Assembly (NCBI GenBank): GCA_041674765.1
Contig: JBAYVE010000001.1
Span: forward strand, 134,177 to 198,176
Direction: 5' to 3'
DNA from: Patescibacteria group bacterium
Lineage (GTDB): Bacteria; Patescibacteriota; UBA1384; XYA2-FULL-43-10; 1-14-0-10-43-13
DNA: 64,000 bases
Shown here: piece after piece, positions 1 through 64,000 of the stretch
Layout: the number at the start of each line of letters is the position of its first letter
Position numbering within the stretch: the stretch's first letter is position 1
The notes under the pieces: generated by a model
What the model was told of the DNA's origin: nothing
Databases searched by the model: none
The model's input: only the letters and a program-made list of their open reading frames with translations
Translations under genes and position numbers: made by a program

Positions 1-1440
1 TGGCGTAAGTTTATTGCTTTTGCTGTATTTTTCCTGTTACTCTCCGTCTCTTTTTCTGGATACAGCTACTTCAAAGCAGATCTCAGAACCTTCATCTCAG
101 AGATAGGTCTAGAAGCGCTCAATATCACAGTAGATGTTAGGGAAAATGGATCGATATTCATTGATGGAAAGAAGTCCAAGGAATATGTTAGCCGGGCTGG
201 TGGCAATGATGAGGTTCGTTTCCCGATAATAGATGCACCCGGTCAATTCTATAGATCGGCCACTATCGCTCTGACCCTGCCAAAGGACATAGCGGATAAG
301 ACTGAAATCGATATCAAAGGCATACATGGTGTGGACTATGTCAGTGCCTATAGATCGGATGCAAAAACAATAATTTATGAGGCGAGTGGTATTTCTCCTC
401 AGGCGACTGTTTCCGTTATAGCAAAGATGCCAAAAGGAACAATAGATTATCCCTTGGTGCTTTCTCTTGTAAATCTCTTGAATCTTGTGAAGTACGATGC
501 CTGGATAATTATTGGTATTATAATCCCGTTGATCAGCTTCATTATTATGATCTTTTTTCTCCGTCATTTGGCAAGAGGCAATAAAAGTCTTATCACCGCT
601 GAAAAGTCCGAGGCACCGCCGGCAAGTTTGCCGCCAGCCATAGTCGGCGCCCTATACAGTCAGAGAGTTTCTTCAAGAGAAATTGCAGCCACTTTGGTGG
701 ATCTGGCTCAGCGAGGAGTAATTTATATTATGGATAGGGACCGGGGGTTTGCGTTTGCAAAGAACAAATTTGACAGCCGATTACTACCTTATGAAAAAGT
801 ATTACTGCTGAAAATATTTTCCGGTGGATCTGTTTCTGCGACACAAAAGGATTTACAAAAGGGAATTGATACCAACCTTTATAGTAAGGAGATGACACTT
901 CTAACCGGAGATATATATTCGTTGTCCACAAGACTTGGCTACTTTAAGATGAACCCTCAAAAGATTCATTATAAATATCGGACAATCGCTGTTTTCTCCT
1001 TGCTAATTAGTATGGTTGGATTTTTTATGAGCCTTTTCCTTTTCAGGAACCCGCCTTTTATCGTTTTCTTCTGGCTTGGTATGGCAGCCACCACTATGAT
1101 TATTTTCTCAATGGCCAAAAATATCCCGATTAGAACAAATCTAGGCCAGGAAGCTCTGATTAATTGGTTAGGTTTCCGCAATTTTTTGACAGACAAAGAG
1201 AAAATTTCTTTTTCTTATGATAACTTTGGACTTTTTCAAAAATATTTACCCTATGCTATCGTATTGAATTGTGAAGTATTGTGGGCGAAAAGGTTTTCAG
1301 AACAGAACTTTTCTTTGCCGGAGTGGTATTTGTCAGATAAAAGGGGGTTGGATTTACAGGATTTTTGCCTGTCCCTTTTTCCGATAATTTCCTATGTTGC
1401 TAGGAATTTAACAGCCTCACGAGAGCCTGGTGTAGAATAA
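1..1440 (+). CDS. DUF2207-family membrane protein; the 5' end lies outside the window (frame is open from position 1)
   Basis: Frame 1 has no stop from nt 1. Multi-TM C-terminal half with a conserved LPPAIVGALYS...SREIAATLVDLAQRG stretch typical of DUF2207 predicted membrane proteins. Confidence 0.55.
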   Translation, partial: WRKFIAFAVFFLLLSVSFSGYSYFKADLRTFISEIGLEALNITVDVRENGSIFIDGKKSKEYVSRAGGNDEVRFPIIDAPGQFYRSATIALTLPKDIADKTEIDIKGIHGVDYVSAYRSDAKTIIYEASGISPQATVSVIAKMPKGTIDYPLVLSLVNLLNLVKYDAWIIIGIIIPLISFIIMIFFLRHLARGNKSLITAEKSEAPPASLPPAIVGALYSQRVSSREIAATLVDLAQRGVIYIMDRDRGFAFAKNKFDSRLLPYEKVLLLKIFSGGSVSATQKDLQKGIDTNLYSKEMTLLTGDIYSLSTRLGYFKMNPQKIHYKYRTIAVFSLLISMVGFFMSLFLFRNPPFIVFFWLGMAATTMIIFSMAKNIPIRTNLGQEALINWLGFRNFLTDKEKISFSYDNFGLFQKYLPYAIVLNCEVLWAKRFSEQNFSLPEWYLSDKRGLDLQDFCLSLFPIISYVARNLTASREPGVE

Positions 1441-1443
1441 TTT

Positions 1444-1992
1444 ATGGAATTTATCAGAAATTTACTATCAAAAATAGTTTATGGAGGGGGCGTACTTTTT
1501 GATTTGGCTAAATGGATAATATTTGCTTTTATTGTAATAATTCTTGCCAATACTCTCTGGGTTTCCGTTTTTGTCGTCGATGGACCTTCGATGGAGCCAA
1601 ATTATCATGATAGAGAATTTGTCTTATGGCAAAAGAACGGTACGGGTATTATATATCCTAGAGGTAAGGTTGTTGTCCTCTGTTACCCTGGAGATCCTGA
1701 CAAAAGAAAATATGTTAAGCGCATCATAGGATTGCCTGGCGAGAGAGTAGACATCTATCAAGGCAAGGTCTATATAAACAAGAAACAACTTAGCGAAAAT
1801 TATATTCCTCCCGGTGTCTCCACCGATCCTGAGGGAACTTGGATTGTAAAAGATAATGAGTATTTTGTTTTGGGCGACAACCGACCAGTTTCCAACGACT
1901 CGAGATATTTTGGTCCGGTAGAGACACGGTTTATTTTAGGCACATCAACAGCGGTTATATTACCACGGTTTATGCTCGCCAAAGATATCTAG
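1444..1992 (+). CDS. lepB: signal peptidase I
   Basis: N-terminal TM segment. Catalytic Ser motif GPSMEP, Lys box VKRIIGLPGE, C-terminal GDNRPVSNDSRYFGPV box. Confidence 0.9.
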   Translation: MEFIRNLLSKIVYGGGVLFDLAKWIIFAFIVIILANTLWVSVFVVDGPSMEPNYHDREFVLWQKNGTGIIYPRGKVVVLCYPGDPDKRKYVKRIIGLPGERVDIYQGKVYINKKQLSENYIPPGVSTDPEGTWIVKDNEYFVLGDNRPVSNDSRYFGPVETRFILGTSTAVILPRFMLAKDI

Positions 1993-2016
1993 AAAATAAC
2001 ATATAATCAAAACTTC

Positions 2017-2053
2017 AAAAAAATCGCCCGGTCTGAGGGGCGATTTTTTTATT
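2017..2053. terminator. bidirectional rho-independent terminator between lepB and rpsT
   Basis: A-run, then GC hairpin aatcgccc-ggtctga-gggcgatt, then a T-run. Lies between convergent genes. Confidence 0.7.
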
Positions 2054-2066
2054 TGCTAGGAGAGTA

Positions 2067-2321
2067 CTATTTTGTGCTGATTGATTTTGCTAAACGTGAC
2101 TTTAGTCTGGCTGCTTTGTTCTTGTGAATGACGTTTTTCTTAGCGGCAAGATCGAGTTCTTTGTACGCCTTTGCTAGAGTTTCCAAAGTAGCTTCACCGG
2201 CTTTATCGGCTATCTTCAAACCTTTGACCGCACTCTTAACCTTGGCGCGGGTAACGTCATTAATGGCCTTTTTCTTTTCGGAAACACGAAGTGATTTTTT
2301 GGCTGATTTAATAATCGGCAT
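2067..2321 (-). CDS. rpsT: 30S ribosomal protein S20
   Basis: 84 aa, highly basic, begins MPIIKSAKKSLRVSEKKK, which is an S20-like N-terminus. Confidence 0.85.
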   Translation of the reverse strand: MPIIKSAKKSLRVSEKKKAINDVTRAKVKSAVKGLKIADKAGEATLETLAKAYKELDLAAKKNVIHKNKAARLKSRLAKSISTK

Positions 2322-2733
2322 ATCTTTAAAATCCTAATTTCTAATTACTAATTTTTTAATCAAATCCTAATTAAATAATTGATTAATTACATTTGGAATT
2401 GACTTGAACATTAGAAATTCTTAATTTTCTAATTCTACTGGTTATTTTATCAGAAAGAGGCGAGATTGTAAAGACATTGATTCCGTAATTTCGAAAACCT
2501 TGCTATTTTCCTGTTTCTTATTGTTCGAAGAGGAACGACGAGAACTTCGGTCACCTATTAGTACCGACAGACTTCTCATTTTTAAGAGTACCATTCGAAG
2601 AATAAATACATTTAATAGGGTTTTAGAGAATCACGGATTGATTTTTCTATATGATCGATCTTAGAATAAAAGGTTGTACTAAGTTGTCTATTCGAATACC
2701 ACCCTTAAATAATTGCCATTTAATGATTTATTA

Positions 2734-3699
2734 TTAGGCCATTGCTACTTCTGGGGCTGTATCGGTTTGCTTTCTTTCCTGTAGACGGTCATAGATTTCC
2801 TTTATCCCATCCTCCAACGTCACTGTTGGGATATAACCAAGCTCCTTTGAGATTTTGGTCAGGTCGCCTAGTTGGTTCTTGATATAGCCCTCCTTGACAG
2901 GATTTGGTATTAGCTCTGGTTCTATATTTTTTCCAGTAACTTTGTTTATTATTTCAACAAGTTGTATCAGATTGATTGAACTATTAGTGCCAATATTGAA
3001 AACAGTAAAACCGTACTTTTTATCATTCAATATTGCTCTTTCGATACCTTGCACGACATCTTTCACATTGGTGAAGTCCCGTTCCTGTGTACCATCGCCG
3101 TAAAGAGTTGGTCTTTCGCCTTTTTCCATCATCCAGATAAATTGAGAAACGAGATTAGCAAAGTTACCTTTATGATCTTCATTCAAACCATAAATGCTCA
3201 TAAAGCGGAAGGCAATAATTTCGAGGCCATAGCGCTTGTTGTATGCTCTTGATGATTCTTCTTGGGCATGTTTAGTAACGGCGTAAAAATTTGGCGGTGT
3301 TACTTCCTGATCTTCTGTGAGTGGCGTCGGATTATTACCGTAGATTGAGCTGGTCGAGGCAAAAACCACCTTCTTAACTCCAGTGTCTTTTGCAAAATCA
3401 AGAACGCTGATATGGCCGACGATATTATTTTCGAAGGATCCTTTTAAATCTTCTTCAAACATAGGAGCAGAAGAAGCAGCTGCCAGATGAACGATATAGT
3501 CAAAGTCAGTGCCGGCTTTTTCCAAATCATCTCTATTTAAGACACTCCCTTTAACAAATTTAACTGCTTCAGTCAGATTTTCTTTTTTCCCCAAGAATAA
3601 GTTATCGAATGCTGTGACGTCATGACCCTTGGCTGTCAAAATATTACAGCAGTTTGAACCGATAAATCCTGCCCCTCCTGTAACCAAAATCTTTGCCAT
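2734..3699 (-). CDS. NAD-dependent epimerase/dehydratase (UDP-sugar 4-epimerase-like)
   Basis: N-terminal Rossmann motif VTGGAGFIGSN and YxxxK catalytic motif (FYAVTKHAQ). Confidence 0.85.
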   Translation of the reverse strand: MAKILVTGGAGFIGSNCCNILTAKGHDVTAFDNLFLGKKENLTEAVKFVKGSVLNRDDLEKAGTDFDYIVHLAAASSAPMFEEDLKGSFENNIVGHISVLDFAKDTGVKKVVFASTSSIYGNNPTPLTEDQEVTPPNFYAVTKHAQEESSRAYNKRYGLEIIAFRFMSIYGLNEDHKGNFANLVSQFIWMMEKGERPTLYGDGTQERDFTNVKDVVQGIERAILNDKKYGFTVFNIGTNSSINLIQLVEIINKVTGKNIEPELIPNPVKEGYIKNQLGDLTKISKELGYIPTVTLEDGIKEIYDRLQERKQTDTAPEVAMA

Positions 3700-3712
3700 A
3701 AAAACCTTCTGT

Positions 3713-5599
3713 TTAACTTTTATTATAGTCGCTTATTATTTTGTCAGCTTCAGCTTCGCTTAGATTACCAAACGGTGCAAAATCATTCCATGAAAAATCA
3801 AAAGCGCCTTTTTCTTTTATAACATTGTTAACCGCTTTTTGCATTATCGCTCCTCCCAAAGAGAAGATCATATCAGAGCTATTTTTTGTAAGTGCTTCGC
3901 TCGAAGCAGTGAAGGTAGGACCGGTGTTGGAGTAACGGACTAAAACCATAGCTTCTTTTGCATTGTCCGTCACACGTATTCCGCTGTTCATCGTGTCTAT
4001 CTTTAGCAACGGTGTCTGATTTATATTATCTTTAGCAATTTTACACATTTTGTTGGCAATATCATACTTCAACAATCCATCTTTTTTGTCTAACCCCGGC
4101 TTGAATTCCCTGATAATGGTTTGGGGAACATCGTATTCCTTTTGAAGATATTCAAGTTGCTGCATAGGGCTCTTATGCCAGATTTGTGCAGAGAGTCCCA
4201 AAATATAAGTCAGGAAAATCGCCGCGTCATCTCCGCCCTGAACCAAGGGATAAAATTTGGGTGCGCCCCAAATAGGATTCGTCATAGGCGTCAGAAAGGC
4301 ATGGTTGGTATTTTCGACGGCGATTACCGCATCTTTATGTTTGCTCATTAATTCCATAAAGAAGGGATAACCGGGCTCAGAAGCTATCGTGCTGACTTTA
4401 TAATTGCGGCTTTTTAGGGCCTCCGTCAGAAGATTTGCGCTTATCCCGGTCCTCATGTCATAAATAATTGCATGCTCAAGGCCATCAGGATTGTACGTAG
4501 CGAGGTTTTCCAGTGCGAGCATCAAAAGCTCTGTGCCTGTGAGAGAAATAGCTTTACCTGTAGCGTTTAATGCAATGATACTGCCACGATCTCCGTCAGG
4601 ATCCAGGGCTAAATATATCCGGCCATCTTTTTCGGCCTTTTCTTTCAGCGCTTTCATCGGAGCTGATTCATGCTCATTCGGGTCGATGATATTTTCTAAT
4701 TGGAAATTTGAATTTAATTTTTCATTTTGAACTTCGACCTCGGCGCCAAAGGCTCTGAGAATTTCAACTAGGTTTTTCCCGACTGGGCTGCCTGACATGT
4801 TAAAACCAATTTCCAAACCCTTCAATAACTCATTCTTGGGGACCGCCGTTCCTGTTCTTGCCCTAACTAAATCTTCACAGATATCGATGTTATTTGCGGT
4901 AAGATCACCGACGGTTACAGCAAAGTCTTTGGGGTTGTTTACCCCTATTAAATCGGGATATTCACCTTTGATGAATTTGCCGTAAAAATCTTGCATCAGA
5001 TCTGGTCCGCAAAAGACTTTTCCAAGCATCCCGAATTTCGCCCCAAGGTAATCATCGGCTTTATGGCTCATCGTTCCGTAAATCCAGTTGCCGCCGTGTC
5101 CGGTAGAAGCATACATAAATTCTGAAAGATTGCGTATGGCCCCACCATTTTGCACACCCCAGTAAATTATTCCGCCATCCCTGACGATGCCTGTTTGAAT
5201 AAGTGTGTCGGCAAATATCGACATTGAGTCGTAGTGTTTTTCGTAACAATCTACGGCAATGTTAATAATATGACCTGTCTCTTGTCCACTTCTTTCTATC
5301 AGCACTGAAGCATAGGCCAAGGCGAATAAAACTGTTAGCTCGGGATTTTCGCGCCAGACAGAGGAACGGATATCATACCACATCACCTGTCCTCGAAGCA
5401 TATTTTCCAAAGCTTCATCTTTGTGCAATCTTGCTAAAAATTTCAGAGCTCTTTGATAAATGATTTGGTGACCGCTAGCCCCGATCTTTAGCTGTCGACC
5501 AAAAATATCTGTAAGATCTCTCCCAACCGGAATGGTATTGGGGGAGCGTCTGGCCATTTTTTTGACTAAATTCTCAAGGTTTTTTTGTTCGTTTGCCAT
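3713..5599 (-). CDS. divergent alpha-D-phosphohexomutase superfamily protein (phosphomannomutase/phosphoglucomutase-like)
   Basis: 628 aa. Metal-binding loop LDPDGDR (the DxDxDR signature) and a sugar-loop-like GGDDAA. The canonical TASHNP Ser loop is not obvious. Operon context with manC and an epimerase supports the call. Confidence 0.5.
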   Translation of the reverse strand: MANEQKNLENLVKKMARRSPNTIPVGRDLTDIFGRQLKIGASGHQIIYQRALKFLARLHKDEALENMLRGQVMWYDIRSSVWRENPELTVLFALAYASVLIERSGQETGHIINIAVDCYEKHYDSMSIFADTLIQTGIVRDGGIIYWGVQNGGAIRNLSEFMYASTGHGGNWIYGTMSHKADDYLGAKFGMLGKVFCGPDLMQDFYGKFIKGEYPDLIGVNNPKDFAVTVGDLTANNIDICEDLVRARTGTAVPKNELLKGLEIGFNMSGSPVGKNLVEILRAFGAEVEVQNEKLNSNFQLENIIDPNEHESAPMKALKEKAEKDGRIYLALDPDGDRGSIIALNATGKAISLTGTELLMLALENLATYNPDGLEHAIIYDMRTGISANLLTEALKSRNYKVSTIASEPGYPFFMELMSKHKDAVIAVENTNHAFLTPMTNPIWGAPKFYPLVQGGDDAAIFLTYILGLSAQIWHKSPMQQLEYLQKEYDVPQTIIREFKPGLDKKDGLLKYDIANKMCKIAKDNINQTPLLKIDTMNSGIRVTDNAKEAMVLVRYSNTGPTFTASSEALTKNSSDMIFSLGGAIMQKAVNNVIKEKGAFDFSWNDFAPFGNLSEAEADKIISDYNKS

Positions 5600-5611
5600 T
5601 GTTGCTTTCCG

Positions 5612-6700
5612 TTATAAATAGGGATGCTTGCCCTCTGCCTTTAATTTAGTAAGAAGTTTTTTGACATCATTGGCTTTGTTTTTGTTGGCAATAAACATAA
5701 TGTCGTCGGTGTCGACAACGATCAAATCTTCAAGGCCGATAGTGGCTATCAGTTTATTGTTTGCATATATCAAGCTATTTTTACTATCAATGTCTATATG
5801 ATTTCCTCGGGAGATAATGTGAGCTGAGTAATTGCTCAAAAGAACATCGCAAAGCGTGCTCCAGGTGCCAATATCACTCCATCCCAAATCAGCAGGAATC
5901 GAGAGAAATTTCTTGAAACCTGTGTCTTCAATAATGGCGTTCTCTATTTGCTCTGAGTCTAGTTTGCTATACAAATCATTTATTTTAGTCTCTGCCATCG
6001 GACTATCGGAGTTTTCAATATCGCTGATCATATCAATCGTTCGAATTATTTCCGGGCGAAATTCGCCGATCCAGTTAAGCATTTCCTTAGCTTTGAAGAA
6101 GTAGTAGGCGCCATTCCATAGATAATTCCAGCCCTGAACATATTGATAAGCTGTTTTTAAATCTGGTTTCTCTGTAAACTCTTCGATTTCAAAGACTTGC
6201 CGGCCATCTATTCGGCTTATCTCTTTACCAATTTTCATGTATCCTAGTTCGGTGCTTGGAAAATTTGGGTTAATGCCGACAGCAGTAAGATGGTGGGGAT
6301 GTTTTTCGAGTACCTTCTTGCCAATTTTTATAGTTTCGACAAAAGCATCGGTGTTTTTGATGAGATGGTCGGAGGCAATGGTGGCTATGCTGGCGTCAGG
6401 ATCTTTCTTTAGCAAATACTTACAAATGTAAGCAAAAGCTGGCGCTGTATTCTTGGGTGCTGGCTCTACGATGAAGTGATCATCTGGAAGATCTGGAAGC
6501 TGTTTTTTTGCCTCATCAATAAATTTCCGGATAGTTGAAACATAAACATTCTTTTCTGGTACAGCCTTAATTATACGTTCGTATGTTTCTTGCAGAAGCG
6601 TTTTGTTCGAAATTAATTTGTGAAGCTGTTTGGGACGCTGTTCTCGGCTCATCGGCCATAGTCTGGTGCCTGAACCACCTGCCATAATAACTGCATACAT
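5612..6700 (-). CDS. manC: mannose-1-phosphate guanylyltransferase
   Basis: N-terminal MYAVIMAGGSGTRLWPMSR nucleotidyltransferase signature. Size and layout match GDP-mannose pyrophosphorylase. Confidence 0.85.
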   Translation of the reverse strand: MYAVIMAGGSGTRLWPMSREQRPKQLHKLISNKTLLQETYERIIKAVPEKNVYVSTIRKFIDEAKKQLPDLPDDHFIVEPAPKNTAPAFAYICKYLLKKDPDASIATIASDHLIKNTDAFVETIKIGKKVLEKHPHHLTAVGINPNFPSTELGYMKIGKEISRIDGRQVFEIEEFTEKPDLKTAYQYVQGWNYLWNGAYYFFKAKEMLNWIGEFRPEIIRTIDMISDIENSDSPMAETKINDLYSKLDSEQIENAIIEDTGFKKFLSIPADLGWSDIGTWSTLCDVLLSNYSAHIISRGNHIDIDSKNSLIYANNKLIATIGLEDLIVVDTDDIMFIANKNKANDVKKLLTKLKAEGKHPYL

Positions 6701-6779
6701 AAAAAATTCCTCAATATTTAAAAATTTTAATTATTTTCCAAGCTACCACTTAAGCCGCTAGTTGGCAATATAATAATTC

Positions 6780-7679
6780 TTAATACCTGATTATCTCTAG
6801 GTGAGATATTCCAGCGCTAAAAGTAATTTCTACTTTTTGGGGGTTTACCTCGAAATCATTGCTTCTGTATTTATTATTTTCTTTGGTTAACCCGAGGTTC
6901 TTAATATTCGTATCCGAGAGTGCTGATTCGTTGATGATAGAAAGAGCAAATCTCTCCGGTACTGATAAGACGTAGCTAGAAGCGCCTGTTGAAATATCAA
7001 TTTTGACATTAGGGTTTAATGTGCCTACCTTGATTGTAGCGTCGGTTGCTCCCGAATTAATTGAAATTTTTTCCAATTTAATTCTCTCAAAATCCATATT
7101 TAGTTGGCTTGCTCCGGTATTGACAACCATAGAAAGGGGTAAATTCTCCTTGATAATCAAGTTCATCTCTCTTTTGCGATTTCTCTGCCAGAAAAAATTG
7201 TTTACATCCTCTTTTATCCTAGTAGTCAAAACTCCTCCTGATCTTTGATCGCTTGTCTCCAGATTACCGAAACCATCTGCATCTATTGTATAGGGGGTAC
7301 TCAAAGATTTCGAAGATCCTAGAATAATTTTTGCTGCTCCAAGGTCAAGGTTCAAGTTTAAATTGGAAACAGACTCTGGATTTGGAGCAGTTATAGTCTG
7401 GGTTGATACTGTCTGCTCGTTTTTTACTTCTCTTATCTGGCCAATATTCAAAAGAAAAGCGGCTGCCAGGAGTGCGAAAACAATTATTACTATAAAAGAG
7501 GCGACTATGTTTCTGCCGCCGATTATCTTAAATCCTAAAATTATCAGCAAAACTGGCCAATAAAGGAACAGGGAATACCAGATTTCAATTCCCCACCAGT
7601 GTAGGTTTAGGCCCATCAATATCAGACCGAGGAATAAAACAATTATTCCCCAGAAGATTCTATTAATATTTAGGTTCAT
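6780..7679 (-). CDS. PspC-associated membrane protein (DUF4097/LiaF-like beta-rich C-terminal domain)
   Basis: Start chosen at ATG 7679, which forms an ATGA overlap with the stop of the upstream PspC gene; the ORF-track start at 7754 is a GTG further upstream. Two N-terminal TM helices followed by a beta-strand-rich repeat domain. Confidence 0.55.
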   Translation of the reverse strand: MNLNINRIFWGIIVLFLGLILMGLNLHWWGIEIWYSLFLYWPVLLIILGFKIIGGRNIVASFIVIIVFALLAAAFLLNIGQIREVKNEQTVSTQTITAPNPESVSNLNLNLDLGAAKIILGSSKSLSTPYTIDADGFGNLETSDQRSGGVLTTRIKEDVNNFFWQRNRKREMNLIIKENLPLSMVVNTGASQLNMDFERIKLEKISINSGATDATIKVGTLNPNVKIDISTGASSYVLSVPERFALSIINESALSDTNIKNLGLTKENNKYRSNDFEVNPQKVEITFSAGISHLEIIRY

Positions 7680-8104
7680 TTCTTCTCCTTGGTACTCGAT
7701 AAGATCAACATAAGACCGATCCCGATTAGGATAACAGGCCAAAAATTTGCCCACACATTTATGCCTGAGATATTTTGGATTAGGAAAAGTAGCCCGAGAA
7801 TTGCGATTATAGAGCCGATAATTACATTACTCTTGGTAAGCGGTTTATACGTTGAGTCTTTATCATTCTCCTTTGTCTCATATTCTACACTCTCCTCGCT
7901 TCTCTTATCGGATTGGCAGTTCGGGCCTTCAGGAATGATAATCCAAGCGATGAGATAAAGAACAAAACTAATGCTTGTAAAAAGAAGCAGAACAAAGATT
8001 AGCCTTATTAGAACAGGATCAATTTCAAAATATTCTCCGATCCCGCCACAGACTCCGCCTATCATCCTGTTCTTGCAGGAACGATATAGTCTTTTCTCGC
8101 TCAT
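7676..8104 (-). CDS. PspC-domain membrane protein
   Basis: N-terminal RLYRS..MIGGVCGGIGEYFEIDPVLIRLIFVLL PspC signature, followed by TM helices. Confidence 0.8.
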   Translation of the reverse strand: MSEKRLYRSCKNRMIGGVCGGIGEYFEIDPVLIRLIFVLLLFTSISFVLYLIAWIIIPEGPNCQSDKRSEESVEYETKENDKDSTYKPLTKSNVIIGSIIAILGLLFLIQNISGINVWANFWPVILIGIGLMLILSSTKEKK

Positions 8105-8247
8105 ACGTCTCCTTTTTTAATTCTTTATTATCTCTGATTATAGCACAAACCAGCTCTTGTTTGTAATTATCTATCCCTGGAAATAAGCGATCTATACCAT
8201 TAGTAATTTTGGGATATGATCCATTTCATCCAAAATATCTTTTCCGC

Positions 8248-8275
8248 TTGACATTTAATCGATTTTTGCTAAACT
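8248..8275 (+). promoter_or_regulatory. sigma70-like promoter upstream of nrnA
   Basis: TTGACA, 16-nt spacer, TAAACT, about 90 nt upstream of the start codon. Confidence 0.45.
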
Positions 8276-8368
8276 AACTAGTTTCCTGATTAAGCTAATG
8301 GCGAATAAGGCCAAATAAAGCTAATGCTGGAAAATTCATTATTATTAGCTCAATAGATCAATTAGTCA

Positions 8369-9538
8369 TTGGCTTTTTATATGGAGTTATCCCCGAAACA
8401 ACAAGTGGTTGATATTCTGAAAAATAGCCAGAAAATTTTACTTCTGACTCACAAAAACCCGGATGGCGATGCGCTGGGCAGTATTTTGGCGCTTTATCTT
8501 TCTCTAAAAAAGATGGGCAAAGATGTCACTGCAGTTTGTTGCGATCCTGCGCCGGCTGTCTATGATTATTTGCCTGAAATGAAAGATATCGGTCAAAACT
8601 TTACCGGTAACCGTGATTTTATTATCTCACTCGATGTCTCAAAGGTAAAAGCAGACAAAATAATGTACAAAGTTATAGAGAATAAGCTGCAATTCATCAT
8701 CTCTCCGGAGGGAGGCCAATTTGATAGAAGTATGCTTTTATGCGAAAGCGGCGGTTTCCATTTTGAAGCAATTGTTGTTCTTGATTCCCCCGATTTGGAT
8801 CGTATAGGCTCTCCGTATGAGAAAAATCCGGAAATTTTTTATGACGTACCGGTTATTAATATCGATCATCATGCCGGTAACGATCAATTCGGAAAAATTA
8901 ATCTGGTGGATTTAACTGCAACTTCGACTGCTGAAATTCTGGTTTCTGTTTTGGAAGCTTTGGCAGGTGATGCCAAATTTATCACCGAGCCTATCGCAAC
9001 AGCGCTACTGACCGGTATAATCACCGATACCAATTCTTTCCAAAATACCAATACTACACCAAAATCTCTAACTGTTGCGGCCCAATTAGTCGCTTTTGGC
9101 GGGCGCCAACAGGATATTATTAAGAATATTTATAAGACGAAAGCTCTTTCCACCTTGCGGTTATGGGGACGTGCCCTATCAAGTCTCCGCGATGAGCAAA
9201 ATTACCGCTTTGTCTGGACACAGTTGAAGAAGAAAGACTATTTGGAGGTTGGGGCAGCCGAGGAAGAATCAAGCGGGGTTATCGATGAACTCTTGAAGAC
9301 AGCCTCGGGTGTCGATTTCGCCCTGCTCCTTTCGGAGAAGAACGGTGATCTACATGGTTCTCTGAGATCAACTGTAAGCACGAAAGACGTTGCAGAAATT
9401 GCCCGCTTATTCGGAGGGGGTGGTCATCCGAACGCTGCTGCTTTTCAATTGAAAGAGTCTTCTCTCGAAAAATCCTGCACTCAAATTATCCAACGGATCA
9501 AGGATTATCAGGATAACCAGGATAAACTCACAAAATAA
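8369..9538 (+). CDS. nrnA: DHH/DHHA1 phosphoesterase (bifunctional oligoribonuclease / pAp phosphatase NrnA-like)
   Basis: Motifs NPDGDALGS and IDHHAGND. C-terminal DHHA1 GGGGH motif. Confidence 0.8.
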   Translation: MAFYMELSPKQQVVDILKNSQKILLLTHKNPDGDALGSILALYLSLKKMGKDVTAVCCDPAPAVYDYLPEMKDIGQNFTGNRDFIISLDVSKVKADKIMYKVIENKLQFIISPEGGQFDRSMLLCESGGFHFEAIVVLDSPDLDRIGSPYEKNPEIFYDVPVINIDHHAGNDQFGKINLVDLTATSTAEILVSVLEALAGDAKFITEPIATALLTGIITDTNSFQNTNTTPKSLTVAAQLVAFGGRQQDIIKNIYKTKALSTLRLWGRALSSLRDEQNYRFVWTQLKKKDYLEVGAAEEESSGVIDELLKTASGVDFALLLSEKNGDLHGSLRSTVSTKDVAEIARLFGGGGHPNAAAFQLKESSLEKSCTQIIQRIKDYQDNQDKLTK

Positions 9539-9736
9539 TAGATTTCTCTCTTGAAAAGATATTAGATTTAGGTTATAAATAATAGTAACAATTAATAAGG
9601 GGAGAAACTGCCGCAGGGCGCTTTGTTCATAAAGTCCATAAAGCCAAGTTGTAATGTCATTACCAATTACCTTGTAAGCTTTAAACTTTTAACTTTATAA
9701 ACGAAAGTACGCTTTGCTTAGCAGCTGAAAGGAAAA

Positions 9737-10024
9737 ATGGTTAAGAAAGAAAGCAGCGAGAAGGTCACAGTCAAGAAAGATGACCTGATTAAGAAGTATC
9801 AAACCCACAAGAATGATACAGGCTCAACTGAGGTTCAGATAGCAATCCTCACAAAGAAAGTTTCAGATTTGACCGGTCATTTGAAAGAGCATAAGAAGGA
9901 TTTTGATTCAAGACGCGGCCTCTTAATGATGGTTGGCAAACGCAGACGGCTCCTAAACTACCTTCGAAAAAACGAAGAAGAGAAATATCAGAAAATAATT
10001 GCTGATTTGGGCCTTAAGAAATAG
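9737..10024 (+). CDS. rpsO: 30S ribosomal protein S15
   Basis: [48 protein letters not shown] matches the S15 core. Position immediately upstream of pnp. Confidence 0.9.
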
Positions 10025-10035
10025 TTTCTAAAGTT

Positions 10036-10066
10036 GCAGGTCACAACCTAATAAGTTGTGGCTTGC
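10036..10066 (+). promoter_or_regulatory. rpsO-pnp intergenic stem-loop (rpsO terminator / pnp leader hairpin)
   Basis: 12-bp stem gcaggtcacaac / gttgtggcttgc with G:U wobbles and loop ctaataa. Sits between rpsO and pnp, as in the classic autoregulated pnp leader. Confidence 0.5.
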
Positions 10067-10193
10067 ACTTTATAAATTAGTAATGCCAGACAGAGCATTA
10101 AGACAAAGTATGAAGTATGAAGTTAAAAGTATTATATAATACTGGTAACTCGATACTTTATACTCTTGACTCTATACTGGCTGAAAGGATTGC

Positions 10194-12332
10194 ATGGCAA
10201 TCAAGAAGTTGGAATTTGCTCCTCGTACCTACGAGGTAGCTTTTGGCGAGAAAACATTAACTCTGGAGACTGGAAAACTGGCCGGACTCGCCAGCGGCTC
10301 GATGACGGCAAAATATGAAGATACAGTCATTTTGGCGACAGTGGTAGTTGCGCCGGAACCAAAAGACGGGGCGGATTTTTTCCCTTTGATGGTGGACTAT
10401 GAAGAGAGATTCTACGCAGCTGGCAAGATTTCCGGAAGCCGTTTTATCAAGCGTGAAGGTCGCCCTTCGGATGCCGCCGTTTTGGCCTCCAGAAAAATTG
10501 ACCGTCCGATTAGACCGCTTTTCCCCAAGGGATATAGAAATGATGTCCAGATAATTATTACCGTTTTATCTTATGACGGCTCGATCGATACGGATGTGAT
10601 TGGCACAATTGCCGCTTCAGCCGCTCTAATGCAGACAAATGCACCTTTTAAGGGTCCGATTGCCTCAGTCAATGTCGGGCTGATTGACAATAAGTTTGTT
10701 TTAAATATGTCGGAGGATCAGGTTGAGAAATCAGCCTTGAATTTGACTTTTGCCGCCAATAAAGACCGCATTATGATGATTGAGACAGAATCAAATGAAA
10801 TTTCAGAAGAAAAGATTTTCGAAGCCATTGATTTCGGGCATAAGGCAATGCAGGCTGCTATCGATATTCAGCACAAAATTGCTGAAGATCATCAACGTCA
10901 AGTTATCGAGCAGGAGGAAGAGAAAACTGTCGGTGTTAAAGCTGAAGTTTCCAATCTTGTAGCGGATAGGATCAAAGATGCATTAGCCGAAGTGGATAAA
11001 GAAGAACGTGCGTTGATGTTGAAGTCTTATGAGGAGGAAGTTCTTTCAACTTTGGAGGGATCCTACAAGCAGATCGACATCAAGAGTGCTTTTTCAAAGA
11101 TTGTTGAAAAACAGGTTCGGGAGATGATACTTGTAAATGGTGTCCGACCCGACGGTCGAGGTATGGAGGAAATTCGTCCACTCAATATTGAAGTCGGATT
11201 ATTACCTCGTCCTCACGGATCAGCCTTATTTACCCGTGGCCAGACTCAATCACTGACTGTTGCAACACTTGCTTCTCCTGGAATGGAACAGTTGATAGAC
11301 ACGATGGAAGGTGAGTCGACCAAGAGGTTTATGCATCATTATAATTTCCCTCCATTTTCAACAGGTGAAGTTAAACCAATTCGTGGTACCGGTAGACGTG
11401 AGCTCGGACATGGTTATCTGGCTGAAAAAGCCCTGAAACCAATGATTCCTGACGATGAGTCATTTCCATACACGATTAGACTTGTTTCCGAAATCCTAAG
11501 CTCAAACGGCTCTAGCTCAATGGCAGCAACCTGTGCATCAACCTTGGCGCTGATGGACGCGGGTGTACCAATCAAGAAACCGGTAGCTGGGATTGCTATG
11601 GGCTTGGTCACAAGCCCTGACGCTTCAGAATATAAGGTTCTTTCGGATCTTCAAGGGCTAGAGGATTTTGCCGGAGATATGGATTTCAAGGTTGCAGGTA
11701 CGAAAGATGGAGTTACCGCTATCCAGATGGATACAAAGATCTGTGGTCTTACTTTCGATATCATCAAAGATACTCTCGATCAAGCCAAAAAAGGTCGGAT
11801 GGAAATTATGGAAGCGATGCTCGCTGTAATCCCTGAGCCTCGCAAAGAATTATCAAAATATGCGCCTAAGATAGAGGCCATCAGAATTAATCCTGACAAG
11901 ATCGGTGAGCTAATTGGACCAGGAGGAAAGACTATCAAGAAGCTTGTCGAAGAGTGCGGTGGCAAGGAAATAATTAGTATTGATATAGAGGACGATGGCA
12001 CAGTGATGGTTTCCTCGGTTGATCCGGAGATGGGCGAGAAAGCAATTTCGATGATAAAAGCGATGACTCGGGATATAACTGTCGGCGAAGTATTCACCGG
12101 ACAAATTGTTGACATTAAGAAGGATAGAATGACAGGAAAAGAGATCGGCGCTATTATGCAGCTGACGCCAAAGCTTGATGGTATGATTCATATCTCTCAG
12201 ATCTCAATGGAGAGAATTGAAAAAGTTTCAGATAAATTGAAAGTAGGGCAAGTGGTAACTGCAAAAGTTGCAGAAGTTGATCCGATGAAAGGCCGGATAG
12301 GTCTAACGATGAAGGGTATAGAGCAGAAATAG
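10194..12332 (+). CDS. pnp: polynucleotide phosphorylase
   Basis: 712 aa. Two RNase PH domains, motif GDMDFKVAGT, KH motif IGPGGKTIKKL and a C-terminal S1 domain. Confidence 0.95.
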   Translation: MAIKKLEFAPRTYEVAFGEKTLTLETGKLAGLASGSMTAKYEDTVILATVVVAPEPKDGADFFPLMVDYEERFYAAGKISGSRFIKREGRPSDAAVLASRKIDRPIRPLFPKGYRNDVQIIITVLSYDGSIDTDVIGTIAASAALMQTNAPFKGPIASVNVGLIDNKFVLNMSEDQVEKSALNLTFAANKDRIMMIETESNEISEEKIFEAIDFGHKAMQAAIDIQHKIAEDHQRQVIEQEEEKTVGVKAEVSNLVADRIKDALAEVDKEERALMLKSYEEEVLSTLEGSYKQIDIKSAFSKIVEKQVREMILVNGVRPDGRGMEEIRPLNIEVGLLPRPHGSALFTRGQTQSLTVATLASPGMEQLIDTMEGESTKRFMHHYNFPPFSTGEVKPIRGTGRRELGHGYLAEKALKPMIPDDESFPYTIRLVSEILSSNGSSSMAATCASTLALMDAGVPIKKPVAGIAMGLVTSPDASEYKVLSDLQGLEDFAGDMDFKVAGTKDGVTAIQMDTKICGLTFDIIKDTLDQAKKGRMEIMEAMLAVIPEPRKELSKYAPKIEAIRINPDKIGELIGPGGKTIKKLVEECGGKEIISIDIEDDGTVMVSSVDPEMGEKAISMIKAMTRDITVGEVFTGQIVDIKKDRMTGKEIGAIMQLTPKLDGMIHISQISMERIEKVSDKLKVGQVVTAKVAEVDPMKGRIGLTMKGIEQK

Positions 12333-12476
12333 TTTAAACATGCTAATAGCGAAAAAAGCGGATTAAGCCAATACCATCATTATTCGCTCAATTAGCCTCA
12401 TTAGTCGTTAATATAGTAGTTGTCTCGGCCCATTGAGAACTCACCGAATACAAGACAAACATTGAAATAGAATCAT

Positions 12477-12511
12477 AAAAATACCTTCCGTAATCGGAAG
12501 GTATTTTTTAT
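12477..12511 (+). terminator. rho-independent terminator downstream of pnp
   Basis: Perfect 10-bp stem ataccttccg / cggaaggtat, loop taat, then TTTTTT. Confidence 0.7.
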
Positions 12512-12635
12512 TGTCGCTGGAAAGTGATGACTGTGGAAGCGATTTTTGCACCGATCACTGTTGGATGTGTGCTATTGGGTTTGCATTGAATGTTCCTTTA
12601 GGATTATGATGTAAATATAATAATCGGGAGGAGGC

Positions 12636-13556
12636 ATGATAAAAGATAAAGTTCTCTTTGCTGTTATTTTTGCTGTCATAATTTTAGTCGGCGGCGGTTT
12701 TTATGGCGCTAAAAAAATCAGTATCAAGGGTGACGTTGCTGGATCGTCTTGTGATGTAAATACCGCCATACAAGAAGGAAAGGCAATTCTAAAGACTAGC
12801 CATGGATATTTTAAGGCCAAAAAGATTGCAGATTTAAACGTTCCCTATCGCGCTGACGACGACTCAGTATTTGTCTATGCGGTTACAACAAGTCAGAAAA
12901 CCGGCCTTTTTTATGCAGGGAGAGACAGTTCTGGCACCATGAAGTTAACACATGATTATAAAACATACGCTTGGGACCCAGATGGAGATAAAACCGATTA
13001 TCCGAAAGAGTATGCCGTAGATGATAAGATGTTGATCCAAAACCTTTCGAAGTCTTTTAGCTTTGATAATTCCTTGTACATAATCGAGAACTATCCAAAT
13101 AATCCAATTGAAGGGGCCTCAGAGATATATGCCCTCGCAAATGGTAACTTTGCAGCTTGTTCCAGCGAAGGTATTAAATATGAATTTGATATGTTGGGTC
13201 ATGCCGTTAAAGTTTTTGATTTGAGTAACTCGATATCAGGTGTTATGGACGAAGAAAAGCTAGGACTGACAATACAATATATTGATAATGGGTCTGCTGT
13301 TCAAAGAAGCGCTGATGACAACAATACTCTTGCTCCCGATTTGAACAGGGAATTTACTATTAAAGCAGATGGCACCGGTATTTATCCTCTGGACTACGAA
13401 CTTCTTGAAGCTGGAAATAACTTTATGGTTGTATCAAAGAGCTCGGATGGCAGTTCCATTAGGTTGAAAATGATCAAAAAAGGAGTAGTAAATATTATTT
13501 TCTTTCTCCAATATAACCCAACCCAAATCAAGCCGATCACCCTCTCATTTATGTAG
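12636..13556 (+). CDS. hypothetical secreted/membrane-anchored protein
   Basis: GGAGG Shine-Dalgarno upstream. N-terminal hydrophobic segment. No recognisable motif. Confidence 0.5.
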   Translation: MIKDKVLFAVIFAVIILVGGGFYGAKKISIKGDVAGSSCDVNTAIQEGKAILKTSHGYFKAKKIADLNVPYRADDDSVFVYAVTTSQKTGLFYAGRDSSGTMKLTHDYKTYAWDPDGDKTDYPKEYAVDDKMLIQNLSKSFSFDNSLYIIENYPNNPIEGASEIYALANGNFAACSSEGIKYEFDMLGHAVKVFDLSNSISGVMDEEKLGLTIQYIDNGSAVQRSADDNNTLAPDLNREFTIKADGTGIYPLDYELLEAGNNFMVVSKSSDGSSIRLKMIKKGVVNIIFFLQYNPTQIKPITLSFM

Positions 13557-13731
13557 ACTGCGAAGTCTCGCATAAAATTTGATTTATACTAAGCAGCCGT
13601 TTTTGAGGGTATACATAGTCGAACGGAACTTTTTAATGGTTTTTTAAGTATGAGACTGGAGATTTTAATATTTCTGGATAGGTAAATCGGGCCGCTAATT
13701 CTGCAACTAGTCTCTGGTAGATATTCGTGAA

Positions 13732-13760
13732 TTGACAATTCCTTCACGCTATGCTATACT
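13732..13760 (+). promoter_or_regulatory. sigma70-like promoter upstream of the UDG gene
   Basis: TTGACA, 17-nt spacer, TATACT. Confidence 0.45.
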
Positions 13761-13826
13761 TCAAGCAATATTTGAAGGGGAATGGACTCATTTTATATCT
13801 GATTTTTTTATTTTATCGATAGATAT

Positions 13827-14459
13827 TTGTTAATGATTGATCTGGAAAAAGAAAAAGAATTAAATGCGTTGAGGCATGAAGTATCTTCTTGCCTGAAATG
13901 CTCTCTTTGCAAGACCAGGATGCACACAGTTTTCGGAGAGGGTAATTCCAGTTCCTCAATAATGTTTGTGGGAGAAGCTCCGGGGGCTAAAGAAGATTTA
14001 AGCGGTATTCCATTTTGCGGTGCTGCCGGCAAATTTTTGGACGAAATGCTTATAAAAGCAGGTCTCGATCGGAGTAAAGTATATATAGCAAATACCCTAA
14101 AGTGCCGACCTCCGGAGAATAGAGACCCTGAAGAATCTGAAAAAACAGAGTGCAAAAATTATTTATTACACCAAATTGAAATTATCAAACCAGCCTTGAT
14201 CGTCTGCCTTGGTCGTCACGCGACTAGAGAGATGTTGCCCGGAATGCCAAGTATTTCCAAAATACACGGTCATGCATTGAAGCGGCTAAACGGCATTGTC
14301 TACCTTCCTCTTTATCATCCGGCAGCAGCTCTACATAACGGGGCCTTAAGAAAAACGCTAATTGATGACTTCATGAAAATACCGGTCATTCTTGGCAAAC
14401 TGGGAAGAAAAGCCAAAAGCTTAAAGCTTAAAGCAAAAAGCAGGGGACAAATTGAATAA
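13827..14459 (+). CDS. uracil-DNA glycosylase, family 4
   Basis: CxxC cluster plus the GEAPGAKEDLSGIPFCGAAGKFLD motif characteristic of family-4 UDG. Confidence 0.85.
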   Translation: MLMIDLEKEKELNALRHEVSSCLKCSLCKTRMHTVFGEGNSSSSIMFVGEAPGAKEDLSGIPFCGAAGKFLDEMLIKAGLDRSKVYIANTLKCRPPENRDPEESEKTECKNYLLHQIEIIKPALIVCLGRHATREMLPGMPSISKIHGHALKRLNGIVYLPLYHPAAALHNGALRKTLIDDFMKIPVILGKLGRKAKSLKLKAKSRGQIE

Positions 14460-14526
14460 GAAAGTTTGAGTCAAATTTAGAATTTAATGATTTAAAAATA
14501 GAACTAACTATAGGATCTTTACGAAA

Positions 14527-16362
14527 ATGAATGAAGAAATGAAAAAAACAGGTTCCGCCCAAGTGGGAGAAACCGAAAGCAAAGAGAGGGATCAAAAACT
14601 GAACTCTGCTCTGAAGAACAATGCGGTTGAGACACGCTACACCGCGCAACAAGTTGACTTGAACAAGTCAAAGTTTTTCTACGAACCAAAATTAAAAGTT
14701 ATTCCGCTTGGCGGGGTTGAAGAAACCGGTGGCAAGAACTGTACCGTCATCGAATACAAAGATGACATTCTAATTGTCGATATGGGTTTTATGTTTCCGG
14801 ACGAAAGTATGCCGGGTGTTGACTATGTTATCCCGGATGTTAGCTACCTGGAACAGAATAAGAAAAAAATTAGAGGTCTGATTATCACTCATGGCCACTT
14901 GGATCATATCGGCGCGATCCCTTATGTTTATGAAAAAATCGGCTCTCCGATTATCTATTCTGCGCCACTTACACTTGGTATTATCAAGAGCAAGCTCGAA
15001 GAATTTGGTTTGGACAAGAGAGCTAAGCTCTCGCCCATAAAACCCGGTGAAGATGTGCTGCAGCTCGGTTGTTTCAAAATTGAGAGCTTCAAGGTAAACC
15101 ATAGCATTCCGCAAGCGATGGGTTTTGCAATCACAACTCCGGAAGGAGTTATCGTTGATACAGGCGACTTCAAATTTGATCACACTCCTGCAGACGGTAA
15201 ACCTGTCGATTTCTCCGCTATTGCAAAAATTGGCGACAAAAAACCGATTCTATTGATGGCAGACTCAACCAATATTGAAAAACCCGGTGTCTCCATCTCT
15301 GAGAAGGTCTTGGAAGATTCCTTAATGTCTGTTATGGAAAATGCACAAAATCGACTGATCGTGTCCACCTTTTCGACTTTGATCGGTCGTATTCAACAAA
15401 TTTTAAATGTATCGAAGAAGCTTGATCGCAAAGTTTGTTTTGTCGGTCGAAGTATGGTCACGACCGTTGATATCGCTATCTCCCTTGAAGCACTGATCGT
15501 TCCAAAAAACACAATTATCGATGTTAAAGAATTGAATAGATATCCAGATAACAAGGTTGTAATCGTCTGCACGGGTTCACAGGGTGAAGATAATGCGGCA
15601 CTGACTAGGATAGCGACAGGCGAGCACCGTCAGGTCAAGATGAAAAAAGGCGATCTCGTCATTCTTTCGTCTTCGCCGATTCCGGGAAATGAGCGTGCGG
15701 TTTCGGGCTTGATGGATAATCTTTTCCGTGCTGGTGCCCAAGTTGTTTACCAAAAACTTATGGATGTTCATACTTCCGGGCATGCCAATCAGGAAGATAT
15801 CAAGCTAATGCTTGCACTGATCAAGCCAAAATATCTGATGCCAGTTCATGGCGAACGTTTTAGATTAATGCTGCACAGCCAAATTGCTCAAGGCATCGGC
15901 ATTGTTGACGAAGAGCACTGTCTTGTTGCCGATGATGGTCAAGTGATCGAATTTAGCAAGGGTAAAGGCGAAGTTACAAACAAGCGTGTACCAGCCTCTT
16001 ACGTAATGGTTGATGGTCTTGGTGTCGGCGATGTCGGCAATATCGTATTGCGGGATCGAAAAGCGATGGCGCAGGATGGTATCTTCGTCGTTATCGTTAC
16101 GGCCGATCATCAAAATGGTCAGATTTTGACCTCGCCGGATATTATTTCTCGCGGGTTCATCTATATGCGTGAAAGCGAGGATCTGGTTCACAAAGCCAGA
16201 GCCGAAGTAAAGAAAATATTTGCCAGATATACTCAAGTAAAAACAGGGGCGAAGCCCGATTTCTCAATCGCAAAACAAAAATTGCGAGATGAATTAGGTG
16301 AATTCCTGTTCAAAGAAACCGAGAGAAGACCGATGGTCATCCCTGTAGTTATTGAGGTTTAG
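14527..16362 (+). CDS. rnj: ribonuclease J
   Basis: Metallo-beta-lactamase motif HGHLDHIGA, a beta-CASP region and a C-terminal domain. About 610 aa. Confidence 0.9.
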   Translation: MNEEMKKTGSAQVGETESKERDQKLNSALKNNAVETRYTAQQVDLNKSKFFYEPKLKVIPLGGVEETGGKNCTVIEYKDDILIVDMGFMFPDESMPGVDYVIPDVSYLEQNKKKIRGLIITHGHLDHIGAIPYVYEKIGSPIIYSAPLTLGIIKSKLEEFGLDKRAKLSPIKPGEDVLQLGCFKIESFKVNHSIPQAMGFAITTPEGVIVDTGDFKFDHTPADGKPVDFSAIAKIGDKKPILLMADSTNIEKPGVSISEKVLEDSLMSVMENAQNRLIVSTFSTLIGRIQQILNVSKKLDRKVCFVGRSMVTTVDIAISLEALIVPKNTIIDVKELNRYPDNKVVIVCTGSQGEDNAALTRIATGEHRQVKMKKGDLVILSSSPIPGNERAVSGLMDNLFRAGAQVVYQKLMDVHTSGHANQEDIKLMLALIKPKYLMPVHGERFRLMLHSQIAQGIGIVDEEHCLVADDGQVIEFSKGKGEVTNKRVPASYVMVDGLGVGDVGNIVLRDRKAMAQDGIFVVIVTADHQNGQILTSPDIISRGFIYMRESEDLVHKARAEVKKIFARYTQVKTGAKPDFSIAKQKLRDELGEFLFKETERRPMVIPVVIEV

Positions 16363-16504
16363 CATACGGTTTAAATAGCAAGAATAAATTATTGAAGCCA
16401 CTTCTTGTGAGCATTTTAAATTTCCCTTGACTCGATTGTGTCCTTGCAACATCTTCTAAATGGCAGTATCATAGAAAAAACGGTAATTTACTATCGGAGG
16501 AGAT

Positions 16505-17077
16505 ATGAGCTTTTTTTATAAAAAGATTCTAGGCGGCTCGACTTTATTTTTAGTAGCCGCGTTAGGGCTTGGTTTTGCCTCTGTTAGTCTTTTTGGAGTG
16601 AAGGCAGATTCATGCAGTGCAAAGAGCAGTTTTGATCGATCTAAAATTCTAATTCCTGCCGGCGATAGCTATGTAGAAGCTCAGCGTATTTCCCCGGAGT
16701 TGAACAAGCCGTCTGTTATTTATAAGAATGGGGTTTATATCAACGTTGATGGGAGAATTTATTATTCCGACGGAGTCAAATATCTCGAACAGCCAACTTT
16801 TAAAGACGGTAAGATCCTGATAATGGTTGAAGATTACTATCTGTTAGCGGATGCTGATAGCTATACAGACTTTACCAGCCAAAACTTTGGGAGTTCCATG
16901 CTCCTGGCTTATAAAGGCTATCTTCTAAAAACCGATAGCAGTAGTTCGAGGTCAGTTGACTCAGGGGTATACGCAAAAGGTGGCACAACCGCTGTTTGCA
17001 TGTCATCAATTTTCTACGAAGCTGATATTAGCTATGCGGCAGCTAGAGTACTAAACGGTATAGTGATAGAGAAATAA
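16505..17077 (+). CDS. hypothetical secreted protein
   Basis: GGAGG Shine-Dalgarno, N-terminal signal-like segment, and an upstream TTGCAA-N17-TATCAT promoter-like motif. Confidence 0.45.
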   Translation: MSFFYKKILGGSTLFLVAALGLGFASVSLFGVKADSCSAKSSFDRSKILIPAGDSYVEAQRISPELNKPSVIYKNGVYINVDGRIYYSDGVKYLEQPTFKDGKILIMVEDYYLLADADSYTDFTSQNFGSSMLLAYKGYLLKTDSSSSRSVDSGVYAKGGTTAVCMSSIFYEADISYAAARVLNGIVIEK

Positions 17078-17125
17078 CTTTAAATAGAGCTGAGGGATAG
17101 GTTTATAACAGAGCCTTATTTTTAT

Positions 17126-17154
17126 TTGCAACAAAGCCTTGTTTATTCTATAAT
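17126..17154 (+). promoter_or_regulatory. sigma70-like promoter upstream of ftsK
   Basis: TTGCAA, 17-nt spacer, TATAAT. Confidence 0.5.
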
Positions 17155-17238
17155 TAAAGTAAAGTGCGCCGGCACGGTTTTTATAGTTATCATCGGATAA
17201 TCAGAGTAAGTTGAAATAATTTTAGAAGAGAGGGAATA

Positions 17239-19491
17239 ATGGGCAGAAAACGACTTCACCCTAAGAAAAAACCGAATCAAAAATGGTATCAAAAGGAAGA
17301 TGATTGGGGTAACTTCGTCTTTGATTGGTCTCTTGGCCTCTCGCCACAGGCGTGGCGATTGATTTTTGCGACGGTAATTCTATTATTTTCTGTTACCATT
17401 ATCTTAGGTTTCTTTGATAAATCAGGGGTTTTGGGTTTATTTTTTTCAAAATTAATAATTAAACTATTTGGCAGCTTTGGGGCTTATATTTTTGGTGCTG
17501 TCTTGTTGTATCTGGGCATAATACTGATCAAGCCAAGGAAAAATAAGGATGGCAAAGGTTCTTATCGTATCGCAGAGTTTCTGGGTCTCTTCCTTTTGGC
17601 TTTTTCCGTTCCAACTTTTATCCACTTATTTGTTCCGCCGGAAATTTCTGGTGAAGTTGGTGGTCGGGGTCAATACGGTGGCTTGGTTGGGCATGGCTTG
17701 TCGGTGCCTCTTCGTAATGCTATTGGTCTGTTTCCGACCTTTCTATTTACGGTTGCTATGGCTGGTGTTTCGATTTTGATGATTTTTGAATTTTCCTTAA
17801 CAGATTTTCTAGGATGGGGAGACAAGAAGGAGAAAGAGGACGGTGAGTCAGGCCGGGTTAACGTCAATAGAACGGAACCCAGAGTATCTGTCTTCGAATC
17901 TGTTCGTAAGAGATTGGGTCTCGGAAAGGCGTCAAAAGAAGCTGAATCAAAGGCTACAGTTATTGAGGTTGCCCAAAGTGCTCATCCGCCCGTACATCAG
18001 AAGGAAGGTACTGTTTGGCATTATCCTACTGTAGAATTATTGAACAATTTGAATGAGACGGCTGATCCAGGCAACATCTATAAGAATGCCGAGGCGATCC
18101 AAAAATGCCTGAACACCTTCAATATCGATGTTGAGCTTGGCGATGCTAATGTTGGACCTACAGTTACTCAATACACCTTGAAGCCGACAGCCGGTGTCAA
18201 GCTAAACCAGATAGTTGCACGGCAAAATGATCTAGCCTTGGCTCTATCCGCAAAAAGTATCAGAATTGAAGCTCCAATCCCGGGGAAAAATGCTGTTGGT
18301 ATCGAGATACCCAACAAAAAAGCGGCTAAAGTTACGCTTCGGGAAATTCTATTTTCCCCTGAGTTTAAGACGATCAAGAGCAAGTTGACTTTGGCCCTTG
18401 GTCGAGACGTTGCAGGTGACTCGGTCTCTATCGATCTCGAAAAGATGCCCCACCTTTTAATCGCTGGTTCGACCGGCTCTGGAAAATCTGTTTGCATTAA
18501 TGCCATAATTTCGTCGTTGCTTTATAATAACTCACCAGCGGAGCTACGGCTATTGTTGGTCGATCCTAAGAGAGTGGAGCTGACCTGTTACAATGCCATT
18601 CCTCATTTGATTACGCCGGTTGTCACCGAAGTGGACAAGACAGTTTCAGCCTTGAAATGGGCTGTCTGGGAGATGGAAAGACGATACAAGATGTTTTCGG
18701 AGCTTGGCAAACGTAATATTATCGCCTACAATGTGGCTCCGGGGCCCGAAGGAAAACTTCCTTATATGGTTATTATTATCGATGAGTTGGCCGACTTGAT
18801 GGCAACTTCATCAAAAGAGGTCGAAGGGTCTATAGTTAGATTGGCACAGATGGCCAGAGCGACAGGAATGCATTTAATCATTGCCACTCAGCGTCCATCG
18901 GTCGATGTTTTGACTGGCCTAATCAAAGCTAATATCGCTTCTAGAATTGCTTTCGCCACTGCTTCCCAAGTTGATTCAAGGACAATTCTCGACATATCCG
19001 GTGCCGAAAAGCTGCTTGGCAACGGCGATATGCTCTTTATGGCCGCCGGAATTAAACCCCGTCGTATTCAGGGGTGTTTTATTTCGGACCCTGAAATTGA
19101 GAAGGTTACTGACTTCCTCAAGAAAGAAGGAGGTCCTCAGTACGATGAAAGTATTCTATCTTTTGGTGCGAGTCGAGGAGGAGGAGTTGGCAATGGCATG
19201 GGAACAGATGAAGATGATTTGTATAATGATGCGGTTGAGACGGTCGTTAACGCCGGCAAAGGATCAGCTTCTCTTTTGCAGCGCAGACTAAAAGTCGGCT
19301 ATGCCAGAGCAGCCAGATTACTCGATATACTAGAAGAGAATGGGGTTATTGGTCCGCAAGATGGCGCCAAGCCTCGTGATGTCTTAGTATCAAGCTCGGA
19401 GATAGGCGGCTATAAATCAGTCAATGACGAATATAACAACAGCTTCAGCGGGGAATTATCAAAGGACGATGAGGGGGAAAAATACTACTAG
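17239..19491 (+). CDS. ftsK: DNA translocase FtsK/SpoIIIE
   Basis: N-terminal TM helices. Walker A GSTGSGKS. C-terminal gamma winged-helix domain (LLQRRLKVGYARAARLLD). Confidence 0.95.
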   Translation: MGRKRLHPKKKPNQKWYQKEDDWGNFVFDWSLGLSPQAWRLIFATVILLFSVTIILGFFDKSGVLGLFFSKLIIKLFGSFGAYIFGAVLLYLGIILIKPRKNKDGKGSYRIAEFLGLFLLAFSVPTFIHLFVPPEISGEVGGRGQYGGLVGHGLSVPLRNAIGLFPTFLFTVAMAGVSILMIFEFSLTDFLGWGDKKEKEDGESGRVNVNRTEPRVSVFESVRKRLGLGKASKEAESKATVIEVAQSAHPPVHQKEGTVWHYPTVELLNNLNETADPGNIYKNAEAIQKCLNTFNIDVELGDANVGPTVTQYTLKPTAGVKLNQIVARQNDLALALSAKSIRIEAPIPGKNAVGIEIPNKKAAKVTLREILFSPEFKTIKSKLTLALGRDVAGDSVSIDLEKMPHLLIAGSTGSGKSVCINAIISSLLYNNSPAELRLLLVDPKRVELTCYNAIPHLITPVVTEVDKTVSALKWAVWEMERRYKMFSELGKRNIIAYNVAPGPEGKLPYMVIIIDELADLMATSSKEVEGSIVRLAQMARATGMHLIIATQRPSVDVLTGLIKANIASRIAFATASQVDSRTILDISGAEKLLGNGDMLFMAAGIKPRRIQGCFISDPEIEKVTDFLKKEGGPQYDESILSFGASRGGGVGNGMGTDEDDLYNDAVETVVNAGKGSASLLQRRLKVGYARAARLLDILEENGVIGPQDGAKPRDVLVSSSEIGGYKSVNDEYNNSFSGELSKDDEGEKYY

Positions 19492-19566
19492 AATTTCCGA
19501 AACCAATTTAGAAATCAAATAATTCAAAAAATTAGGATTTGATTAGAAAATTAAAAATTCACAGAT

Positions 19567-20280
19567 ATGATTTCAGGTTTTTCAAAAAAGAAGATTAAAG
19601 AGAAAAAAACGCTGGCAGAACGGCTAAAATCATCTAGGCTTGCTCAGGATATCAGTTTGTCCGATGCTGAAGCAGGTACAAAGGTTAGGGCTAAATTTTT
19701 AGCGGCGCTAGAAGATGATAGATGGAATGAACTTCCATCAAGCGTTTACGTTCGGGGGTTTGTTTTGGCTTATGCCAAGTTTTTGAGCATCAAGAATACC
19801 GAAATATTGAAATTATACGAGACTGAATTGAATCTGAAAAGAAATGTAAACCATCATTATGATCTTGCCTATAAAAATAGCTTTAAAGAGACTAAAGCTC
19901 TTATAACCCCGAAACTAGTTGGATTTCTATTTATGGGTTTCTTCATTTTCTCAATGTTTGGCTACATTTTTTATCAGGTTTCCAATTTCGCCGGCAGTCC
20001 CGATCTGAAAGTTCTATCTCCCAACAATAATGCACTTCTAGATGATGATTCGATTGAGATTCGGGGATTGGTTGACAATGATAGCATATTAACGGTAAAT
20101 GAGGAGACAGTGCCAATCACCAATGACGGTCATTTTTTTACCAATTTGAGGCTCCATCGGGGGGTAAATATAATTAAAGTTTCGGCAAAAAATAAAGCGC
20201 AAAAGGAAACGTCGGAGGTTTTGACTTTAGAATACAAGCCAAAAACAGCACTTATTGATTCTCTGCAAAGGGATCAATAA
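19567..20280 (+). CDS. rodZ: RodZ-like cytoskeleton protein (HTH + TM + DUF4115-like)
   Basis: N-terminal XRE-type HTH (LAERLKSSRLAQDISLSDAEAGTKV...YVRGFVLAYAKFL), a single TM helix and a C-terminal beta domain. Confidence 0.6.
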   Translation: MISGFSKKKIKEKKTLAERLKSSRLAQDISLSDAEAGTKVRAKFLAALEDDRWNELPSSVYVRGFVLAYAKFLSIKNTEILKLYETELNLKRNVNHHYDLAYKNSFKETKALITPKLVGFLFMGFFIFSMFGYIFYQVSNFAGSPDLKVLSPNNNALLDDDSIEIRGLVDNDSILTVNEETVPITNDGHFFTNLRLHRGVNIIKVSAKNKAQKETSEVLTLEYKPKTALIDSLQRDQ

Positions 20281-20381
20281 GAATCATTAATTTAAAATTT
20301 TAATCAATTTCTAATTTTTTAAAAGTTGGAAAATTAAGAATTGAATAAAAATTAAGAATTAAAAATTTGAATAGGAGAACT

Positions 20382-21446
20382 ATGGCCAAGAAAGAAATAG
20401 AGGAAGCAAAAATAAGTGAAGGGAAAAACGAAGCGCTCAAAGCCGCATTGATGACAATCGAAAAGCAGTTTGGTAAAGGGGCGATAATGACGCTGGCTGA
20501 TCAGGCATCGTTAAAAGTAGATTCGATTTCAACAGGCTCATTTTCGTTGGATTTGGCTCTTGGGATCGGCGGATTGCCGAGAGGAAGGGTGGTTGAAATT
20601 TATGGACCTGAGTCTTCGGGCAAAACCACGCTCGCCATTTCCACAGTTGCTCAGGCACAAAAGCTTGGTGGCAGTTGCGCTTTTATCGACGCCGAACATG
20701 CTTTCGATCCAGAATATGCCAAGAATATTGGGGTAAATCTCGATGATCTACTAATTTCTCAGCCTGATAACGGTGAACAGGCCTTGGAAATTTGTGAAAC
20801 ATTGGTACGTTCAAACGCGCTCGATGTAATCGTCGTCGACTCGGTGGCAGCGCTTGTTCCAAGGGCCGAAATTGAGGGAGAAATGGGTGACTCGATGATG
20901 GGCGTCCAAGCCAGACTGATGTCGCAGGCTCTTCGAAAATTAACTGGTGCTGTCTCAAAATCCAAAACAGTTCTCATCTTTATCAACCAGATCCGTATGA
21001 AAATTGGTGTTATGTTTGGCAATCCAGAGACTACAACCGGCGGTAATGCGCTGAAGTTTTACTCTTCCGTCAGACTGGATATCCGCCGCAAAGCCGCTTT
21101 AAAAAAAGGTGATGATACGGTTGGCAACAATGTCACAGTGAAAGTTGTCAAGAATAAAGTTGCTCCACCATTCAAAACTGCGGAATTTGATCTGATGTTT
21201 GGCACCGGCATTGATTTCGAAGGTGAGATTCTCGACTCTGGCGTGAAATTCGGCATCGTCGAAAAAGCCGGCTCATGGCTTTCTTATAACGGCGAGAAAT
21301 TAGGACAGGGTAAAGAGGGTGGCAGAGCATTCCTGAAGAAAAATCCTCAAATTACAGAGGAAATCAAAAACGGTATCTTGGCAAAGGTAAAAGCCGACAA
21401 AGAAGATGACAAGGCAGCAGCAGCCGAAAATCAGCCCCAAGGTTAG
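20382..21446 (+). CDS. recA: recombinase RecA
   Basis: Start chosen at ATG 20382 with an AGGAGA Shine-Dalgarno; the ORF-track start at 20367 is a TTG. Walker [10 protein letters not shown] and RecA loops. Confidence 0.95.
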
Positions 21447-21504
21447 CCTCTATTTACTCTTCGAACGTCAGTAGCTTTCCATTTAAAAGAGGGGAGTAAA
21501 TTAG

Positions 21505-21957
21505 ATGAAGAAATCTCCACTTCAATATGCGCTGGATCTGATTGCGATGAGGGACAGAACTGTTGCCGAAATCCGCAAGAAAATGAAGGAGAAGGAATTT
21601 TTGCCGGAGGACATTGAGGCCACCGTTCAAAATTTAATCGATAAAAAATTTCTTGATGATGAGCGGTTCGTCGAAAATTTCATCCGGTCAAAACAGTTAG
21701 GCGGGAAAAGCGGTATCTTCAAAATAAAGTTCAAATTAATCAATCTGGGTATAAATAAAGATCTGATTGAAAAATACTTGAACGATGATGAAGAATGGCA
21801 ATACAATAATGCTAGAGAACTGGCGGAGAACTGGTTAGAAAAGAAGCAGTCGGTAGAACCAGCGAAAAGATACGGCCGATTAGGCAATTTTCTAGCAGCG
21901 AGGGGATTCAGTCTGAGCGTTATAAAAAAGGTTCTAAATGAGTTGCTTAAAAGTTAA
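21505..21957 (+). CDS. recX: recombination regulator RecX
   Basis: Lies immediately downstream of recA. LQYALDLIAMRDRTVAEIRKKM three-helix repeat architecture. Confidence 0.8.
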   Translation: MKKSPLQYALDLIAMRDRTVAEIRKKMKEKEFLPEDIEATVQNLIDKKFLDDERFVENFIRSKQLGGKSGIFKIKFKLINLGINKDLIEKYLNDDEEWQYNNARELAENWLEKKQSVEPAKRYGRLGNFLAARGFSLSVIKKVLNELLKS

Positions 21958-22020
21958 CCTTTCTTTTAATTTTAATTCTTAATTTTCAATTTCTATTCAA
22001 ATCCTAAATTCAAATTATTA

Positions 22021-22380
22021 ATGGCAGAATTAAATAATTACAATCTCGAAGAGAGAACGGCAAAGTTTGGAGAAGACATTATTAAGTTCTGCCGTGAATT
22101 GAAGTTTAATGTAATAACTGAGCCAATCATCAAGCAAATAATTCGCTCCGCTACCAGTATTGGTGCCAATTATATGGAAGCAAATGGTGCTTGTTCAAAA
22201 AGTGATTTTAAGAATAAAATATTTATTTGCAAGAAAGAGACAATGGAGACAAAACATTGGCTTCGAATACTGTCGTCGGCACTGCCAGAAAAGGCAGATA
22301 AATTAAGAGGATATTGGAAAGAAGCTCAAGAACTAACATTAATATTTTCAAAGATTGCTGCCAGCTCAAACAAAAAGTAG
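22021..22380 (+). CDS. four-helix-bundle protein (23S rRNA intervening-sequence protein family, TIGR02436-like)
   Basis: ERTAKFGEDIIKF...IRSATSIGANYMEANGACSKSDFKNKIFICKKETMETKHWLRIL matches the family signature. Confidence 0.8.
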   Translation: MAELNNYNLEERTAKFGEDIIKFCRELKFNVITEPIIKQIIRSATSIGANYMEANGACSKSDFKNKIFICKKETMETKHWLRILSSALPEKADKLRGYWKEAQELTLIFSKIAASSNKK

Positions 22381-22467
22381 TTAGAAATTTAATTTAAAAA
22401 TTGATTAAAAATTAAGAATTAGAAATTAAAAATTATAGAATAACGATTAATTTATTTTTGGAGGGTT

Positions 22468-24813
22468 ATGGCATCTAAGTTGAAGTATGTTCTCTGGTTC
22501 AAGGAAATCGGTAAGGACGATATTCCGTTAGTCGGCGGCAAAGGCGCCAATCTTGGTGAGCTCACGAAGGCTGGCATTCCGGTGCCGAATGGTTTTTGCG
22601 TCACGGCTCAGGCTTACTACCACTTTTTGAAGAAGACCGGCATTGAAAACCAAATCAATAAACTTTTGAAAGGTCTAAATCCGGAGGATAACAAAAAGTT
22701 GAATAAAGTTGCTAAGGAAATTAAAAAGATTATCCTTGGAGCAGAAATTCCTGACGATCTCTCGAAAGCAATCGAAGAATCCTATTATCAGCTTGGCAGT
22801 TTCCCGGTGGCTGTCCGCTCTAGCGCTACTGCCGAAGATTTGCCAGAAGCCTCATTCGCCGGCCAGCAGGCGACTTTTCTGAACATCAAGGGCAAGAAAA
22901 AGGTGGTAGAAGCCACTTTGGCTTGTTATGCCTCCTTATTCGAAGCTAGAGCTATTTACTACCGGATTATCAACAAATATGACCACATGAAGATTGGCTT
23001 GTCAGCAGTCGTCCAAAATATGGTTCAGTCTGACAAATCGGGCATTCTCTTTACTGTCGACCCTGTTTCAGAAGACGCCGGCAAAATGGTAATCGAAGCA
23101 GGCTATGGCCTAGGAGAGGCAATAGTTTCCGGGTCTGTCACGCCGGACCGTTATATTATCGATAAATCAAAATCAGAAATTATTGACAAAGAAATAAACC
23201 GTCAGACTTGGAAAATTGTACATAATATTGAAGGGGGAGACAAGCATTTGGCAGTGTCGAAAAGCCTTCAATCCAAACAAAAAATCACCGATGAAGAGGT
23301 ATTAAAATTGGCGGAAATCGCCCTAAAAATCGAAAAACATTATGGCAAACCGCAAGATACAGAGTGGGCAATTGAAGACAGCGTAGTCTATTTCGTCCAA
23401 TCCCGTCCTATCACCACATTAAATAAAAAGTCAATCCATTCGGCAGGCTCCGGACAAGCAATAAAAAGTCAAAACGAAGGTATTACCTCTGGCGATTCTA
23501 TTGAAATCGGCAAAGCAACCGTTTTGCTTAAAGGTGCCGCCGCTTCTCTCGGGATGGCTTCTGGGCCTGTCAAAATAATTCATAAGCCGACAGAGATAGA
23601 CAAAATTCAGCAGGGTGATGTTTTGGTCACAGAAATGACAACCCCTGATTTTGTGCCAGCAATGAGAAAAGCGACTGCGATAGTCACTGATACCGGCGGT
23701 CGGACTTGTCACGCAGCGATAGTTTCTCGCGAGCTTGGCATCCCATGCGTTGTTGGTACAGGGACAGCCACTCACAAACTTGCTAACGGTCAGGTTATCA
23801 CCGTCGATGGTGCGAGCGGAATGGTCTATAAGGGAAAAATTTCACAGAGTCAGACTCAAAATACAGCAAAAATCGCAGGTTCGGGTTCACAAGTCTCTGA
23901 AGAGATACCTGTTACTGGCACAAAAGTTTATGTTAATCTAGGTGAGCCTCAATTGGCCGCTGAAATTGCAAAACTTCCTGTCGATGGTGTTGGTCTTCTT
24001 CGGGCTGAATTTATGATTGCAAATCTCGGCGAGCATCCGAAGGCAATGGTAGCAGCCGGTCGTTCTGAAAAATACGTTGCTGCTCTAGTGGAAGGATTAA
24101 AAACAATTGCCGGAGCATTTAACCCGCGTCCGGTAGTTTATCGCGCAACAGATTTCAAAACAAATGAATACAGGGGACTCAAAGGCGGGGATAAATATGA
24201 GCCGGTTGAGGATAATCCGATGATTGGCTACAGGGGGGCTTCCAGATATATCGCCGAGCCCGAGATGTTTGCCCTTGAACTAAGAGCCATCAAAAAGGTT
24301 CGAGACGAATTTGATCTAAAGAATCTCTGGATTATGGTGCCATTTGTTCGCACTGTCAGCGAGATGAAAGAATGTATGGAGTTGATTGAGAAGAACGGTT
24401 TGAAACAGGGCGCTGATCTCAAAATTTGGATGATGTGCGAAGTGCCATCAAATGTAATACTCCTCGAAAAATTTCTTGATCTTGGCATTGATGGGATATC
24501 AATTGGTTCCAATGATTTGACTCAGTTGACTCTTGGTGTTGATCGGGACAATCAAACATTGGCCAAAATCTTCGACGAACGCGATGAAGCTGTACAGCTG
24601 TCGATTGAATATGTGATCAAGACCTGCCGCAAGCGAAATGTGACCTGTTCTATCTGCGGTCAGGCTCCGAGCGTCTACCCTGAGATTACTGAAATGATGG
24701 TCAAGGCGGGCACGACTTCTGTTTCTGTCACTCCGGATATGATCATTCCAACAAAAAAACTAATCGCATCGGTAGAGAAACGAATACTGCTCTCAAAAAT
24801 TATTGAACGGTAG
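22468..24813 (+). CDS. ppsA: phosphoenolpyruvate synthase (pyruvate, water dikinase)
   Basis: ATP-grasp N-terminal domain, phosphohistidine motif TCHAAIVSRELGIPCVVG, PEP-utilising C-terminal motif GSNDLTQLTLGVDRDN. Confidence 0.9.
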   Translation: MASKLKYVLWFKEIGKDDIPLVGGKGANLGELTKAGIPVPNGFCVTAQAYYHFLKKTGIENQINKLLKGLNPEDNKKLNKVAKEIKKIILGAEIPDDLSKAIEESYYQLGSFPVAVRSSATAEDLPEASFAGQQATFLNIKGKKKVVEATLACYASLFEARAIYYRIINKYDHMKIGLSAVVQNMVQSDKSGILFTVDPVSEDAGKMVIEAGYGLGEAIVSGSVTPDRYIIDKSKSEIIDKEINRQTWKIVHNIEGGDKHLAVSKSLQSKQKITDEEVLKLAEIALKIEKHYGKPQDTEWAIEDSVVYFVQSRPITTLNKKSIHSAGSGQAIKSQNEGITSGDSIEIGKATVLLKGAAASLGMASGPVKIIHKPTEIDKIQQGDVLVTEMTTPDFVPAMRKATAIVTDTGGRTCHAAIVSRELGIPCVVGTGTATHKLANGQVITVDGASGMVYKGKISQSQTQNTAKIAGSGSQVSEEIPVTGTKVYVNLGEPQLAAEIAKLPVDGVGLLRAEFMIANLGEHPKAMVAAGRSEKYVAALVEGLKTIAGAFNPRPVVYRATDFKTNEYRGLKGGDKYEPVEDNPMIGYRGASRYIAEPEMFALELRAIKKVRDEFDLKNLWIMVPFVRTVSEMKECMELIEKNGLKQGADLKIWMMCEVPSNVILLEKFLDLGIDGISIGSNDLTQLTLGVDRDNQTLAKIFDERDEAVQLSIEYVIKTCRKRNVTCSICGQAPSVYPEITEMMVKAGTTSVSVTPDMIIPTKKLIASVEKRILLSKIIER

Positions 24814-25258
24814 GAATTCGATTTTTATCGTTCGAACATCGCATATTATGATTCAAACAAAGTGAGAACTAACTTAGTTTTTATATTTCAGCGGAAGATT
24901 TATCCTCTTAAAACCCCACAATAGATCCCACTTCGCTTCCTCCTTCGCTAAAGCTACGGAATGGCACGGCGAGGGACACGGTCGGAATGACTAACTATTT
25001 TGCAGTACTTAGTACTATAATCTGAAGATTTCTCCCCCTTTTCGAGGGGGAGCTAGAGGGGGTGTATTTAAATTTGTCATCCCAGGGGCAGGCAAAGTCG
25101 AAGGCCGGGGATTCAATGCCTCTTTATCGTTCGAACAAGCGAGAACTATTCTTTTTTTGTGCCTATCAAAGCAAGCGCTCTTACCTCAACCTCTTGACTG
25201 CTATGTCGATTCGGCGTATAATATATATAGAAATATCCCACAATAAGGAGGTACGGGG

Positions 25259-25687
25259 ATGTTTAGTTTTGGTGGTTCGCAGGGAATCAAGTTGTACATC
25301 AATGGCAGATTTTCTGCCCGAGGGATGACTTCGCTCAAGTTAATCAAGCGTCGAGTTATAGATAGTCGCTTGAGATCCCAATATTATCGTGCTCACATTG
25401 AGCACACCCGTGAAGTCACTCCTCAACAGAGAGAGCTATTAAGTCAACTGATGCCGTCGATCTCTTGCAAGCTCAAAACGATCGAAAGCGTCGCGATCGA
25501 CGTTTATGAGAAAAGCCGAGCCGAAGTGGTTGGCATGGTCGACCCAGTGACCGCTCGCGTTGACGTGCTGCAGGCAAGTCCTTTAGGAATTTTGCAATTT
25601 GCAGTTATTGTTGACATAACCATTCCTCGCGTCATCGACGCATGGAATGTTCCAAGTACAGAAAATAGCTGCCCCAAGGCATCTTAG
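25259..25687 (+). CDS. hypothetical protein in a GC-rich islet
   Basis: Strong Shine-Dalgarno AAGGAGG 7 nt upstream. Followed by a perfect intrinsic terminator. GC content clearly above the window average. Confidence 0.5.
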   Translation: MFSFGGSQGIKLYINGRFSARGMTSLKLIKRRVIDSRLRSQYYRAHIEHTREVTPQQRELLSQLMPSISCKLKTIESVAIDVYEKSRAEVVGMVDPVTARVDVLQASPLGILQFAVIVDITIPRVIDAWNVPSTENSCPKAS

Positions 25688-25706
25688 TCATAGCACTTAT
25701 CTTTGC

Positions 25707-25746
25707 CTTTCCCTGACCGGTTCGTCCGGTCAGGGAAAGTTTTTTA
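25707..25746 (+). terminator. rho-independent terminator
   Basis: Perfect 14-bp stem ctttccctgaccgg / ccggtcagggaaag, loop ttcgt, then a T-run. Confidence 0.75.
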
Positions 25747-25757
25747 TAAGGGAATAA

Positions 25758-26345
25758 TTATTTCTTCTTATTTTCAATCTCTTGATCTAGGTGATCGAAG
25801 ATATTGGTTAACTCTTTATTAAACTCCAGATATGGTAGGGCATAAGGTCTTCGGCTGTGAGAGCCGATATCCTCCGTTGTGCCTCGCCAAACTATTTTGT
25901 TGTTTGATACCTCTACCTGCAAGGTATAGCAGATTTTATCAAGCGCCTTTACCACTTTCGATTCGATTGTCTTGCCCTCATCATATTCTTGCCAGAGGCC
26001 ATAATATTCCTTCTGCATATCTGCCGGCAGCAAGGAAAATAACTTATCAGCGGAGATTATTTCTTTTTGCCTTTTTTTGTTCTTCTCCTGCTCTGTTTCA
26101 GGCCAAGAGTCACCAGTATATATTTCAACCAGATCATGCACAATTGCCAATTTCAGAGCTTTGAGTTCGTCAAAATTAATTCCGATTTCATCTTTCACAG
26201 TCATAATCATCAAGGCCAGATGCCATGAATGTTCGGCATCATTTTCGCGTCTTTTGCGGTCGGAAAGACAAGGGATCCGCTCAATTAGTTTGAGTTTCTC
26301 TGTCTCCTTCCAAAAAGCAATAATTTTTTGCAATCGGTTATCCAT
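25758..26345 (-). CDS. HD-domain phosphohydrolase (YfbR-like 5'-deoxynucleotidase family)
   Basis: HD motif NDAEHSWHLALMI. Start trimmed to M41 of the ORF-track entry to limit overlap with the neighbouring gene. Confidence 0.7.
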   Translation of the reverse strand: MDNRLQKIIAFWKETEKLKLIERIPCLSDRKRRENDAEHSWHLALMIMTVKDEIGINFDELKALKLAIVHDLVEIYTGDSWPETEQEKNKKRQKEIISADKLFSLLPADMQKEYYGLWQEYDEGKTIESKVVKALDKICYTLQVEVSNNKIVWRGTTEDIGSHSRRPYALPYLEFNKELTNIFDHLDQEIENKKK

Positions 26346-26368
26346 TATGTATGAGGGATTATCAATTT

Positions 26369-27229
26369 TTACCGCAGCATCATTATTCCAAAAAGAATGA
26401 TGACAATTGCTATATATTGTTTCAGCTCCAATTTTTCTCGGTAGACAAAAGCTCCGTAGATACAAACAACTAGCGGGCCAGCGGCGGCCAAAGCAGTCAT
26501 GATGCTCAAAGAATAAATTTTGATGCCCTGATAGTATGCCATCACGCCTACAATGGATAGCAAGGAAATTGCCAACACTGGTTTTATATTCGTGAAAGTA
26601 GGCTTTTCAACTCTATCTTTATTGAAAAGTAAAATAATAAACACAATCCCGAGCATCATTGTTTCCTCTAGATATGAGGTTAGGACAGCGCCCATTTCCA
26701 TTACTGGAATTCTGATCAGAAAAAAGTAAATACCCCAGCCGATAGCAGCAAGTAGGGCATAATAAATTCCGCTTGATTTTTGGAAGAGGTGAGAGTTTTT
26801 GAAATCCCTGAATTTGATAGATATCAGTAGAATGCCACAAATGATTATGGCTATTGCAAAAATTTCAGTTGCTGTAAGACGATCTTGATATGCCACCATA
26901 GCCAAGAAAGCGGTGAAGACGGTGTAAATAGATGACACGGGGCTGACAATTCCTACTTTCCCCAAATCCATTCCCTTATAAAAGAAGTAAAGCGGCCAAT
27001 AGCCGATGAAAGAGATAACAACAGTAATCAAAGCATATTTTAGTGAAAAATGAGCAAACTGGCCGGTCAAAAGTACAATGCCAAGTAGTATAACTGACAT
27101 AAAAATGCCCCGCCAGAACATAAGTTTATTCGGGCCGAAAGTCCTGATCGGCTTTTTGGAAATAGCGTTTCCAAGCCCCATTGTGACGAGAGCTAAAATT
27201 CCTAGAAATAATCCGAGAGATGCGTTCAT
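26369..27229 (-). CDS. EamA/DMT-family transporter
   Basis: Ten TM helices with duplicated EamA-like halves. Confidence 0.7.
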   Translation of the reverse strand: MNASLGLFLGILALVTMGLGNAISKKPIRTFGPNKLMFWRGIFMSVILLGIVLLTGQFAHFSLKYALITVVISFIGYWPLYFFYKGMDLGKVGIVSPVSSIYTVFTAFLAMVAYQDRLTATEIFAIAIIICGILLISIKFRDFKNSHLFQKSSGIYYALLAAIGWGIYFFLIRIPVMEMGAVLTSYLEETMMLGIVFIILLFNKDRVEKPTFTNIKPVLAISLLSIVGVMAYYQGIKIYSLSIMTALAAAGPLVVCIYGAFVYREKLELKQYIAIVIILFGIMMLR

Positions 27230-27326
27230 AATTTATAATTACCTTTTATTTCTTTATGCCTTGATAACTCGATAAACTTTTAACTAACCTTATACTTCAA
27301 GCTAATAATAACATAGATTAGATTGA

Positions 27327-27965
27327 TTAGATTTTTTCGACATTCGGTTTGACATCATATTCGTCTTTCCACTCCCAGCCGTGGGATTCGAACTTTGGTT
27401 TCAGTCTCTTTTTCAATTCCTTGAGCAACGGCTTGGAATCGGGGCAATTATTTACTGCTTTGTCGGGATATGGTGCGATCAATTCCGGATGGTCAAAACA
27501 ACTATCTCCGATTGCAGACATATGATTTATAGTCTCAATCTTGTCCAGTGCTTTGACCAGTTTTGCTTCCTCCGTTTTTCCTTCCTCGTATTCTTGCCAA
27601 AAATCATATATTTTCATACCTGATTTTTGAGGCAAGATTGATTTAAAATGATCTATTGCTTTTATTTCTGCTGCGCGCTTTTCTTCCTTCGTTTTCAAAC
27701 CGAAAGCAATAAGAGAATTATCGGTATCACCCGCTAATGCTTCTACTAAGTCGTGAATCAGTGCCATTTCCAAAGATTTTATCTTGTTCACCTTTAAATT
27801 TAATTCATCAATAGCCAAGAATACCAACATCGCCAAGTGCCAGGAATGATCGGCGCTTGACTCTTTATTTACCATCTGCGGAGTATTTCCCCAGCGTTTC
27901 GTGTTCTTCAGAGTATCCGAAACTTCAAGGAAATCAAATATTTTTTTAATTTTGTTTTCTTTCAT
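27327..27965 (-). CDS. HD-domain phosphohydrolase (paralog of 25758-26345)
   Basis: HD motif SSADHSWHLAMLVFLAIDE. Start taken at MKENKIKK (M25 of the ORF-track entry). Confidence 0.7.
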   Translation of the reverse strand: MKENKIKKIFDFLEVSDTLKNTKRWGNTPQMVNKESSADHSWHLAMLVFLAIDELNLKVNKIKSLEMALIHDLVEALAGDTDNSLIAFGLKTKEEKRAAEIKAIDHFKSILPQKSGMKIYDFWQEYEEGKTEEAKLVKALDKIETINHMSAIGDSCFDHPELIAPYPDKAVNNCPDSKPLLKELKKRLKPKFESHGWEWKDEYDVKPNVEKI

Positions 27966-28055
27966 ATCTGCTTGTCTGTCATTCCTGCGGAGGCAGGAAT
28001 CTAGGTACGAAAACGCGCCTTCTGGATCCCGGATCAAGTCCGGGATGACAAGGGG

Positions 28056-28658
28056 TTAGCTAATTAATAAATTACTGATTTCTCTCCAATTATAAACACG
28101 TTTTATATTTTTATGTTCAACGACTGGTTGGTTCCAAGGCGTATCGTACAGCAAGACAAAAACATTTTTATCAGCACAGTCTTCTGCATGCAATATTAAA
28201 TCCTCAACTAGAATATCGGCATTCAGATCATTACATATTTCTCCCTTGGATTTGCCTTCGTATCCCAAATGCTTATGGCTTGAAAAATATATTTCGTCAA
28301 AAACCTTGGGAAAATGCTGGTCTAGCCAATCAGAAGTTTTCTTCCGCAACTTATCAGGTCTGGAGGTTACTAAAGTGAGGCCAAAACCATTTTTTTTCAA
28401 TTCTAGCAGGGCAGATTGAGCCTCCGCTCTGGGTAATATCTTGTCAAAAGAAGGGCTCAAAAAAAATTCGTCTAGGACTAAGCCAATTTTTCTATAGCTT
28501 GGATCCAATATCGTCAGTCCATTGGGATCGTCTTTGGAAATATCTGTGATTTTATGAGAGGTGTTAAACTTCTGGTTATGAAAATCAAAAAACCTCTCTG
28601 TTAAATCATTCAAGACATCATCAAGATCAACGGCGATTTTTTTATTTATGTGTTTCAT
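28056..28658 (-). CDS. 5'(3')-deoxyribonucleotidase (NT5C-family HAD)
   Basis: N-terminal KKIAVDLDDVLNDL DxD motif and overall NT5C layout. Confidence 0.7.
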   Translation of the reverse strand: MKHINKKIAVDLDDVLNDLTERFFDFHNQKFNTSHKITDISKDDPNGLTILDPSYRKIGLVLDEFFLSPSFDKILPRAEAQSALLELKKNGFGLTLVTSRPDKLRKKTSDWLDQHFPKVFDEIYFSSHKHLGYEGKSKGEICNDLNADILVEDLILHAEDCADKNVFVLLYDTPWNQPVVEHKNIKRVYNWREISNLLIS

Positions 28659-28965
28659 TTAGTTTATCCCAATCCCAAACCCTTTTCTCATTAAATTCCA
28701 TTTTCTTTTTTATCTCTTGTTCAATATCAATCTCGAATACTCCGGCCAGGTTTAGCACTCGGATAATTATATCCGCCAGTTCCTCCTTGAAGCCGTCCTT
28801 TCCGTCAATATTTTTTCTTCGGTAAGCTTCGTAAGCTTCCGAAACTTCGGAATGAATCAGGGCTATCTTTTCGGCGACATTAATTTCCTTAAGGTTAGTA
28901 CCAAAGCCTTTTCTTTCGGCCTGAGCCATAATTTCACCAATTAAATCGTTCAAGCTTTTACTCAT
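28642..28965 (-). CDS. MazG-like nucleotide pyrophosphohydrolase
   Basis: IALIHSEVSEAYEAYRK...EELADIIIRVLNLA is an all-alpha NTP-PPase EExxE/D motif pair. Start trimmed to M19 of the ORF-track entry. Confidence 0.7.
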   Translation of the reverse strand: MSKSLNDLIGEIMAQAERKGFGTNLKEINVAEKIALIHSEVSEAYEAYRRKNIDGKDGFKEELADIIIRVLNLAGVFEIDIEQEIKKKMEFNEKRVWDWDKLNETHK

Positions 28966-29368
28966 TTCTAAATGATTGGAATTCATCAACCGTTGTTTGG
29001 TATAATTTGCCTTCGACATTAGCCGCGATTGTCATATTATGATCTCCGCGTAGAGCACCCTTCAATATCTCCTTACTGGTAAACTCGCTGAAAGCCAATG
29101 AAAGGACTTTGGTACCGTTTTCTCTGTCATGGCCGATGAAGGTGATGATAGGGTTACTACCAGATTCGATTGCAGCTAACAGCGCTTCCCGTGAAAGCGG
29201 AGCGTGGGCTGTTTCGTCTGCCACCGGGGCTGGTTCGCCGCTTGTAACAGGAATTGGGCTGGCTAGATCTATCCTGTCAAATGATAGTTGACCCTCGGGG
29301 GCCTTTCTCGCCTGAGGAATGTCGGGAGAAACTTCTGGATCCCTGGTAATGTCTTGCTCTCTGTTCAT
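28958..29368 (-). CDS. hypothetical protein (Pro-rich N-terminal half, GC-rich)
   Basis: ORF only. No recognisable motif. Confidence 0.35.
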   Translation of the reverse strand: MNREQDITRDPEVSPDIPQARKAPEGQLSFDRIDLASPIPVTSGEPAPVADETAHAPLSREALLAAIESGSNPIITFIGHDRENGTKVLSLAFSEFTSKEILKGALRGDHNMTIAANVEGKLYQTTVDEFQSFRNE

Positions 29369-29380
29369 AGGAACTCCTAT

Positions 29381-30028
29381 TTATATTAAGTATTTTTCTA
29401 ATTCGTCTAAATTATCAACTATCAAATCAGGCTTCAGAGCCGCCAAAAATTCCTTGCTTTGTAACCCAGTCGCTACGGCAGCCGATAATATGCCGGCTTT
29501 TTTTGCCGCTTTGATGTCATTGGCATGATCTCCGACATAAATAATTTCATCCTTCAACACATTATACTTCTCTATGCAATCAAAGAGAAGCTGTTCTTTC
29601 GTCTGTTCAGTATCAGAATGGCAAACGAAATCAAATTCCAAGCGGTCATTGTGGCCGTTTTCTAGGACATTTTGAATCACACCAGTGTTATTGCCTGTCA
29701 CGATACCCAGGATTTTCCCATTCTGCCGCAGTGAAGTAATAAAATTTTGAGCAATAATTTCTACATCAGCAAAATGCTTGGTCATATATTCGATCGTCAA
29801 TTTTTCTACTTCCTGCCAAGAGAGGGTTGTGTCAGGATTATTTTGAACCATCAGCCTGGCATTGCCGGCGACGCTAGAGCCCCAGGCCTGTTCCTCGGAA
29901 ATGCCTTGGAACTTCAAGTTATGTTTTTTATCAAGATCGATCCTAACTTTTTTAAAAATATCAAAAGAATCGATCAATGTCAGATCGAAGTCAAAAATTA
30001 CTGCTTTTACATGTCGTCTTCGATTCAT
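29381..30028 (-). CDS. HAD-family hydrolase (phosphatase)
   Basis: Motif I VIFDFDLTLIDS. Later motifs KILGIVTGN and VGDHANDIKAAKKAG. Confidence 0.8.
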   Translation of the reverse strand: MNRRRHVKAVIFDFDLTLIDSFDIFKKVRIDLDKKHNLKFQGISEEQAWGSSVAGNARLMVQNNPDTTLSWQEVEKLTIEYMTKHFADVEIIAQNFITSLRQNGKILGIVTGNNTGVIQNVLENGHNDRLEFDFVCHSDTEQTKEQLLFDCIEKYNVLKDEIIYVGDHANDIKAAKKAGILSAAVATGLQSKEFLAALKPDLIVDNLDELEKYLI

Positions 30029-30477
30029 TATTTATTATAAATTACATACGTTTTGGCGATTTTGTCATGAAGCGCCTGCTTTTTGCTATCAAAGCCTGCT
30101 ATGATATAGCCGATAAGCAGAGTAATTGCCGAAATAAATTTTCCAATGATTTCCCGGAGGATTACCGTCCAAACATCAAGTTTGGTGCCATCGTCTCTGA
30201 CAACTTTCAATCCTAGTGCCATCTTACCGACAGTAGCGCCGTAAATTGTGGTCATCGCTACATAGTAAGCCCAGCCCAAGAGCGTTCTCAAATAATATGA
30301 GGTGTTAAAAGAATATGACAGACTTTCACTGGGGGAGAGAAAGGGACTAGTAGGGAATATCAACGCCAATATTGGGCCCAAGACCAAGCCAAGCAGCAGC
30401 CCGTCGATAATCACAGCCAAAAATCTTACCCAGAAGCCAGCATATTTCTGACTATTTTCTTTTTTATCTTTTTCCAC
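30028..30477 (-). CDS. RDD-family membrane protein
   Basis: AGFWVRFLAVIIDGLLLGLV RDD signature. Three TM helices. Confidence 0.7.
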   Translation of the reverse strand: MEKDKKENSQKYAGFWVRFLAVIIDGLLLGLVLGPILALIFPTSPFLSPSESLSYSFNTSYYLRTLLGWAYYVAMTTIYGATVGKMALGLKVVRDDGTKLDVWTVILREIIGKFISAITLLIGYIIAGFDSKKQALHDKIAKTYVIYNK

Positions 30478-30542
30478 GACACTCCTTCTTTAGTAGTTGT
30501 TTAGATATAGGATACCAATCTTGGAATTGCTTGTCCAACCTC

Positions 30543-30571
30543 TTTACAAAAATATTGCCCTTTTATATAGT
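30543..30571 (+). promoter_or_regulatory. sigma70-like promoter for the 30603 gene
   Basis: TTTACA, 17-nt spacer, TATAGT. Confidence 0.45.
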
Positions 30572-30602
30572 ATGAGCGAACGCTGGCATATGGAGGTTCG
30601 GT

Positions 30603-30935
30603 ATGGAGAGTGCATCGCTATGGGCAGCCATATTGTTGGTTGCTCTCTACCTGGTCTATTTTCTGCTGTGCCGGAAGGGGGAAAAGGGGATAAGGAACGA
30701 GGCGAGGAGTGCCGCTCTGGCAGAAGCCGGTGCATCGTGGACGGTTATCTGCTCTCATGATATTAGACTGACGCCAAAACTATGCTGCCTCTTGCCGATG
30801 GCATGTGTTACCATCGTCTTGGGCAAAAGTCGAAACGGTGAGCCGGTCAACGAGCATGACAGCATCGTCAAAAGGGTCGATGTCAGCGTCTGCCAATGTG
30901 CATGGCGCTCGAGCCACCACATAGTGGAACTATGA
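30603..30935 (+). CDS. hypothetical small membrane protein in a GC-rich islet
   Basis: GGAGG Shine-Dalgarno 6 nt before the ATG. N-terminal TM helix. Own promoter and terminator. GC well above the window average. Confidence 0.45.
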   Translation: MESASLWAAILLVALYLVYFLLCRKGEKGIRNEARSAALAEAGASWTVICSHDIRLTPKLCCLLPMACVTIVLGKSRNGEPVNEHDSIVKRVDVSVCQCAWRSSHHIVEL

Positions 30936-30947
30936 ACGCTTGCATGT

Positions 30948-30985
30948 CTCCCGGGGAGCCAACCCAGCTCTCCGGGATTTTTTTG
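30948..30985 (+). terminator. rho-independent terminator
   Basis: 9-bp GC stem ctcccgggg...ctctccggg, then TTTTTTT. Confidence 0.7.
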
Positions 30986-31032
30986 ATTATGTAAAAGAGG
31001 AATGATTGAAACGCCCCACCCCGATGGGCTGT

Positions 31033-31929
31033 TTACTTTTTTGTGATAATTAGATAGTTAGCTATGAGGATAAATACACCGCCGATAATGATTGAGAAAG
31101 TGATGGGTTGATGAAAAAATATGGCGGCGAGTATCGTTCCAACCACAGGTTCTAAAAGCATTACGATGCCGGCGCTGACCGTGGGCACTGTTCTCACGGC
31201 TTTCAGATAAAAAACGTTATTAAATAAGACTGCGACCAAGCCAAAAAAAGCAATGGACAGCCATATTTTAAACGGCCAATGGAAGGAAAAATTCATTAGT
31301 GTCGGCTCTACCACAATATTCTTGGCTATGAGGAAGAAAACGACCAAAAATATTGCCATGAAGAGATGACTCACAATATATGTATTGATTGGACTATTAT
31401 TTTTTTTCGAAGCATAACTGCCGATGACTACCCAGAGCGATAAGCCGATTCCGCCAATGAGGGCTATAACTATGCCCAAGAGGCTGCCAATATCGTTTAC
31501 CTGCCACGGGCCGATCAGAAATATTATTCCTATTATCACCAATAAACAGGCAAAAATGTCAAAAAGATGTATTTTTTCTTTTAGGAAGATATGCGAAAGA
31601 ATAACCGTCCAAAGCGGCTGAGTGTATAGAAGCAAAAGTGCGATTGATACCGGAGTGCCGAGAATTACCGATCCAAACTGGCATATAGTGATAACAGCTT
31701 CGACCAGTCCGTAAAGAATAAAAACTGCCAAGAATTTTTTTCTTATTTGCAGTTGTTCCGAAAAAAAAGAAAAGGGGATCATGACTAGCAAAATTACCGC
31801 CAATGGCAAAAGTGAAATTTCAAATAGAGATAAGCCGGTATTCGAGAGAGCTTTGCCGCCGAAAACCACAAAACCGGAGAGGGCTGCGGCTAGGATTAAA
31901 AAGATGTAGTCATTTTTAAAATTATTCAT
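31033..31929 (-). CDS. EamA/DMT-family transporter
   Basis: Ten TM helices. Confidence 0.7.
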   Translation of the reverse strand: MNNFKNDYIFLILAAALSGFVVFGGKALSNTGLSLFEISLLPLAVILLVMIPFSFFSEQLQIRKKFLAVFILYGLVEAVITICQFGSVILGTPVSIALLLLYTQPLWTVILSHIFLKEKIHLFDIFACLLVIIGIIFLIGPWQVNDIGSLLGIVIALIGGIGLSLWVVIGSYASKKNNSPINTYIVSHLFMAIFLVVFFLIAKNIVVEPTLMNFSFHWPFKIWLSIAFFGLVAVLFNNVFYLKAVRTVPTVSAGIVMLLEPVVGTILAAIFFHQPITFSIIIGGVFILIANYLIITKK

Positions 31930-32533
31930 CTAATTCTTTCAAAATTTTTTTTAGGCGATTATAATAATAGTCATTCGTATTGGAGGCAAGAGGTAAGTAT
32001 AAATCCTCTGTTTCTTTTATATATCTTTCGAATTTTGCCGGATTTAATTCTTTCAGACATAGCGAGCATTCTAAATTATTAGCCCTATCCGATAGTTTCA
32101 CCAGGCATGACTCTTCCGGGGCTTGTTTTAATCTTCTGATAATTTTTTCATTAATAGCCCTCTTCTCTATTTGAGTTAATTTTTCGCTGTTGTCTTCCCT
32201 TGATTTTGTGATTGGTTTGATTATTCCATATATTTCAATGCCGAATTGATCAATGAATCTTTGATCATTCATTTTGGCGTCGTCCTCAATAACATCATGC
32301 AGCAGCGCACCAGCCAAGAGCGATTCAAGGTTTTCTCTGCCAGCAAAATTGGCAGCTAAGTCAAGCGTAACTGGGTAAATATGCTCCTCCAAATATGGTT
32401 TGCCATCATCTCGCTTTTGTTCTTTGTGAGACTTTTTCGCTTGAAGAAGTGCTTTCTTAAAGAGAGGAGATATTGCAAAGTGCTGGTTTGAAAGGGCTGT
32501 TAAAAGTTCTTCTTCGGTCACATACGGTATCAT
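31922..32533 (-). CDS. HD-domain protein of RelA/SpoT hydrolase type (small alarmone hydrolase-like)
   Basis: LLAGALLHDVIEDD matches the RelA/SpoT (p)ppGpp hydrolase HD signature. Confidence 0.65.
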   Translation of the reverse strand: MIPYVTEEELLTALSNQHFAISPLFKKALLQAKKSHKEQKRDDGKPYLEEHIYPVTLDLAANFAGRENLESLLAGALLHDVIEDDAKMNDQRFIDQFGIEIYGIIKPITKSREDNSEKLTQIEKRAINEKIIRRLKQAPEESCLVKLSDRANNLECSLCLKELNPAKFERYIKETEDLYLPLASNTNDYYYNRLKKILKELDE

Positions 32534-32949
32534 ATAATCCCTTCGTCCTTGAGCATTTGCTTGTGATCAAAGGCTAGTTCCATATTATTAATTTCTTCGC
32601 TCGAAAACCAGCCGATTTCAGAGTTTTCGTGGTTTAGAACAAAATCGTAGCTTTTAAGTTTGCAGCGGTGAGGCAGGCAAATCATTGTCTTGGTAGGATG
32701 ACGGCCGATTTTATCATAATAACGGCCGGTGAATTCAATGTCATAGGCTTCCTGGCCTATTTCCTCCATTACTTCCCGCTTTATAGTATCCTCAATTTCT
32801 TCGCCCCATTCGGCGGTTCCGGATAAGATGCTCCACATATCCGGATAGGCTTTTGAGGTTGCACTTCTCTTGACTAATAGAAATTTGCCCCGACCATTTT
32901 CGATGATTGCATCAATGCCGATCCATGGGTGATCTTGTGCTCTATTCAT
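32530..32949 (-). CDS. NUDIX hydrolase
   Basis: Nudix box GTAEWGEEIEDTIKREVMEEIG. ATGA overlap with the downstream gene. Confidence 0.8.
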   Translation of the reverse strand: MNRAQDHPWIGIDAIIENGRGKFLLVKRSATSKAYPDMWSILSGTAEWGEEIEDTIKREVMEEIGQEAYDIEFTGRYYDKIGRHPTKTMICLPHRCKLKSYDFVLNHENSEIGWFSSEEINNMELAFDHKQMLKDEGII

Positions 32950-33160
32950 AAATATAACCGCCTTCTAATATTAGATTATCAGTCACAAGATTGATTATCA
33001 ATCGGTTGCTATAATTTCTTTGGTATATAAAAGGGTATACGTATTCGATCTTGGCCCTTTTATCAATACTAGAGCGGTAATTCATGCATATAAGTTTTCC
33101 AAGGTCTTGCATATGACAAGGAATCGGATTAAAAGATAGAAGGTAACTTTAGGGGGTTAT

Positions 33161-33723
33161 ATGAAAAGCATTTTGATCACGGGTGCTCCGGGAAGCGGAA
33201 AAACAACTCTGGCAAGAAATTTGGCAGCCGAACTCGGCTATCAATGTTTTGGCACAGATATTATCAGAGAGATCGCAAGAGTCTTTGTACCACGATCACA
33301 GAACCCTTGGTTTCATACCTCGGCAATTATGGCAGGAAAATACGCCCCAAAGGTTCTGACCCTGTTATTTGGTCATATCAAAAGCAATCAAAAGAAATTG
33401 AGCCATGCCTAGATGCAATTATAAAACGGTTTGGCAAAGAGAATCAAAACGTGATTTTAGAAGGCTCGAATCTTCTCTGCAAATTTTTGAAACCTCCTCT
33501 GGAGAACTCTCTGAGCATAGTGATTAATATTCCTGAAGAGGCTGAGCATCTGAACAGAATAATGGGGCAGAGCGCTTCAAGATCGGTCTATAAGTTAGAC
33601 AATTTTGAAAAAATACGGCATTTACAGAATTATTTCGTTGATCAAGCTAGGCGAAATGGACATCTCGTTATTGATAACATATCAGCTGAAAGTACTATCC
33701 CAAAGATTATCGAACTGCTTTAA
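33161..33723 (+). pseudogene. frameshifted P-loop NTPase (2-phosphoglycerate kinase-like / AAA-type kinase)
   Basis: The Walker A segment (ILITGAPGSGKTTLA) is in frame 2 and ends at 33412. The continuation (VILEGSNLL...HLVIDN) is in frame 1 from about 33340. One protein is split across two frames near a CCCC/AAA run. Confidence 0.55.
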
Positions 33724-33747
33724 AAATGCGTGGATATTTTACCTGTA

Positions 33748-34191
33748 CTAGTTAATAATTTCCCCGGGTTTTTCTTCGGGCTGATTTGGTGAATTTGGCC
33801 TCAAATAGAGGGAATCTCGTTCTCTTGATCTCTTTTGTGAAGCGATGAAATCAGCGAGGCCCGTCTGCATAAGAGCAATGTTATGGATAGCCAAATTGAG
33901 GCTATCTATCTGCGCTTGCGTAGGTGTGTGATTTAAGGCCTTATCCAATTCAATTCCTGCGATAATTTCATCTTTTTTTGCTATTTCCGCATCAATTTCA
34001 TTTTGCAACTCAAGGACTGGGTCGCTCATTGCTTCTAGCTCTTGTTGCAGAAGGAAACATGGATTATTTTTCTCTAGAGGCAATATCCCTCGAGTTATTT
34101 TATTTTCTTCACCATCGACCTCTTTGACTTGTGTTTCGAACTGAGGGGGGATAAAACCGTCGCCAAATTTACTTTCAAACCTATTTCCCAT
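33748..34191 (-). CDS. hypothetical protein
   Basis: ORF only. Acidic, probably helical. Confidence 0.35.
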   Translation of the reverse strand: MGNRFESKFGDGFIPPQFETQVKEVDGEENKITRGILPLEKNNPCFLLQQELEAMSDPVLELQNEIDAEIAKKDEIIAGIELDKALNHTPTQAQIDSLNLAIHNIALMQTGLADFIASQKRSRERDSLYLRPNSPNQPEEKPGEIIN

Positions 34192-35089
34192 AAGTCTCCT
34201 TTCGGTTATTTGCTGCCAAAAAAATTCCGGCGAAAGCCAGACAAGAACCTATAAAAAAACCAAGTCCGATCTTTTCATTTAATAAAAGTATTGCCCAGAC
34301 AATGGTGAAAACAGGCTGGAGATATAATGTCATTGAGGCAATAGTAGCGCTGGCGTTTTTGATAACAAATTGATAAAGCAGATACCAAAGTCCAGTTCCG
34401 ACGATGCCGACATAGGCAGTGCAGAGAAAACCAATCATCGAAAAGTGTCTCAGGGCATCTATATTATCATGAAGGCCAGCGAAGACTAACGGAAATTGCA
34501 AAACAATGGTTGCTATAGCAAAGGAGAGGGTTAGAAAGATTGGCGAACATTTTTTTTGCGATTTTTTGGAAAAGACAGAGTAGAGGGCTTGGGAAAGAAC
34601 AGCCGACATAATGATCAAATTTCCCGTTAAATTGCCATCCAGTGAAGTTTGTCCCGTAATAACCGGAAGCATTATGATGACTAGGGCGCCTGAGAAACCA
34701 ATGATGATGCCGGCAATTTTTTTCTTTGATAGTCTCTCTTGTAATAAAAAGTATGAAAAAATTCCTGCCAGCAATGGCACGGTCGTATAGAGCATCTGAG
34801 CAGAGGAGGCGCTTGCCATACGAATGCCTATAGCGAAAAGAATGACATTGCCGGCGCCAAAAACAGAGGGGATGATTGCGCCTTTTAATTTATTAAAATT
34901 AATCTTTTCCTTTTGTGCCCAGAAAATCGGCGCTAAGATTACCAAAGCAAAGGCAAATCGAAGCAAGGTGAAGGGGGCCGGGGGGATTTCTTGAGTAGCA
35001 ATCTTGACAAAAACAGGGACAGCACCGCCTGCTATTGCCAGGGTTACTATCAATAATACAGCCTTATTGTTGAGGATGAACTTTTTCAT
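34181..35089 (-). CDS. EamA/DMT-family transporter
   Basis: Ten TM helices with two EamA halves. Confidence 0.7.
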   Translation of the reverse strand: MKKFILNNKAVLLIVTLAIAGGAVPVFVKIATQEIPPAPFTLLRFAFALVILAPIFWAQKEKINFNKLKGAIIPSVFGAGNVILFAIGIRMASASSAQMLYTTVPLLAGIFSYFLLQERLSKKKIAGIIIGFSGALVIIMLPVITGQTSLDGNLTGNLIIMSAVLSQALYSVFSKKSQKKCSPIFLTLSFAIATIVLQFPLVFAGLHDNIDALRHFSMIGFLCTAYVGIVGTGLWYLLYQFVIKNASATIASMTLYLQPVFTIVWAILLLNEKIGLGFFIGSCLAFAGIFLAANNRKETYGK

Positions 35090-35375
35090 TGCAAGTTAAG
35101 TGTACATAATTATTTCGTATTTTAAAACAAATGGCTGACTTTTGCTTTCCGGATTGTTTCCGATTGAATAAAGGCAGATAATTTGATAGTATTACTTCGT
35201 TTCCCGCATTCTGCTAAAGCGGTAGGAAGAGAGTATTTCTTCAAGAAACGTTCTTACTTCAAATAGCTAGAAGAGAATGAAATGATATAATCATGGAGAG
35301 GTTCCCGCATTCCGCCAAGCGGAAGCAGGGACGCCTGCTTCGCCAGTCGGCGAATGCGGCGCGCTATACCGATTA

Positions 35376-35618
35376 ATGTTTTTTACATATATATTAAAAA
35401 GTGATAAAGATAATAAATACTATTATGGCTCAACCGCAAATATAGATAATCGTTTATTGGAGCACAATAGTGGTAAAGTAATAGCAACGAAAAATCGACG
35501 TCCGTTCAAGTTAATCTTCTCTGAAGAATTCAGTACAAGGAGAGAAGCAATAAAGAGGGAATTTTTCTTCAAGAAGCGTTCGGGATATAAATGGCTTAAG
35601 GATAATAATATTATATAA
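35376..35618 (+). CDS. GIY-YIG nuclease superfamily protein (UPF0213 / YhbQ-like)
   Basis: FFTYILKSDKDNKYYYGSTANIDNRLLEHNSG is the GIY-YIG core. 80 aa. Confidence 0.8.
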   Translation: MFFTYILKSDKDNKYYYGSTANIDNRLLEHNSGKVIATKNRRPFKLIFSEEFSTRREAIKREFFFKKRSGYKWLKDNNII

Positions 35619-35621
35619 TAC

Positions 35622-35711
35622 GGTGGGATCGCATAGTGGCCTAGTGCGCACGCTTGGAAAGCGTGTAGGCGGGCAACCGTCTCCAGGGTTCGAATCCCTG
35701 TCCCACCGCCA
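35622..35711 (+). tRNA. tRNA-Ser (anticodon GGA) with encoded CCA
   Basis: Cloverleaf read directly from the sequence. Acceptor stem GGTGGGA/TCCCACC, anticodon loop TTGGAAA, long variable arm, T-loop GGTTCGAATCC, and a 3' GCCA. Confidence 0.85.
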
Positions 35712-35735
35712 GCCAAAATATTATCTTGGAAGAAT

Positions 35736-36122
35736 ATGAAAGAACATGATGTCTATGTAAAAAAATCACCTATAGATGGAATGGGTGTATTCGCTGCCAG
35801 AGATTTTAAAAAGGGAGAAACCATACTCAAATGGGACACTTCTGAGACCCTGACCGAAGAACAAGTGAAAGATTTATCAAATGTTTATAAAAAATATGTA
35901 TATTTAATTGACGGCAAATATACCGTTCAACAAGTTCCTGCACGATACGTTAATCATTCACGTGATCCAAATACTACGGTTATAAATTTTTCCGATGTGG
36001 CGATAAAGGATATCAAAAAGAATAACGAGATTACCTCTGATTGTTCCTCGAGTAAAGTCGAAGAACCAATAATTTGCAAATGTGGAAGTAGCAACTGCCG
36101 AGGAATAATTAAGAGAATGTAA
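35736..36122 (+). CDS. SET-domain protein (putative lysine methyltransferase)
   Basis: GMGVFAARDFKKGE, NHSRDPN (the NHSCxPN motif) and a post-SET CKCGSSNCRG. Confidence 0.8.
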   Translation: MKEHDVYVKKSPIDGMGVFAARDFKKGETILKWDTSETLTEEQVKDLSNVYKKYVYLIDGKYTVQQVPARYVNHSRDPNTTVINFSDVAIKDIKKNNEITSDCSSSKVEEPIICKCGSSNCRGIIKRM

Positions 36123-36218
36123 GTAGTTGAAAGTTCTAGACCACAATGTCCCGCCAAAATATCTTTTAAATTCAAAAAGATTCATGGATAGAAGTGTGCA
36201 ACAACAAGGACTGTTATA

Positions 36219-36731
36219 TTGAATCAAGTAAAACAAAAAAATATTGATTTAAAAAAATTTCTAATTATCTTTTTCTCGTTTGTTTTGCTTTGTTTTGTTG
36301 CAACCATTTTTCTAGTTCAAAATATTAGCTTTGCAGACAACAGCAACCTCAATGCCGAGCAAGTCGTTAAGAGATCGATTTATTGCAAGAACATACGTAG
36401 CGAGAAACAGTTTAAACAGCTTTTAACTTCAAAATGGCAATCTACAAAATTTGTATTCACTGACCGATCTGCCATCGTAGATTTTGGCTATCAGCACATT
36501 CTCAAAATAGAAGAGTTGGATAAGGAAAGGGCCGCTGCAACATATAAGAATCATGGAGTCCCAAAAATTCCTTTTGATATGAAGCTTTTTGTGACTACAT
36601 CTGAACCCAAAAATATATTTGGGCGCTGGTTTGTGACTGATTATTCACAAGCCCAAACTTGGTACGGTCTTGTTAAAGAAAATGAAAATTCCCCTTGGTT
36701 AATCTATGGATGGGGAAATAATAATTCTTGA
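36219..36731 (+). CDS. hypothetical secreted protein
   Basis: N-terminal TM/signal segment. No recognisable motif. Confidence 0.4.
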   Translation: MNQVKQKNIDLKKFLIIFFSFVLLCFVATIFLVQNISFADNSNLNAEQVVKRSIYCKNIRSEKQFKQLLTSKWQSTKFVFTDRSAIVDFGYQHILKIEELDKERAAATYKNHGVPKIPFDMKLFVTTSEPKNIFGRWFVTDYSQAQTWYGLVKENENSPWLIYGWGNNNS

Positions 36732-36925
36732 TTTTCTTAATGAATGAACCTTATCAGAAGAAAACACTTTTTATTTCGTTTAATTTGTCTCATTTGTTGG
36801 CGAAATGAGATACCAAGTTCTTGCTTTTTGTCCCATTTCAAGTACTATTTACACATCTAGAAGGTTGGCTAGTAAAGTTAAAACAATTTTTGGTGATTCA
36901 ATTCACAACAATAGGGAGAATCAAT

Positions 36926-37285
36926 ATGAAGGAACATCTTGATAATAGTGAGTTAGCGCAAGAAAATTTTGTGCTAACTGCAGGAAGATTAATCTCCGAG
37001 ATGGAAAAACATCAAGAAATATTTAGCGCCGGGTTCTCTCCGGGAAGGGGTCCTACTGACGAACAAAGAGCTGAATCTAACCAAGAATGGGAACGGCTCT
37101 ATACGGAATTAATAAATGCATCCATAGTTTTGTTCAGAGAAGTTGGCGGTCAGCAGGCCTATACTGTTTGGCAAGGCGTATGTAAGACTGCTCATCAAAA
37201 ACATAGTTTCGATAGGTTATTGAATGATGACCCTAGATTTATCGGCAAAATTTTAGCTGGAAGTACTGAGAAAGGCATGAGTTAA
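36926..37285 (+). CDS. hypothetical protein
   Basis: Internal ATG with an AGGGAGA Shine-Dalgarno chosen as the start. No recognisable motif. Confidence 0.35.
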   Translation: MKEHLDNSELAQENFVLTAGRLISEMEKHQEIFSAGFSPGRGPTDEQRAESNQEWERLYTELINASIVLFREVGGQQAYTVWQGVCKTAHQKHSFDRLLNDDPRFIGKILAGSTEKGMS

Positions 37286-37435
37286 ATAATATTGTTTAGG
37301 GTCTTTTTTGTTGCCTAATTGGCTACTTGTGTGCGACTGACCCAGAATAATTACAATCAAAAGAACGAGGGTGATACAAAAAGAATAGTGCAGCGATCCA
37401 AGCAATATTTCGTAGCCTTGTGGTATATATAGATT

Positions 37436-37975
37436 ATGAGAAGTGATGAAATCGCAAAATTAATTCGATCTTATCTCGAGCCTGGAAATCAGATACTAGA
37501 CATTGGTGCTGGCAGTTGTCTTATCGATGATGTTCTTGTCAAAAAATATGGGTTCGATATCACACCAATCGATGTTGTCTATTACAATAAGACTAGCCTT
37601 GAGTTAGTTATTTATGACGGAAAACACCTACCCTTCAAAGACAATACTTTCGATGTGAGTCTTCTAATCTTTGTGCTCCACCACGAAAAGGACCAGAAAA
37701 ATTTGTTGAAAGAAGCAATTAGAGTTGCAAAGAAGCGGATAATTATTGTTGAAGATACGCCCCAAAATTGGTTTGAATATATTCTTTGGTTATTTTGGGA
37801 TCATTTGCTAAACTTTTTTCATTCAACTGCTTTTTCAAAGGCACATAGAGTAGTAAGATGGTTTTCTATTTTTGAAAAGTATAATTTAAAAGTCACTTAT
37901 TTCAAAAACTTTCGCACTTTCTTCCCTGTCTTAAAAACATACCAGCATACTATTTTTGTGTTAGATAAAGTGTAA
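37436..37975 (+). CDS. class I SAM-dependent methyltransferase
   Basis: Motif I ILDIGAGSC and an acidic post-I residue. Confidence 0.65.
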   Translation: MRSDEIAKLIRSYLEPGNQILDIGAGSCLIDDVLVKKYGFDITPIDVVYYNKTSLELVIYDGKHLPFKDNTFDVSLLIFVLHHEKDQKNLLKEAIRVAKKRIIIVEDTPQNWFEYILWLFWDHLLNFFHSTAFSKAHRVVRWFSIFEKYNLKVTYFKNFRTFFPVLKTYQHTIFVLDKV

Positions 37976-38211
37976 TTTGCTAGTTTGGTACTGTTGCTTT
38001 AATATTGTTTTGTTTATTAAAAAAAGAGACTCTTGTAAAATTTATTAACGTTTTTCCGGAAAGATGCGAATAGGGTCAGATAGGATAAAAATGTCTTGCT
38101 AAGTAAGGTCTTTTTTTGATATTATTTATAATCGCCTTAGCAATTATAAATCCGTTTTTATCTGTATAATCGCAAGGTATTCAATCACTAAGACAGAAAA
38201 TATTAAAACAA

Positions 38212-39183
38212 ATGAAATCATCTTATGCAATTTTAGCGGAGGATTTGCGGAAATCTTTCGGCAAAACAGAGGTTTTGAAAGGTGTCAATTTAAAGGTGGA
38301 AAGTGGAACTATGTTGGCACTTCTGGGGCCAAACGGAGCCGGTAAGACCACAATAGTTCGAATCTTGAGCACACTTCTTCGCTTTGATGGCGGCAAGGCT
38401 TCGATCAACGGTCTAGATGTCAAAACCCAAGCCAATCAAGTCCGTGATGTGATCGGTTTGACGGGTCAATATGCTGCTGTTGATGAGTATCTTACTGGCA
38501 TTCAAAACCTGGTCATGATGGGCAGGCTTTACCACTTAAGCAAAGAACATGCTCAACAAAGAGCAGAGGAGCTTCTTCTGCAATTTGATTTGAGTGATGC
38601 AGCAAAAAGAAAAGTAAAAACCTACTCTGGAGGGATGAGAAGACGACTGGACTTAGCTATTAGTATGATTGCTACCCCTTCTATTATTTTCTTAGACGAA
38701 CCAACTACCGGGTTGGATCCAAGAAGCCGTTTGGCTATGTGGGATGTAATTCGCGGCTTGATGGATTCAGGTACCACGATTCTTTTGACGACCCAATATT
38801 TGGAAGAAGCAGACCAATTGGCAGATCGAATTGCAGTAATTGATCATGGGGTCGTTATTACAGAAGGCACCGCCAATGAGCTCAAAAAGAAAGTGGGCGC
38901 AGAAAATGCAGTGCTTACATTCAAAACGGCGGAGGAGTTGAAGGCTGCCCAAAAAACAATCAGCGTAAAATCTTATATTGATAATATAAAGATGACACTT
39001 TGCTTTCCGATGGAAAATGTGGCCGATCTCACTAACGAATTAAAGAGATTGGAAGCGGCCAAGATTGCGGTTAGCGAACTAGATATTCACAAGCCGACTC
39101 TTGATGATGTTTTTCTTAATCTCACAGGCAAACCGGTTGATACAATTGAAGTTGAAGCAAAAAATAATTCTATGACTAAATAA
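38212..39183 (+). CDS. ABC transporter ATP-binding protein (ABC-2/DrrA-like)
   Basis: Walker A GPNGAGKTT, signature SGGMRRRL, Walker B ILLDEPT. Confidence 0.9.
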   Translation: MKSSYAILAEDLRKSFGKTEVLKGVNLKVESGTMLALLGPNGAGKTTIVRILSTLLRFDGGKASINGLDVKTQANQVRDVIGLTGQYAAVDEYLTGIQNLVMMGRLYHLSKEHAQQRAEELLLQFDLSDAAKRKVKTYSGGMRRRLDLAISMIATPSIIFLDEPTTGLDPRSRLAMWDVIRGLMDSGTTILLTTQYLEEADQLADRIAVIDHGVVITEGTANELKKKVGAENAVLTFKTAEELKAAQKTISVKSYIDNIKMTLCFPMENVADLTNELKRLEAAKIAVSELDIHKPTLDDVFLNLTGKPVDTIEVEAKNNSMTK

Positions 39184-39184
39184 T

Positions 39185-39991
39185 ATGATCAAAACTATAT
39201 CTACATTCAAACCCGAACTTCACTCTAAACTTTATTGGGCATTTAGCGATAGCTTCACGATGATTCGGCGCAATTTGACGCATATCATCAATAATATGGA
39301 TCAGTTGTTATCCCTTGCTATCCAACCGATAATGTTTATGCTGCTTTTTCGGTATGTCTTTGGCGGAGCCATCAACACCGGAGGCACTTCGTACGTCAAC
39401 TTTCTGGTGGCTGGAATTCTAGTCCAAAGTGCTGCCTTCGGGGCAACGACTACCTCTCTCGGTGTCGCAACGGATCTCACCAAAGGCATAATGGACCGTT
39501 TCCGTTCCCTCCCAATGCTTAGTGCGGCAATGTTGATCGGTCATACCACAGCAGATCTTGTCCGCAATTTAATTTCTAGCGTGATTATGGTAGGCGTTGC
39601 CTTTGCTGTCGGCTTTCGTCCTGAAGCTAGCCCAATGGATTGGTTCGCTGTCGTCGGTATTCTTATGCTCTTTACCTATGCTTTTTCCTGGTTATCGGCA
39701 ATTTTGGGATTGGTTGCCAAGAGTGTGGAAGCGGTACAATGGTTTGGCTTTGTTTTAATCTTTCCTCTGACTTTTGCCTCCAGCGCCTTCGTTCCGACTG
39801 CCGGTATGCCAAAATACTTACGCATCTTTGCGGAAAACCAACCTGTAACTCATGTAATTGAGGCAATCAGAGGTTTGTTAACAGGAAATCCGATCGGTGA
39901 TCACGGCTGGCTAGCTCTTGCCTGGTGTCTGGGCATCTTAGCCGTCTCTATCGCAATAGCCTCAAATCTCTTCCGCAAGATGGGAAGATAG
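39185..39991 (+). CDS. ABC-2 type transporter permease
   Basis: Six TM helices. Immediately follows the ATPase gene. Confidence 0.8.
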   Translation: MIKTISTFKPELHSKLYWAFSDSFTMIRRNLTHIINNMDQLLSLAIQPIMFMLLFRYVFGGAINTGGTSYVNFLVAGILVQSAAFGATTTSLGVATDLTKGIMDRFRSLPMLSAAMLIGHTTADLVRNLISSVIMVGVAFAVGFRPEASPMDWFAVVGILMLFTYAFSWLSAILGLVAKSVEAVQWFGFVLIFPLTFASSAFVPTAGMPKYLRIFAENQPVTHVIEAIRGLLTGNPIGDHGWLALAWCLGILAVSIAIASNLFRKMGR

Positions 39992-40090
39992 GAAATAACC
40001 AGTGTCTATGGCGCATCGAAGGCTGCAGTGAAGCTTCTAACCGAAAGCCTGTACGCAGAATTATCAAACACCAAGATTCCAACCTCATGA
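39992..40090 (+). pseudogene. remnant of a short-chain dehydrogenase/reductase (SDR) gene
   Basis: A 28-codon in-frame stretch VYGASKAAVKLLTESLYAELSNTKIPTS* carries the SDR catalytic YxxxK segment. Nothing of the gene lies upstream of it. Confidence 0.6.
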
Positions 40091-40255
40091 GCTGGCTATA
40101 TAATATAAGCCCTTCTTTTGCGACAAATTTTATCGCCAGAAAGATGAGATCACTTTTGCCGAAAATAACAATAATCCATGTCCTTATGAGTTAGACTCTT
40201 GTCTTCTCTCTCCTTCAATACTATTATTAAAGTAAGCAATTAATATGGGAGATTC

Positions 40256-40861
40256 ATGAAAAAGATTGAAATAGGAAAAGCGATTGGTTACGGCTGGGAA
40301 TCAATCAAGAAGAATTTTTGGTACTTGATTGCCATTACGGTTATTTATTATGCAGTTGCCGGGATATCGGGAGTGGATAGGAACGAGAATTCAGGAGCAT
40401 CATTGTTGAGTATCCTGATTTGGTTACTTTCGATTTATATGATGGGCGGGCTACTTAGAATTCTATTAGATTATTACGACGGTAAAAAGCGTCCGATCTC
40501 CGATCTGTTTACTCAGGTCAAATATTTCTGGAGATTGCTCGGAGCAACACTTCTGGTCTCTCTTATCGTTTTCGTCGGTTTTATTCTGCTGGTTGTTCCT
40601 GGAATTTATTGGGCTTTGAAGTATCAATTTGTGCCTTACCTGATCGTTGACAAAGACATGAACGTGATGGAGGCAATGAAGCAAAGTGGCAATATGACTC
40701 TTGGTGTAAAATGGCAGCTACTCGGATTTGCTTTCGTCTCATTAGGAATAATAATTCTTGGGGCTATCGCACTTGGTGTCGGTATATTTGTTGCAGCTCC
40801 TATAATAATGTTGGCAGAAATCTTCATTTATCGTCATCTTTTGACTCAGTCAAAAGAGTAG
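40256..40861 (+). CDS. hypothetical multi-TM membrane protein
   Basis: Four to five TM helices. No recognisable motif. Confidence 0.45.
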   Translation: MKKIEIGKAIGYGWESIKKNFWYLIAITVIYYAVAGISGVDRNENSGASLLSILIWLLSIYMMGGLLRILLDYYDGKKRPISDLFTQVKYFWRLLGATLLVSLIVFVGFILLVVPGIYWALKYQFVPYLIVDKDMNVMEAMKQSGNMTLGVKWQLLGFAFVSLGIIILGAIALGVGIFVAAPIIMLAEIFIYRHLLTQSKE

Positions 40862-40957
40862 CTCGAGAATTCTTTTGTCTCCACTGCCGGCTCTTTGTGG
40901 GTTATTTTAAGTTGTGCTATATATAATGTAGTGACAATTAATTTAAAGAGGGTAATA

Positions 40958-42124
40958 ATGGACGGCAAAGTGAAGAAAGAGATTTATGGCCTAAGAACAT
41001 GGGTTGAGATAGATACAGAGGCGCTGAGTCATAATTTTCAGGAATTCAAGAAAATAATTAGTAGCAATTGTAAGTTAATGGCTGTCGCAAAGTCCAACGC
41101 CTATGGTCACGGTCTGGTTGATTATTCAAAAACAATGGAAAAATTGGGTGCAGACTGGATTGGCGTTGATTCGATCACCGAAGCTCTCAGACTCCGTCGT
41201 GAAGGTGTAAAGGCACCCATCCTGGTGTTGGGTTTCACCCTCTCGGAGAATTTCGAAGATGCTTTCCAAGGTAATATCTCTATTACTGTTTCCAACTTTG
41301 CCCTACTAGAGAGCATCAAAAAATTTCTTCAGACGATAGAGGGAGCAGATGGCACTCTAGTCTTCAAACTTCATATAAAGATAGATACGGGAATGCATCG
41401 CCAGGGATTTCAACTTGATCAGGTAGATGATCTTATCAAAGAGATCCGGAAGATTCGAGGAATCGAGATTGAGGGGCTCTATACTCATTTTGCCGCTGCT
41501 AAGAACCCAGCTTTCCCGGATGAAACTAATGAGCAAATGAAGAACTTCGAAATAGTCTGCGCCAAATTTAAGCAAGCGGGGATTGATCCTATCAAACATG
41601 CCGCTGCTACTTCGGGTGCTATTGTCTTTCCCAAATCACATTTTGATATGGTTCGAATAGGGATTGGGATGATGGGACTGTGGCCGGCTATCGAAGTTCA
41701 AGTTTCAGCCGATGACAAGATGAAACTAATACCAGCGCTTTCGTGGAAAACAATCGTTGCCGAGGTCAAAGAAATCAAAAAAGGCGAGCGAGTGAGTTAC
41801 AATTTCACCGAAACATTGAGTAGAGACTCGAAAATTGCCATCTTGCCGATTGGCTATTGGCATGGATTTAGACGCAATCTCTCAAGTATCGGTCAAGTTA
41901 TAATAAACGGGAGAAGGGCAAGAGTCTTAGGACGGGTCACAATGGACATGATTGTTGTCGATGTTACCGATATCAAAGGCATAGAGGCTGGCAGCGACGT
42001 GATTTTAATCGGCAGAGATGGCGGAGATGAAATTACCGCTTACGAAATGGCCAAACTCTCCGACACCTCGTGGTACGAAACCATAACATGTCTAAACCCA
42101 CTGATCAAACGTGTCTATCAATAA
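40958..42124 (+). CDS. alr: alanine racemase
   Basis: PLP-lysine motif AVAKSNAYGHG. Start at ATG 40958 with an AAGAGGG Shine-Dalgarno. Confidence 0.9.
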   Translation: MDGKVKKEIYGLRTWVEIDTEALSHNFQEFKKIISSNCKLMAVAKSNAYGHGLVDYSKTMEKLGADWIGVDSITEALRLRREGVKAPILVLGFTLSENFEDAFQGNISITVSNFALLESIKKFLQTIEGADGTLVFKLHIKIDTGMHRQGFQLDQVDDLIKEIRKIRGIEIEGLYTHFAAAKNPAFPDETNEQMKNFEIVCAKFKQAGIDPIKHAAATSGAIVFPKSHFDMVRIGIGMMGLWPAIEVQVSADDKMKLIPALSWKTIVAEVKEIKKGERVSYNFTETLSRDSKIAILPIGYWHGFRRNLSSIGQVIINGRRARVLGRVTMDMIVVDVTDIKGIEAGSDVILIGRDGGDEITAYEMAKLSDTSWYETITCLNPLIKRVYQ

Positions 42125-42184
42125 TACGAAAGACGAAATCCACCTTTGGCGGAAGCGAAAGTTACGAAAAGGGAGGAAATTTGA

Positions 42185-42558
42185 ATGATTTAATTTATCG
42201 AGAACTATGTTATAGGTTGACTGGTTTAGCCTATGAGATTTACTCAACAATTGGCGGAGAACTCCGTGAAAAAGTATATTCAGACGCATTCGAAGAACTA
42301 TTAAAAAGGGAGAATATAACTTATAAACGTGAGGTTTATTATCCGATAAAAATAAATGAGAAGGTCATCGCCAAAAACTATTTTGATTTTCTTGTCGAAG
42401 ATAAGTTGATTGTAGAGCTAAAGAAGGGTAATCTTAATTATCGTTTGGCTTGCGGCCAATTATTTAATTACCTAAAATTAAGTAAGCTAAAATTAGGATT
42501 GATAATTCGTTTTACTAAGGATGGTGCCAGAGCAAAAAGAATCGCCAATTTGTATTAA
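42185..42558 (+). CDS. GxxExxY-family protein (PD-(D/E)XK nuclease fold)
   Basis: Strong GGGAGG Shine-Dalgarno. IGGELREKVY motif and a D...E.K core (FDFLVEDKLIVELKKG). Confidence 0.65.
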
Positions 42559-42590
42559 TTTCGTAACTTTTGTAATCTTTCGTTTTTCGT

Positions 42591-44327
42591 ATGTTAGACC
42601 AGGTGCAAGAAATAAAAGAAAAGATTGATATTGTTGAGACCATCTCATCCTATTTGACGTTGAAAAAAGCGGGCGTAAACTACAAGGCGAATTGTCCGTT
42701 TCATAACGAAAAATCGCCATCTTTTATGGTAAATCCGGAGAGGCAGACATTTAAATGCTTCGGTTGCGGGGAGGGTGGGGATGTCTTTACTTTTGTCGAA
42801 AAGATGGAAGGATTGGATTTCTATAATACCTTAAAACTGTTGGCAGAGAGAGCCGGTGTGGAATTGAAAACCCACTCTATCCGGCATGGTAACAACGAAT
42901 ATAAAGCTGACCAAAAGACCAGAATTTTTGAAATAAATGAATGGGCTAAGAAAGTTTATCACAAAGTATTAGTCGGCCACCCAAATGCCGAGAAGGCCAG
43001 AGAGTATCTGCGGCAGAGAGGCCTGTCTGATAAAACAATTGAAGAATTTGAGATAGGATATGCCCCTTCATCTTGGGATTTTCTCTTAAAATTCCTGAAA
43101 TCAAAAGGTTATACCGAGAAGGAAGCAGTTGAATCGGGTGTAGCTATCAAAGCGGAAACCGGAAAAATATACGACCGTTTTCGGGGCCGGATTACTTTTC
43201 CGATCAGCAATATCATGGGCAACACTGTAGCGTTTACTTCGAGAATTCTAGTGGATGATGGCAAATCGGCCAAATATATCAATTCTGCAGAATCACCGAT
43301 CTACATCAAAGGGAAGACTATTTATGCACTCGACAAGGCCAAGACTTTTATCAAAGAAGAAAAAGTTGCAGTAATGGTCGAAGGCCAAATGGATGTTATC
43401 GCCTGCCATCAAGCGGGCTTTAGGAATGTTATCGCTACCTCAGGCACGGCTCTGACAATCGATCAACTAAAAATTTTGACTCGCTATGCGCCCGATATAG
43501 CTTTTTGTTTTGATATGGATAATGCGGGTCAGACGGCGATGAAGAGGGCGATCAGAATGGCACTCTCAAATGATATTAGCATCAAAATTATTGTTATGCC
43601 CGATGGTTTCAAAGATCCCGACGAAGCGATCAAGGCAGACCAGTCGAACTGGATAAACGCCGTAAAGTCTGCCAAACCCTCTCTACAATATTGGATTGAT
43701 CAGCTTGTGGCCGAAAACTCCGAGATGACGATTGACCAAAAGAAAAAAATTGCCAAAGAAATTTTACCGATAGTGAAAATTATCTCTTCGGAAATTGAGA
43801 AAGAATACTATATCAAATATTTATCTGAACAATTGGGTACAAGTCAGCAGTCACTTATCCAGGCTTTGCAGAGAACGAAAGAAGAAAAAGATTTTATCCC
43901 AAAAAATGACCAACTTTCATCTTCGAAAGAAAAACTATCCGTCTTAGAGAGGATACTCGGCTTAGTCTGGGCAGAGCCAAAATTGCTATCTGCCATTGGC
44001 AGTTCATTGGAAGAAATCAAGGCAGAAAAGGCGGAATATCAGTATTTGTTGGAAATGATAAAGAAAAAAGAGATTAATCGTGAAAAAGTGAAACCGGAAA
44101 TTACAACTTCTTATGATCAGCTGGCGATCACCGCAATCCAAGACCTCGATTCTTCCCAAGAGGATGCTTTACTACACGAGTGCCAATATCTATTGGGTCG
44201 GCTGAGATCGGATCAAAAAGAAAGTCTAAAGGAAAACTTTGCCCAAAAGATTAGGGAGGCAGAGCAAAAAGGAGATAAAGAAACGCTAAAGAAGCTGTTG
44301 GCTGACTTTTCTACATTGATAAAATAA
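42591..44327 (+). CDS. dnaG: DNA primase
   Basis: Zinc ribbon CPFHNEKSPSFMVNPERQTFKCFGCG. TOPRIM motif EGQMDVIA. Confidence 0.95.
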   Translation: MLDQVQEIKEKIDIVETISSYLTLKKAGVNYKANCPFHNEKSPSFMVNPERQTFKCFGCGEGGDVFTFVEKMEGLDFYNTLKLLAERAGVELKTHSIRHGNNEYKADQKTRIFEINEWAKKVYHKVLVGHPNAEKAREYLRQRGLSDKTIEEFEIGYAPSSWDFLLKFLKSKGYTEKEAVESGVAIKAETGKIYDRFRGRITFPISNIMGNTVAFTSRILVDDGKSAKYINSAESPIYIKGKTIYALDKAKTFIKEEKVAVMVEGQMDVIACHQAGFRNVIATSGTALTIDQLKILTRYAPDIAFCFDMDNAGQTAMKRAIRMALSNDISIKIIVMPDGFKDPDEAIKADQSNWINAVKSAKPSLQYWIDQLVAENSEMTIDQKKKIAKEILPIVKIISSEIEKEYYIKYLSEQLGTSQQSLIQALQRTKEEKDFIPKNDQLSSSKEKLSVLERILGLVWAEPKLLSAIGSSLEEIKAEKAEYQYLLEMIKKKEINREKVKPEITTSYDQLAITAIQDLDSSQEDALLHECQYLLGRLRSDQKESLKENFAQKIREAEQKGDKETLKKLLADFSTLIK

Positions 44328-44515
44328 TGGAAAAGTGATAAAATTACCAAGTAAATTCACTTCCGAGTTTTTTAAGTCGAAAGTTTATAAAGTCCATAAA
44401 GTGTTTGCTTTAGAAACTTTATAAACATTATAAACTTTTAACTAATAATATTTAATGGTTTTCTGCGGATTTAGGGTTATTCCAATTCTGCGGATGGCCG
44501 AGAGGTTATGCGAAT

Positions 44516-45637
44516 ATGGCTAAGAAAATTTTTGTGCCGAAGAAAGAAGAAGTCCTCGAATTCTCAGAAGAAGTGAACGAACTCTTGATGAAAGGCCGCA
44601 CTCACGGCTATATTTCAATGCAAGAAATGATCCAAGCCCTCCCTGAAGCGGAGGAAAACGTGCAGGAGCTCGATCAAATTTTTGATTATATGTACCGAAA
44701 AGGCATCGAATTTAAAGAGGAAGCAGAAAAGCCAAAAGGAATTTTAGCCTCTATCATTCAGGGCAAGAAAGAAAAAAGCTTGATTGATGAGTTGGGCCTT
44801 GGCGATATCGCAGATGACTCTGTCCGAATGTATCTTCGTGAGATAGGACGAATTGCTCTTCTTACAAATGAAGAGGAAATCAAACTGGCAAAGAGAGTTG
44901 AAAAAGGCGATATTTGGGCCAAAAAACGCCTTGCTGAGGCCAATTTGAGGCTTGTAGTATCTATCGCCAAAAAATATATCGGCAGAGGCCTGTCACTGCT
45001 TGACCTCATTCAGGAGGGCAATACGGGTTTGATGCGGGCGGTTGATAAATTCGATTATCGGAAGGGTTTTAAATTTTCAACATACGCAACGTGGTGGATC
45101 CGTCAGGCTATTACTCGTGCTATTGCCGATCAGGCTAGGACGATCCGGATTCCTGTCCATATGATTGAAACGATAAACAAATTGATTAGAGTTCAACGCC
45201 AGCTTGTTCAGGATCTTGGTCGTGAGCCTACCCCTGAGGAAATTGCGCAGGAACTGGGCCTTGAGGTTGATAAAGTTGAACATATCATCAAGATTTCTCA
45301 GGAAACAGTTTCGCTCGAGGCTCCAGTTGGTGAGGAAGAAGACTCAAAACTTGGTGACTTCATTGAGGACACCAAACATGTTTCTCCTGAAGAGCAGACT
45401 TCCCAAACATTGTTGAAAGACAAAATCCAAGAGTTTTTAAATGGTCTCCAGCCGAGAGAACAAAAAATTCTCAAAATGCGTTTTGGCCTGGAAGATGGTA
45501 GGACCCACACCCTCGAGGAAGTAGGCCAGGAATTCGGCGTTACCCGAGAAAGAATTAGGCAGATTGAAGCCAAGGCACTTTCTAAGCTGAAGAAGGCAGA
45601 GCGATCTTCTGATTTAGAGGAATATCTTCAGGGATAA
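44516..45637 (+). CDS. rpoD: RNA polymerase sigma factor, sigma70 family
   Basis: Region 2 [14 protein letters not shown], region 4 HTH, and position immediately after dnaG. Confidence 0.95.
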
Positions 45638-45647
45638 AAAGACAATC

Positions 45648-45692
45648 ACTTTAAAAAAATAACCAGCGAACGGCCGGTTATTTTTTTTATTT
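45648..45692. terminator. bidirectional intrinsic terminator between rpoD and the convergent gene
   Basis: A-run, hairpin ataaccagcg...ggccggttat, then a T-run. Confidence 0.55.
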
Positions 45693-45696
45693 ATTT

Positions 45697-45969
45697 TTAT
45701 CTGTAAACTCGCAAAGCTCGCAAGATTACGATCAGAATTATAGCTCCGATCACGCCCCATATGATTCCGGCCAGGCTAAATCCGCCGGCGGCGTAGGCGG
45801 AATCAAAGCCCAGAAGCCCGCCAAATATCCAGCGTCCAAGGATCGAGCCCAAGATTCCGATGATAATATTCCAGAGCAGACTACTTTCGCTCTTCATAAT
45901 CATGCTGGCAATCCAACCGATCAATGCACCGATAATTATCGCGATAATCCAACTCATAATTTCCTTCAT
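45697..45969 (-). CDS. GlsB/YeaQ/YmgE-family small membrane protein
   Basis: 90 aa, Gly-rich TM helices ([10 protein letters not shown]...GILGSILG), typical of the transglycosylase-associated protein family. Confidence 0.7.
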
Positions 45970-46039
45970 TAATTACACAAAAATTAACAGACGCCTGATA
46001 ATAAGTCATTGTCTGTTGCAACAAAATAGTTTTTCTATG

Positions 46040-46585
46040 CTAATGGATGCGGACGACGGAGAAGCGGAAGAGCTGGACGATCTCTTCGTTTTGAATGCCG
46101 GCCTTGTTTTTGGCGATTCGAACTTGCTCATCTATAGAATCAATTCCTGGCAAATCCGGTAGCAGTACGCCCGATCTGCCGTCACCTGTTCGAACGACGA
46201 CCCCAAATTGTTCCGGGTTTAGCTCTGATGATGAATCAATCGGTTCCAGTTTACTGAGGATATCGACAGAGACATCAAGGTTTTTTAGCTCATCTTTCTC
46301 GATAGGCCAAAAACGGCCATCTTCCGAACAGGCCGATGCTGCATTATGAATTATTTCGAGAGCCAGATTTTCTCTGATGGGAGTTATTGTTCCGATGCAG
46401 CCGCGTAGATCTCCCAAACTTTTTCGATGAATGGAGACAAAACAGCCGGCCTTCGTCTCTAATAATTCTGGATAATTGTCTATCTTTGGCAGCGGTTTAT
46501 TTTCAACGCACGCAGAAATTGTATCATTAGCTAGCCTCAGAACCGAATCCTTAATATTTGACTCATTTTTTTTGTCAAAATTCAT
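46040..46585 (-). CDS. AMMECR1-domain protein
   Basis: GCFVSIHRKSLGDLRGCIGTI signature. Confidence 0.8.
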   Translation of the reverse strand: MNFDKKNESNIKDSVLRLANDTISACVENKPLPKIDNYPELLETKAGCFVSIHRKSLGDLRGCIGTITPIRENLALEIIHNAASACSEDGRFWPIEKDELKNLDVSVDILSKLEPIDSSSELNPEQFGVVVRTGDGRSGVLLPDLPGIDSIDEQVRIAKNKAGIQNEEIVQLFRFSVVRIH

Positions 46586-46622
46586 AACTCAATTTTACTC
46601 TTTTTCCGCTAATGTTAAAAAC

Positions 46623-47003
46623 ATGCAAGGAATAGTTATAAATATCGAAAAAGCAGTCGAAGAAAATGAGAATTTTCGTGAGGTGGTTTTTACTGCCCCT
46701 CATAGTCAGCTTGTGCTGATGAGTTTGGAACCGAAAGAAGATATCGGATTGGAAGTTCACTCAGTCGATCAATTTATCAAGATCGAATCGGGAGAGGGTA
46801 AGGCCATTCTGGACGGCGAGGAAATAGAGATAGAGGGCGGCTTTGCTGTCGTAATTCCTGCGGGAGCGGAACATAATATCATAAATTCAAGCTCGGAAAG
46901 CAAAATGAAACTCTATACGGTTTATTCTCCGGCAGAGCACAAGGACGGAACCGTTCACACTAGCAAGGCTGAAGCAGAGGCTGCTGAGAAAGAGGACGAG
47001 TAA
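46623..47003 (+). CDS. cupin-domain protein
   Basis: Two cupin motifs (HSVDQFIKIESGEG... and IPAGAEHNIIN). Confidence 0.6.
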   Translation: MQGIVINIEKAVEENENFREVVFTAPHSQLVLMSLEPKEDIGLEVHSVDQFIKIESGEGKAILDGEEIEIEGGFAVVIPAGAEHNIINSSSESKMKLYTVYSPAEHKDGTVHTSKAEAEAAEKEDE

Positions 47004-47185
47004 TCTAGTCTTTCTCATATTCGTTAAATCCTATTTTATCGCTGTTAAAAAAAGCGGTAATTTTGGTTTATTTTATTAGATCAATGTCACCCTTCTTGCA
47101 TTATTTCAAGCAATTTGCTAAATTCTGTTCAGGCCCGTAGTAAGCGCGCGATTGCTACTGGTACTCGAGAAGGAGGTAACGCCTT

Positions 47186-47874
47186 TGCACATTCGCGGGC
47201 GACCCTCGACTTTTTTGCTGGCGCTCATGCTGCTTGCGGTCCTTTGGGGACTTGCCGCAGTTCAGGCCGCCACGACTCATTCACCGCCGACAGATTTGAT
47301 CGGCGTGCATCAGGCCAGTCCGACCAATGATGCTTCTTTCGAAGCCAGCGCCGCCTTGACGGACTATGAGGAGCCGGTTGCTGCGTTGGCCCAATTCATC
47401 GGCACTGAAACGGCATCGCCACCGCTCGCTTCGAGCAGCACTATCGCCGTTATAGCCGATCGTCTCATCTGCAGTGGTCCCGGATCGCCGGATCAAGTCA
47501 TCGCCATCAACCAGGCGTTGATTCCCAGCGCAAGGGACTGGATTCAAACGGATGGGTTGGTTACCTTGCCATCCAACCGCGGCTCGCCGGTAATCATCAA
47601 ATACAGCGGCTGGCCGTCTTCACCGTTGGAGGTTGCCCGTAGTGGTAGCCTTTCGCAGGCCACAGTAGTGGCCGGCTTTACTTCTCCTCGAGTGTCGGAG
47701 CAGAGACGTACTTTGCAGACGACCACGCGTTGTAGCGTGATCTCCACGGCATCGTGGTATCCGCAAAAGAGAAAGTTATCTACCAGCGCCCACGGCGATT
47801 CGTCCAATTATTGCCAGTCACCCATGACGATCACAGGCGCGAACACGGCTGTCATTCAGCGAGAACTCTCCTAG
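47186..47874 (+). CDS. hypothetical secreted protein in a GC-rich islet (TTG start)
   Basis: GGAGGT Shine-Dalgarno then TTG. Signal peptide LLALMLLAVLWGLAAVQA. GC around 58% against an AT-rich background. A long GC hairpin plus T-run terminator at 47915-47990. Confidence 0.45.
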
Positions 47875-48055
47875 CGAGTAGCTATGATGGAGAGGCTGAA
47901 AAAGGCCTAATCCGGTGCCCCGGAAACCTCGCGAGATTATCCCCCGTGGATATATCTCGAAACAGGTTTCCGGGCCCTTTTTTATTTTAAGAGACCGATT
48001 TCAGGGTTGCCCAAATACTTCAAAGAGAGTAACCTAAAAACGTTGTAGAAGTTAT

Positions 48056-48535
48056 TTGGAGGACAAAAGAATGGTTGCAAGAAAGAAAAACAAAAAGAAA
48101 AAAACAGGAGTCGACCTATTAAACGAAATTTCAGATAAACTCATCACTTGGGTCGGCACTACCAATTCGATTATTATTCACACGATCATTTTCATTTTTT
48201 CATTTATCTCTCATTGGATTTTCAATATTTCTTTTGATCTCGTGCTACTGATTCTTACTACAGTCGTTTCGCTGGAAGCTATTTATCTTGCCATCTTTAT
48301 CCAGCGATCTGTAAACCAGCAGGCCACCCGTCTGACCGATGTTGAGGAGACCCTCGATGATGTTGAGGAGGCCCTTGATGACGTCGAAGAATCTCTGGAC
48401 GAAGTTGAGGAATCAATCGATGATGTCGAAGAGAGTATTAGCCAGAAGGAAACAAGCGCGAATTCCAATACCGAAAAACGTCTGGAAGAAATAATTAAAG
48501 AGCTAAAAGCACTTCAGACCAATATGAAGAAATAA
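48056..48535 (+). CDS. DUF1003-like membrane protein with an acidic heptad-repeat C-terminus
   Basis: Two TM helices. Five tandem 21-nt repeats (48340-48445) encode DVEETLD/DVEEALD/DVEESLD... Confidence 0.5.
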   Translation: MEDKRMVARKKNKKKKTGVDLLNEISDKLITWVGTTNSIIIHTIIFIFSFISHWIFNISFDLVLLILTTVVSLEAIYLAIFIQRSVNQQATRLTDVEETLDDVEEALDDVEESLDEVEESIDDVEESISQKETSANSNTEKRLEEIIKELKALQTNMKK

Positions 48536-48626
48536 AAAATCCCTACCCACGGGCTCCGTTCATGTATGGGTAGGGAGGGATCAACGGCAAGTCACAGGAC
48601 CTTTGAATCTGAGCTTGCTATTCTGA

Positions 48627-49094
48627 TCAAGCACCCGCTTCGCAAAAGACACAGCGTGCGGGCTCGCCTTTCGCCGGTGCTTCCGGGGCGCGGTTCCATG
48701 TCATGTCGGCCGTTTGGACCCACTTCCCGCAGCGCGGGCATTTGACGATTTCAGTCTCACCAACATCGCGGAAGGTGCCCGTTTTGACGATCGTCCAGAG
48801 GATGGTGCAGACATCTTCGTCGGTGCCAGTCTGTATAACGAATGGTCGGTCTTTTTCGATCAGGGCAGCGACCAGCGGTTTCAGGATGTCCATTTTGGCG
48901 AAAAGAGAAGCTTCCTTGGTTTTTGCGTCGGGATTCTGGTACTTCTCGCCCCTGTCACCGTAGTGGGTAGCTTCGATGTAGCAGCCATCGTACTTGATCT
49001 GGAATAACACCGGTCCGTGTTCTGCAGTGTTCACTGCGAAAAAGGCAATTGCCTGTAGTACTCCATAAATCGATCTGCTAATAACTGTATGCAT
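48627..49094 (-). CDS. hypothetical protein with a C-terminal zinc ribbon, GC-rich
   Basis: CPRCGKW...CVFC motif. GC elevated relative to the window. Confidence 0.4.
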   Translation of the reverse strand: MHTVISRSIYGVLQAIAFFAVNTAEHGPVLFQIKYDGCYIEATHYGDRGEKYQNPDAKTKEASLFAKMDILKPLVAALIEKDRPFVIQTGTDEDVCTILWTIVKTGTFRDVGETEIVKCPRCGKWVQTADMTWNRAPEAPAKGEPARCVFCEAGA

Positions 49095-49380
49095 CTTTCC
49101 CTCCGTTTCTCATATCAGGCTTAGGCCTGTTTGCTGGCGTTATAATATAACATTTATTTCTGTTAGTCAAGGGTAAATTCCGTGATCCTAACCCCATCAA
49201 AGGTATTTATTCTTCGAATGGTACTCTTAAAAATGAGAAGTCTGTCGGTACTAACAAATGATCAAAGTTCTCGTCGTTCCTCCTCGAACAATAAGAAACA
49301 GGGAGATAGTAAGGTATTCGGAATCACGGCAAATTACAAAAAATTTGCAAAAAATCAATTTGCTCTCTAAAATTAGTCTT

Positions 49381-49968
49381 ATGATAAAAGCAATTATTTT
49401 TGATCTAGATGGCGTTTTTGTGACGGGACCCAAGTTTAGCGAGAGATTTATGAGGGATTTTGGCATATCTGCGTCTGAATTTATGCCTGTCTTTGAAGAA
49501 ATTATGTCTTTTGTAAAGAAGCCAGGTTCGGCTGATCTTTACAATTATTGGCAGCCTTATCTGGTAAAATGGAAAGTAAGCTTAAATGAAGAGCAGTTTT
49601 TAAACTATTGGTTTGGTTCTGAGACCATTGTCCCTGGTATGGTGGAGTGCGCAAGAGAATTGAAAGCCAGAGGTATGGAGGTAATTGTCCTCTCGAACAA
49701 TTTCAGGGAAAGATCTGAATATTATCAGAGGACATTTCCTGAACTTTTTTCAAATTTCGATCAGATCTATTTCTCCTGGCAGACAGGATTTCGCAAACCA
49801 GACAAAGGCGCATACCGTTTTGCGCTGACGCAAAACCATTTGAACCCAAGCGAGTGTCTATTCTTCGACGATTCCGAGAGGAATGTGGAAGCAGCGAGTG
49901 AACTTGGTATAAATGCCTTTCTCTATGAAGGTCCGGATCACGTGAAAGGCAAAACTGATGAGTTGTAA
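49381..49968 (+). CDS. HAD-family hydrolase
   Basis: Motif I IIFDLDGVFV. Later motifs VIVLSNN and FFDDSERNVEAA. Confidence 0.75.
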   Translation: MIKAIIFDLDGVFVTGPKFSERFMRDFGISASEFMPVFEEIMSFVKKPGSADLYNYWQPYLVKWKVSLNEEQFLNYWFGSETIVPGMVECARELKARGMEVIVLSNNFRERSEYYQRTFPELFSNFDQIYFSWQTGFRKPDKGAYRFALTQNHLNPSECLFFDDSERNVEAASELGINAFLYEGPDHVKGKTDEL

Positions 49969-50075
49969 AGCATATAGAACGATGGCCGAACAGCTGTATC
50001 TGAATGGATTGGATAATGAATATTATATGAAACTGTAAAAATTAAGTGGTTGGTTTTATAACTTGAAAAATAAAT

Positions 50076-50582
50076 ATGTCCAAAATAGTTATTGTCAACG
50101 AAAATAATGAAGTGATCGGCAGTAAAGAACGCTTGGAAGTTAGAAGTAGCGATATTTATCGAACGACCGGGCTTTGGATTACCAATTCCAAGGGTCAAGT
50201 TTTGTTGGCTCAGCGCAGCTTCAAGAAAAGCCACGACCCGGGGAGATGGGGTCCTGCTGTATCTGGTACGGTTGAGGAGGGTGAGAGTTATGATGAAAAT
50301 ATAAAGAAAGAGGCATGGGAGGAGCTCGGAATTGAAGGTTTGGAATTTGAGAAGGGTCCGATAAAATATACTCAAGGCAATCACAATCGTTTTAGCCAAT
50401 GGTATTTTCTTAAATTAGATAGAAACCTTGCAGATTTTACCGTTCAATATGAAGAAGTCGAGCGAATAAAATGGTTTGATAAAAATGAGTTGATTCAAGA
50501 TATAAAAGATAAGCCGGATAATTTCTTGCAGTCGATGCCGGAGCGAGTAAAAATGTTTTTGACAGAATTGAGATCTAAATGA
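50076..50582 (+). CDS. NUDIX hydrolase
   Basis: Nudix box GTVEEGESYDENIKKEAWEELGIEG. Confidence 0.8.
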   Translation: MSKIVIVNENNEVIGSKERLEVRSSDIYRTTGLWITNSKGQVLLAQRSFKKSHDPGRWGPAVSGTVEEGESYDENIKKEAWEELGIEGLEFEKGPIKYTQGNHNRFSQWYFLKLDRNLADFTVQYEEVERIKWFDKNELIQDIKDKPDNFLQSMPERVKMFLTELRSK

Positions 50583-51034
50583 ATAATCCCAAGGTAATTC
50601 CAGGAGTCCATCTGATATTTCGAAAGAAAAGTTGCAGATCTAACGAGAATGAATATCTACTCCACCAACGGCAAAACACGAAGTATTTCGATAGTTATTT
50701 CTCTGTGCCGGGCGGACACATTGATGGATTTGAGACTCCTATCGAGTGCGCAATTCGCGAAGCCATGGAGGAGCTGGCGGTCGAGGTCAAACCGGAGAAC
50801 CTCAGGTTGGTTAATACAATTTATCGTGTAAAAAAAGACGTTAATGAAATCAGAATAGACTTCTGTTACTTAATTAGAGAGTATTCTGGAGAAATTATTG
50901 CCGCAGAGCCAGAAAAGCATAGTCAACCCAAATGGTATCTAATCTCAGAACTCCCAAACCAGATGGTGCCGTATATACAAAAAGCAATTATTGACATAGA
51001 AAATGGCAGACATTTCACTAAATCCGAAGTATAA
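50579..51034 (+). CDS. NUDIX hydrolase
   Basis: Nudix box GGHIDGFETPIECAIREAMEELAVE. ATGA overlap with the upstream NUDIX gene. Confidence 0.8.
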   Translation: MNNPKVIPGVHLIFRKKSCRSNENEYLLHQRQNTKYFDSYFSVPGGHIDGFETPIECAIREAMEELAVEVKPENLRLVNTIYRVKKDVNEIRIDFCYLIREYSGEIIAAEPEKHSQPKWYLISELPNQMVPYIQKAIIDIENGRHFTKSEV

Positions 51035-51050
51035 CCTTGACTATAAAAAA

Positions 51051-51085
51051 AGGCGTCCGGATTCGGATCCGCACGCCCATACGTT
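51051..51085 (-). terminator. minus-strand intrinsic terminator
   Basis: Reverse complement reads ggcgtgcgga-tccgaa-tccggacgcc followed by TTTTTTT. Confidence 0.5.
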
Positions 51086-51698
51086 GTCAGCTAGTCTTGC
51101 GACTGCCGACCGAGTCAGTTAGTCGGGGCTCTTCACCCCTGAGTTTGGAAAAAAATTTCTCGGGGATCCACGATGTATGTCTCCTCGTGTTGAGTTTATC
51201 AGCGGAGAGCTGAAGCTTCTGCTAAAGTTTCAGTAACTGACAATTGATTATTTGCCTGGTTTATTTCCTGTTGTAGGAAAAGCTGATGCACGGTTGCCGA
51301 TGAATATTCATACGGACGGTTTGGCAGGGAGCTTATAACACCCAGGGAATATCAACGACAGATTCTGCCTACTTCGCAGGAACATTCAGAACCTCTGATT
51401 GTTGAAACAATACCTCAAGAATAAACGCTTGTCAATAGGCCAATCGTTTTTTTGTTTTTAGCTACTTTCAGTGCCAATAACTAACTCTTATGTTTCTTTG
51501 TTGCTGGCAGCATCATATTGTCATTGCCCATGTCTTGTTTTTGTTCTACTCTTTTTTTGATAAAAAGATTGGTATGCCTTTTTTCGTGGGTGTAATTCTT
51601 TTTGCCTTTTTCTTCTTTTGACATGAGAATATTTTAGTAATAATCTTATTCCAATCCAAGAGCAAAAATGATATTAAAATTAGTGTTGTGATAATAGT

Positions 51699-51926
51699 GT
51701 CATCCTCGGGCAGGCATCGCCATGACCCGGGGATCCAATACCTTATTATCATCCAAACAAAGATTTTATTGTTCGAACACAGTGAGAATTATTATCATTT
51801 CTATTAGAGGACATGGGGACTCTCCGCCAGCTGGCGGACCGAAGTCGTCCCCCTATCCTCTAATAGCAATAAGGTATTGGATCCCCGGGCACCATTTCCA
51901 AAAACACCATTGGTCCCGAGGATGAC
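51699..51926. repeat. nested inverted-repeat structure (12-bp, 22-bp and 11-bp arm pairs plus an internal GC palindrome)
   Basis: gtcatcctcggg / cccgaggatgac and cccggggatccaataccttatt / aataaggtattggatccccggg are perfect pairs; a third pair was read as ctattagagga / tcctctaatag but could not be confirmed against the sequence. Inner palindrome ccgccagctggcgg. The 3' arm overlaps the mug start. Confidence 0.8.
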
Positions 51927-52506
51927 ATTGTATATAGTATTTATTGTGAATCGCAATAAGCCCACAAAAGAAGATTTGGCAAATGCTATCCATAAAAAGG
52001 TGCCAGATATTATTGCGCCGAATCTAAAATTATTATTTGTCGGCATTAACCCCGGCCTTTATACAGCCGCAATCGGCCGCCATTTTGGTCATCCGGCCAA
52101 TAGATTCTGGAAGGCACTTTTTGATTCGGGCCTTTCGCCCAAGTTATTATCGCCATACGAAAATGAGAAATTATTGAAACTTGGCTTTGGCATTACTAAT
52201 TTAGTTGAAAGGCCGACATTGAGAGCGAACGAAGTAACGAAAGAAGAGCTTGTTGAAGGTAGAAAAATACTGGAGAAAAAAGTAAAAAAGTTTAAACCAA
52301 AATTCATTGCAATTTTGGGCTTAGGAGCTTATCAGATTGCTTTTAATAAAAAAGCAAAAATTGGCCCGCAGGAAGAAAATATTGCAGGTGCCAAAGTTTG
52401 GGTCTTGCCCAATCCAAGCGGATTGAATGCTAGCTTCACGCCGAATAAATTGGCTTCAATTTTTCGACAGCTTAAATTAGCACTTGATAAGTCGTATTTA
52501 GGCTGA
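51922..52506 (+). CDS. mug: G/U mismatch-specific uracil-DNA glycosylase (Mug/TDG family)
   Basis: VPDIIAPNLKLLFVGINPGLYTAAIGRHFGHPANRFW aligns with the E. coli Mug N-terminal catalytic region. The start is uncertain because it sits inside the inverted repeat. Confidence 0.8.
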   Translation: MTLYIVFIVNRNKPTKEDLANAIHKKVPDIIAPNLKLLFVGINPGLYTAAIGRHFGHPANRFWKALFDSGLSPKLLSPYENEKLLKLGFGITNLVERPTLRANEVTKEELVEGRKILEKKVKKFKPKFIAILGLGAYQIAFNKKAKIGPQEENIAGAKVWVLPNPSGLNASFTPNKLASIFRQLKLALDKSYLG

Positions 52507-52609
52507 TGATTTTTAAGTTGATAGGTTATTAGACTAAGTTAACGGTTAGTTGTACAATAACAATTGAAAAGTTCGGATTAAAAAAGAACAAATTAGTAAA
52601 GGAGATAAA

Positions 52610-53284
52610 ATGAGAAGAATGGGAATGCGCTGGGTTTGGGGGACTGTATTAATTTTATTGGGTCTGGGCCTTTTATCAAACACATTGGGTATTGAAGGGA
52701 TGCATAACTTTATTGTTCGTTGGTGGCCAATCATTTTCATTGTTTTCGGGCTTGGTGAATTGATAGTAGGAGAATTCTTAAATGGATTTTTTTGGCTAAT
52801 TGTTGGTGTCATCATCGGATTGTTTACAACCGGTACCGTAGATTATACTGGTAACCTTTGGTCGATTATTTGGTCTATAGTTGTGATCTTGATTGGTCTT
52901 CGTCTCATCCTGCGCCCTATGATGAAAGTTAGAAGTTCTGATGAGAAGGAAAAATTTGTTGGCACGTCGGCAGTTTTTGGCGGGACGACCAAGAAAGTAT
53001 CCGCTAAAGAGTTTACCGGCTCAAATCTCACCGCTGTGTTTGGAGGAGCTAAACTTGATCTTAGGAACGCTATGGTTGCCAAAGAAGGGGCCATCATCGA
53101 TGTCTCCGCCGTCTTTGGCGGAGTTGAAATCATCGTACCCGAAAAAACTCCAGTCAGGATGAACGCAGTCGCCATTTTTGGCGGTCAAGAAGACAAAAGA
53201 GACACTTCGAAAATAGATGAATCATTGCCGATAATTACTATCAGTGGAGAAGTTATTTTTGGCGGCATCGAGGTTAAATCATAG
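52610..53284 (+). CDS. LiaF-like membrane protein (DUF2154-type C-terminal domain)
   Basis: N-terminal TM helices, then repeated (A/S)VFGG motifs (SAVFGGTT, TAVFGGAK, SAVFGGVE, VAIFGGQE, VIFGGIE). Confidence 0.6.
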   Translation: MRRMGMRWVWGTVLILLGLGLLSNTLGIEGMHNFIVRWWPIIFIVFGLGELIVGEFLNGFFWLIVGVIIGLFTTGTVDYTGNLWSIIWSIVVILIGLRLILRPMMKVRSSDEKEKFVGTSAVFGGTTKKVSAKEFTGSNLTAVFGGAKLDLRNAMVAKEGAIIDVSAVFGGVEIIVPEKTPVRMNAVAIFGGQEDKRDTSKIDESLPIITISGEVIFGGIEVKS

Positions 53285-53399
53285 GATCTGTATAAAATCC
53301 CTTTTAGGATTGATTGCCAACCCAAATAGGAGTTGATTTTTAAACTATTTTAGACTGGCAGATTAGTAGCCTTAGCAATTTTGACGAGGGAATGAGTTG

Positions 53400-53582
53400 C
53401 TATCTTTTTTGTAAGGCTCCCATCGGACAAAAATTTGAACATTTGCCGCAATCAAGGCATTTATCACTATCGACTTCTGGTGCGCCATAGCCCGTTTGTG
53501 ATAGGGCTTGAACCGGGCAAACTTTTATAGCGGGACACGGATGGTTTTGCGGGCATCTATTATTATCTACGTAAATCGGCAT
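53400..53582 (-). CDS. small 4Fe-4S ferredoxin-like protein
   Basis: CLDCGKCSNFCP and a second Cys cluster, CPQNHPCPAIKVCP. Confidence 0.5.
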   Translation of the reverse strand: MPIYVDNNRCPQNHPCPAIKVCPVQALSQTGYGAPEVDSDKCLDCGKCSNFCPMGALQKR

Positions 53583-53650
53583 CTATTTCCCTGTGTTATT
53601 TATTATTGCTAACGCTTGATCATATCAATGACCATTGATATAATATAATT

Positions 53651-53974
53651 ATGATACAAAATTGTAATAAGAAAAACAACCCCCAAATTGAGATCCTATC
53701 AGACTTCCTCAAAATTATCTCTGAGGAAAACAGGCTTCGAATTATTTGTTTTCTTTTGAAAAACGAAGAACAGTGTGTTTGTGAAATCTGGAAATTTCTT
53801 GATCTATCCCAAAACTTGACTTCACATCATTTGAAAGTTTTGAAAGATATTGGTTTGTTAGAATCCCGGAAAGTGGGACAAAAAGTTTGTTATTGTGTTG
53901 ACCAAACAAAGCTATTAGAGTACAAAGAACTATTTAATCAAATCCTAGACAAAACAATTATTAGTCGAAAGTAG
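53651..53974 (+). CDS. ArsR/SmtB-family transcriptional regulator
   Basis: HTH with a CVCEI metal-site-like motif and LTSHHLKVLKDIGLL. Confidence 0.8.
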   Translation: MIQNCNKKNNPQIEILSDFLKIISEENRLRIICFLLKNEEQCVCEIWKFLDLSQNLTSHHLKVLKDIGLLESRKVGQKVCYCVDQTKLLEYKELFNQILDKTIISRK

Positions 53975-53984
53975 AGAGGGAGCG

Positions 53985-54950
53985 ATGGACACTATATTTT
54001 ACCCTGTAAAAATTCTTGCTGACTGGATCACTTTTTCGCTTTTATCGATCCAAAAAGAGACACTTCTTTCGCAAGCTGTCAATTTTTTTATTTATGATAC
54101 GGTCAAAATATTTATACTTTTGGCCGTAATTATTTTTGCAGTCTCCATAATTCGAACTTTCTTGCCGACCGAAAAAGTTAGAAAGCTTCTTGCGCATAAA
54201 TATAAATTCACCGGCAATATAATGGCGGCCTTAATTGGGATTTTAACGCCATTTTGCACTTGTTCGGCTATCCCGCTTTTCCTTGGCTTTTTGAAGGCAG
54301 GTGTTCCTCTTGGCGTTACCTTTTCTTTTCTTATTGCTAGTCCAATGATTAATGAAGTTGCCGTCATATTATTGCTGGGAATGTTCGGCTGGAAAATTGC
54401 ATTGCTCTATATTGCGAGCGGCCTTGTCATTGCGGTGGTCGCTGGTATATTAATCAGCAAATTAAACGTTGACAATTTAATCATCGATATGGACTACAAG
54501 AAGGATATGCTCGCTAAACAAGATGGAGTCACCTGGAACGATCGAATCAATTATGGCCGAAGATATACGAGGAATATTATCCGAAAAGTCTGGCCTTATG
54601 TGGTTGGCGGTATTGCCGTCGGCGCCTTTATTCATGGTTATGTACCAACTGACTTTTTGGCTCAGTACGCCGGTAGCGATAAATGGTATGCAGTGCCATT
54701 TGCCGTCTTGGCTGGCATCCCGCTCTATTCAAATGCTGCCGGCATAGTTCCTCTAGTCTCTGTTCTCACTGAGAAAGGCGTTGCTATGGGAACAGTCCTC
54801 GCCTTTATGATGGCAGTAACAGCCCTATCTTTGCCAGAGTTTATGATTTTAAAGAGGGTAATGAAAACAAAATTAATCGTTATTTTTGCTGCGATCGTCG
54901 GCACAGGTATCCTGATTACCGGATATATATTCAACATTGTTATTAAATAG
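53985..54950 (+). CDS. DUF318-family permease (ArsP-like)
   Basis: Eight TM helices. TPFCTCSAIPL motif resembling the ArsP TPFcSCS motif. Adjacent to the ArsR gene. Confidence 0.6.
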   Translation: MDTIFYPVKILADWITFSLLSIQKETLLSQAVNFFIYDTVKIFILLAVIIFAVSIIRTFLPTEKVRKLLAHKYKFTGNIMAALIGILTPFCTCSAIPLFLGFLKAGVPLGVTFSFLIASPMINEVAVILLLGMFGWKIALLYIASGLVIAVVAGILISKLNVDNLIIDMDYKKDMLAKQDGVTWNDRINYGRRYTRNIIRKVWPYVVGGIAVGAFIHGYVPTDFLAQYAGSDKWYAVPFAVLAGIPLYSNAAGIVPLVSVLTEKGVAMGTVLAFMMAVTALSLPEFMILKRVMKTKLIVIFAAIVGTGILITGYIFNIVIK

Positions 54951-55007
54951 GTTATTTTCTGGTTTCAAAAGTAGTATACTAATGGATGGGTAATAATAAT
55001 TATATTT

Positions 55008-55772
55008 TTGAGGAGGGTGATGAGAAAGTTAGTTTTTGTCCTGTTCGCTTGCGTCATTATTATGCCGGGTCTGGCCATCGCAGCCAACAGTCCGGAGAGT
55101 CAAGGCAATAGCGGAAGTGTTTCTAGCGTGAGTTCGACAAATAGTAATGATAGCGCAGTCACTTCTAGTGCGTCAGATAGCAATCAGATAGACCCTACTA
55201 GTTCAAGTGCAGCTCAGTCTGCAAACAGAGTTCAAATTCAAGCTGGCAATCCTGGTGTTGGTGCGATGACGGCTGAACAAACAGAGGCTCGAATAAAAGA
55301 ACAGATCAGCGAAAGCAAGCCGGCCTATGCGCCAAGAAACGAGCAGGCGAGCTTGAGAATGAGTAGCGTTGCAACAGCGGTCGAAGAACTGGTCAGGGTT
55401 TCCAACAGATTTGAGAACCCTGGTATCGGCGAACAGGTTCGGGAAATTGCGCAGGTCCAAGTGAAAAACCAGGACAAAGTAAACCAGGCGATAGACAAGG
55501 CGGAAACAAGAACAAAATTTGCCAAGTTTTTTATCGGATCAAATTATAAAGAATTGAAAACAGCTAAAGAAGCGATGAAAGAGAATCAAAGTAAGGCTCG
55601 AGAGCTAAAAGAATTGATGGCGCAAGCTGATAATGACGCTGATAAATTGACTATTGCAAATCAGATTATGACTCTTCAGGAAGAGAATCTAGCTCTGAGA
55701 GATCAGATTGAGCAATCAGACGATAGCTTCTCCTTGTTCGGCTGGCTATCAAGACTGATAAATAAATACTAA
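55008..55772 (+). CDS. hypothetical secreted Ser-rich coiled-coil protein
   Basis: Signal peptide, low-complexity Ser-rich region, then coiled-coil heptads. Confidence 0.45.
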   Translation: MRRVMRKLVFVLFACVIIMPGLAIAANSPESQGNSGSVSSVSSTNSNDSAVTSSASDSNQIDPTSSSAAQSANRVQIQAGNPGVGAMTAEQTEARIKEQISESKPAYAPRNEQASLRMSSVATAVEELVRVSNRFENPGIGEQVREIAQVQVKNQDKVNQAIDKAETRTKFAKFFIGSNYKELKTAKEAMKENQSKARELKELMAQADNDADKLTIANQIMTLQEENLALRDQIEQSDDSFSLFGWLSRLINKY

Positions 55773-55850
55773 AGACTTCAGCTTATTCTAAGATTTAACT
55801 TCTATAATCAAAGCAGGTCGAAAGAACAAAAAGTTAAATTAAGGAATCAA

Positions 55851-56300
55851 ATGAAGAAAAAAATCGTTTTACCGGCGCTTGCAATCGGTGTTCTGGCTTT
55901 GGCTGGATCAATCTGGTTTGGGAGCGTCAACGCAAATGCTGCTTCTGCCAATCACGATACGTTGATCGAGAAAATCGCCCAAAAATTTAGCGTCCCGAAA
56001 GAGGACGTTCAGGTGGTTTTCGATCAGGAAAGGACAGAGAGGCAAGCAACTAGAAGGGCAGAACAAAACACAAAGCTTGATCAGGCTATTGCCGATGGTG
56101 TCATCACGGCAGAGCAAAAAGACCAATTGATCGCTAAGCGAAATGAGTTGAATACTCAAGGGCAGAAGAATCGCGAAGAGATGCAAAAATGGTTTTCTGA
56201 TAATGGCATCGACCATGATAAGCTTGCTCCCTATATGGGAATGGGTGGTAACGGCGGCAGAGGCGGCCATATGGGCGGAATGCACCGTAACCAGAAATAA
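55851..56300 (+). CDS. hypothetical secreted protein with a Gly-rich C-terminus
   Basis: Signal peptide. C-terminal GGNGGRGGHMGGMH tail. Confidence 0.45.
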   Translation: MKKKIVLPALAIGVLALAGSIWFGSVNANAASANHDTLIEKIAQKFSVPKEDVQVVFDQERTERQATRRAEQNTKLDQAIADGVITAEQKDQLIAKRNELNTQGQKNREEMQKWFSDNGIDHDKLAPYMGMGGNGGRGGHMGGMHRNQK

Positions 56301-56310
56301 CTAAGCTCTA

Positions 56311-56352
56311 AAAAATAAAAACACCTTCATCTTGAGGGTGTTTTTATTTTTT
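56311..56352. terminator. bidirectional intrinsic terminator
   Basis: A-run, hairpin aacaccttc-atctt-gagggtgtt, then a T-run. Lies between convergent genes. Confidence 0.65.
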
Positions 56353-56374
56353 GCGCGAACAATTGATTTTAGTG

Positions 56375-56587
56375 TTATTTTTCTTGTGGTCTTTCATAAG
56401 CGAAATATGCCAAGGCTCCGATAAACTCAATGACAATGATAATAAACGCCCAAACTAGCCGTGATAAAGTTTTAGTTTTTCGCCTCTTGATGAGATTAAA
56501 AAGTGCAAATAGTTTAATTGCCTGGCTAATCAAAAGGAAAAAGAATACAATTCTGATGGTATCCATGAAATCATCATACTCTTTCAT
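56375..56587 (-). CDS. PLDc_N-like small membrane protein
   Basis: 70 aa with two TM helices and a C-terminal YFAYERPQEK. Confidence 0.45.
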   Translation of the reverse strand: MKEYDDFMDTIRIVFFFLLISQAIKLFALFNLIKRRKTKTLSRLVWAFIIIVIEFIGALAYFAYERPQEK

Positions 56588-56751
56588 ACACTTTTATCTA
56601 TGGAATTACTGTCTTAGACACAGCAATTACTGAAGCTCCTTAATTAAAGTAGCGTCATTGTGCCCATTGCAAGTTCTTGAATTGCTTAGAAATTCAGCAT
56701 AAGATTTAAACATGAAAATATTATGTTCTTAGAATTATCAAGGAGGGATCT

Positions 56752-57069
56752 ATGAATTACGAAAATGCTATCGACCCGAGTCTAATGGAGGACATTAATA
56801 GTATTGATACCTCTGAATCGGAGCAAAAAAACTCACGAGAGAATCTTCGCGAGGGGATAGAATACGTATTTCGTCCCGCATTGCGTACATCTGGGGCAGG
56901 GGAGAACGGTTATGTGCCAAACCTTGAGTTTGGCAGAGGTATCTATATTGGGCTTGTCGACGGAAAGACAATGTTTCGGGGTCACCCCAAAAGCTATCCA
57001 GATGAAGTTTTTTTCTTCAATTTTGAATCAAGTGGTACAAGCCACATTTTTGAGCCCAGTAATAAATAA
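56752..57069 (+). CDS. hypothetical protein
   Basis: GGAGGG Shine-Dalgarno. No recognisable motif. Followed by a GC hairpin at 57107-57140. Confidence 0.4.
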   Translation: MNYENAIDPSLMEDINSIDTSESEQKNSRENLREGIEYVFRPALRTSGAGENGYVPNLEFGRGIYIGLVDGKTMFRGHPKSYPDEVFFFNFESSGTSHIFEPSNK

Positions 57070-57170
57070 GGTTTTTTGTGAACACGTCTATTTCTGTCAT
57101 CATTAAAGTTAACGCCCCAGGGGGTGGGGCGTTTAATTAGATGGCAATTGAGGACAAGGTTCGGATACAA

Positions 57171-57402
57171 GTAGCCCAGCCTTCAGGCTGCACAAGCTGA
57201 AGCTTGGTCTACAAGAACTTTGTAGCCTACCCTTTAGGGTGATTTTGCAAGCTTCCCACTTAGTTGAAACTACCACCCTTCGCCCTAAGACTATGGCGTG
57301 GCACAGCGAGGGACAAGAAATCTTAGACTACCAGAAGTCCCATAGCTCCACCTTTCAGGGTGTTCCCAAAGTCCATTCCTTCGTAGTTCAGCCTTTAGGC
57401 TG
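57171..57402 (+). repeat. REP-like tandem array on the 5' side of the RAYT (five units)
   Basis: Units start at 57171, 57222, about 57272 (degenerate), about 57343 and 57383. Consensus GTAGCCCACCCTT(C/T)AGGGTG, a 20-nt palindrome beginning with GTAG. Spacers carry a second palindrome, caAGCTgAAGCTTg. Confidence 0.85.
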
Positions 57403-57414
57403 TCAACAAAACTT

Positions 57415-57960
57415 ATGAGACCAAACTATAAACCAAATTTTACCAACCGTCCGAATCATATTCAGCAAGATGATAGTTTTTATTTCCTTACTGTCCGAAC
57501 TGTCAATGCCCAGTGGTTTTTGCAGCCTGACCCCTACAAGCAGATTGTGTTTGACAAAATCCATGAAAAAATCAAGAAGTTTGGCTATCAGCTTATTGCA
57601 TTTGCGATTCTCAATAACCACTATCATTTGCTTGTAAAAATAGTCGATTCAAAGAAGATCGCTAAGTTTATGAACGAATTAAACGGAGCAAGTGCCAGAG
57701 AAATAAATAAGGCTGATTTTGTCATCGACCGCAAAATTTGGTGGAATTACCTCGACCACGTTATTCGAGACGAAGCTGACTTTTTCAAACATTTAAATTA
57801 TATCCACCAAAACCCGATTAAACATGGACTAACAAAGGAATTGGACTATAAATTCTCAAGCTATTCTGCTTGGGTGAGGAAGAAAGGCGTGGAATATCTA
57901 AATCATTCGTTTGAGAAATATCCGGTCGTAGATTTCAAAACATTCAACGACGAATTTTGA
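57415..57960 (+). CDS. REP-associated tyrosine transposase (RAYT; IS200/IS605-like HUH Y1 transposase)
   Basis: HUH motif NNHYHLLVKIV and a C-terminal YIHQNPIKHGL motif (the RAYT Y-x-x-NP(V/I)(K/R)xGL catalytic-Tyr region). Flanked by REP arrays. Confidence 0.85.
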   Translation: MRPNYKPNFTNRPNHIQQDDSFYFLTVRTVNAQWFLQPDPYKQIVFDKIHEKIKKFGYQLIAFAILNNHYHLLVKIVDSKKIAKFMNELNGASAREINKADFVIDRKIWWNYLDHVIRDEADFFKHLNYIHQNPIKHGLTKELDYKFSSYSAWVRKKGVEYLNHSFEKYPVVDFKTFNDEF

Positions 57961-58003
57961 GATAATAATTCCAACAAGCTGAAGCTTGATCTCCGTTTTC
58001 ATC

Positions 58004-58241
58004 GTAGCCCAGCCTTTAGGCTGATGTCACAATCTAAAGATTGTACTTCCCTAACCGGGACCAACCTTTAGGCTGATTTTACAAATTGAAGCTTGTTATG
58101 TCAGAAACCCTGTAGCCCACCCTTTAGGCTGAACTAACAAACTAAAGTTTGTTCTACGATATAATTGTAGGTCACCCTTCAGGGTGTCGTTATCAAGCTA
58201 AAGCTTGCACTACTTTTTTCCGTAGCCCACCCTTCAGGGTG
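58004..58241 (+). repeat. REP-like tandem array on the 3' side of the RAYT (five units, period about 54-55 nt)
   Basis: Units at 58004, 58058 (degenerate), 58112, 58167 and 58222. All GTAG-led and in the same orientation. Same AAGCTnAAGCTT spacer module. Confidence 0.85.
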
Positions 58242-58281
58242 TGTCTTGAGACTTGAATTGATTAGCTATTCAGAATAAGAT

Positions 58282-58695
58282 TTGAGTATGATTGTTTACA
58301 AAACAAAATCTAAGAAACTTGGCGGTACTAGCTATAAAGAAGTTATCAAAAAAGCTAGAAAAGCCTATCACGAAATAGAAAAACGGTCAAAAAGAACCGC
58401 CCACCTTCGCTCTGTTTATTTTAAAAAAACAAATATTTTCATAAATCTATTTTGGGATCATCTAGACCAAAAATCGCCTAGAGATAGATTGAGAAGATTA
58501 AAACTTCTGCCTTGTGCTTATGAACTGATTGAAAATTCCGTTCACAAACCAACCTCGAAAATCAACCCAAACAATAAGAATGAAATCTTACATCGTTTCG
58601 GAGGAATTACTACAAATGATGAGTTGTTTTATGTTCAGATAAAAGAAAATAAAGCTGGCCGGAAGGATTTTATTTCAGTATTTCCTGAGGAATAA
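58282..58695 (+). CDS. hypothetical basic protein
   Basis: ORF only. Confidence 0.35.
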   Translation: MSMIVYKTKSKKLGGTSYKEVIKKARKAYHEIEKRSKRTAHLRSVYFKKTNIFINLFWDHLDQKSPRDRLRRLKLLPCAYELIENSVHKPTSKINPNNKNEILHRFGGITTNDELFYVQIKENKAGRKDFISVFPEE

Positions 58696-58834
58696 AAAAT
58701 CTCCCGCAAGTGAGGTATATAAACCTCGTGCCGGAGACATCTTGAATATAATATATAAAACCAGTAAATAAATGTCAATACCTCACAAAAATTTGGGCGT
58801 TGAATTGCTTATAAATTGAGAATAAGATTTTAGT

Positions 58835-59443
58835 ATGAATATGAATTGCATAATCATCCACGGTGGGCCTGGGGACGAGAAGCCAAGCATTGACCACAAG
58901 ATGGGCGAAATGCATTGGATGGGCTGGGCAAAAGAAAGACTAAATTCGTTGGGAATTGAAACCACCAATCCTGCTATGCCTGATCCGTGGAATCCTCGCT
59001 ACGAGGACTACAAAAAAGAATTCGAAAAATTTCTTGTCGACGAAAACACGATATTAATCGGCCATAGCCGTGGTTGTGCTTTTCTAGTTCATTGGCTTGG
59101 GGATTCAAAACAAAAGATTAAGAAATTAATATTGGTAGCTCCCTGGAAGGTTTCAGTAGATGATATCGGCGAGGAAAAGCTAAAGACAAAATTTTATGAT
59201 TTTAAAATTGACCCATCGATCAAAGACAGGGCTGGAGAAATAGTTTATTTCACTTCCAATGACGAAGATATCGAGGGTAAGGAAAGTCTAAAAATTTATC
59301 ACGATGCGATCGGTGGAAAAATAATTGAGCTGCCAAATCATGGCCACTATACCCTTGAAGATATGGGCACGGATGAATTTCCGGAGTTGATTGATGCGAC
59401 AAAAACTAATCGCCCCATGTGGTGGGGCGATTGCAAAAAATAA
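58835..59443 (+). CDS. alpha/beta hydrolase (RBBP9/YdeN-like serine hydrolase)
   Basis: GxSxG nucleophile elbow IGHSRGC. Size around 200 aa. Confidence 0.6.
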   Translation: MNMNCIIIHGGPGDEKPSIDHKMGEMHWMGWAKERLNSLGIETTNPAMPDPWNPRYEDYKKEFEKFLVDENTILIGHSRGCAFLVHWLGDSKQKIKKLILVAPWKVSVDDIGEEKLKTKFYDFKIDPSIKDRAGEIVYFTSNDEDIEGKESLKIYHDAIGGKIIELPNHGHYTLEDMGTDEFPELIDATKTNRPMWWGDCKK

Positions 59444-59450
59444 GGAGATT

Positions 59451-60329
59451 ATGTCAGAAATATCAAAGGGTTGGGAGAATCAGGTTTATCGGCCGTATTC
59501 GGAACTAAAAGTTAGCAATCCTGAAGATCTGGATACTTGGGGCAATGCTTTCCGAGATGGAGAGCTTATAAATGCCTATACAGACGAGAGACTTATTGCT
59601 GATGTTTTTACAAAACCAATTTCTGCTGTTGAGTATTCTTCTGAGGAGCCCTTTTTGCTTGCCGATTTTGGCTCAGCTGAGGGTTATGTTGCTTATACAG
59701 TTTCGACTCAACTACAGAGTAATGGAATACAGGTCCAGCCAATCGGTCTAGATTCAAACTCAAAAAGTCTTGAATTGATGAAGCAAAGATTCCCATCGGT
59801 TAGAGGAATTGAAGCTGATTTATCAAATATTTCCTTAGATCAAAATTCGATTGATGCTGGGATTTTGCGTTTTACCTTGCCTTATTTTGGAGAAAAGGCA
59901 CAACCGTTGGTTCTTCAGCAAATTAATAGAGTATTAAAAAACGGTGGTCGAGTCGTTATTTCTCATGATGGAGCATACAGTGACGATCTAGGCAGCTCAT
60001 ACAATCAATTTTTTGCAGAGGCGACTGCAGCAGTAATGGATAAGCCCATCGAAGTAGTAAAAGCGAGCCGCCATTTTCCATCTTGCGAAGCTTTGCAAAG
60101 GATGGCCAATTTAACGGGATATAAGATAGCAGATGCTAGAGACTTAACAGAAGATGTTGTTAGTTTTTTGTCGCCAGAAGCTTATGCATCAAGGTTCAGT
60201 ATGACCGAGGCGCAGCAAGACAACCTTCATCAGGTTTTTGAAACATGGAAAAATCGAGGTGTCCTGCCCTTTGATCCGCAGACACTTAGGGTCCGCCGCC
60301 CAATGTATTCGTGTGTGCTAGATAAGTAG
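59451..60329 (+). CDS. class I SAM-dependent methyltransferase (UbiE-like, small-molecule type)
   Basis: AAGGAG Shine-Dalgarno. Motif I LLADFGSAEG, post-I GLD, and ADLSNISLDQNSIDAGIL...VLKNGGRVVIS. Confidence 0.65.
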   Translation: MSEISKGWENQVYRPYSELKVSNPEDLDTWGNAFRDGELINAYTDERLIADVFTKPISAVEYSSEEPFLLADFGSAEGYVAYTVSTQLQSNGIQVQPIGLDSNSKSLELMKQRFPSVRGIEADLSNISLDQNSIDAGILRFTLPYFGEKAQPLVLQQINRVLKNGGRVVISHDGAYSDDLGSSYNQFFAEATAAVMDKPIEVVKASRHFPSCEALQRMANLTGYKIADARDLTEDVVSFLSPEAYASRFSMTEAQQDNLHQVFETWKNRGVLPFDPQTLRVRRPMYSCVLDK

Positions 60330-60477
60330 TTGAGAATGCGGAAGAAGTGTGCGGGAGCCTTTAATTTGGAAAAGCCAAATCCTCATTTTTATTAAATTGC
60401 TATTTGGAATAGAATTCTAGTCCTAGCTTGACACCTTCTTGAGTAGTCTAGGGTTGGTGTTGAATCTATGACGGTTG

Positions 60478-61665
60478 TTAAATAAAACAATCCCTTGAAT
60501 TTAAAATATTGTTTTCCTTGCATTTAAAACAATTATAGTTGCAATTTACTAATTCAATTCCTAAATCCTCAGAATTTAAAAGTATTCTCATCCCTTGTCT
60601 GAGTACTTTCTCTCTTTTTTCTGAAAATTCCGGTTCAAAACCGATTTTCGCCAACATTTTTTCATCAAGTAAATTCCAGCTATTTGGCACAAACTGATAA
60701 TTTTTACGCAAATCCTTTGATATTCTTTCTCTAGGAATTACTATTCCAACAGGATTAGTTTGCCCACAATATCGACATTCGGTTAGTAGTCTTACATCGT
60801 CTTTGAATTCCAAGCAATCTGTTGACTGAAACTCTTCTGTCGCCCAGTAGAACTTTAGTTCTCCAAACTGTGTTCTTATTTCATCAAATTTTTGCCCAAA
60901 AACTTGCGGAAATTTACGATTGATTATTTTTTCACATCTATCAATATCTGGATGACTATTAAGATAGGCGTCAGAAATCTTTTCAAGCATTTTAGGTGAG
61001 ATTGAATAAGGCATTGACCCCACGGCCCATATTCCAGAGGAATGCAGTATAACGAGACAAAAAATAGATCCGGCCTTACTATCAAAAGTCAATAAACAAG
61101 GCTGAGCATCAAAGCATCGTGAAGGGAAATTTTGTTGAAAGCTTACGCCGTATCCCCAAGGCACACTATTGCCGCCATTTAAGACAAAGTTGATTAAGTC
61201 ATGAAAATTCTCCTTGCAATAGGCAACGCCATGTTTGCAAGCTATCGAATTTACTAGACATTTATGTATCGCTCTTAAAAATTTTTCATTAGTGGTTAAA
61301 GTCACGGGATTGTTTAAGAAAAAGGTACCTCCATCTTTATTTAATCCGTTTTCATCAACTCTGGATACGGTCATTTCATCAATGCCTTGTAAAAAAATCT
61401 TATTCTTTTCTCTCTGTCTCTTTTCGTCGCCACCACCTTTTCTTTTCCCCCTAATTCTAGGATTTCGTTGGTAGGCAAGCATCATCATTGGATGACCGTT
61501 CCGTATCCAGACATCAAGTTTGCTGAATTTTTGATTGCAGTCATCGCAAACTAAACCCTTCTCCATCTTATCCTTGCCGCCGATACATTCAGGAATAATA
61601 TGTTCTTGCCCCTTGCAGTTAGAGGTATTATTATCGCACCATAAACAAATATTTTTCTTTTCCAT
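60478..61665 (-). CDS. HNH-endonuclease-domain protein with an uncharacterised roughly 300-aa C-terminal domain
   Basis: N-terminal CLWC...HIIPECIGG...CDDCN HNH/zinc-finger signature. Basic linker. C-terminal domain with no recognisable motif. Confidence 0.55.
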   Translation of the reverse strand: MEKKNICLWCDNNTSNCKGQEHIIPECIGGKDKMEKGLVCDDCNQKFSKLDVWIRNGHPMMMLAYQRNPRIRGKRKGGGDEKRQREKNKIFLQGIDEMTVSRVDENGLNKDGGTFFLNNPVTLTTNEKFLRAIHKCLVNSIACKHGVAYCKENFHDLINFVLNGGNSVPWGYGVSFQQNFPSRCFDAQPCLLTFDSKAGSIFCLVILHSSGIWAVGSMPYSISPKMLEKISDAYLNSHPDIDRCEKIINRKFPQVFGQKFDEIRTQFGELKFYWATEEFQSTDCLEFKDDVRLLTECRYCGQTNPVGIVIPRERISKDLRKNYQFVPNSWNLLDEKMLAKIGFEPEFSEKREKVLRQGMRILLNSEDLGIELVNCNYNCFKCKENNILNSRDCFI

Positions 61666-62069
61666 TAACTGATTTTAGAACTGATTCCTCGCCAATACAA
61701 TCCTTTTATCAATTTTTTCGCCCTAAATTGTGGATTTCAGGGGACGCCTCCACAATTAAATACTGTTTTGGTGATAAGTAATTTTTTGAACCTCAATTCT
61801 TTTTGGCGTAGAATTAAGGAAATAATAAGTGGGAGAAATATGGTTATAGATATTGAACTAACTTTGAATAGATTAGGGCTGGGGAAAATTGCCGATAATA
61901 AATTCCAACTCTTTTGGCTGAGATTTTCTCATTGGGACATTCCCGGTAAATATTCTATTTCTTTTGAAATAAACTGGGTTAATAAAGAGAGGTGGAATAA
62001 AAAATAGTTCGCGAAACCAGTGACCTCTGACTAAGGAATGATTTTTATTATCTTTCAATTATTTCGGGA

Positions 62070-62105
62070 TATTTGAACGATCGTTCAAATATCCCGAAAA
62101 ATGAT
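62070..62105. promoter_or_regulatory. perfect 36-bp palindrome upstream of the 62191 gene (candidate operator)
   Basis: TTCGGGATATTTGAACGATCGTTCAAATATCCCGAA. A related copy lies at 62738-62773. Confidence 0.6.
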
Positions 62106-62190
62106 AAAATATATTCTGTAAGGTTGGTTTTAATTGCAGTTCAATTGTCACTTCATTCATTACAGACAAATAATAAGGAAGGGGGTAAGC

Positions 62191-62736
62191 ATGTATATCA
62201 GTTCAAAAAATTCTGGCAAGATCATGGGGTGGGCGGTCGAATCGGTCCTCGGATTGCTCTATGGCGCGACTATTGCAGTTGGCAAAAAGTTGGATCGAAA
62301 AGGCCTGACTCATTTTTTCAATGGCCACTATGCTGATGCGGGTATCGACAACGTCAAAATCTCTAAAATGGTCTATGATCTTAAGCGAAGTAACTATCTG
62401 GATTTCGATAACTCTGACTCCGTTGTCTTTACCAATAAAGCGAAAATGAAAATTATTGATAAGCTAACAGCTGATTTAAATATTACCAAAAAGTACCATC
62501 TGATTTCCTTTGACATTCCAGAGGCCAAAAGAGCGAATAGAAACCGTTTTCGCAGGGTGATCAAGCGAATGGGATTTAAACAAATTCAAAAAAGTTTATG
62601 GGTCAATACTAGAGATGTCGGCGAACTGGTGGAGGCCGCCGCGATCGAATATAATGTCAATCAATACGTCGCTTATTTCATTTCCGAGAAATCAAATATT
62701 GATCAATTTATTTCTAAAATTATAACCGAGCAATAA
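62191..62736 (+). CDS. hypothetical protein whose C-terminal domain shows a Cas2/VapD-like sequence pattern
   Basis: AAGGAAGGGGG Shine-Dalgarno. C-terminal KKYHLISFDIPEAKRANRNRFRRVIKRMGFKQIQKSLWV fits the Cas2 pattern (hhhYDI...RR..L.K.L...G.R.Q.SVF). No cas1 gene and no CRISPR array nearby. Confidence 0.4.
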   Translation: MYISSKNSGKIMGWAVESVLGLLYGATIAVGKKLDRKGLTHFFNGHYADAGIDNVKISKMVYDLKRSNYLDFDNSDSVVFTNKAKMKIIDKLTADLNITKKYHLISFDIPEAKRANRNRFRRVIKRMGFKQIQKSLWVNTRDVGELVEAAAIEYNVNQYVAYFISEKSNIDQFISKIITEQ

Positions 62737-62950
62737 TTCGGGAAAATAGAACGATCGTTCATATATCACGAATTATTAAGTTAAGACAGTTTTTTAAATG
62801 TTTTATTCAAGTTTGTTCCCAAGTTTGTTGCAGTTAGAATTCATCGGTGATTATTCAATTGCCGGCATTTTTGGCGTAGAATGAAGGAAATATCTTTTCG
62901 CTTTTCGAGCGACAGAGGGGACTCGGAATACTAAATATTAAAAAAATAGT

Positions 62951-63736
62951 TTGGGAGGGATGATGTGGATGTGGCCGAGAAACAAATCCTCAATAAAATG
63001 GATTTTAATAGGAACTTTGCTTTTACTTGCCATTGGACTGTTATTAGCATTATTTCTTAAACCGGAAAAAACCTCAGGAAATATTCCGCAGTTTATCCAA
63101 GCTGATTTCATCGATCTGGATAGAATCGCTACCATCTCCAAGTTCCGCTCAAATTCCGGCCATGATTTCTCGCAGGGCACAGGAGAGACTTGCCGGAGTA
63201 TGAAGCATTATTTTAATATCGCTTATTCCGATGAATCAGGGCGTGCATGGGCTGCCAACAACGGCGTACCACCTGCTCCGGACGGTAAAAACGATATAAA
63301 AATATACAGCCCCGTTGATGGTAAGATCGTCACAATTCAAAAAGAGCAATCCGTTGGAGAGCAGATTTACATCCGGCCGGATAGTAGCCCAGAGTACACG
63401 ATTCGGCTATTTCATGTTTATAAACAAGAAGGCATAAAAAAGGGCAAAAAGGTGAAGGCCGGCGAGCAAATCGGTGTGATTGGTCGGTATCAAAATACGG
63501 ATATTGCAATTCAAACAGGGGGCGGATTTAAATCAAATTTCATTTCCTATTTTCAAGCGATGCCTGATTCAATTTTTGCCAATTATATTGCACGCGGCGC
63601 AAAGAGCCGAGAGCAGTTTATGATTACAAAGGAATACCGTGATGCCCATCCTTTGGAATGCAACGGCGAACAATTTGACGGAAATTATGACAATCACCAG
63701 ACCGAAGAGAATTTTGTTTTCTTATCGTCAGAATAG
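62951..63736 (+). CDS. hypothetical membrane-anchored secreted protein
   Basis: N-terminal TM helix. No clear catalytic motif. Confidence 0.4.
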   Translation: MGGMMWMWPRNKSSIKWILIGTLLLLAIGLLLALFLKPEKTSGNIPQFIQADFIDLDRIATISKFRSNSGHDFSQGTGETCRSMKHYFNIAYSDESGRAWAANNGVPPAPDGKNDIKIYSPVDGKIVTIQKEQSVGEQIYIRPDSSPEYTIRLFHVYKQEGIKKGKKVKAGEQIGVIGRYQNTDIAIQTGGGFKSNFISYFQAMPDSIFANYIARGAKSREQFMITKEYRDAHPLECNGEQFDGNYDNHQTEENFVFLSSE

Positions 63737-63763
63737 CACTAATTAATCATAAGGAGTAAACCA

Positions 63764-64000
63764 ATGTGGAAGTGGCTTAAGTGGGTTCTTATTTCAGTCG
63801 GTATTTTGATCTTGGCGGGAGCAATTTTTCTTCTGCAACCGTGGGTGTTTTTGCCTCATAAACATATTGAGATCTCATTGCCTTTTTCGCCGGAGGTTGA
63901 TTCTTATACCGACTTTATCCCGATGGGAGAGATGCTTTATCATGATGCTTCAAACGGCAATCCAAACGGTCATCCCGGGATCGATTTTGGCTGGGAAAAA
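63764..64000 (+). CDS. partial membrane-anchored protein with an M23-peptidase-like HxGxD motif (3' end outside the window)
   Basis: N-terminal TM helix. NGHPGIDFG resembles the M23 HxxxD zinc site. The ORF continues past the window end. Confidence 0.35.
   Translation, partial: MWKWLKWVLISVGILILAGAIFLLQPWVFLPHKHIEISLPFSPEVDSYTDFIPMGEMLYHDASNGNPNGHPGIDFGWEK

Follow-up and report, generated by a model that had tools for sequence, protein, structure and literature searches.

The spacer downstream of ppsA was analysed within a window of 64 kb, the whole stretch of DNA under study, to which all positions refer. The ppsA gene lies at 22468–24813 (domains PPDK_N, PEP-utilizers and PEP-utilizers_C), and the next open reading frame begins at 25259. 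The spacer between them (24815–25260, referred to as the island) is a genuine patchwork of short hairpin repeats, arranged in the order M3, M2, M4, M1 (which is like the Ssn-related motif, SRM) and M3 (Table 1). The repeats are placed between the ppsA stop codon and a consensus promoter of an orphan ORF of 142 aa; this promoter is followed by a ribosome-binding site (AAGGAGG) and the ATG at 25259. The promoter stretch itself is unique sequence and not a repeat, and BLAST gave no significant similarity to any of the collected loci. Its derivation from the right arm of M3, suggested by a by-eye likeness to two of these loci (L065 and L083), was dropped: the M3 model gave no minus-strand match at E ≤ 10, and nothing was found by BLAST.

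A homologue search with the orphan ORF returned the query itself as the sole match, and the ORF is weakly coding by codon usage. A terminator, separate from the hairpin units, is present at 25707–25739. The inverted SRM-head fragment within the ORF forms a 16-nt inverted repeat with 25076–25091, for which the chance expectation is 0.08 matches per window. An interpretation of 25076–25329 as one element bounded by inverted repeats was abandoned; the right end repeats the outer 16–19 nt only, and the interior consists of unique promoter and coding sequence. In a relative (L131) with a ppsA that is 64% identical, the region downstream of the gene shares nothing with the island, so that no empty site can be defined.

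Table 1. Positions and properties of the repeat modules and neighbouring features in the window. R1 is the covariance model for M3 described in the text.
Feature	Position	Strand	Description
M3 doublet	2517–2606		plus unit, then minus unit; R1 E = 7e-3 and 1.5e-3; in nested palindrome of ~160 nt (2487–2648)
M3 doubled unit	24824–24873	+	TTATCGTTCGAACA at 24825–24838 and TTATGATTCAAACAAAGTGAGAACTA at 24846–24871; R1 30.4 bits, E = 7.9e-5
M2	24926–24978		core 24942–24978; similar to 57277–57315 in the left RAYT-flanking array
M4	25004–25073	+	GTACT-rich lead, hairpin CTCCCCC-TTTTCGA-GGGGGAG (25033–25053), then CTAGAGGGGG
M1	25075–25120	+	T-GTCA-TCCCAGGGG...GCCGGGGA-TTCAAT, one stem mismatch
M3 unit	25123–25150	+	TTATC-GTTCGA-ACAAGC-GAGAAC-TA; R1 29.5 bits, E = 1.3e-4
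Sigma-70-type promoter	25194–25222	+	TTGACT-17-TATAAT, for ORF 25259–25687; 11 of 12 consensus positions
Orphan ORF	25259–25687		142 aa; downstream of the island
Inverted SRM-head fragment	25311–25329	−	GTCATCCCTCGGGCAG...; inside the 5′ part of the orphan ORF
NTS-like SRM pair	27978–28050		canonical short loop, face to face; TGTCATTCCTGCGGAGGCAGGAATCTAGG (+), TGTCATCCCGGACTTGATCCGGGATCCAG (−)
GIY-YIG nuclease gene	35376–35618	+	80 aa; the only one in the window (tblastn)
M3 doublet, second copy	49206–49295		inverted orientation; R1 E = 1.5e-3 and 1.2e-3
Left M1/SRM-like hairpin	51698–51742	+	91% identical to a unit in a Saccharibacteria MAG (L051)
M3 doubled	51745–51793	+	degenerate TTATCATCCAAACA and canonical unit (51765–51793); R1 36.4 bits, E = 2.3e-6
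M5 inner palindrome	51801–51866		GAGGACATGGGGAC...GTCGTCCCCCTATCCTC
Right M1/SRM-like hairpin	51873–51927	−	25-nt loop; 96% identical to L110 4164–4111
RAYT gene	57415–57960	+	Y1_Tnp E = 2.3e-11; GTAG-headed REP arrays on both sides (57171–58241)

Similarity of the island modules to other repeats

An earlier note on this DNA had pointed to similarities between the island and other parts of the window, and had named shuffled controls as the place where these might break down; against such controls they hold up. The likeness drawn between 25076–25150 and 51699–51795 was recovered as a local alignment of 25075–25138 with 51698–51760 (score 40), a score reached by none of 500 pairwise shuffles (mean 14.6, maximum 25) and by none of 60 shuffles compared with both strands of the whole window (maximum 35). 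For the proposed match of 24930–25000 to 57270–57340, the core comprises 24942–24978 and 57277–57315 (score 37; maximum of 28 in whole-window shuffles, 0 of 60 reaching it), and by eye a common TCCCACTT may stretch the match upstream to 24926 and 57253. The third module, placed at 24826–24885, 25121–25150 and 51757–51795, is borderline window-wide by plain alignment (score 33, reached by 1 of 60 shuffles); all three copies were found by a covariance model built from other genomes only (R1, E-values in Table 1). The hairpin at 25033–25053 is present and stable (−8.9 kcal/mol as DNA, z = −2.25) and the 51.7-kb palindrome is real (51699–51927; RNA fold of −116.7 kcal/mol, z = −11.8). The island is, as had been proposed, a composite of dispersed repeat-family members, with modules common to the 51.7-kb palindrome and the RAYT flank. 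Its description as GC-rich applies in part: the high GC is confined to M2 (53%) and M1 (52%), whereas overall GC is 42.4% in the island and 40.6% in the window, and 34% of all 446-nt windows match or exceed the island.

M2, with a core of 39 nt, is the island's only link to the RAYT flank. Two copies are known, and no further copy was found in 872 kb of collected loci. It was tried as a folded REP hairpin, which was rejected as M2 folds no better than shuffles on either strand (z about 0); M2 is not a canonical REP unit. Four copies of M4 were found in related metagenome contigs, one in L110 (4352–4308; 91%, E = 2e-12), one in L099 (1484–1519; 89%) and two in L093 (3558–3616, 83%, and 3837–3798, 92.5%). 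L093 and L110 carry 700-nt mosaics of the same modules, and L093 keeps the order M4-M1-M3.

The 51.7-kb element measures 229 nt, has arms of ~45 nt in inverted orientation and is composed of SRM, M3, M5 and inverted SRM. The M5 core (CTCTCCGCCAGCTGGCGGACCGAAG) resembles a variant of the M3 right arm; M5-related copies are found in L110 (3880–3975) and L093 (about 3760–3790), and L090 carries ...CTTCTCTCCGCCAGCTGGCGGATCGAAGAATAA.

Properties of M1

In M1, a TGTCAT head is followed by a stem, a loop and the complementary stem, and the tail ends in CCA, as in CGTC REPs. M1 has both the conserved 5′ head (GTCAT), which gives the unit its orientation, and the 3′ tail, and the two agree with the published descriptions of SRM/NTS and CGTC REPs. 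The arm pattern GTCATCC-N15-40-CCGGGGATYCAAT gave three matches in the window and none in shuffles. The same pattern detected 11 loci in the Patescibacteria MAG STC_25 and four in SO_2017_GW1_213; in Patescibacteria MAGs, M1 is multi-copy and occurs either singly or inversely paired with near-canonical NTS such as TGTCATTCCCGCGGAAGCGGGAATCC. In an alignment of 28 units, in which the head GTCATCC and the tail GGATYCAAT are fixed by the search pattern, conservation beyond that pattern was seen for the T that precedes the head (in 27 units) and for the stem start TCGGG.

The published SRM search pattern is HGTCWY-N(0-2)-YYVSBRH-N(0-5)-WNVSBRG-N(0-2)-RNCYNB. The M1 unit of the island does not match it strictly, owing to the stem mismatch and a loop longer than 5 nt; both M1 arms of the 51.7-kb palindrome fit if a loop of up to 30 nt is allowed and the last base is left free. 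Judged by its sequence, M1 resembles a long-loop variant of the CGTC-tagged REP or SRM. Of the face-to-face pair in the gap between two minus-strand genes (Table 1), the unit at 28022–28050 is a strict match to the SRM pattern and that at 27978–28001 is NTS-like. Both were found with a generic scan for GTCA-stem-TC hairpins, which returned 10 against 6.8 expected by chance and was used only to locate these two canonical units. Exact NTS cores are present in L123 and L072. Neither the window nor the collected loci yielded a GIY-YIG gene with M1 at its flanks.

Association of M3 with GIY-YIG genes

M3 is distinct from M1 and has the consensus TTATY-[G/C]TTC-GA-loop-GA-GAA[C/G]-TA, without resemblance to the SRM pattern. 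In the island, the doubled unit starts 11 nt past the ppsA stop codon and aligns to 51743–51791, the second unit begins 3 nt after M1, and the 15-nt TTTATCGTTCGAACA is identical at 24824 and 25123. Units were first gathered with a pattern derived from the window, and the pattern scan showed M3 to be a repeat family that includes arrays. The covariance model R1 was made from units that lie beside GIY-YIG genes of other genomes (five loci); it finds seven units in the window, both island copies among them. The two elements that hold the M3 doublets (2487–2648 and 49175–49333) are identical in most columns over their common ~160 nt. The M3 stem covaries: 94% of cells are paired and there are 24 double changes, a level that none of 500 shuffles reached. 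Pair 7-30 is GC in 21 cases and CG in 6, and pair 13-24 is AU in 13 and GC in 13.

M3 and the GIY-YIG gene are tightly associated. Nine Patescibacteria loci were obtained by protein homology via one GIY-YIG family, and not by the M3 pattern derived from the window; five of them had been used for model building and four are independent. M3 units adjoin a GIY-YIG gene of 82–98 aa in all nine loci, on both sides in eight and downstream only in the ninth, and the flanking units are inversely oriented. The stop codon of the gene is overlapped by a unit in at least seven of the nine (in most loci by the downstream unit, at a TAG). In the four independent loci, all 17 R1 matches with E < 0.01 lie within ~200 nt of the GIY-YIG gene, and in each of these loci a minus-strand unit overlaps or abuts its 3′ end. 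At L101 the gene (PF01541, E = 4.9e-13) lies between M3 arrays and starts inside a unit; the homologues of its product, more than 200 among the matches listed, are ~63–83% identical. The M3-linked proteins are assigned to Pfam PF01541, gave one weak, sub-threshold NCBIfam match and no more, and have UPF0213 proteins as closest solved structures (1ZG2, E = 2.4e-14, and 1YWL). The pairing of M3 with GIY-YIG appears to be undescribed.

Elsewhere, gene-less copies of M3 form doublets and arrays. Gene callers read through repeat arrays, which yields spurious peptides such as ...YRSNEVRT... and ...SSRPCTRTI.... The 64-kb window contains no GIY-YIG gene of the M3 type. The gene at 35376–35618 belongs to a subfamily that differs from the M3-linked one, with the UPF0213 proteins 1YWL and 1ZG2 as closest solved structures; it is a candidate partner of hairpin repeats but was dropped as a partner for M1 or M3, the loci of its homologues (L131–L134) having neither an M3 match nor an SRM.

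Alternative explanations

Hairpin repeats are usually ascribed to RAYT by default, and the earlier note had seen the island as a product of RAYT-driven REP/BIME-like proliferation, in which all modules would be REP variants moved by the Y1 transposase of 57415–57960. As a structural description of the island, REP/BIME-like is fair; the driving role given to RAYT was not supported. The window does have a RAYT gene with flanking REP arrays, M2 is common to the island and the left flank, and the modules are clustered and hairpin-forming, like BIMEs. However, the REPs beside the gene (57171–57402 and 57975–58241) have a GTAG head and alternate in orientation. The pattern GTAG-N3-A-N-CCTT-N-AGG-N-TG has 19 matches in the window against 3.3 expected, and those with zero mismatches all flank the RAYT gene, whereas 24815–25260 contains none even with three mismatches allowed. 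No M1, M3 or M4 unit is present at 57000–58300, the RAYT flanks gave no copy with the M3 model or the published SRM pattern, and the one module in common, M2, is without a REP-like fold. Conversely, a RAYT gene was sought near M3 units in the collected loci, which gave one weak Y1-like match (L067), several kb off. The head of M1 is CGTC/TGTC; CGTC-tagged REPs were never found flanking RAYT genes (PMC3733652), and CGTC-type motifs and SRMs have been tied to GIY-YIG Ssn nucleases (PMC11893778). Because GTAG REPs occur only at RAYT, M1 is CGTC-like, M3 stands beside GIY-YIG genes at nine of nine loci and the RAYT flanks are free of M3 and SRM, a RAYT-driven origin is unsupported, and this explanation, already weakened, is very improbable.

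With its 229 nt and inverted arms, the 51.7-kb element could also be taken for a MITE, i.e. a non-autonomous derivative of a DDE-type insertion sequence that has terminal inverted repeats and is served by a transposase in trans. The near-identical ~160-nt elements have short terminal inverted repeats as well, and the genome is full of nested palindromes. Yet neither the window nor the 872 kb of loci yielded an insertion sequence whose ends match, and neither target-site duplications nor empty sites came to light. Single units and alternating arrays are found too, an arrangement like that of REPs and unlike that of MITEs. Each of the 'terminal repeats' also forms a hairpin of its own, whose conserved head is asymmetric, as is the case for SRMs; we consider an origin as MITEs quite unlikely. 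Structured RNA elements (leaders, terminators, processing sites or small RNAs), acting in transcripts and not as DNA hairpins, would fit the covariation of the M3 stem, the location of several copies just upstream of gene starts and the very strong folding of the 51.7-kb element as RNA. Against this, Rfam gave tRNA-Ser as the sole above-threshold match over the window, no family at E ≤ 10 in 24780–25360 (thus across the island) and noise only in 51600–52000. The units are found in either orientation, also as tandem arrays in which the direction alternates, and the hairpins are not followed by a T-run, the separate terminator downstream of the orphan ORF being the only one detected. Stable DNA mini-hairpins typically have tandem G-A pairs and GAA-type loops, as these units do. 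The substrate of SsnA, moreover, is single-stranded DNA and not RNA (PMC11893778). A role as RNA elements is most improbable.

Proposed origin and significance

The modules exist in dispersed copies, the M3 hairpin covaries, M1 resembles SRMs, and the island is free of RAYT-type REPs. We consider it probable that the island is a NIME/BIME-like intergenic mosaic of at least four hairpin families, two of which are related, by resemblance or by company, to small single-domain GIY-YIG nucleases and not to RAYT. Such a mosaic would arise by accretion and shuffling of short hairpin-forming units. When their DNA is single-stranded, in replication, repair or uptake, the units may form hairpins that could be bound or cut by a cognate nuclease; copies would then spread and recombine into mosaics via break repair or through recombination of one unit with another. 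Where the host depends on DNA uptake, the units could modulate transformation, as shown for Neisseria. Since a single window holds a RAYT/GTAG-REP locus together with two hairpin families that are apparently of the GIY-YIG kind, both kinds of system can be separated in one genome.

More tentatively, the M3 hairpin and the conserved Patescibacteria GIY-YIG protein of 82–98 aa (WKWYVYI...KDFSRKKKEALW) may constitute an undescribed Ssn-like pair, in which a nuclease that acts specifically on single-stranded DNA would be matched to a hairpin site of its own. If true, the Ssn principle would also cover a second class of motif and, probably, a UPF0213-like clade, with gene-less doublets and arrays spread through candidate-phyla-radiation genomes. 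The island and the 51.7-kb element would then be footprints of this system, mixed with long-loop SRMs, and the system could gate the integration of incoming DNA in uptake-dependent bacteria. Patescibacteria have tiny genomes and are thought to depend on pili and competence for DNA uptake (PMC12455944), and the repeats may influence which incoming DNA stays in these organisms. The Ssn family was described only in 2025; M3 and its GIY-YIG gene offer a testable candidate pair with a new recognition sequence, in a phylum outside that study, and could add a tool for cutting single-stranded DNA.

Comparison with known systems

Ssn nucleases and their NTS/SRM repeats were described by Chenal et al. 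(2025, PMC11893778), who published the NTS (CGTCATTCCCGCGMAVGCGGGAATCYRG) and an SRM consensus and predicted many nuclease-motif pairs with differing specificities; motifs of the SRM type serve elsewhere as single-stranded-DNA recognition hairpins of SsnA-type nucleases (PMC11893778). The repeats studied here share with these the short hairpin with an asymmetric conserved head (HGTCWY) and tail and the many clustered intergenic copies. M1 has the same head, stem design and tail, with canonical copies at 27978–28050, and the M3-GIY-YIG-M3 layout equals that of NTS-ssnA-NTS (a repeat, a small single-domain gene and a repeat). The differences are the loops of M1 (13–25 nt, compared to 0–5 nt in SRM), the unrelated sequence of M3 (TTATY-GTTCGA...GAGAAC-TA), the clade of the M3-linked protein, which among solved structures is nearest to UPF0213, and the host, Patescibacteria being unmentioned in that paper (PMC11893778).

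CGTC REPs end in a CCA tail, are mostly arranged as head-to-head dimers and coexist with GTAG REPs (Di Nocera et al. 2013, PMC3733652). M1 and both arms of the 51.7-kb element fit this plan of an unpaired (C/T)GTC head, a GC-rich stem, a CCA tail and head-to-head dimers, and here too the units coexist with GTAG REPs in one genome, away from the RAYT flanks. They differ in that the head is TGTC and the loops are long, and the five phyla reported for CGTC REPs do not include Patescibacteria (PMC3733652).

In REPIN-RAYT systems, of which the window offers a textbook example at 57171–58241, a single nuclease/transposase gene is flanked by its own hairpin repeats and doublets are dispersed in the genome. 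This organization is shared by M3, whose partner is, however, a predicted GIY-YIG nuclease and not an HUH Y1 transposase, and the island modules are without the GTAG head. In NIMEs and BIMEs, short inverted hairpin repeats (dRS3/NTS or REPs) enclose other modules, which makes an intergenic patchwork. The modules differ in sequence and the hosts in phylum, but the island (M3, M2, M4, SRM, M3) and the 51.7-kb element are built likewise.

Repeat composition of the island

The window sequence is part of a 365-kb metagenome contig (ENA ERZ27247358, k141_2245327; NCBI locus tags WC107_, Patescibacteria group bacterium). Similarities cited in the earlier note for the island, the spacer between ppsA and the downstream ORF (24815–25260), were tested by alignment against shuffled controls, either pairwise (n = 500) or by scoring shuffled queries on both strands of the entire window (n = 60). 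The alignment of 25075–25138 to 51698–51760 scored 40, above the maxima of pairwise (25; 0/500) and whole-window shuffles (35; 0/60), and that of 24942–24978 to 57277–57315 scored 37 (whole-window shuffle maximum 28); both similarities are real. The third module, M3, was borderline in plain alignment (score 33, reached by 1/60 shuffles), but is independently confirmed by R1, a covariance model of the M3 unit.

All sequence between the ppsA stop codon and 25150 is repeat-derived or AT-rich filler, and a unique segment follows (Table). Modules M1, M3 and M4 recur in the window and/or other contigs, and the island is indeed the composite of dispersed repeats that had been proposed. The proposed kinship with the 51.7-kb palindrome (nested, 229 nt, fold z = −11.8) also holds, as both contain the M1 arm pattern and R1 matches, and the reported hairpin is present. 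The description as GC-rich applies locally, with only M2 and M1 exceeding 50%, but not overall (42.4% versus 40.6% for the window). In L131, a relative in which the RecX-ppsA context is conserved, the spacer is unrelated to the island, which is thus lineage-specific.

The unique segment carries a near-consensus promoter and a strong ribosome-binding site, followed by an orphan ORF. A search of 5.8 billion proteins gave no homolog of this ORF, whose coding signal is weak; its 5' part contains an inverted head fragment of a Ssn-related motif (SRM), and a strong terminator lies downstream. A 33-nt stretch spanning the −10 region and transcript start (25206–25238; TCGAT..GTA.A.TATATATAG.AAATA.CC) resembles 14065–14097 (score 34, reached by 1/60 shuffles) and may represent a shared promoter motif.

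Features of the island and related loci (window positions unless a locus is named)
Feature	Position	Remark
ppsA	22468–24813	PPDK_N, PEP-utilizers, PEP-utilizers_C
M3 unit	24824–24873	R1, E = 7.9e-5
M2	24926–24978	
M4	25004–25073	
Hairpin	25033–25053	−8.9 kcal/mol as DNA, z = −2.25
M1	25075–25120	arm pattern at 25076–25117
M3 unit	25123–25150	R1, E = 1.3e-4
Promoter	25194–25222	TTGACT-17-TATAAT
Orphan ORF	25259–25687	142 aa, ATG at 25259
Inverted SRM-head fragment	25311–25329	
Terminator	25707–25739	14-bp stem
M3 doublets	2517–2606 and 49206–49295	R1; within palindromes 2487–2648 and 49175–49333
NTS-like unit	27978–28001	
Strict SRM match	28022–28050	
M3 unit	51765–51793	R1, E = 2.3e-6
Y1 transposase (RAYT) ORF	57415–57960	
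GTAG hairpin arrays	57171–57402 and 57975–58241	
Roseibium/Labrenzia 38-nt repeat	L006, L016, L017, L026, L035, L042, L043, L052	
Palindrome–GIY-YIG–tRNA-Ser(GGA) copies	L131 2922–3328; L134 2929–3322	

RAYT locus and the relationship of M1

Proliferation of the island repeats had been attributed to the RAYT. GTAG-headed hairpins in alternating orientation lie on either side of the transposase ORF, and the GTAG REP pattern gave 19 matches in the window against 3.3 expected, those with zero mismatches being confined to the two flanking arrays. No match was found in the island at up to 3 mismatches. The region 57171–58241 is a textbook REP-RAYT arrangement and a system separate from the island, whose modules do not include its REP. 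M2 is the exception shared with that flank: the single further copy of its 39-nt core lies inside the left array. It has no REP-like fold, and no further copy occurs across 872 kb of fetched loci.

The arm pattern of M1, GTCATCC-N15-40-CCGGGGATYCAAT, matched three times in the window (0 in shuffles): in the island and at the left and, as reverse complement, the right end of the 51.7-kb element. Scanning one genome per species yielded 59 loci, with 11 in the MAG Patescibacteria STC_25, 4 in SO_2017_GW1_213 and others in Gracilibacteria, Saccharibacteria and further candidate-phyla-radiation MAGs. In Roseibium and Labrenzia (Alphaproteobacteria), the pattern also matches a 38-nt repeat present in multiple copies (GTCATCCCCGGCAAGCGCAGCGCGACCGGGGATCCAAT), in keeping with how abundant CGTC-type REPs are known to be in that class. 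The aligned unit, T-GTCA-TCCTCGGG-loop-CCCGGGGA-TCCAAT, occurs singly or paired with an inverted short-loop partner, e.g. TGTCATTCCCGCGGAAGCGGGAATCC. This partner nearly equals the Neisseria NTS, CGTCATTCCCGCGMAVGCGGGAATCYRG, which is the ssDNA recognition hairpin of SsnA, a 94-aa GIY-YIG nuclease; the NTS has been generalised to SRMs, which flank 71% of ssnA homologs (Chenal et al. 2025, PMC11893778). Exact NTS cores were found in L123 and L072.

Within the window the published SRM pattern had a strict match adjoined by an NTS-like unit, the arms of the 51.7-kb element fitted only with the loop limit relaxed, and the island M1 failed, with one stem mismatch. On sequence grounds, M1 appears to be a long-loop variant of the known CGTC-type REP/SRM kind. 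Repeats of the NTS/SRM sort were already grouped as CGTC-tagged REPs (Di Nocera et al. 2013, PMC3733652), a class with CCA tails and head-to-head dimers that occurs alongside GTAG REPs and was in no case found next to RAYT genes. M1 is thus of a kind not tied to RAYT which, together with the lack of GTAG REPs in the island, argues against the RAYT attribution.

The strict match and its neighbour (27978–28050) are two canonical, facing NTS-like SRMs occupying the ~90 nt that separate two minus-strand genes, and one of them differs very little from the Neisseria NTS consensus.

M3 hairpins and an associated GIY-YIG gene

A second hairpin family, M3, is linked to a GIY-YIG gene. Scanning metagenomes with TTATYRTTCGAACA-N1-28-GAGAAYTA gave 56 loci, many with an inverted partner and some with tandem alternating arrays. 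Between two M3 arrays of L101 lies a GIY-YIG gene of 95 aa (PF01541, E = 4.9e-13), the first codons of which fall within an M3 unit. The protein has >200 homologs (among those listed ~63–83% identity, mostly 82–98 aa), which occur in Daviesbacteria, Levybacteria, Gottesmanbacteria and other Patescibacteria; the nearest solved structures for the M3-linked proteins are UPF0213 proteins.

Further loci were chosen via protein homology and not by DNA motif. M3 units lie a few bases from the gene on both sides in L118, L121, L123 and L125, and in L118, L123 and L125 the downstream unit, TAGTTCTC...TCGAACAATAA, opens with the stop codon TAG. In the hairpin alignment of 29 flanking units, 94% of cells were paired with 24 double changes (reached by 0/500 shuffles); pairs 7–30 (GC 21, CG 6) and 13–24 (AU 13, GC 13) covary. 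R1 was built from these 29 units and then applied to four other loci retrieved by protein (L127–L130): 17/17 matches at E < 0.01 lay no more than ~200 nt from the gene, whose 3' end is overlapped or abutted by a minus-strand unit in 4/4, L127 having units downstream only. In all, M3 units stand beside the gene in 9/9 loci.

R1 detected 7 units in the window. Its doublets sit within two near-identical ~160-nt nested palindromes, which are in opposite orientation, have short terminal inverted repeats (about ATCCGTRATTYC) and look like recent copies; no target duplication was definable there.

In L128 (1–8297) the M3-linked gene lies amid a type IV pilus/type II secretion-like cluster (pilins, prepilin peptidase, platform protein, ATPases), a single case suggestive of a link to DNA uptake. 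Gene callers translate M3 arrays as if they were coding, so that spurious or extended proteins arise in which peptides such as YRSNEVRT and SSRPCTRTI recur (L101 4036–4302; fetched protein P0002); annotation of Patescibacteria should guard against this artefact.

The only GIY-YIG gene in the window (35376–35618, 80 aa) belongs to another subfamily, and the loci of its homologs had no M3 or SRM units. A conserved, GC-rich nested palindrome (35298–35370) lies before this gene and tRNA-Ser(GGA) after it, and a 64-nt direct repeat (35228–35291 ~ 35556–35619) stands on either side; the order palindrome–gene–tRNA (35228–35711) is kept at 72–75% nucleotide identity in two other Patescibacteria. In L131 (3340–3830) a second GIY-YIG gene (97 aa) directly follows the tRNA-Ser, with ~90-nt direct repeats, seen by eye, on either side that include the tRNA 3' end; this resembles an insertion into the tRNA gene.

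Mosaic assembly and comparison with Neisseria

Four further copies of M4 were found in L093, L110 and L099 (83–92% identity, E from 1.6e-7 down to 2e-12). L093 (3500–4200) and L110 (3700–4354) are 700-nt intergenic mosaics sharing M4, SRM-type hairpins, M3 and M5, the inner palindrome of the 51.7-kb element, and the order M4-M1-M3 is common to L093 and the island. M3 often lies 5–30 nt after a GTCAT-type hairpin (L067, L093, L097, L110, L114). From these mosaics and this spacing it follows that the island is one case of lineage-wide intergenic mosaic building from these units.

Overall, RAYT does not account for the island, which is best explained as a mosaic of the NIME/BIME sort, made of hairpin repeats with links to GIY-YIG (Ssn-type) nucleases; it includes a long-loop variant of the SRM and an M3/GIY-YIG pairing that seems to be undescribed. 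A literature search found no paper on these repeats in Patescibacteria, and neither target duplications nor empty sites were found for them. By analogy with SsnA, we infer that the GIY-YIG partner would recognise and cleave the hairpins and that the repeats would be mobile. The way in which these units build mosaics is like that in Neisseria, where dRS3/NTS repeats bracket other repeats.

Follow-up and report, generated by a model that had tools for sequence, protein, structure and literature searches.

Organisation of the locus

The window, by which we mean the whole 64-kb stretch of DNA analysed here, carries four short open reading frames (ORFs), A to D, that lie among chromosomal housekeeping genes (Table 1). 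The region before A encodes FtsK, RecA, RecX and PPDK; HD-domain hydrolases, EamA transporters, NT5C, HAD and RDD are found between A and B; and C and D are surrounded by DnaG, RpoD, a Transgly_assoc protein, AMMECR1, a cupin, HAD and NUDIX. No phage, integrase or transposase genes were seen around A-D, and neither an integrase nor a tRNA adjoins the units.

Table 1. The four ORFs and the signals predicted for them, in window coordinates. GC z-scores are relative to the ORFs of the window.
Unit	Feature	Position	Strand	Description
A	Promoter-like site	25194-25222	+	TTGACT-17 nt-TATAAT (11/12); top score within 22-33 kb
A	Shine-Dalgarno site	25245-25252	+	AAGGAGGT, 6 nt upstream of ATG
A	ORF	25259-25687	+	142 aa; NCBI WC107_00715, hypothetical; 47.3% GC, z 1.3
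A	Predicted three-way-junction RNA fold	25316-25428	+	113 nt inside ORF A; 14-bp closing stem (25320-25333 with 25409-25424) and two 7-bp hairpins
A	Intrinsic terminator	25707-25748	+	Perfect 14-bp stem (9 GC pairs), then T6
B	Promoter-like site	30543-30571	+	TTTACA-17-TATAGT (10/12)
B	Shine-Dalgarno site	30592-30597	+	GGAGGT, 5 nt upstream of ATG
B	ORF	30603-30935	+	110 aa; N-terminal hydrophobic helix, 7 Cys; 53.5% GC, z 2.6; third-position GC 0.61
B	Intrinsic terminator	30949-30985	+	11-bp stem (8 GC pairs), then T7
C	Shine-Dalgarno site	47170-47177	+	AAGGAGGT, 7 nt upstream of TTG
C	ORF	47185-47874	+	229 aa, TTG start; WC107_00880, hypothetical; composition, for 47152/47185-47874: ~57% GC (57.4%, z 3.4), third-position GC 0.63
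C	Terminator	47919-47988	+	Long hairpin, 11-nt perfect outer arms and inner palindrome, then T-run
D	Promoter-like site	49142-49170	-	TTGACT-17-TATTAT (10/12)
D	Shine-Dalgarno site	49100-49104	-	GGAGG, 5 nt upstream of ATG
D	ORF	48627-49094	-	155 aa; WC107_00890, hypothetical; 53.6% GC, z 2.7; third-position GC 0.61
D	Terminator	48530-48576	-	Perfect 10-bp hairpin, then TTTTTTATTT on the minus strand

Judged from their predicted signals, A-D look like monocistronic units, each with a strong Shine-Dalgarno site and an intrinsic terminator. A sequence-only reading of the window had assigned each of them a strong Shine-Dalgarno site plus its own promoter and/or terminator, and this description holds: promoter-like sites scoring 10-11/12 precede A, B and D, and terminators follow all four ORFs, including the long GC hairpin that had been described behind C, whose outer arms lie at 47919-47929 and 47964-47974 ahead of a T-run. 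The terminator of D extends across the stop codon of gene 48056-48535, which is convergent with D. The promoters and terminators of the four units look host-type. The sole promoter candidate for C scores 7/12, was spotted by eye and falls under the scan threshold, so that C may be transcribed by read-through from the cupin gene.

The Shine-Dalgarno sites of A-D are spaced 5-7 nt from the start codon and surpass in strength those of nearly all host genes, 26 of 62 of which have no core match of at least 4 nt even with the start codon free to lie anywhere in the first 50 codons, the longest host match being 7 nt. Native genes thus seldom use a long Shine-Dalgarno sequence, and in the orphan units A and C the site is a perfect 8-mer. 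GC-rich genes are not alone in having a promoter and a terminator of their own, as the gene at 56752-57069, which has the GC content of the host, combines a promoter, AAGGAGG and a terminator in the same layout as A-D.

Predicted products and coding status

Three of the products have recognizable features when read from the sequence. Codons 1-28 of C (47185-47268) resemble a Sec signal peptide (MHIRGRPST-FLLALMLLAVLWGLAAV-QA/A) and Ser, Ala, Thr and Pro are abundant in the protein; the N-terminus of B forms a 19-residue hydrophobic helix followed by RKGEKG; and the C-terminus of D holds a zinc-ribbon-like motif, CPRCG...CVFC, of which Pfam gives a weak hint. C is therefore likely to be exported by the Sec pathway, B to be a small Cys-rich protein anchored in the membrane and D a cytoplasmic zinc-ribbon protein, while A is likely to be a protein with a basic N-terminus made from a strongly structured mRNA. 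The start of C, previously placed at 47186, is corrected to the TTG at 47185. Single-sequence AlphaFold2 models of D (pLDDT 41) and A (pLDDT 48) were of low confidence.

Of the three frames, the annotated one scores highest for host codons in all four ORFs (A 0.08, B 0.01, C 0.14 and D 0.23, compared with -0.2 to -0.6 in the other frames), and each ORF fills its transcription unit. The chance, per frame, of such an open length given the base composition is about 5e-4 for A, 1e-2 for B, 2e-4 for C and 1.5e-3 for D. A, C and D are, on these grounds, very probably translated. B is probably translated as well, its coding status being the least certain of the four: its codon score is at the level of spurious ORFs, its length is marginally beyond chance, and its gene call is absent in NCBI and present in JGI, ENA and Logan.

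Homologs and related genomes

An exhaustive HMMER search with A over 1.84 billion cluster representatives returned the query itself and one repeat artefact only, the latter being P0023 (E 3.7e-4), a leucine-rich-repeat protein that aligns repeatedly to one 27-37-residue stretch and was rejected as spurious. C and D each matched only themselves among 5.8 billion clusters, and A, B, C and D are all singletons at 90% identity clustering. No relative of A, C or D was found in IMG/VR, and none of B in IMG/VR or in phage or plasmid records; the DNA of the C-D region had no similarity to phage and plasmid collections. For A-D there was no credible match in Pfam, PHROGs, PADLOC or NCBIfam, and a PDB sequence search gave none. 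The possibility that A-D are remnants of GC-rich genes in another frame was discarded, the ten longest alternative-frame ORFs being negative in Pfam, and no template/variable repeats of a DGR or paralogs involving the islets were detected in the window.

From these searches A-D fit the definition of an ORFan, or taxonomically restricted gene, with no homolog outside the genome, for B on a narrower search. The best matches in high-GC lineages that a GC-richer donor had led one to look for did not materialize, as A, C and D are without any homolog and B has none in the collections searched. Since no donor homolog was found, no donor, high-GC or other, can be named, and nothing points to a high-GC host lineage as the source.

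For a closer comparison, 142 related loci were collected via RpoD and PPDK. The nearest relatives share 70-84% identity in the PPDK protein and 76-78% in rpoD DNA, and when RpoD was searched against GTDB species genomes, most matches came from distant phyla and none from a close relative. Neither tblastn nor blastn found the islet sequences A-D in the 142 loci (~600 kb). About 25 of these loci include the syntenic PPDK neighbourhood; the gene order upstream of PPDK is kept in about 20 relatives, and the region downstream is variable. In loci L009 and L059 the genes that come next (EamA, HD) follow just 69 nt after PPDK and the slot of A is empty; together with L045, where it is otherwise filled, these loci document the absence of A at its syntenic position.

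Other small genes occupy the slot downstream of PPDK in some relatives. The PPDK-HD gap of L045 contains, at 1293-1496, a 67-aa membrane protein unrelated to A, with its own Shine-Dalgarno site and terminator, which also occurs elsewhere in L001 and L002. L017 encodes a 106-aa Pro/Thr/Ala-rich protein at 12418-12738 and L014 a basic protein of about 125 aa on the minus strand at ~12400-12800, each again with its own Shine-Dalgarno site and terminator. The small genes of L017, L014 and L045 are mutually unrelated, and the junction downstream of PPDK appears to be a hot spot of small-gene turnover.

The genome is a metagenome-assembled one (MAG), and sharp-edged GC-rich blocks within it could in principle be chimeric, i.e. 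stretches of a GC-richer organism spliced in during assembly or binning. Such an artefact is extremely improbable, because the islets are present in both the NCBI/JGI (365,542 bp) and the ENA (365,533 bp) assemblies, and independent Logan contigs (run SRR6484325) match window positions 25039-28049 and 44597-49232 at 100% identity, joining A with HD and EamA, and D and C with cupin, AMMECR1 and RpoD. The blocks are, moreover, 0.4-0.9 kb in size and bear host-like promoters and terminators at their edges. A search for a target-site duplication or terminal repeats round the units yielded nothing beyond a weak direct repeat (18/23) on either side of C, which was set aside as the flank alignment was unconvincing.

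Base composition and codon usage

The window as a whole has a GC content of 40.6%, and its 71 greedy ORFs average 40.9% (sd 4.8). B, C and D rank as the top three of these ORFs, exceed the GC content of their genome by 12-16 points and contain the only 400-nt segments that lie at least 11 points over the window mean. The GC peak of A over 200 nt is 0.535, a level that several housekeeping genes also reach, and ORFs with a GC content like that of A are found at 28958-29368, 45697-45969, 55851-56300 and 39185-39991.

The contributions of amino acids and codons were separated by back-translating the proteins with host codon frequencies. The GC content expected in this way is 0.447 for A, 0.472 for B, 0.507 for C and 0.464 for D, compared with a mean of 0.405 for host genes (sd 0.026, max 0.455). 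Third-position GC exceeds the host-codon expectation with z-scores of 4.1, 6.4 and 5.4 in B, C and D and of 1.8 in A, the corresponding values of host genes having a mean of -0.09, an sd of 1.38 and a max of 2.75. In a codon likelihood test of a host codon model against a B+C+D model, the difference LL(host)-LL(BCD) was +0.02 bits per codon for A, -0.08 for B, -0.01 for C and -0.10 for D, against +0.17 for host genes (sd 0.08, min -0.07), so that the synonymous codons of B, C and D fit the host model more poorly than those of nearly all host genes. The untranslated regions of units B, C and D (233 nt) have a GC content of 52.4%, compared with 36.0% for all intergenic DNA of the window; the untranslated parts being GC-rich too, the GC-richness extends beyond codons to the entire transcribed block. 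The GC-normalised dinucleotide signature (delta*) of the islets, which is noisy at such length, lies in the 77th-97th percentile of 500-nt windows and is unexceptional.

B, C and D are thus genuine compositional outliers with a foreign composition, and their codon usage is atypical in the way of horizontally acquired islets. A lies within host variance and is no member of the GC-rich class. The original description of GC-rich islets consequently stands for B, C and D, which are outliers in both GC and third-position GC, and has to be withdrawn for A, whose GC content and codon usage are inside the normal variance.

Two ORFs illustrate a GC excess of another kind. The ORF at 28958-29368 on the minus strand of the window is a fifth orphan, a singleton at 90% clustering that encodes 136 aa at 47.9% GC; the N-terminal half of its product is rich in Pro, Ala and Glu, the ORF shares 62 nt with the start of the following gene, and no credible match to it came from Pfam, PHROGs, PADLOC or NCBIfam. 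Its GC excess is wholly amino-acid driven (third-position z 1.2). The PPDK-downstream gene of L017 (12418-12738), at 64% GC, likewise has the third-position GC of its host.

These two purely amino-acid-driven cases lend some weight to an alternative in which A-D are not imported but native, either fast-evolving or born de novo. At 40% GC only GC-rich sequence stays free of stop codons over a long distance, so that young ORFs are automatically GC-rich, and proteins rich in Ala, Pro, Ser and Thr add to the GC content; the excess in the islets is indeed partly amino-acid driven, with expected values of 0.46-0.51 for B, C and D. The lack of any homolog, the host-type expression signals and the indistinct dinucleotide signature are also what such an origin would give. 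A native origin suits A well, as its modest GC excess is mostly amino-acid driven. For B, C and D, however, a third-position excess of 4-6 sd and GC-rich untranslated regions go beyond an amino-acid explanation, and these units fit a de novo origin poorly because the intergenic DNA, at 36% GC, offers no obvious GC-rich raw material. Nor do the relatives hold anything comparable: among 607 ORFs in 599 kb, none combined a GC excess of at least 0.12 with a third-position excess of at least 0.20. As an account of all four units, a native origin is unlikely.

RNA structure within unit A

GC-rich islands in AT-rich genomes are frequently RNA genes. A scan of the entire window with Rfam at the gathering threshold returned only a tRNA-Ser at 35622, and a scan of 24800-31100 at E<=10 returned noise only; on these scans, which covered the C-D region at the gathering threshold, the idea that A-D are known RNA genes was rejected.

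The transcript of A without its terminator nevertheless has a fold z-score of about -4, most of which comes from the 113-nt three-way junction. The junction itself has a z-score of -4.94, none of 200 shuffles being equally stable, and its MFE and centroid structures coincide. For comparison with the A transcript, the first 472 nt of 41 host genes have a fold z-score of -0.40 (sd 1.20, min -2.87). The transcripts of B and D, at -0.95 and -0.41, are no more structured than shuffles, and that of C scores -2.6, a value from 20 shuffles. As predicted by folding, the mRNA of A thus appears to hold an unusually stable structure. No other fold like it occurs in the window, and it belongs to no known family.

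The strength of this fold raises the question whether A above all, and possibly B, might be a structured non-coding RNA or an RNA of dual function, with an incidental ORF. The score of the A transcript lies below the host minimum and the junction within it is very stable, C scores -2.6 on 20 shuffles, and B combines a coding score near 0 with the missing NCBI gene call. The reading is very improbable all the same, given that no Rfam family matches, that B and D are no more structured than shuffles, that all four units have a correctly spaced Shine-Dalgarno site and an ORF that fills the unit, that an open frame of 142 codons at 47% GC would arise by chance with a frequency of only about 5e-4 per frame, and that C bears what reads as a textbook signal peptide.

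Repeats and other elements in the window

Several repeated elements occur in the window. An element of about 155 nt is present twice in inverted orientation with 87-89% identity, at 2483-2637 (-) and 49179-49329 (+), and ends in short terminal inverted repeats, CCGTGAT...ATCACGG. The first copy lies upstream of the small gene 2067-2321; the second adjoins the promoter of unit D, upstream of the HAD gene. The 142 related loci lack the element and it has no Rfam match. The independent Logan contig is broken within this sequence, a sign of further copies in the genome; possible identities are a MITE-like element and a leader RNA.

The DNA at 24900-25110, after the PPDK stop codon and ahead of the promoter of unit A, is a region of GC-rich REP/MITE-like repeats, examples being GTCATCCCAGGGGCAGGCAAAG and ...GGAATGAC, with duplicated TTTATCGTTCGAACA flanks at 24822 and 25121. 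A 35-nt piece of it (25030-25064) is 94% identical to the PPDK-downstream region of the relative L003, and a Logan contig breaks within the repeats. Hairpin repeats like GTAGCCCAGCCTTTAGGCTG, with repeat families of 44-62 nt, are clustered in the intergenic region 57100-58240.

A 46-nt promoter-like sequence, TTGAAT-17-TAAGAT, occurs in three copies (56670-56715, 58246-58291 and 58793-58838), two of which end in ATGA at the starts of the genes 58282 and 58835; this position suggests leaderless or very short-leader mRNAs for a small paralogous gene set. Finally, a 39-nt palindrome with a perfect core, TTCGGGATATTTGAACGATCGTTCAAATATCCCGAA, is found in two copies flanking the gene 62134-62736, at 62060-62098 and 62734-62775, which look like operator sites.

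Origin of the units

On balance we lean towards a reading in which A-D are lineage-specific orphan genes and B, C and D were probably imported horizontally, as whole blocks, from an unsampled GC-richer source. Each unit would be a short, self-sufficient transcription unit that does not need its neighbours, composed of a sigma-70-type promoter (weak or absent in C), a leader of 25-60 nt, a strong Shine-Dalgarno site, one ORF and a Rho-independent terminator, and the units would occupy variable junctions between housekeeping operons. B, C and D would have been imported recently, each as a ready-made cassette, from a source of approximately 53-57% GC, for which a mobile element, a phage or another organism are candidates. 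A would either have been acquired earlier and since ameliorated or have evolved locally.

The direction and recency of the transfer of B, C and D and its cassette mode are, we infer from the sequences, most likely those just described. As neither a donor nor a homolog was found, the case for transfer is made by composition and by absence from relatives, and the complete lack of homologs implies that the donor is unsampled. Homologs in a donor lineage with a phylogeny incongruent with that of the host were not found for A-D, and the units have no integrase, tRNA target or convincing flanking direct repeats of the kind that are hallmarks of horizontal islets. The idea of a recent import from a GC-richer donor, as initially put forward for all four genes, is accordingly upheld for B, C and D, by their composition and because relatives lack them, does not extend to A, and stays without a donor.

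Patescibacteria have tiny genomes and are believed to live attached to a host, and their accessory DNA is a clue to host interaction. B, C and D are strongly signalled orphans whose composition is foreign; C has a signal peptide and B a membrane anchor, as read from the sequence, and a role in such an interaction is a reasonable possibility for the three. A-D are an ordinary kind of orphan accessory gene, three of them compositionally foreign, and at present they are a catalogue entry rather than a mechanism. The practical outcome is a correction: the focal gene A is compositionally ordinary, the test for a high-GC donor came back empty, and the units match no known RNA family.

A bolder proposal, which we regard as quite unlikely when all its parts are taken together, is that B, C and D, and perhaps A, are chromosomal equivalents of phage morons and effectors derived from a GC-richer partner, and that the junction in A is, separately, a new RNA element. 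The units could be ready-to-express cassettes whose promoter, Shine-Dalgarno and terminator signals are stronger than those of native genes, in an ultra-small and probably episymbiotic bacterium; their source could be a partner organism of higher GC content, or the mobile elements of that partner; and the exported or membrane effectors could serve host interaction. The three-way junction of A could prove to be a new RNA, either cis-acting or of dual function.

Comparison with known systems

From integron gene cassettes the units differ in that A-D lie on both strands, are scattered, and each have a promoter (predicted, and for C a weak candidate), with no integrase in the window context. The long hairpin after C, which a T-run follows, looks like a terminator and not like an attC site.

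In Patescibacteria, horizontally acquired regions are reported to consist mostly of genes that cannot be annotated (61.6%; PMC12455944). The transfers reported have mostly taken place between Patescibacteria, with identifiable partners. B, C and D resemble such transferred genes and mini islands in their atypical composition and their sporadic occurrence among relatives. Unlike mini islands, A-D are single genes, without partner sequence or integrase, tRNA or repeat hallmarks.

The morons of HK97/HK022-type phages ('more DNA'; PMC3594210) offer a parallel in layout. Like A-D, morons consist of one gene with its own promoter and terminator, which in the present case are predicted from sequence and include a 7/12 promoter for C. 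The GC content of morons is unlike that of their neighbours, as is true of B, C and D and not of A, and, as at the site of unit A, they are extra inserts where relatives hold nothing or another gene. Morons, however, lie in a phage context, whereas A-D lie among chromosomal housekeeping genes and have no match in PHROG, IMG/VR or INPHARED. For want of this context B, C and D are not classed as morons; their layout can, by analogy, be called functionally moron-like.

The best-fitting class is that of the ORFans, with which A-D share their short length, their lack of homologs, their restriction to a single genome and their location in variable regions. ORFans are typically AT-richer than their own genome (PMC3514957). 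B, C and D differ from them in being 12-16 points GC-richer than the genome and in carrying signals stronger than those of native genes, and are therefore atypical ORFans, whose GC-richness runs opposite to the usual AT-rich bias of both ORFans and acquired DNA.

Follow-up and report, generated by a model that had tools for sequence, protein, structure and literature searches.

About 7 kb of the genome of a tiny-genome Patescibacteria bacterium carries seven genes for small nucleotide-dephosphorylating enzymes and two genes for membrane carriers. We propose, with a probability that we put at roughly 0.5, that these genes form a neighbourhood devoted to nucleotide dephosphorylation, with a conserved core at its centre, in which stepwise cleaning of nucleotide pools would be combined with transport by DMT carriers. 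The core would consist of two HD_3 (YfbR/HDDC2-family) paralogs, HD3a and HD3b, and two EamA/DMT membrane carriers, EamA1 and EamA2. It would be extended here by a phage-type MazG-like enzyme translationally coupled to an NT5C-type nucleotidase, and further by a HAD-IA phosphatase, a stand-alone RelA/SpoT-type hydrolase (HD_4) and a NUDIX hydrolase (NUDIX1). This is probably a real nucleotide-pool module and not a new kind of system; we describe it as partly conserved and modest because only two HD phosphohydrolases and two carriers recur in relatives. The window that we analysed is a 64-kb stretch of a Patescibacteria MAG, on a contig of 365 kb.

The earlier note had described a contiguous run of genes on one strand. 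Profile searches bore out all of the claimed families, and the ORFs lie at the given coordinates on the minus strand. Every enzyme has its catalytic motif intact (H..HD..D, DxDxV/T, ExxE/EExxD, HDxxED and the Nudix box). The coordinates hold for the longest ORFs, whereas the called starts are shorter for HD3a, HD3b and the MazG-like gene. The run itself is not unbroken, since a convergent plus-strand gene (30603-30935, 110 aa, GC ~0.52) splits it into two minus-strand units. This small ORF has a promoter-like site at 30543-30571 and a strong 11-pair terminator hairpin at 30949-30977, and family searches, including against PHROG, returned no match for it.

The gene arrangement is operon-like. 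In two tight minus-strand blocks, from NT5C to RDD and from EamA2 to NUDIX1, adjacent genes overlap or are separated by no more than 12 nt. The overlaps measure 17 nt where the MazG-like gene runs over the start of NT5C, 1 nt for HAD/RDD, 8 nt for EamA2/HD_4 and 4 nt for HD_4/NUDIX1; the remaining gaps in the NT5C-to-RDD block are 4-12 nt, and those flanking both HD_3 genes are 35-97 nt. The spacer between NT5C and HD3b holds two REP-like GC-rich hairpins (27978-28049, assigned to no strand), a pattern with two matches against 0.07 expected by chance, which may mark a transcript boundary or stabilise the RNA. By post hoc permutation within the window of ~74 genes, the presence of at least seven of ten such hydrolases in a 12-gene run has P ~0.0014, and that of nine out of 13 hydrolase and EamA genes has P ~6e-5.

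HD3a (25758-26333, minus strand, 191 aa; longest ORF 25758-26465) and HD3b (27327-27965, minus strand, 212 aa; longest ORF 27327-28037) are 32% identical to each other. They score 126.9 and 121.7 bits, respectively, against Pfam HD_3, and 57.9 and 46.5 bits against YfbR-like. The closest known proteins are the HD_3-family 5'-deoxynucleotidases YfbR (E. coli), HDDC2 (human) and YGK1/YGL101W (yeast), with which they share these two Pfam families, the H..HD..D metal site, a length of ~190-210 aa and the best-matching solved structures (3kh1, HDDC2 4dmb and YfbR 2paq are nearest to HD3a). The HD3a residues H35, H66-D67 and D132 are invariant across 23 homologs. HD3b retains a K-R-W motif that matches the YfbR R18-W19 pair, whereas HD3a carries ER-I at this position, and thus R-I rather than R-W. 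The present case also differs from these enzymes in that two divergent paralogs are encoded with DMT carriers. Against the YfbR equivalog model the paralogs reach 42 and 30 bits, far under its cut-off of 122, and both show weak similarity to the PHROG 'dATP triphosphohydrolase' family. HD_3 members have several activities, including dNMP nucleotidase, dATP triphosphohydrolase and OxsA-type stepwise hydrolysis.

EamA1 (26369-27229, minus strand, 286 aa) lies between the two HD_3 genes and matches Pfam EamA in two domains (119.3 bits). EamA2 (31033-31929, minus strand, 298 aa; EamA 102.7 bits) is the last gene of the NUDIX1-HD_4-EamA2 unit. A third DMT carrier, EamA3 (34181-35089, minus strand, 302 aa), scores 152.6 bits against EamA and 36.5 bits against TPT, for which the gathering score is 30. 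The nearest characterised EamA relatives are carriers of amino acids and other metabolites; 'exporter' is a family label only.

The NT5C-type 5'(3')-deoxyribonucleotidase-like HAD phosphatase (28056-28658, minus strand, 200 aa) scores 42.5 bits against Pfam NT5C (gathering score 24.8), and its best profile match is phrog_420, a PHROG family of unknown function (91.8 bits). The mammalian cytosolic and mitochondrial enzymes NT5C/NT5M are 5'(3')-deoxyribonucleotidases, paired with deoxynucleoside kinases in substrate cycles. The protein described here resembles them in its Pfam NT5C score above gathering and in the DxDxV nucleophile motif (DLDDV, motif I, at residue 11). It differs from them in its very divergent sequence, in having no partner kinase in the window and in not being conserved in relatives. 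A k-mer search of 5.8 billion proteins found no homolog, and a PDB search gave nothing at E<=0.1.

The neighbouring gene encodes a MazG-like small all-alpha NTP pyrophosphohydrolase (28642-29019, called as 28642-28953, minus strand, 103 aa) with borderline Pfam scores (MazG-like 24.7 bits, just below gathering 27; MazG 22.1 bits, gathering 22) and 85.9 bits against the PHROG 'pyrophosphatase' family phrog_3301. The best scores of both NT5C and MazG are to phage protein families. By tblastn, the MazG-like protein hits 155 phage records at up to 57% identity, with ~31-57% among the matches listed, and its PDB matches are 1vmg, 4qgp and, weakly, MazZ (7ody). In common with phage single-domain MazG-like pyrophosphatases, it is an all-alpha protein within the ~100-125 aa range with ExxE and EExxD motifs (here E58xxE and E79ExxD). 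It differs from them in its chromosomal, non-prophage context, its translational coupling to an NT5C-type nucleotidase and the absence of PurZ or DatZ-type Z-genome partners. The two overlapping genes would correspond to consecutive steps, with MazG converting NTP to NMP and NT5C converting NMP to nucleoside.

The remaining genes of this block are unk136, HAD and RDD. The protein of unknown function unk136 (28958-29368, minus strand, 136 aa) had no match in Pfam, NCBIfam, PHROG or PADLOC; in a single-sequence AF2 model (pLDDT 55) its N-terminal half is of low confidence and looks unstructured, and its C-terminal part forms a small alpha/beta domain. The HAD-IA phosphatase (phosphoglycolate phosphatase/PpaX-like; 29381-30028, minus strand, 215 aa) scores 75.3 bits against Pfam HAD_2 and has DFDLT and GDHAND motifs. 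It matches the NCBIfam phosphoglycolate phosphatase and PpaX models far under their cut-offs, and its likeness to these enzymes equals its likeness to nucleotidases. The RDD-family membrane protein (30028-30477, minus strand, 149 aa; Pfam RDD 103.9 bits) is encoded by the gene that opens the downstream minus-strand unit.

HD_4 (31922-32533, minus strand, 203 aa) scores 42.7 bits against Pfam HD_4 and, over its N-terminal region, 69 bits against TIGR00691 spoT_relA. As in small alarmone hydrolases (Mesh1/SAH), an HD_4 domain stands alone and carries the HDxxED motif (HDVIED at residue 79), whereas here the gene is predicted to share a transcript with NUDIX1 and EamA2. A long RelA/SpoT-type gene was seen on the contig of a more distant Patescibacteria relative, L176. 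NUDIX1 (32530-32949, minus strand, 139 aa) has a complete Nudix box and scores 68.5 bits against Pfam NUDIX; its best NCBIfam model is NudI-like (48.9 bits, under cut-off). A second small cluster lies on the plus strand (49258-51034) and comprises HAD2 (49258-49968, from gene call and Pfam), NUDIX2 (50076-50582) and the MutT-like NUDIX3 (50579-51034), the last two matching Pfam NUDIX. HAD2, which is absent from the earlier note, lies directly upstream of the tandem NUDIX genes.

Three syntenic relatives (L085, L169 and L172; RecA 79-86% identical) all have HD3a, HD3b, EamA1 and EamA2 beside a pyruvate phosphate dikinase-type gene (PPDK), with the order of the core genes shuffled among them. 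Orthologs in these genomes are 51-58% identical for HD3a, ~59% for HD3b, 40-43% for EamA1, which again adjoins the HD_3 genes, and 43-54% for EamA2. HAD (36% identity, phmmer 4e-47) and unk136, whose sole credible homolog is a 140-aa gene (39% over 54 aa, E 7e-7), are also kept in the L169 cluster only. At the MazG/NT5C position L169 carries a weakly CYTH/triphosphate-tunnel-like gene, together with a tandem HD3b-HD3b fusion; relatives have either such fusions or DUF1653 fusions. None of the ten relatives' loci that we examined has a counterpart of NT5C, the MazG-like gene, RDD, HD_4 or NUDIX1. The eight genes as a whole are therefore not a conserved module, and the five just named look like lineage-specific additions. 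Co-localisation in relatives stands for the four core genes in three genomes and for HAD and unk136 in one of these.

In more distant relatives, HD3a occurs alone or adjoins other nucleotide/pyrophosphate hydrolases. In L089, a HAD2-like gene is found two genes from the HD3a homolog in a same-strand run that includes a NUDIX3-like gene ~3 kb away, with an inorganic pyrophosphatase also nearby; in L179, HD3a sits beside a YjjX-type NTPase_I-T, an HD protein and an EamA gene. Five HD3a-clade loci have HD3a without nucleotide-hydrolase neighbours, and distant HD_3 genes (160 other loci) are essentially solitary. The 'house-cleaning' nucleotide hydrolases of model bacteria (MutT-type NUDIX, MazG, ITPase/YjjX and YjjG-type HAD) are encoded by genes scattered around the genome. 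The same superfamilies occur here, where several of the best NCBIfam models are MutT, NudI, YfcD and YjjG-like, all under cut-off; in contrast to the scattered genes, however, a run of 12 genes here contains seven of them alongside DMT carriers, and in relatives the genes next to HD3a include alternative members (NTPase_I-T, inorganic pyrophosphatase and NUDIX).

It is possible, although we think it unlikely, that only the four core genes form a functional unit and that the other hydrolases are unrelated accessory genes piled up in a plasticity zone, their shared theme arising because small hydrolases are abundant in the Patescibacteria accessory gene pool. The interval from PPDK to Ddl/Alr/DnaG does vary in length and content across the four syntenic genomes, spanning ~16 kb here vs ~7-11 kb in relatives. 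In L085 it contains TerC and chorismate mutase, in L169 a Mur ligase and an abhydrolase, and in L172 a ferredoxin-like gene together with small unknown ORFs; unrelated genes in the interval also include SET, GIY-YIG and methyltransferase genes. Accretion is also consistent with the extra hydrolases lacking counterparts in syntenic loci, with the near-orphan status of NT5C and unk136, and with the breaking of the run by REP-like hairpins and a convergent gene. However, start/stop overlaps link MazG-NT5C, HAD-RDD and NUDIX1-HD_4-EamA2, biochemically consecutive functions adjoin, L169 retains HAD and unk136, other relatives have different nucleotide/pyrophosphate hydrolases adjoining HD3a, and the permutation gives P ~1e-3.

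Improbable in our view is a catabolic feed, in which (deoxy)nucleoside sugar would serve as a carbon/energy source via nucleoside phosphorylase and then pentose bisphosphate/RuBisCO-III or DeoC, with the DMT carriers importing nucleosides or expelling free bases. CPR genomes often have the nucleoside/pentose bisphosphate pathway (PMC12628685 and references cited therein), the core always adjoins a PPDK-type gene, and one solitary HD3a homolog lies close to a PRPP synthetase gene. Nevertheless, nucleoside phosphorylase, phosphopentomutase, DeoC, R15P isomerase and RuBisCO are absent from the 64-kb window, and the convergent orientation of PPDK and HD3a means that they are not co-transcribed. 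Nucleotidases would moreover be counter-productive, because the AMP phosphorylase of that pathway uses NMPs directly. We give very little credence to a phage-related origin or role, whether NT5C-MazG is taken as what is left of a phage cassette for nucleotide metabolism or the cluster as depleting nucleotides against phage. Phages commonly carry MazG-like genes, the PHROG scores of NT5C and MazG are much higher than their Pfam scores, and the weak matches of HD3a and HD3b to the dATP triphosphohydrolase family and of MazG to MazZ point the same way. Against this, no integrase, phage structural gene or flanking repeat was found, GC content equals that of the surrounding genome, no IMG/VR contig carries a close relative and a PurZ-like gene is absent. 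The suggestion of a nucleotide-depletion defence gained no support from PADLOC, which returned generic NUDIX and RDD similarities and no system-level match. Known depletion defences use large dGTPases or dCTP deaminases, not small nucleotidases.

For the proposed pool-cleaning module, we infer that the MazG-like and NUDIX enzymes would hydrolyse (d)NTPs that are surplus or non-canonical to (d)NMPs, from which HD3a, HD3b, NT5C and possibly HAD would take off the last phosphate. The resulting (deoxy)nucleosides, or a related product, may then be moved across the membrane by the co-transcribed DMT carriers. Trimming of dNMP pools to nucleosides able to leave the cell is the idea shared with NT5C/NT5M. 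Several of the findings above speak against this reading: the five genes without counterparts in relatives, the solitary HD3a and HD_3 genes, the variable PPDK interval with its unrelated genes, the several activities of HD_3 members together with the low equivalog scores, the likeness of HAD to phosphoglycolate phosphatase and PpaX, and the substrates of the nearest characterised EamA carriers. The 64-kb window also lacks genes for a nucleoside kinase or a nucleoside phosphorylase, and it has no riboswitch. On the other side, nucleotide synthesis is generally missing in CPR bacteria, which are believed to recycle DNA taken up from outside, and this makes a nucleotide-dephosphorylation module in salvage-dependent Patescibacteria, as the earlier note had envisaged, plausible (PMC8080830). 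The cell would probably depend on salvage of DNA and RNA instead of de novo synthesis, and for such a cell the module may balance and clean nucleotide pools, as NT5C enzymes do with deoxynucleoside kinases.

Eleven tightly packed genes run along the minus strand between 25758 and 32949, and profile searches bore out every enzyme and carrier family that the earlier note had assigned to them, together with the clustering of small hydrolase and carrier genes itself. The run contains HD3a (25758-26333) and HD3b (27327-27965), two paralogs of the HD_3 (YfbR/HDDC2) family that are separated by the DMT carrier gene EamA1 (26369-27229; EamA profile, 119.3 bits), followed by an NT5C-type gene (28056-28658), a MazG-like gene (28642-28953, or to 29019), a 136-aa ORF without family (unk136; 28958-29368), a HAD-IA gene (29381-30028) and an RDD gene (30028-30477; 103.9 bits). 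Beyond these lie a second carrier gene, EamA2 (31033-31929; 102.7 bits), an HD_4 gene encoding a RelA/SpoT hydrolase domain only (31922-32533), and NUDIX1 (32530-32949; 68.5 bits). A third carrier gene, EamA3 (34181-35089), and a tandem NUDIX pair (50076-51034) were also confirmed by profile search; directly upstream of the pair is a second HAD gene (49258-49968) that is absent from the earlier note. According to the gene calls, NT5C and MazG overlap by 17 nt, HAD and RDD by 1 nt, EamA2 and HD_4 by 8 nt, and HD_4 and NUDIX1 by 4 nt, and gaps of 4 nt and 12 nt part MazG from unk136 and unk136 from HAD.

The run comprises more than one operon. A plus-strand ORF with its own signals parts RDD from EamA2, and REP-like hairpins part NT5C from HD3b. 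The ORF, orf110 (30603-30935; 110 aa), is GC-rich, with a promoter-like site ahead of it and an 11-pair terminator behind it, the whole element extending to 30977. A second plus-strand ORF, orf142 (25259-25739; 142 aa), lies at the other end of the eight-gene block from HD3a to RDD; the two elements have a GC content of 0.49-0.53, and each carries a promoter-like site and a strong terminator hairpin. Family searches and comparison with the syntenic relatives gave no match for either ORF, and comparison of the two showed no relationship, so they were rejected as a related pair. An N-terminal hydrophobic stretch in orf110 may be a membrane helix. The REP-like hairpins between NT5C and HD3b number two (27978-28049), and intergenic GC-rich hairpins of the same type (GTCATYCC...GGRATS) also occur at 24824-25137. 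There, ~285 bp of hairpin-rich DNA just after PPDK, a pyruvate phosphate dikinase-type gene, lie between two identical 15-nt direct repeats (TTTATCGTTCGAACA, at 24824 and 25123), and this segment could be a MITE-like insertion with target duplication. An Rfam search of 24700-35800 found no riboswitch or other element at E ≤ 5. The 555-nt spacer was checked as a leader RNA, and shuffling gave sequences that fold equally well (z -0.35). A mobile-element origin of the cluster was rejected, as a search for flanking direct or inverted repeats gave nothing meaningful, an integrase gene is absent, and the GC content equals background.

The neighbouring genes are housekeeping genes, including those for PNPase, RNase J, FtsK, RecA, RecX, the PPDK/PEP-synthase-type enzyme, Alr, DnaG and a sigma-70 factor. 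Among the ~74 genes of the window, a single run of 12 genes takes in seven of the ten nucleotide/phosphate hydrolases (permutation P ~0.0014), or nine of 13 genes when the EamA genes are counted (P ~6e-5), values that are post hoc since the feature itself guided the choice of window. A DHH/DHHA1 NrnA-like protein (oligoribonuclease/pAp phosphatase) and two uracil-DNA glycosylase family genes are also encoded nearby (8369-9538, 13827-14459 and 51877-52506), as is a Y1 (IS200-like) transposase (57415-57960). A P-loop kinase gene akin to the 2-phosphoglycerate kinase family (33161-33723, plus strand) is split into two overlapping frames, of which the 83-aa part covers profile positions 95-152 and the 159-aa part positions 147-287. 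The split stems either from a frameshift, which would make the gene a pseudogene, or from an error in the assembly; an independent assembly (L002) has the identical split. An 80-aa ORF with a GIY-YIG domain (35376-35711, plus strand) ends 3 nt upstream of a tRNA-Ser(GGA) gene, and GIY-YIG-like ORFs can also be seen in the matching variable interval of two relatives (L085 and L172).

Since NT5C and unk136 have no retrievable homologs, we used HD3a as the anchor for finding related loci and compared the neighbourhoods of ten relatives. Three of these (L085, L169 and L172) share the backbone FtsK-RecA-RecX-PPDK ... Ddl/Alr/DnaG (Alr was not seen in L172), with RecA 79-86% and PPDK 72-75% identical to the proteins of the window. 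Orthologs of HD3a, HD3b, EamA1 and EamA2 were found beside PPDK in all three, in a different order each time, and this four-gene core is real and conserved. HAD and unk136 have counterparts in L169 only (HAD, phmmer 4e-47; unk136, 39% over 54 aa), and NT5C, MazG, RDD, HD_4 and NUDIX1 have none at any of the ten loci. The module proposed in the earlier note is partly supported in this sample of only ten relatives' loci: among the syntenic relatives, co-localisation holds for its core (3/3) and in part for HAD and unk136 (1/3), but it does not extend to the other five genes.

Around the core is a variable shell, whose members differ by genome, are repeatedly nucleotide, polyphosphate or pyrophosphate hydrolases, and are unusually numerous here. 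At L169, a 177-aa protein encoded in the same cluster had no Pfam match, and its only PDB matches were weak ones to CYTH/triphosphate tunnel enzymes (7ns8, E 0.02; another, 0.3), making it a possible CYTH-like protein; its place is taken by TerC and chorismate mutase genes in L085, and by a ferredoxin-like gene and small ORFs without assigned function in L172. In more distant loci, the HD3a homolog is next to a HAD2-like gene, an inorganic pyrophosphatase and a NUDIX gene (L089), or next to a YjjX-type NTPase_I-T, a small HD protein and an EamA gene (L179). Other members of the HD3a clade are solitary (L087, beside PRPP synthetase, and L175, L176, L177 and L005). Within the stretch 9130-11565 of L175 the homolog lies between Fpg and holA (DNA polymerase III delta), abutting the former and overlapping the latter by 4 nt, and within 1428-3654 of L176 it abuts LexA near a purine DNA glycosylase; these DNA-repair contexts hint at a link to nucleotides released when DNA is repaired or degraded.

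Both HD_3 paralogs are confidently assigned to their family, that of the YfbR-HDDC2 5'-deoxynucleotidases (HD3a 126.9 and HD3b 121.7 bits; gathering score 22.5) and also match the YfbR-like profile (57.9 and 46.5 bits; gathering score 25.9). The H..HD..D motif is intact in both, and alignment A1, HD3b included, shows no variation at the metal-binding residues H35, H66, D67 and D132. Against the E. coli YfbR equivalog model (NCBIfam PRK03826, cut-off 122 bits), however, they reach only 42.4 and 29.6 bits. They also differ at the position of the R18-W19 substrate pair of YfbR, which reportedly determines specificity according to a structure study of that enzyme: HD3b has K-R-W, whereas HD3a has E-R-I. 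The two paralogs probably differ in specificity, because R-W or R-Y is kept in HD3b and all its orthologs and R-I or R-V in the HD3a clade. This clade is distinct and includes ~48 homologs with 46-59% identity, those with a named source being mostly Patescibacteria. GTDB genome and JGI metagenome scans with the HD3a alignment returned, among the matches listed, mostly distant HD_3 proteins (Bacteroidota, Streptomyces and Lachnospiraceae); at 160 loci in distant phyla among these matches, the HD_3 genes were essentially without nucleotide-hydrolase neighbours, and because they are essentially solitary there, we use these loci as a negative control only. In some relatives HD3a carries a C-terminal DUF1653 (PF07866, 86.9 bits; L085 10001-10789, P0005, and also P0007 and P0008), whose sole solved relative is the uncharacterised protein 3be3. 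A 427-aa HD_3 fusion adjoining the EamA1 ortholog in L169 (11531-12814) was considered as Rosetta-stone evidence for an HD3a-HD3b heterodimer and rejected, as it is a tandem of HD3b with HD3b.

The NT5C protein matches PF06941, the profile of the 5'(3')-deoxyribonucleotidase family, over residues 8-198 (42.5 bits; gathering score 24.8) and has HAD motif I (DxDxV/T) as DLDDV at residue 11. A k-mer homolog search recovered the query alone, a PDB sequence search gave no match at E ≤ 0.1, and only two phage 'nucleotidase' matches were found, at 31% identity. The MazG-like protein, a putative all-alpha NTP pyrophosphohydrolase, is borderline in Pfam (PF03819, 22.1 bits against a gathering score of 22; PF12643, 24.7 bits, below 27), with a PDB match to 1vmg (E 8e-4), intact metal motifs E58xxE and E79ExxD, and tblastn matches to 155 phage records. 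For both proteins the best profile scores come from phage families (NT5C, phrog_420, 91.8 bits; MazG, phrog_3301 'pyrophosphatase', 85.9 bits), which suggests that the pair may be a horizontally acquired cassette; IMG/VR scans with either protein returned no relatives, and no close phage relative of the pair was found. The two genes are predicted to be translationally coupled and to encode consecutive steps from NTP to NMP to nucleoside.

The HAD protein, a HAD-IA phosphatase (HAD_2, 75.3 bits), has motif I as DFDLT at residue 13 and motif IV as GDHAND at residue 166, and no equivalog model (NCBIfam) reached its cut-off. HD_4 matches its profile over residues 28-184 of 203 (42.7 bits), with HDVIED at residue 79 and without a synthetase domain, making it a putative small alarmone hydrolase of the type that has the RelA/SpoT hydrolase domain alone. 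The Nudix boxes of the NUDIX proteins are intact. For unk136, a k-mer search recovered only the query, and the sole non-self match in a full HMMER scan of 1.84 billion representative proteins was a 3172-aa receptor-type tyrosine phosphatase of Fn3 repeats (nine short stretches, E 1e-6). This match to a eukaryote-type receptor is probably spurious, although an Fn3-like beta domain could lie behind it; a single-sequence AF2 model (pLDDT 55) was too poor for a fold search. EamA1, EamA2 and EamA3 each contain two EamA stretches and gave only sub-threshold matches to amino-acid and metabolite exporter models; the label 'exporter' is unsupported. Overall, the cluster proteins belong to known superfamilies and none, the HAD, NUDIX and EamA proteins included, was assigned at equivalog level. 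Two features are unusual, namely that these genes lie together and that the association between the HD_3 paralogs and DMT carriers is conserved; a literature search found no published description of either the cluster or this association.

The conserved core, the recurrent hydrolase shell and the coupled MazG/NT5C pair lead us to favour, at a probability of about one in two, a neighbourhood for stepwise (d)NTP/(d)NMP dephosphorylation coupled to DMT transport, which would keep nucleotide pools balanced and clean in a cell living on salvaged nucleic acids. Substrate cycles involving NT5C-type enzymes operate in animal cells and offer an analogy for such balancing. Nucleotide biosynthesis is generally absent from CPR bacteria, which are believed to reuse DNA that they import (PMC8080830). 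The main competitor, which we consider the less probable account but a serious one, is that the core alone is functional and the remaining genes have built up in a plasticity zone. Such accretion fits the differences in content that the interval shows between genomes and the five genes without conservation, but the coupled translation and the functional theme that keeps recurring speak against it.

It is improbable that the cluster feeds nucleoside sugars into central metabolism, as in PMC12628685, since the window has no phosphorylase, DeoC or RuBisCO gene. Least probable is a phage-derived system or an anti-phage one for nucleotide depletion, the latter being the defence role raised in the earlier note: PADLOC models gave nothing for HD3a, HD3b, NT5C, MazG, HD_4 or unk136, and the sole matches were generic similarities of NUDIX (PDC-S07) and RDD (C-terminus of PD-T4-6). 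The cluster also differs from the Z-genome cluster (PurZ/MazZ/DatZ) in that the called genes of the window include no PurZ-like (adenylosuccinate-synthetase-like) gene, and similarity to MazZ (E 0.067) and to the PHROG dATPase family (26-35 bits) is weak.

A more specific form of the dephosphorylation-transport reading, which we regard as doubtful, casts EamA1 and EamA2 as carriers of nucleosides that work with specialised HD_3 nucleotidases, forming a dedicated nucleotide-to-nucleoside conversion and transport system in this Patescibacteria lineage. HD3b, with its R-W pair, would then be the YfbR-like enzyme and the substrate pocket of HD3a would be altered, while the carriers would represent a hitherto unrecognised class of bacterial nucleoside/deoxynucleoside carriers. 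Variable 'plug-in' hydrolases, differing by genome, would feed the system, such as MazG/NT5C, the possible CYTH-like gene, the YjjX-type NTPase, NUDIX and inorganic pyrophosphatase.

Patescibacteria/CPR are believed to rely on nucleotides that they scavenge from hosts or their surroundings, and to our knowledge little is understood of how they balance and clean their nucleotide pools or pass them across the membrane. The two HD_3 paralogs, the two carriers and the orphan NT5C/MazG pair are concrete candidates for biochemical and transport assays. If the carriers do not move nucleosides, the region would be an accessory-gene hotspot of ordinary small hydrolases; if they do, models of CPR metabolism would gain a missing piece.

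Follow-up and report, generated by a model that had tools for sequence, protein, structure and literature searches.

A 230-bp element in front of the mug gene, here referred to as E2 (positions 51698-51927 of the window, i.e. of the whole 64-kb stretch of DNA analyzed), probably is a repeat at the DNA level and not an RNA device. It would represent an inverted doublet of GTCAT-hairpins of the NTS/dRS3/SRM kind, which are targets of Ssn-type nucleases. Judged by its sequence, the most plausible reading of E2 is that of a homotypic doublet with extended stems, a variant of the Ssn-related hairpin repeats hosted by a Berkelbacteria-like genome. Rather than being an element of a new kind, it extends a recently described system to another phylum and another architecture.

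The first description of Ssn proteins and their hairpin motifs dates from 2025 and concerns mainly Neisseria and other Pseudomonadati (Chenal et al., Nat Commun 2025, PMC11893778). The Neisseria Transformation Sequence (NTS), CGTCATTCCCGCGMAVGCGGGAATCYRG, includes the older dRS3 repeat; a variant, CGTCATACTCGGG-N5-CCCGAGTATC, and a degenerate Ssn-related motif (SRM) were also defined (PMC11893778). SsnA is a 94-aa single-domain GIY-YIG protein that binds and cuts NTS and SRM hairpins solely as single-stranded DNA, a few nucleotides upstream of the hairpin, and its residues Y6, Y17 and E64 have been mutated. Binding depends critically on the C following the palindrome, and cleavage on the three bases preceding it, whereas the hairpin needs no loop and tolerates a longer stem. 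Typically, ssn genes carry the motif on both sides (PMC11893778).

Architecture and folding of E2

The sequence-only reading had described three concentric pairs of inverted-repeat arms at this site. The arms themselves are present, but instead of being concentric they belong to two inverted copies of a hairpin module and to a separate central hairpin. The outer pair, previously read as 12 bp, was one base longer in the repeat scan and pairs TGTCATCCTCGGG (51698-51710) perfectly with CCCGAGGATGACA (51915-51927) over 13 bp. The pair of 22 bp (51726-51747 with 51868-51889) is perfect as had been stated; this 22-mer occurs at two sites in the window, both being the arms, with a chance expectation of 0. 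The perfect arms suggest a recent origin or correction within the palindrome. The 11-bp pair that had been regarded as doubtful does exist (ctattagagga, 51801-51811, and tcctctaatag, 51856-51866) and is situated within a pair of 24-nt arms sharing 88% complementarity (51797-51820 with 51847-51870). The ggggac/gtcccc pair (51815-51820 and 51847-51852) and the GC palindrome ccgccagctggcgg (51824-51837, 14 nt, perfect) were likewise found as reported.

Together, inverted repeats I1, I2 and I4 and the fold z-scores define E2 as an inverted doublet of two GTCAT-hairpin modules separated by a core of 146 nt. The general form of the modules in the arms is TGTC-ATCCTCGGG-(apical part)-CCCGGGGAT-CCA. 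On the plus strand, the left module reads TGTC-ATCCTCGGG-caggcatcgccatga-CCCGGGGAT-CCAA (51698-51738), and on the minus strand the right module reads TGTC-ATCCTCGGG-accaatggtgtttttggaaatggtg-CCCGGGGAT-CCAA (51927-51877). According to the module finder and the single-stranded DNA fold, the left module (type A, 51699-51735) is composed of GTC (51699-51701), the stem half ATCCTCGGG (51702-51710), an apical part (51711-51725), the stem half CCCGGGGAT (51726-51734) and the C at 51735. The same analyses placed the right module (type A', minus strand) at 51880-51926; it shares GTC, stem and 3' flank with the left one, has a different apical part of 25 nt, and includes GAGG (51918-51921) and ATG (51922-51924). 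Both modules fold individually as single-stranded DNA, the left one alone with -10 kcal/mol. Its apical extension contributes CA:TG and GGC:GCC pairs with two A bulges. Since the apical parts add pairs, the hairpins of E2 are extended stems with single-base bulges and not large loops.

The central hairpin (51797-51870, repeat I2) consists of stems of 11 bp and 6 bp around the palindrome CCGCCAGCTGGCGG (51824-51837). Folded as DNA it reached -19.8 kcal/mol (z = -5.9), and no copy of it was present in any fetched locus. The folding energy of the whole region, proposed earlier as a check, was pronounced: the 236-nt stretch reached -114.3 kcal/mol as RNA (z = -11.5), with 0 of 200 shuffles being as good, and -62.4 kcal/mol as DNA (z = -11.7). 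As RNA, the minus strand scored z = -9.5 as compared to -11.5 for the plus strand. Folding equally well on both strands is expected of a DNA palindrome.

No second copy of the E2 core was obtained from a metagenome scan, the fetched loci, plasmids and phages, or viral contigs. BLAST of E2 against plasmids and phages gave no match, and neither did two patterns scanned over viral contigs. The metagenome scan with the inner part specific to E1 and E2, GGGGATYCAATRCCT...TTCGAACA, returned one match in a high-GC coding region, which was judged to be due to chance.

Related elements in the window

Five GTCAT-hairpin modules were found in the 64-kb window, compared to 0.6 expected in shuffles. The 82.5 kb of the source contig that were inspected (the window plus 18.5 kb of extra flank) contain three elements, E1, E2 and E3, and thus a low copy number. 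Homology of E2 to positions 25076-25150 had been claimed earlier and was borne out, with 72% identity over 64 nt and 81% over 36 nt. This region belongs to E1 (25076-25329), a decayed relative of E2 comprising a type-A module (25076-25112, plus strand), an RS motif (25123-25150) and the half-site CTGCCCGAGGGATGAC (25314-25329), the reverse complement of which agrees with the 5'-end at 14 of 16 positions. An open reading frame overlapping the 3'-end of E1 (25259-25687) is an orphan that matched only itself among 1.8 billion protein representatives. Having no homologues, it provides no argument against an extension of E1 into this frame. Encoding 142 aa, it has an AGGAGG site and a perfect promoter, TTGACT-17-TATAAT (whole region 25194-25687); its codons 19-24 coincide with the right half-site of E1.

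E3 (27977-28051) is a minimal doublet of 75 bp located between two minus-strand genes and made up of two inverted modules. The left module (27977-28004, plus strand) reads TGTC-ATTCCTGC-ggag-GCAGGAAT-CTAG and the right module (28022-28050, minus strand) TGTC-ATCCCGGA-cttga-TCCGGGAT-CCAG. The latter is a 29-nt sequence identical to a module in a Berkelbacteria locus (L019).

A pair of RS motifs, TTATCRTYCRAACA...GAGAAYTA, is situated in E2 on the plus strand at 51743-51793 (copies at 51743-51759 and 51765-51793), as derived from alignment with 24815-24895 and 25110-25175. By BLAST, the RS segment of E2 shares 71% identity over 66 nt. Two further, free-standing copies are located at 24824-24873 (plus strand) in the same repeat-rich spacer as E1. 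Written as TTATCGTTCGAACA(N)AGYGAGAAYTA with the palindrome TGTTCGAACA at its heart, the motif has five copies (24824-24873, 25123-25150 and 51743-51793), all of them in or beside elements with GTCAT-hairpins. A binding site for a protein is one possibility for its role, an 'RS' segment common to the elements another. Copies of another repeat family, unrelated to the first, occur in the E1 spacer (24934-24975) and in the flank of the RAYT gene described below (57277-57315); they read CCTTCGC..TAAG.CTA.GG..TGGCAC.GCGAGGGACA.

Relatives in other genomes

The RpoD encoded in the window has its closest named matches in Berkelbacteria and Patescibacteria, which marks the source as a CPR bacterium. 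A pattern derived from the part common to E1 and E2 was scanned over species-representative genomes and resulted in 20 loci. True relatives were recognized at 16 of them, originating from at least 8 MAGs of Berkelbacteria (five loci in a single MAG), Saccharibacteria and other Patescibacteria as well as one MAG of the Lysobacterales. The other four (Pedobacter, an alphaproteobacterium, Breznakiella and a proteobacterial MAG) lacked the family flanks and were taken as chance matches. Several MAGs carry multiple copies of the module at unrelated places, and the same module adjoins unrelated genes in at least eight other genomes.

The first 40 nt of E2 share 97.5% identity with six loci (L004, L014, L015, L020, L021 and others), and the left module shares 95-97% over 38-40 nt with four further ones. 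Identity to the copy beside the Ssn-like gene in locus L008 amounts to 97.4% over 38 nt (37 of 38 nt). This near-identity extends to positions not fixed by the search pattern. At 13 of the loci the module is paired with a second, inverted GTCAT-hairpin within about 20-150 nt, with the GTC ends pointing outward. This partner hairpin often is exactly ATTCCCGC-N4-GCGGGAAT, the dRS3/NTS core. No direct repeat of 2-10 bp was found at the borders of any of 15 doublets.

A comparison of 40 modules revealed 12 distinct versions of the stem. Compensatory changes occur at stem position 3 (C-G/T-A), position 6 (C-G/T-A/G-C/A-T) and position 8 (G-C/C-G/A-T). As the module finder demanded GTCA[TC], only the base preceding GTC provides independent evidence in the 5' flank; it is T in 35 modules and C in 5. 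The 3' flank, which was not demanded by the finder, reads C in 38, Y in 40, A in 35 and G in 23 of the 40 modules at its successive positions, and this consensus agrees with the NTS.

In the Berkelbacteria MAG PEZW01, the doublet is nested in a larger inverted repeat, TTAAGACTTACACG ... CGTGTAAGTCTTAA, and this larger repeat recurs at two loci (L004, 5270-5470, and L020, 6240-6410). Other repeat units are inserted in hairpin loops at L016, L017 and L005.

Comparison with Ssn-related hairpins and NIMEs

The modules share with NTS and SRM hairpins a pyrimidine-GTC-AT 5' flank, a GC-rich palindrome of the form ATYCC...GGRAT and a C-Y-R(-G) 3' flank, in addition to multiple copies per genome and compensatory changes in the stem. 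The 5' flank of the SRM, H-GTC-W-Y, is matched by TGTCAT at both E2 modules, at E1 and at E3, and the GC-rich palindromic stem is kept by compensatory changes as in the SRM. In place of the SRM 3' flank, C followed by Y-R-G, both E2 modules read C-C-A-A, which conforms to it up to the fourth base, where A replaces G. Further differences are the 15- or 25-nt apical extensions that form extra pairs and a conserved T.G mismatch at stem position 5.

The literal SRM search string, HGTCWYN(0-2)YYVSBRHN(0-5)WNVSBRGN(0-2)RNCYNB, matched only one of the five modules in the window (28022-28050 in E3). Both E2 modules escape it because of their apical parts of 15 and 25 nt. Given that longer stems are tolerated and no loop is needed (PMC11893778), the string is a search heuristic and not a functional requirement.

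A further similarity, seen in other genomes than that of E2, is the presence of hairpin copies on both sides of small GIY-YIG genes. In L008, a type-A module ends 9 nt before the ATG of a GIY-YIG gene of 96 aa, and an NTS-like hairpin begins at its stop codon. Tyr7, Tyr18 and Glu65 of the encoded protein correspond to Y6, Y17 and E64 of SsnA; this protein, a candidate for the Ssn type (cd10448), matches the Pfam GIY-YIG family (5e-15) and shows only weak similarity to UPF0213 structures. Ssn-like genes with GTCAT-hairpins on both sides were also found in L006 and L033. Unlike the known hosts of NTS and SRM, the host of E2 is a Berkelbacteria-like Patescibacterium, and tblastn detected no Ssn-type gene in the 82.5 kb of its contig. 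A single GIY-YIG gene was present there (35376-35618), and it belongs to the UPF0213/YhbQ type.

E2 also resembles the NIMEs of Neisseria, in which RS segments are located between inverted dRS3 repeats (ATTCCC-N8-GGGAAT). Common features are inverted hairpins bracketing segments of 50-150 bp, segments shared by several elements (the RS motif in E1, E2 and 24824-24873), and clustering in repeat-rich spacers. Moreover, the partner hairpin of related doublets in Patescibacteria is literally ATTCCC-N8-GGGAAT, and exact dRS3 cores serve as partner hairpin in L013 and L018-L021. In contrast, the NIME bracket was not found in E2, whose stems are ATCCTCGGG/CCCGGGGAT, nor in E3 with ATTCCT-N8-AGGAAT. 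Thus, E2 has two hairpins of the ATCCTCGGG type and not dRS3, contains a private central palindrome and belongs to a different phylum.

Position of E2 relative to mug

The mug gene (51946-52506, plus strand) encodes a G/U mismatch glycosylase of the UDG superfamily (Pfam PF03167, E = 4.9e-23). Alignment of the N-termini of 13 homologues placed their starts about 4-6 residues before the sequence KPTKEDL, which corresponds to GTG 51946, 19 nt past E2. Alternative in-frame starts are ATG 51922 and TTG 51928; in an ATG-started Mug, the UDG domain begins at residue 29. The ATG (51922-51924) does lie inside the right outer arm, as the sequence-only reading had pointed out. The public gene call (gene table L001) uses TTG 51928, probably because GAGG (51918-51921) in the right stem precedes it by 6 nt. 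GAGG and the in-frame ATG and TTG codons supplied by the right arm get picked up by gene callers, and mug may have obtained from E2 a ribosome-binding site and a start codon as alternatives to its own. As the conserved part of Mug begins near GTG 51946, E2 abuts mug and is located outside its conserved coding sequence. Between E2 and this codon there is no room for a promoter, so that part of E2 probably is transcribed together with mug. An incidental influence on mug expression is therefore conceivable. That E2 lies in front of mug is most probably due to an accident of insertion.

The nearest Mug homologue (P0002, locus L024) shares 67-69% identity and is found in a different gene context. 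Its upstream region, inspected following the earlier proposal to compare syntenic mug loci, is free of an E2-like element. An empty E2 site would read ...GATAATAG joined straight to TTGTATATAG... Such a site was not recovered among relatives with 89-93% identical RpoD, which lack both conserved gene order downstream of rpoD and mug at this place; we attribute this to the poor conservation of gene order in the available relatives. In the organism carrying L024, short-read contigs end 40-100 nt ahead of mug, a hint that this site may contain a repeat as well, and next to P0002 (2880-3340 of L024) another small GIY-YIG gene accompanies two tRNA-like sequences.

No genes were called between 51035 and 51927. 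The portion upstream of E2 (51035-51697), about 660 nt without a called gene, is unusual for a compact CPR genome. It contains fragments resembling halves of modules (CGGGGATCCA at 51161-51170) and a GAGCTGAAGCTTCTGCTAAAGTTTCAG stretch resembling the palindromes beside the RAYT gene; no Rfam match was obtained in this portion.

Alternative explanations

An RNA switch sequestering the mug start had been suggested for this region. A structured mug leader of this sort, hiding ribosome-binding site and start codon as a translational switch or thermometer, would fit GAGG, ATG 51922 and TTG 51928 lying in or beside the outer stem, the high stability of the structure as RNA and the probable co-transcription with mug. 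It nevertheless appears quite improbable to us. Apart from one chance match to FasX, E2 had no Rfam match even at E <= 10, and searches extended to the window, the two repeat-rich spacers and the 16 related loci gave a tRNA as the only other match. In many genomes the module stands beside unrelated genes and in either orientation, the genes downstream vary from copy to copy, and the nearest Mug homologue has no such element upstream. Furthermore, homologues align their N-termini outside E2, and the sequence folds equally well on both strands. The earlier proposal of a MITE-like unit fared better in part: E2 indeed is a repeated palindromic DNA unit similar to MITEs or REPINs and is not specific to mug, but a target-site duplication is lacking. 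The perfect 13-bp termini, the small size, the multiple copies and the intergenic location would be accounted for if E2 were a classical MITE whose terminal inverted repeats allow mobilization in trans by a DDE transposase from another part of the genome. Like Correia elements and other bacterial MITEs, E2 is small and intergenic, has terminal inverted repeats and resembles those elements that provide promoter or ribosome-binding signals to their neighbors. Correia elements, however, duplicate a TA target and are derived from transposase-bearing insertion sequences. The lack of target duplications at the 15 doublets argues against an ordinary transposase-driven MITE. Moreover, about 300 kb of fetched loci contained no transposase with matching ends, and what is conserved is a hairpin, with compensatory changes in its stem, and not a linear terminal repeat. 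We therefore regard a classical MITE as unlikely.

That E2 is a REP- or REPIN-type substrate of a RAYT was another suggestion of the sequence-only reading, and a bona fide RAYT gene is encoded 5.5 kb downstream of E2 (57415-57960; NCBIfam NF047646, 87.9 bits at a cut-off of 80). REPINs too are inverted doublets of hairpins that fold into a long hairpin and lack target duplications. For both kinds of repeat, the presumed agent is a small enzyme that works on the single-stranded form and is encoded between copies of the repeat. This RAYT gene, however, is surrounded by seven REPs of its own, GTAGCCCASCCTTYAGGSTG (57171-57402 and 58004-58241, all on the plus strand), and not by GTCAT modules. These REPs (GTAG-CCCAGCCTTYAGGCTG) have no sequence in common with E2 and, within the window, occur only beside the RAYT gene, which implies that E2 is not its substrate. 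The 5' signature of the E2 modules is GTCAT and not GTAG, and elsewhere they flank genes for GIY-YIG enzymes and not for HUH/Y1 transposases. Taken together, this makes a RAYT substrate very unlikely. At 57100-58260, the REPs are interleaved with CAAGCTGAAGCTTG-type palindromes. Least of all do we believe in an assembly artefact, a chimeric fold-back join or a vector-derived sequence, for which the odds are close to nil. A contig from an independent assembly (Logan, SRR6484325) that matches with 100% identity over 10,257 bp has its first base at 51835, about four bases beyond the center of the palindrome, and 12 nt coincide with a cloning-site sequence, ACCCGGGGATCC, which presumably is also part of the pUC polylinker. 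The position of this contig end corresponds to the usual assembly break near a palindrome, and the right half of E2 is matched base for base by this second assembly. The halves of E2 are asymmetric, with apical parts of 15 and 25 nt and a segment without partner (51748-51796), and different genuine genes are found on the two flanks, which excludes a fold-back artefact. In addition, at least 8 independent MAGs contain this module.

Proposed mode of action and implications

For E2 as an inverted doublet of Ssn-type targets, a mode of action can be proposed. Whenever the locus becomes single-stranded, e.g. during replication or repair or in DNA taken up by transformation, the 5'-proximal module of each strand would form a hairpin. 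Its stem and the C that follows would be bound by an Ssn-family nuclease, a small GIY-YIG protein with a single domain, which would then nick the strand on the 5' side of GTC, at a distance of a few nucleotides and at the outer edge of E2. The doublet architecture has the same ends as the arrangement 'module A - ssn - module B', which suggests that doublets like E2 are gene-less derivatives of such units that may be spread or maintained by this nuclease. In this organism, E2 would accordingly be recognized and cleaved by an Ssn protein, and it may be mobile.

A farther-reaching and clearly more tentative possibility is that units such as the one in L008 are autonomous mobile elements driven by their GIY-YIG enzyme, with E1, E2 and E3 being non-autonomous derivatives. 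The near-identical 38-nt hairpins in Berkelbacteria, Saccharibacteria and other Patescibacteria would then reflect horizontal spread among these reduced, naturally competent bacteria. If true, this would constitute a hairpin-guided mobility system based on single-stranded DNA that differs from both the HUH/RAYT and the DDE systems.

The same kind of hairpin is thus now found in the Patescibacteria (CPR), in an extended-stem version missed by the published string, in inverted doublets and beside an Ssn-like gene. Because the string misses extended-stem modules, family counts made with it probably are too low. With their common ends, the units with and without a gene are a concrete pair on which to examine whether Ssn mobilizes its repeats. 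Genome annotation is affected as well, since start codons contributed by such elements can be false or alternative ones, as at mug, and since short-read assemblies break near the center of these elements.

Other hairpins and palindromes in the window

The UPF0213/YhbQ-type GIY-YIG gene at 35376-35618 encodes 80 aa (PDB 1ywl, E = 1.5e-8). Two adjacent GC-rich hairpins are located upstream of it (35303-35361; DNA fold z = -3.2), with a related sequence at about 35200-35230, and a long-arm tRNA (35622-35708) follows 3 nt downstream. This gene may encode another small nuclease with its own hairpin repeat. A perfect palindrome of 38 nt, TTTCGGGATATTTGAACGATCGTTCAAATATCCCGAAA, was found at 62062-62099 (DNA fold z = -5.6), and an independent Logan contig (L002) ends inside it.
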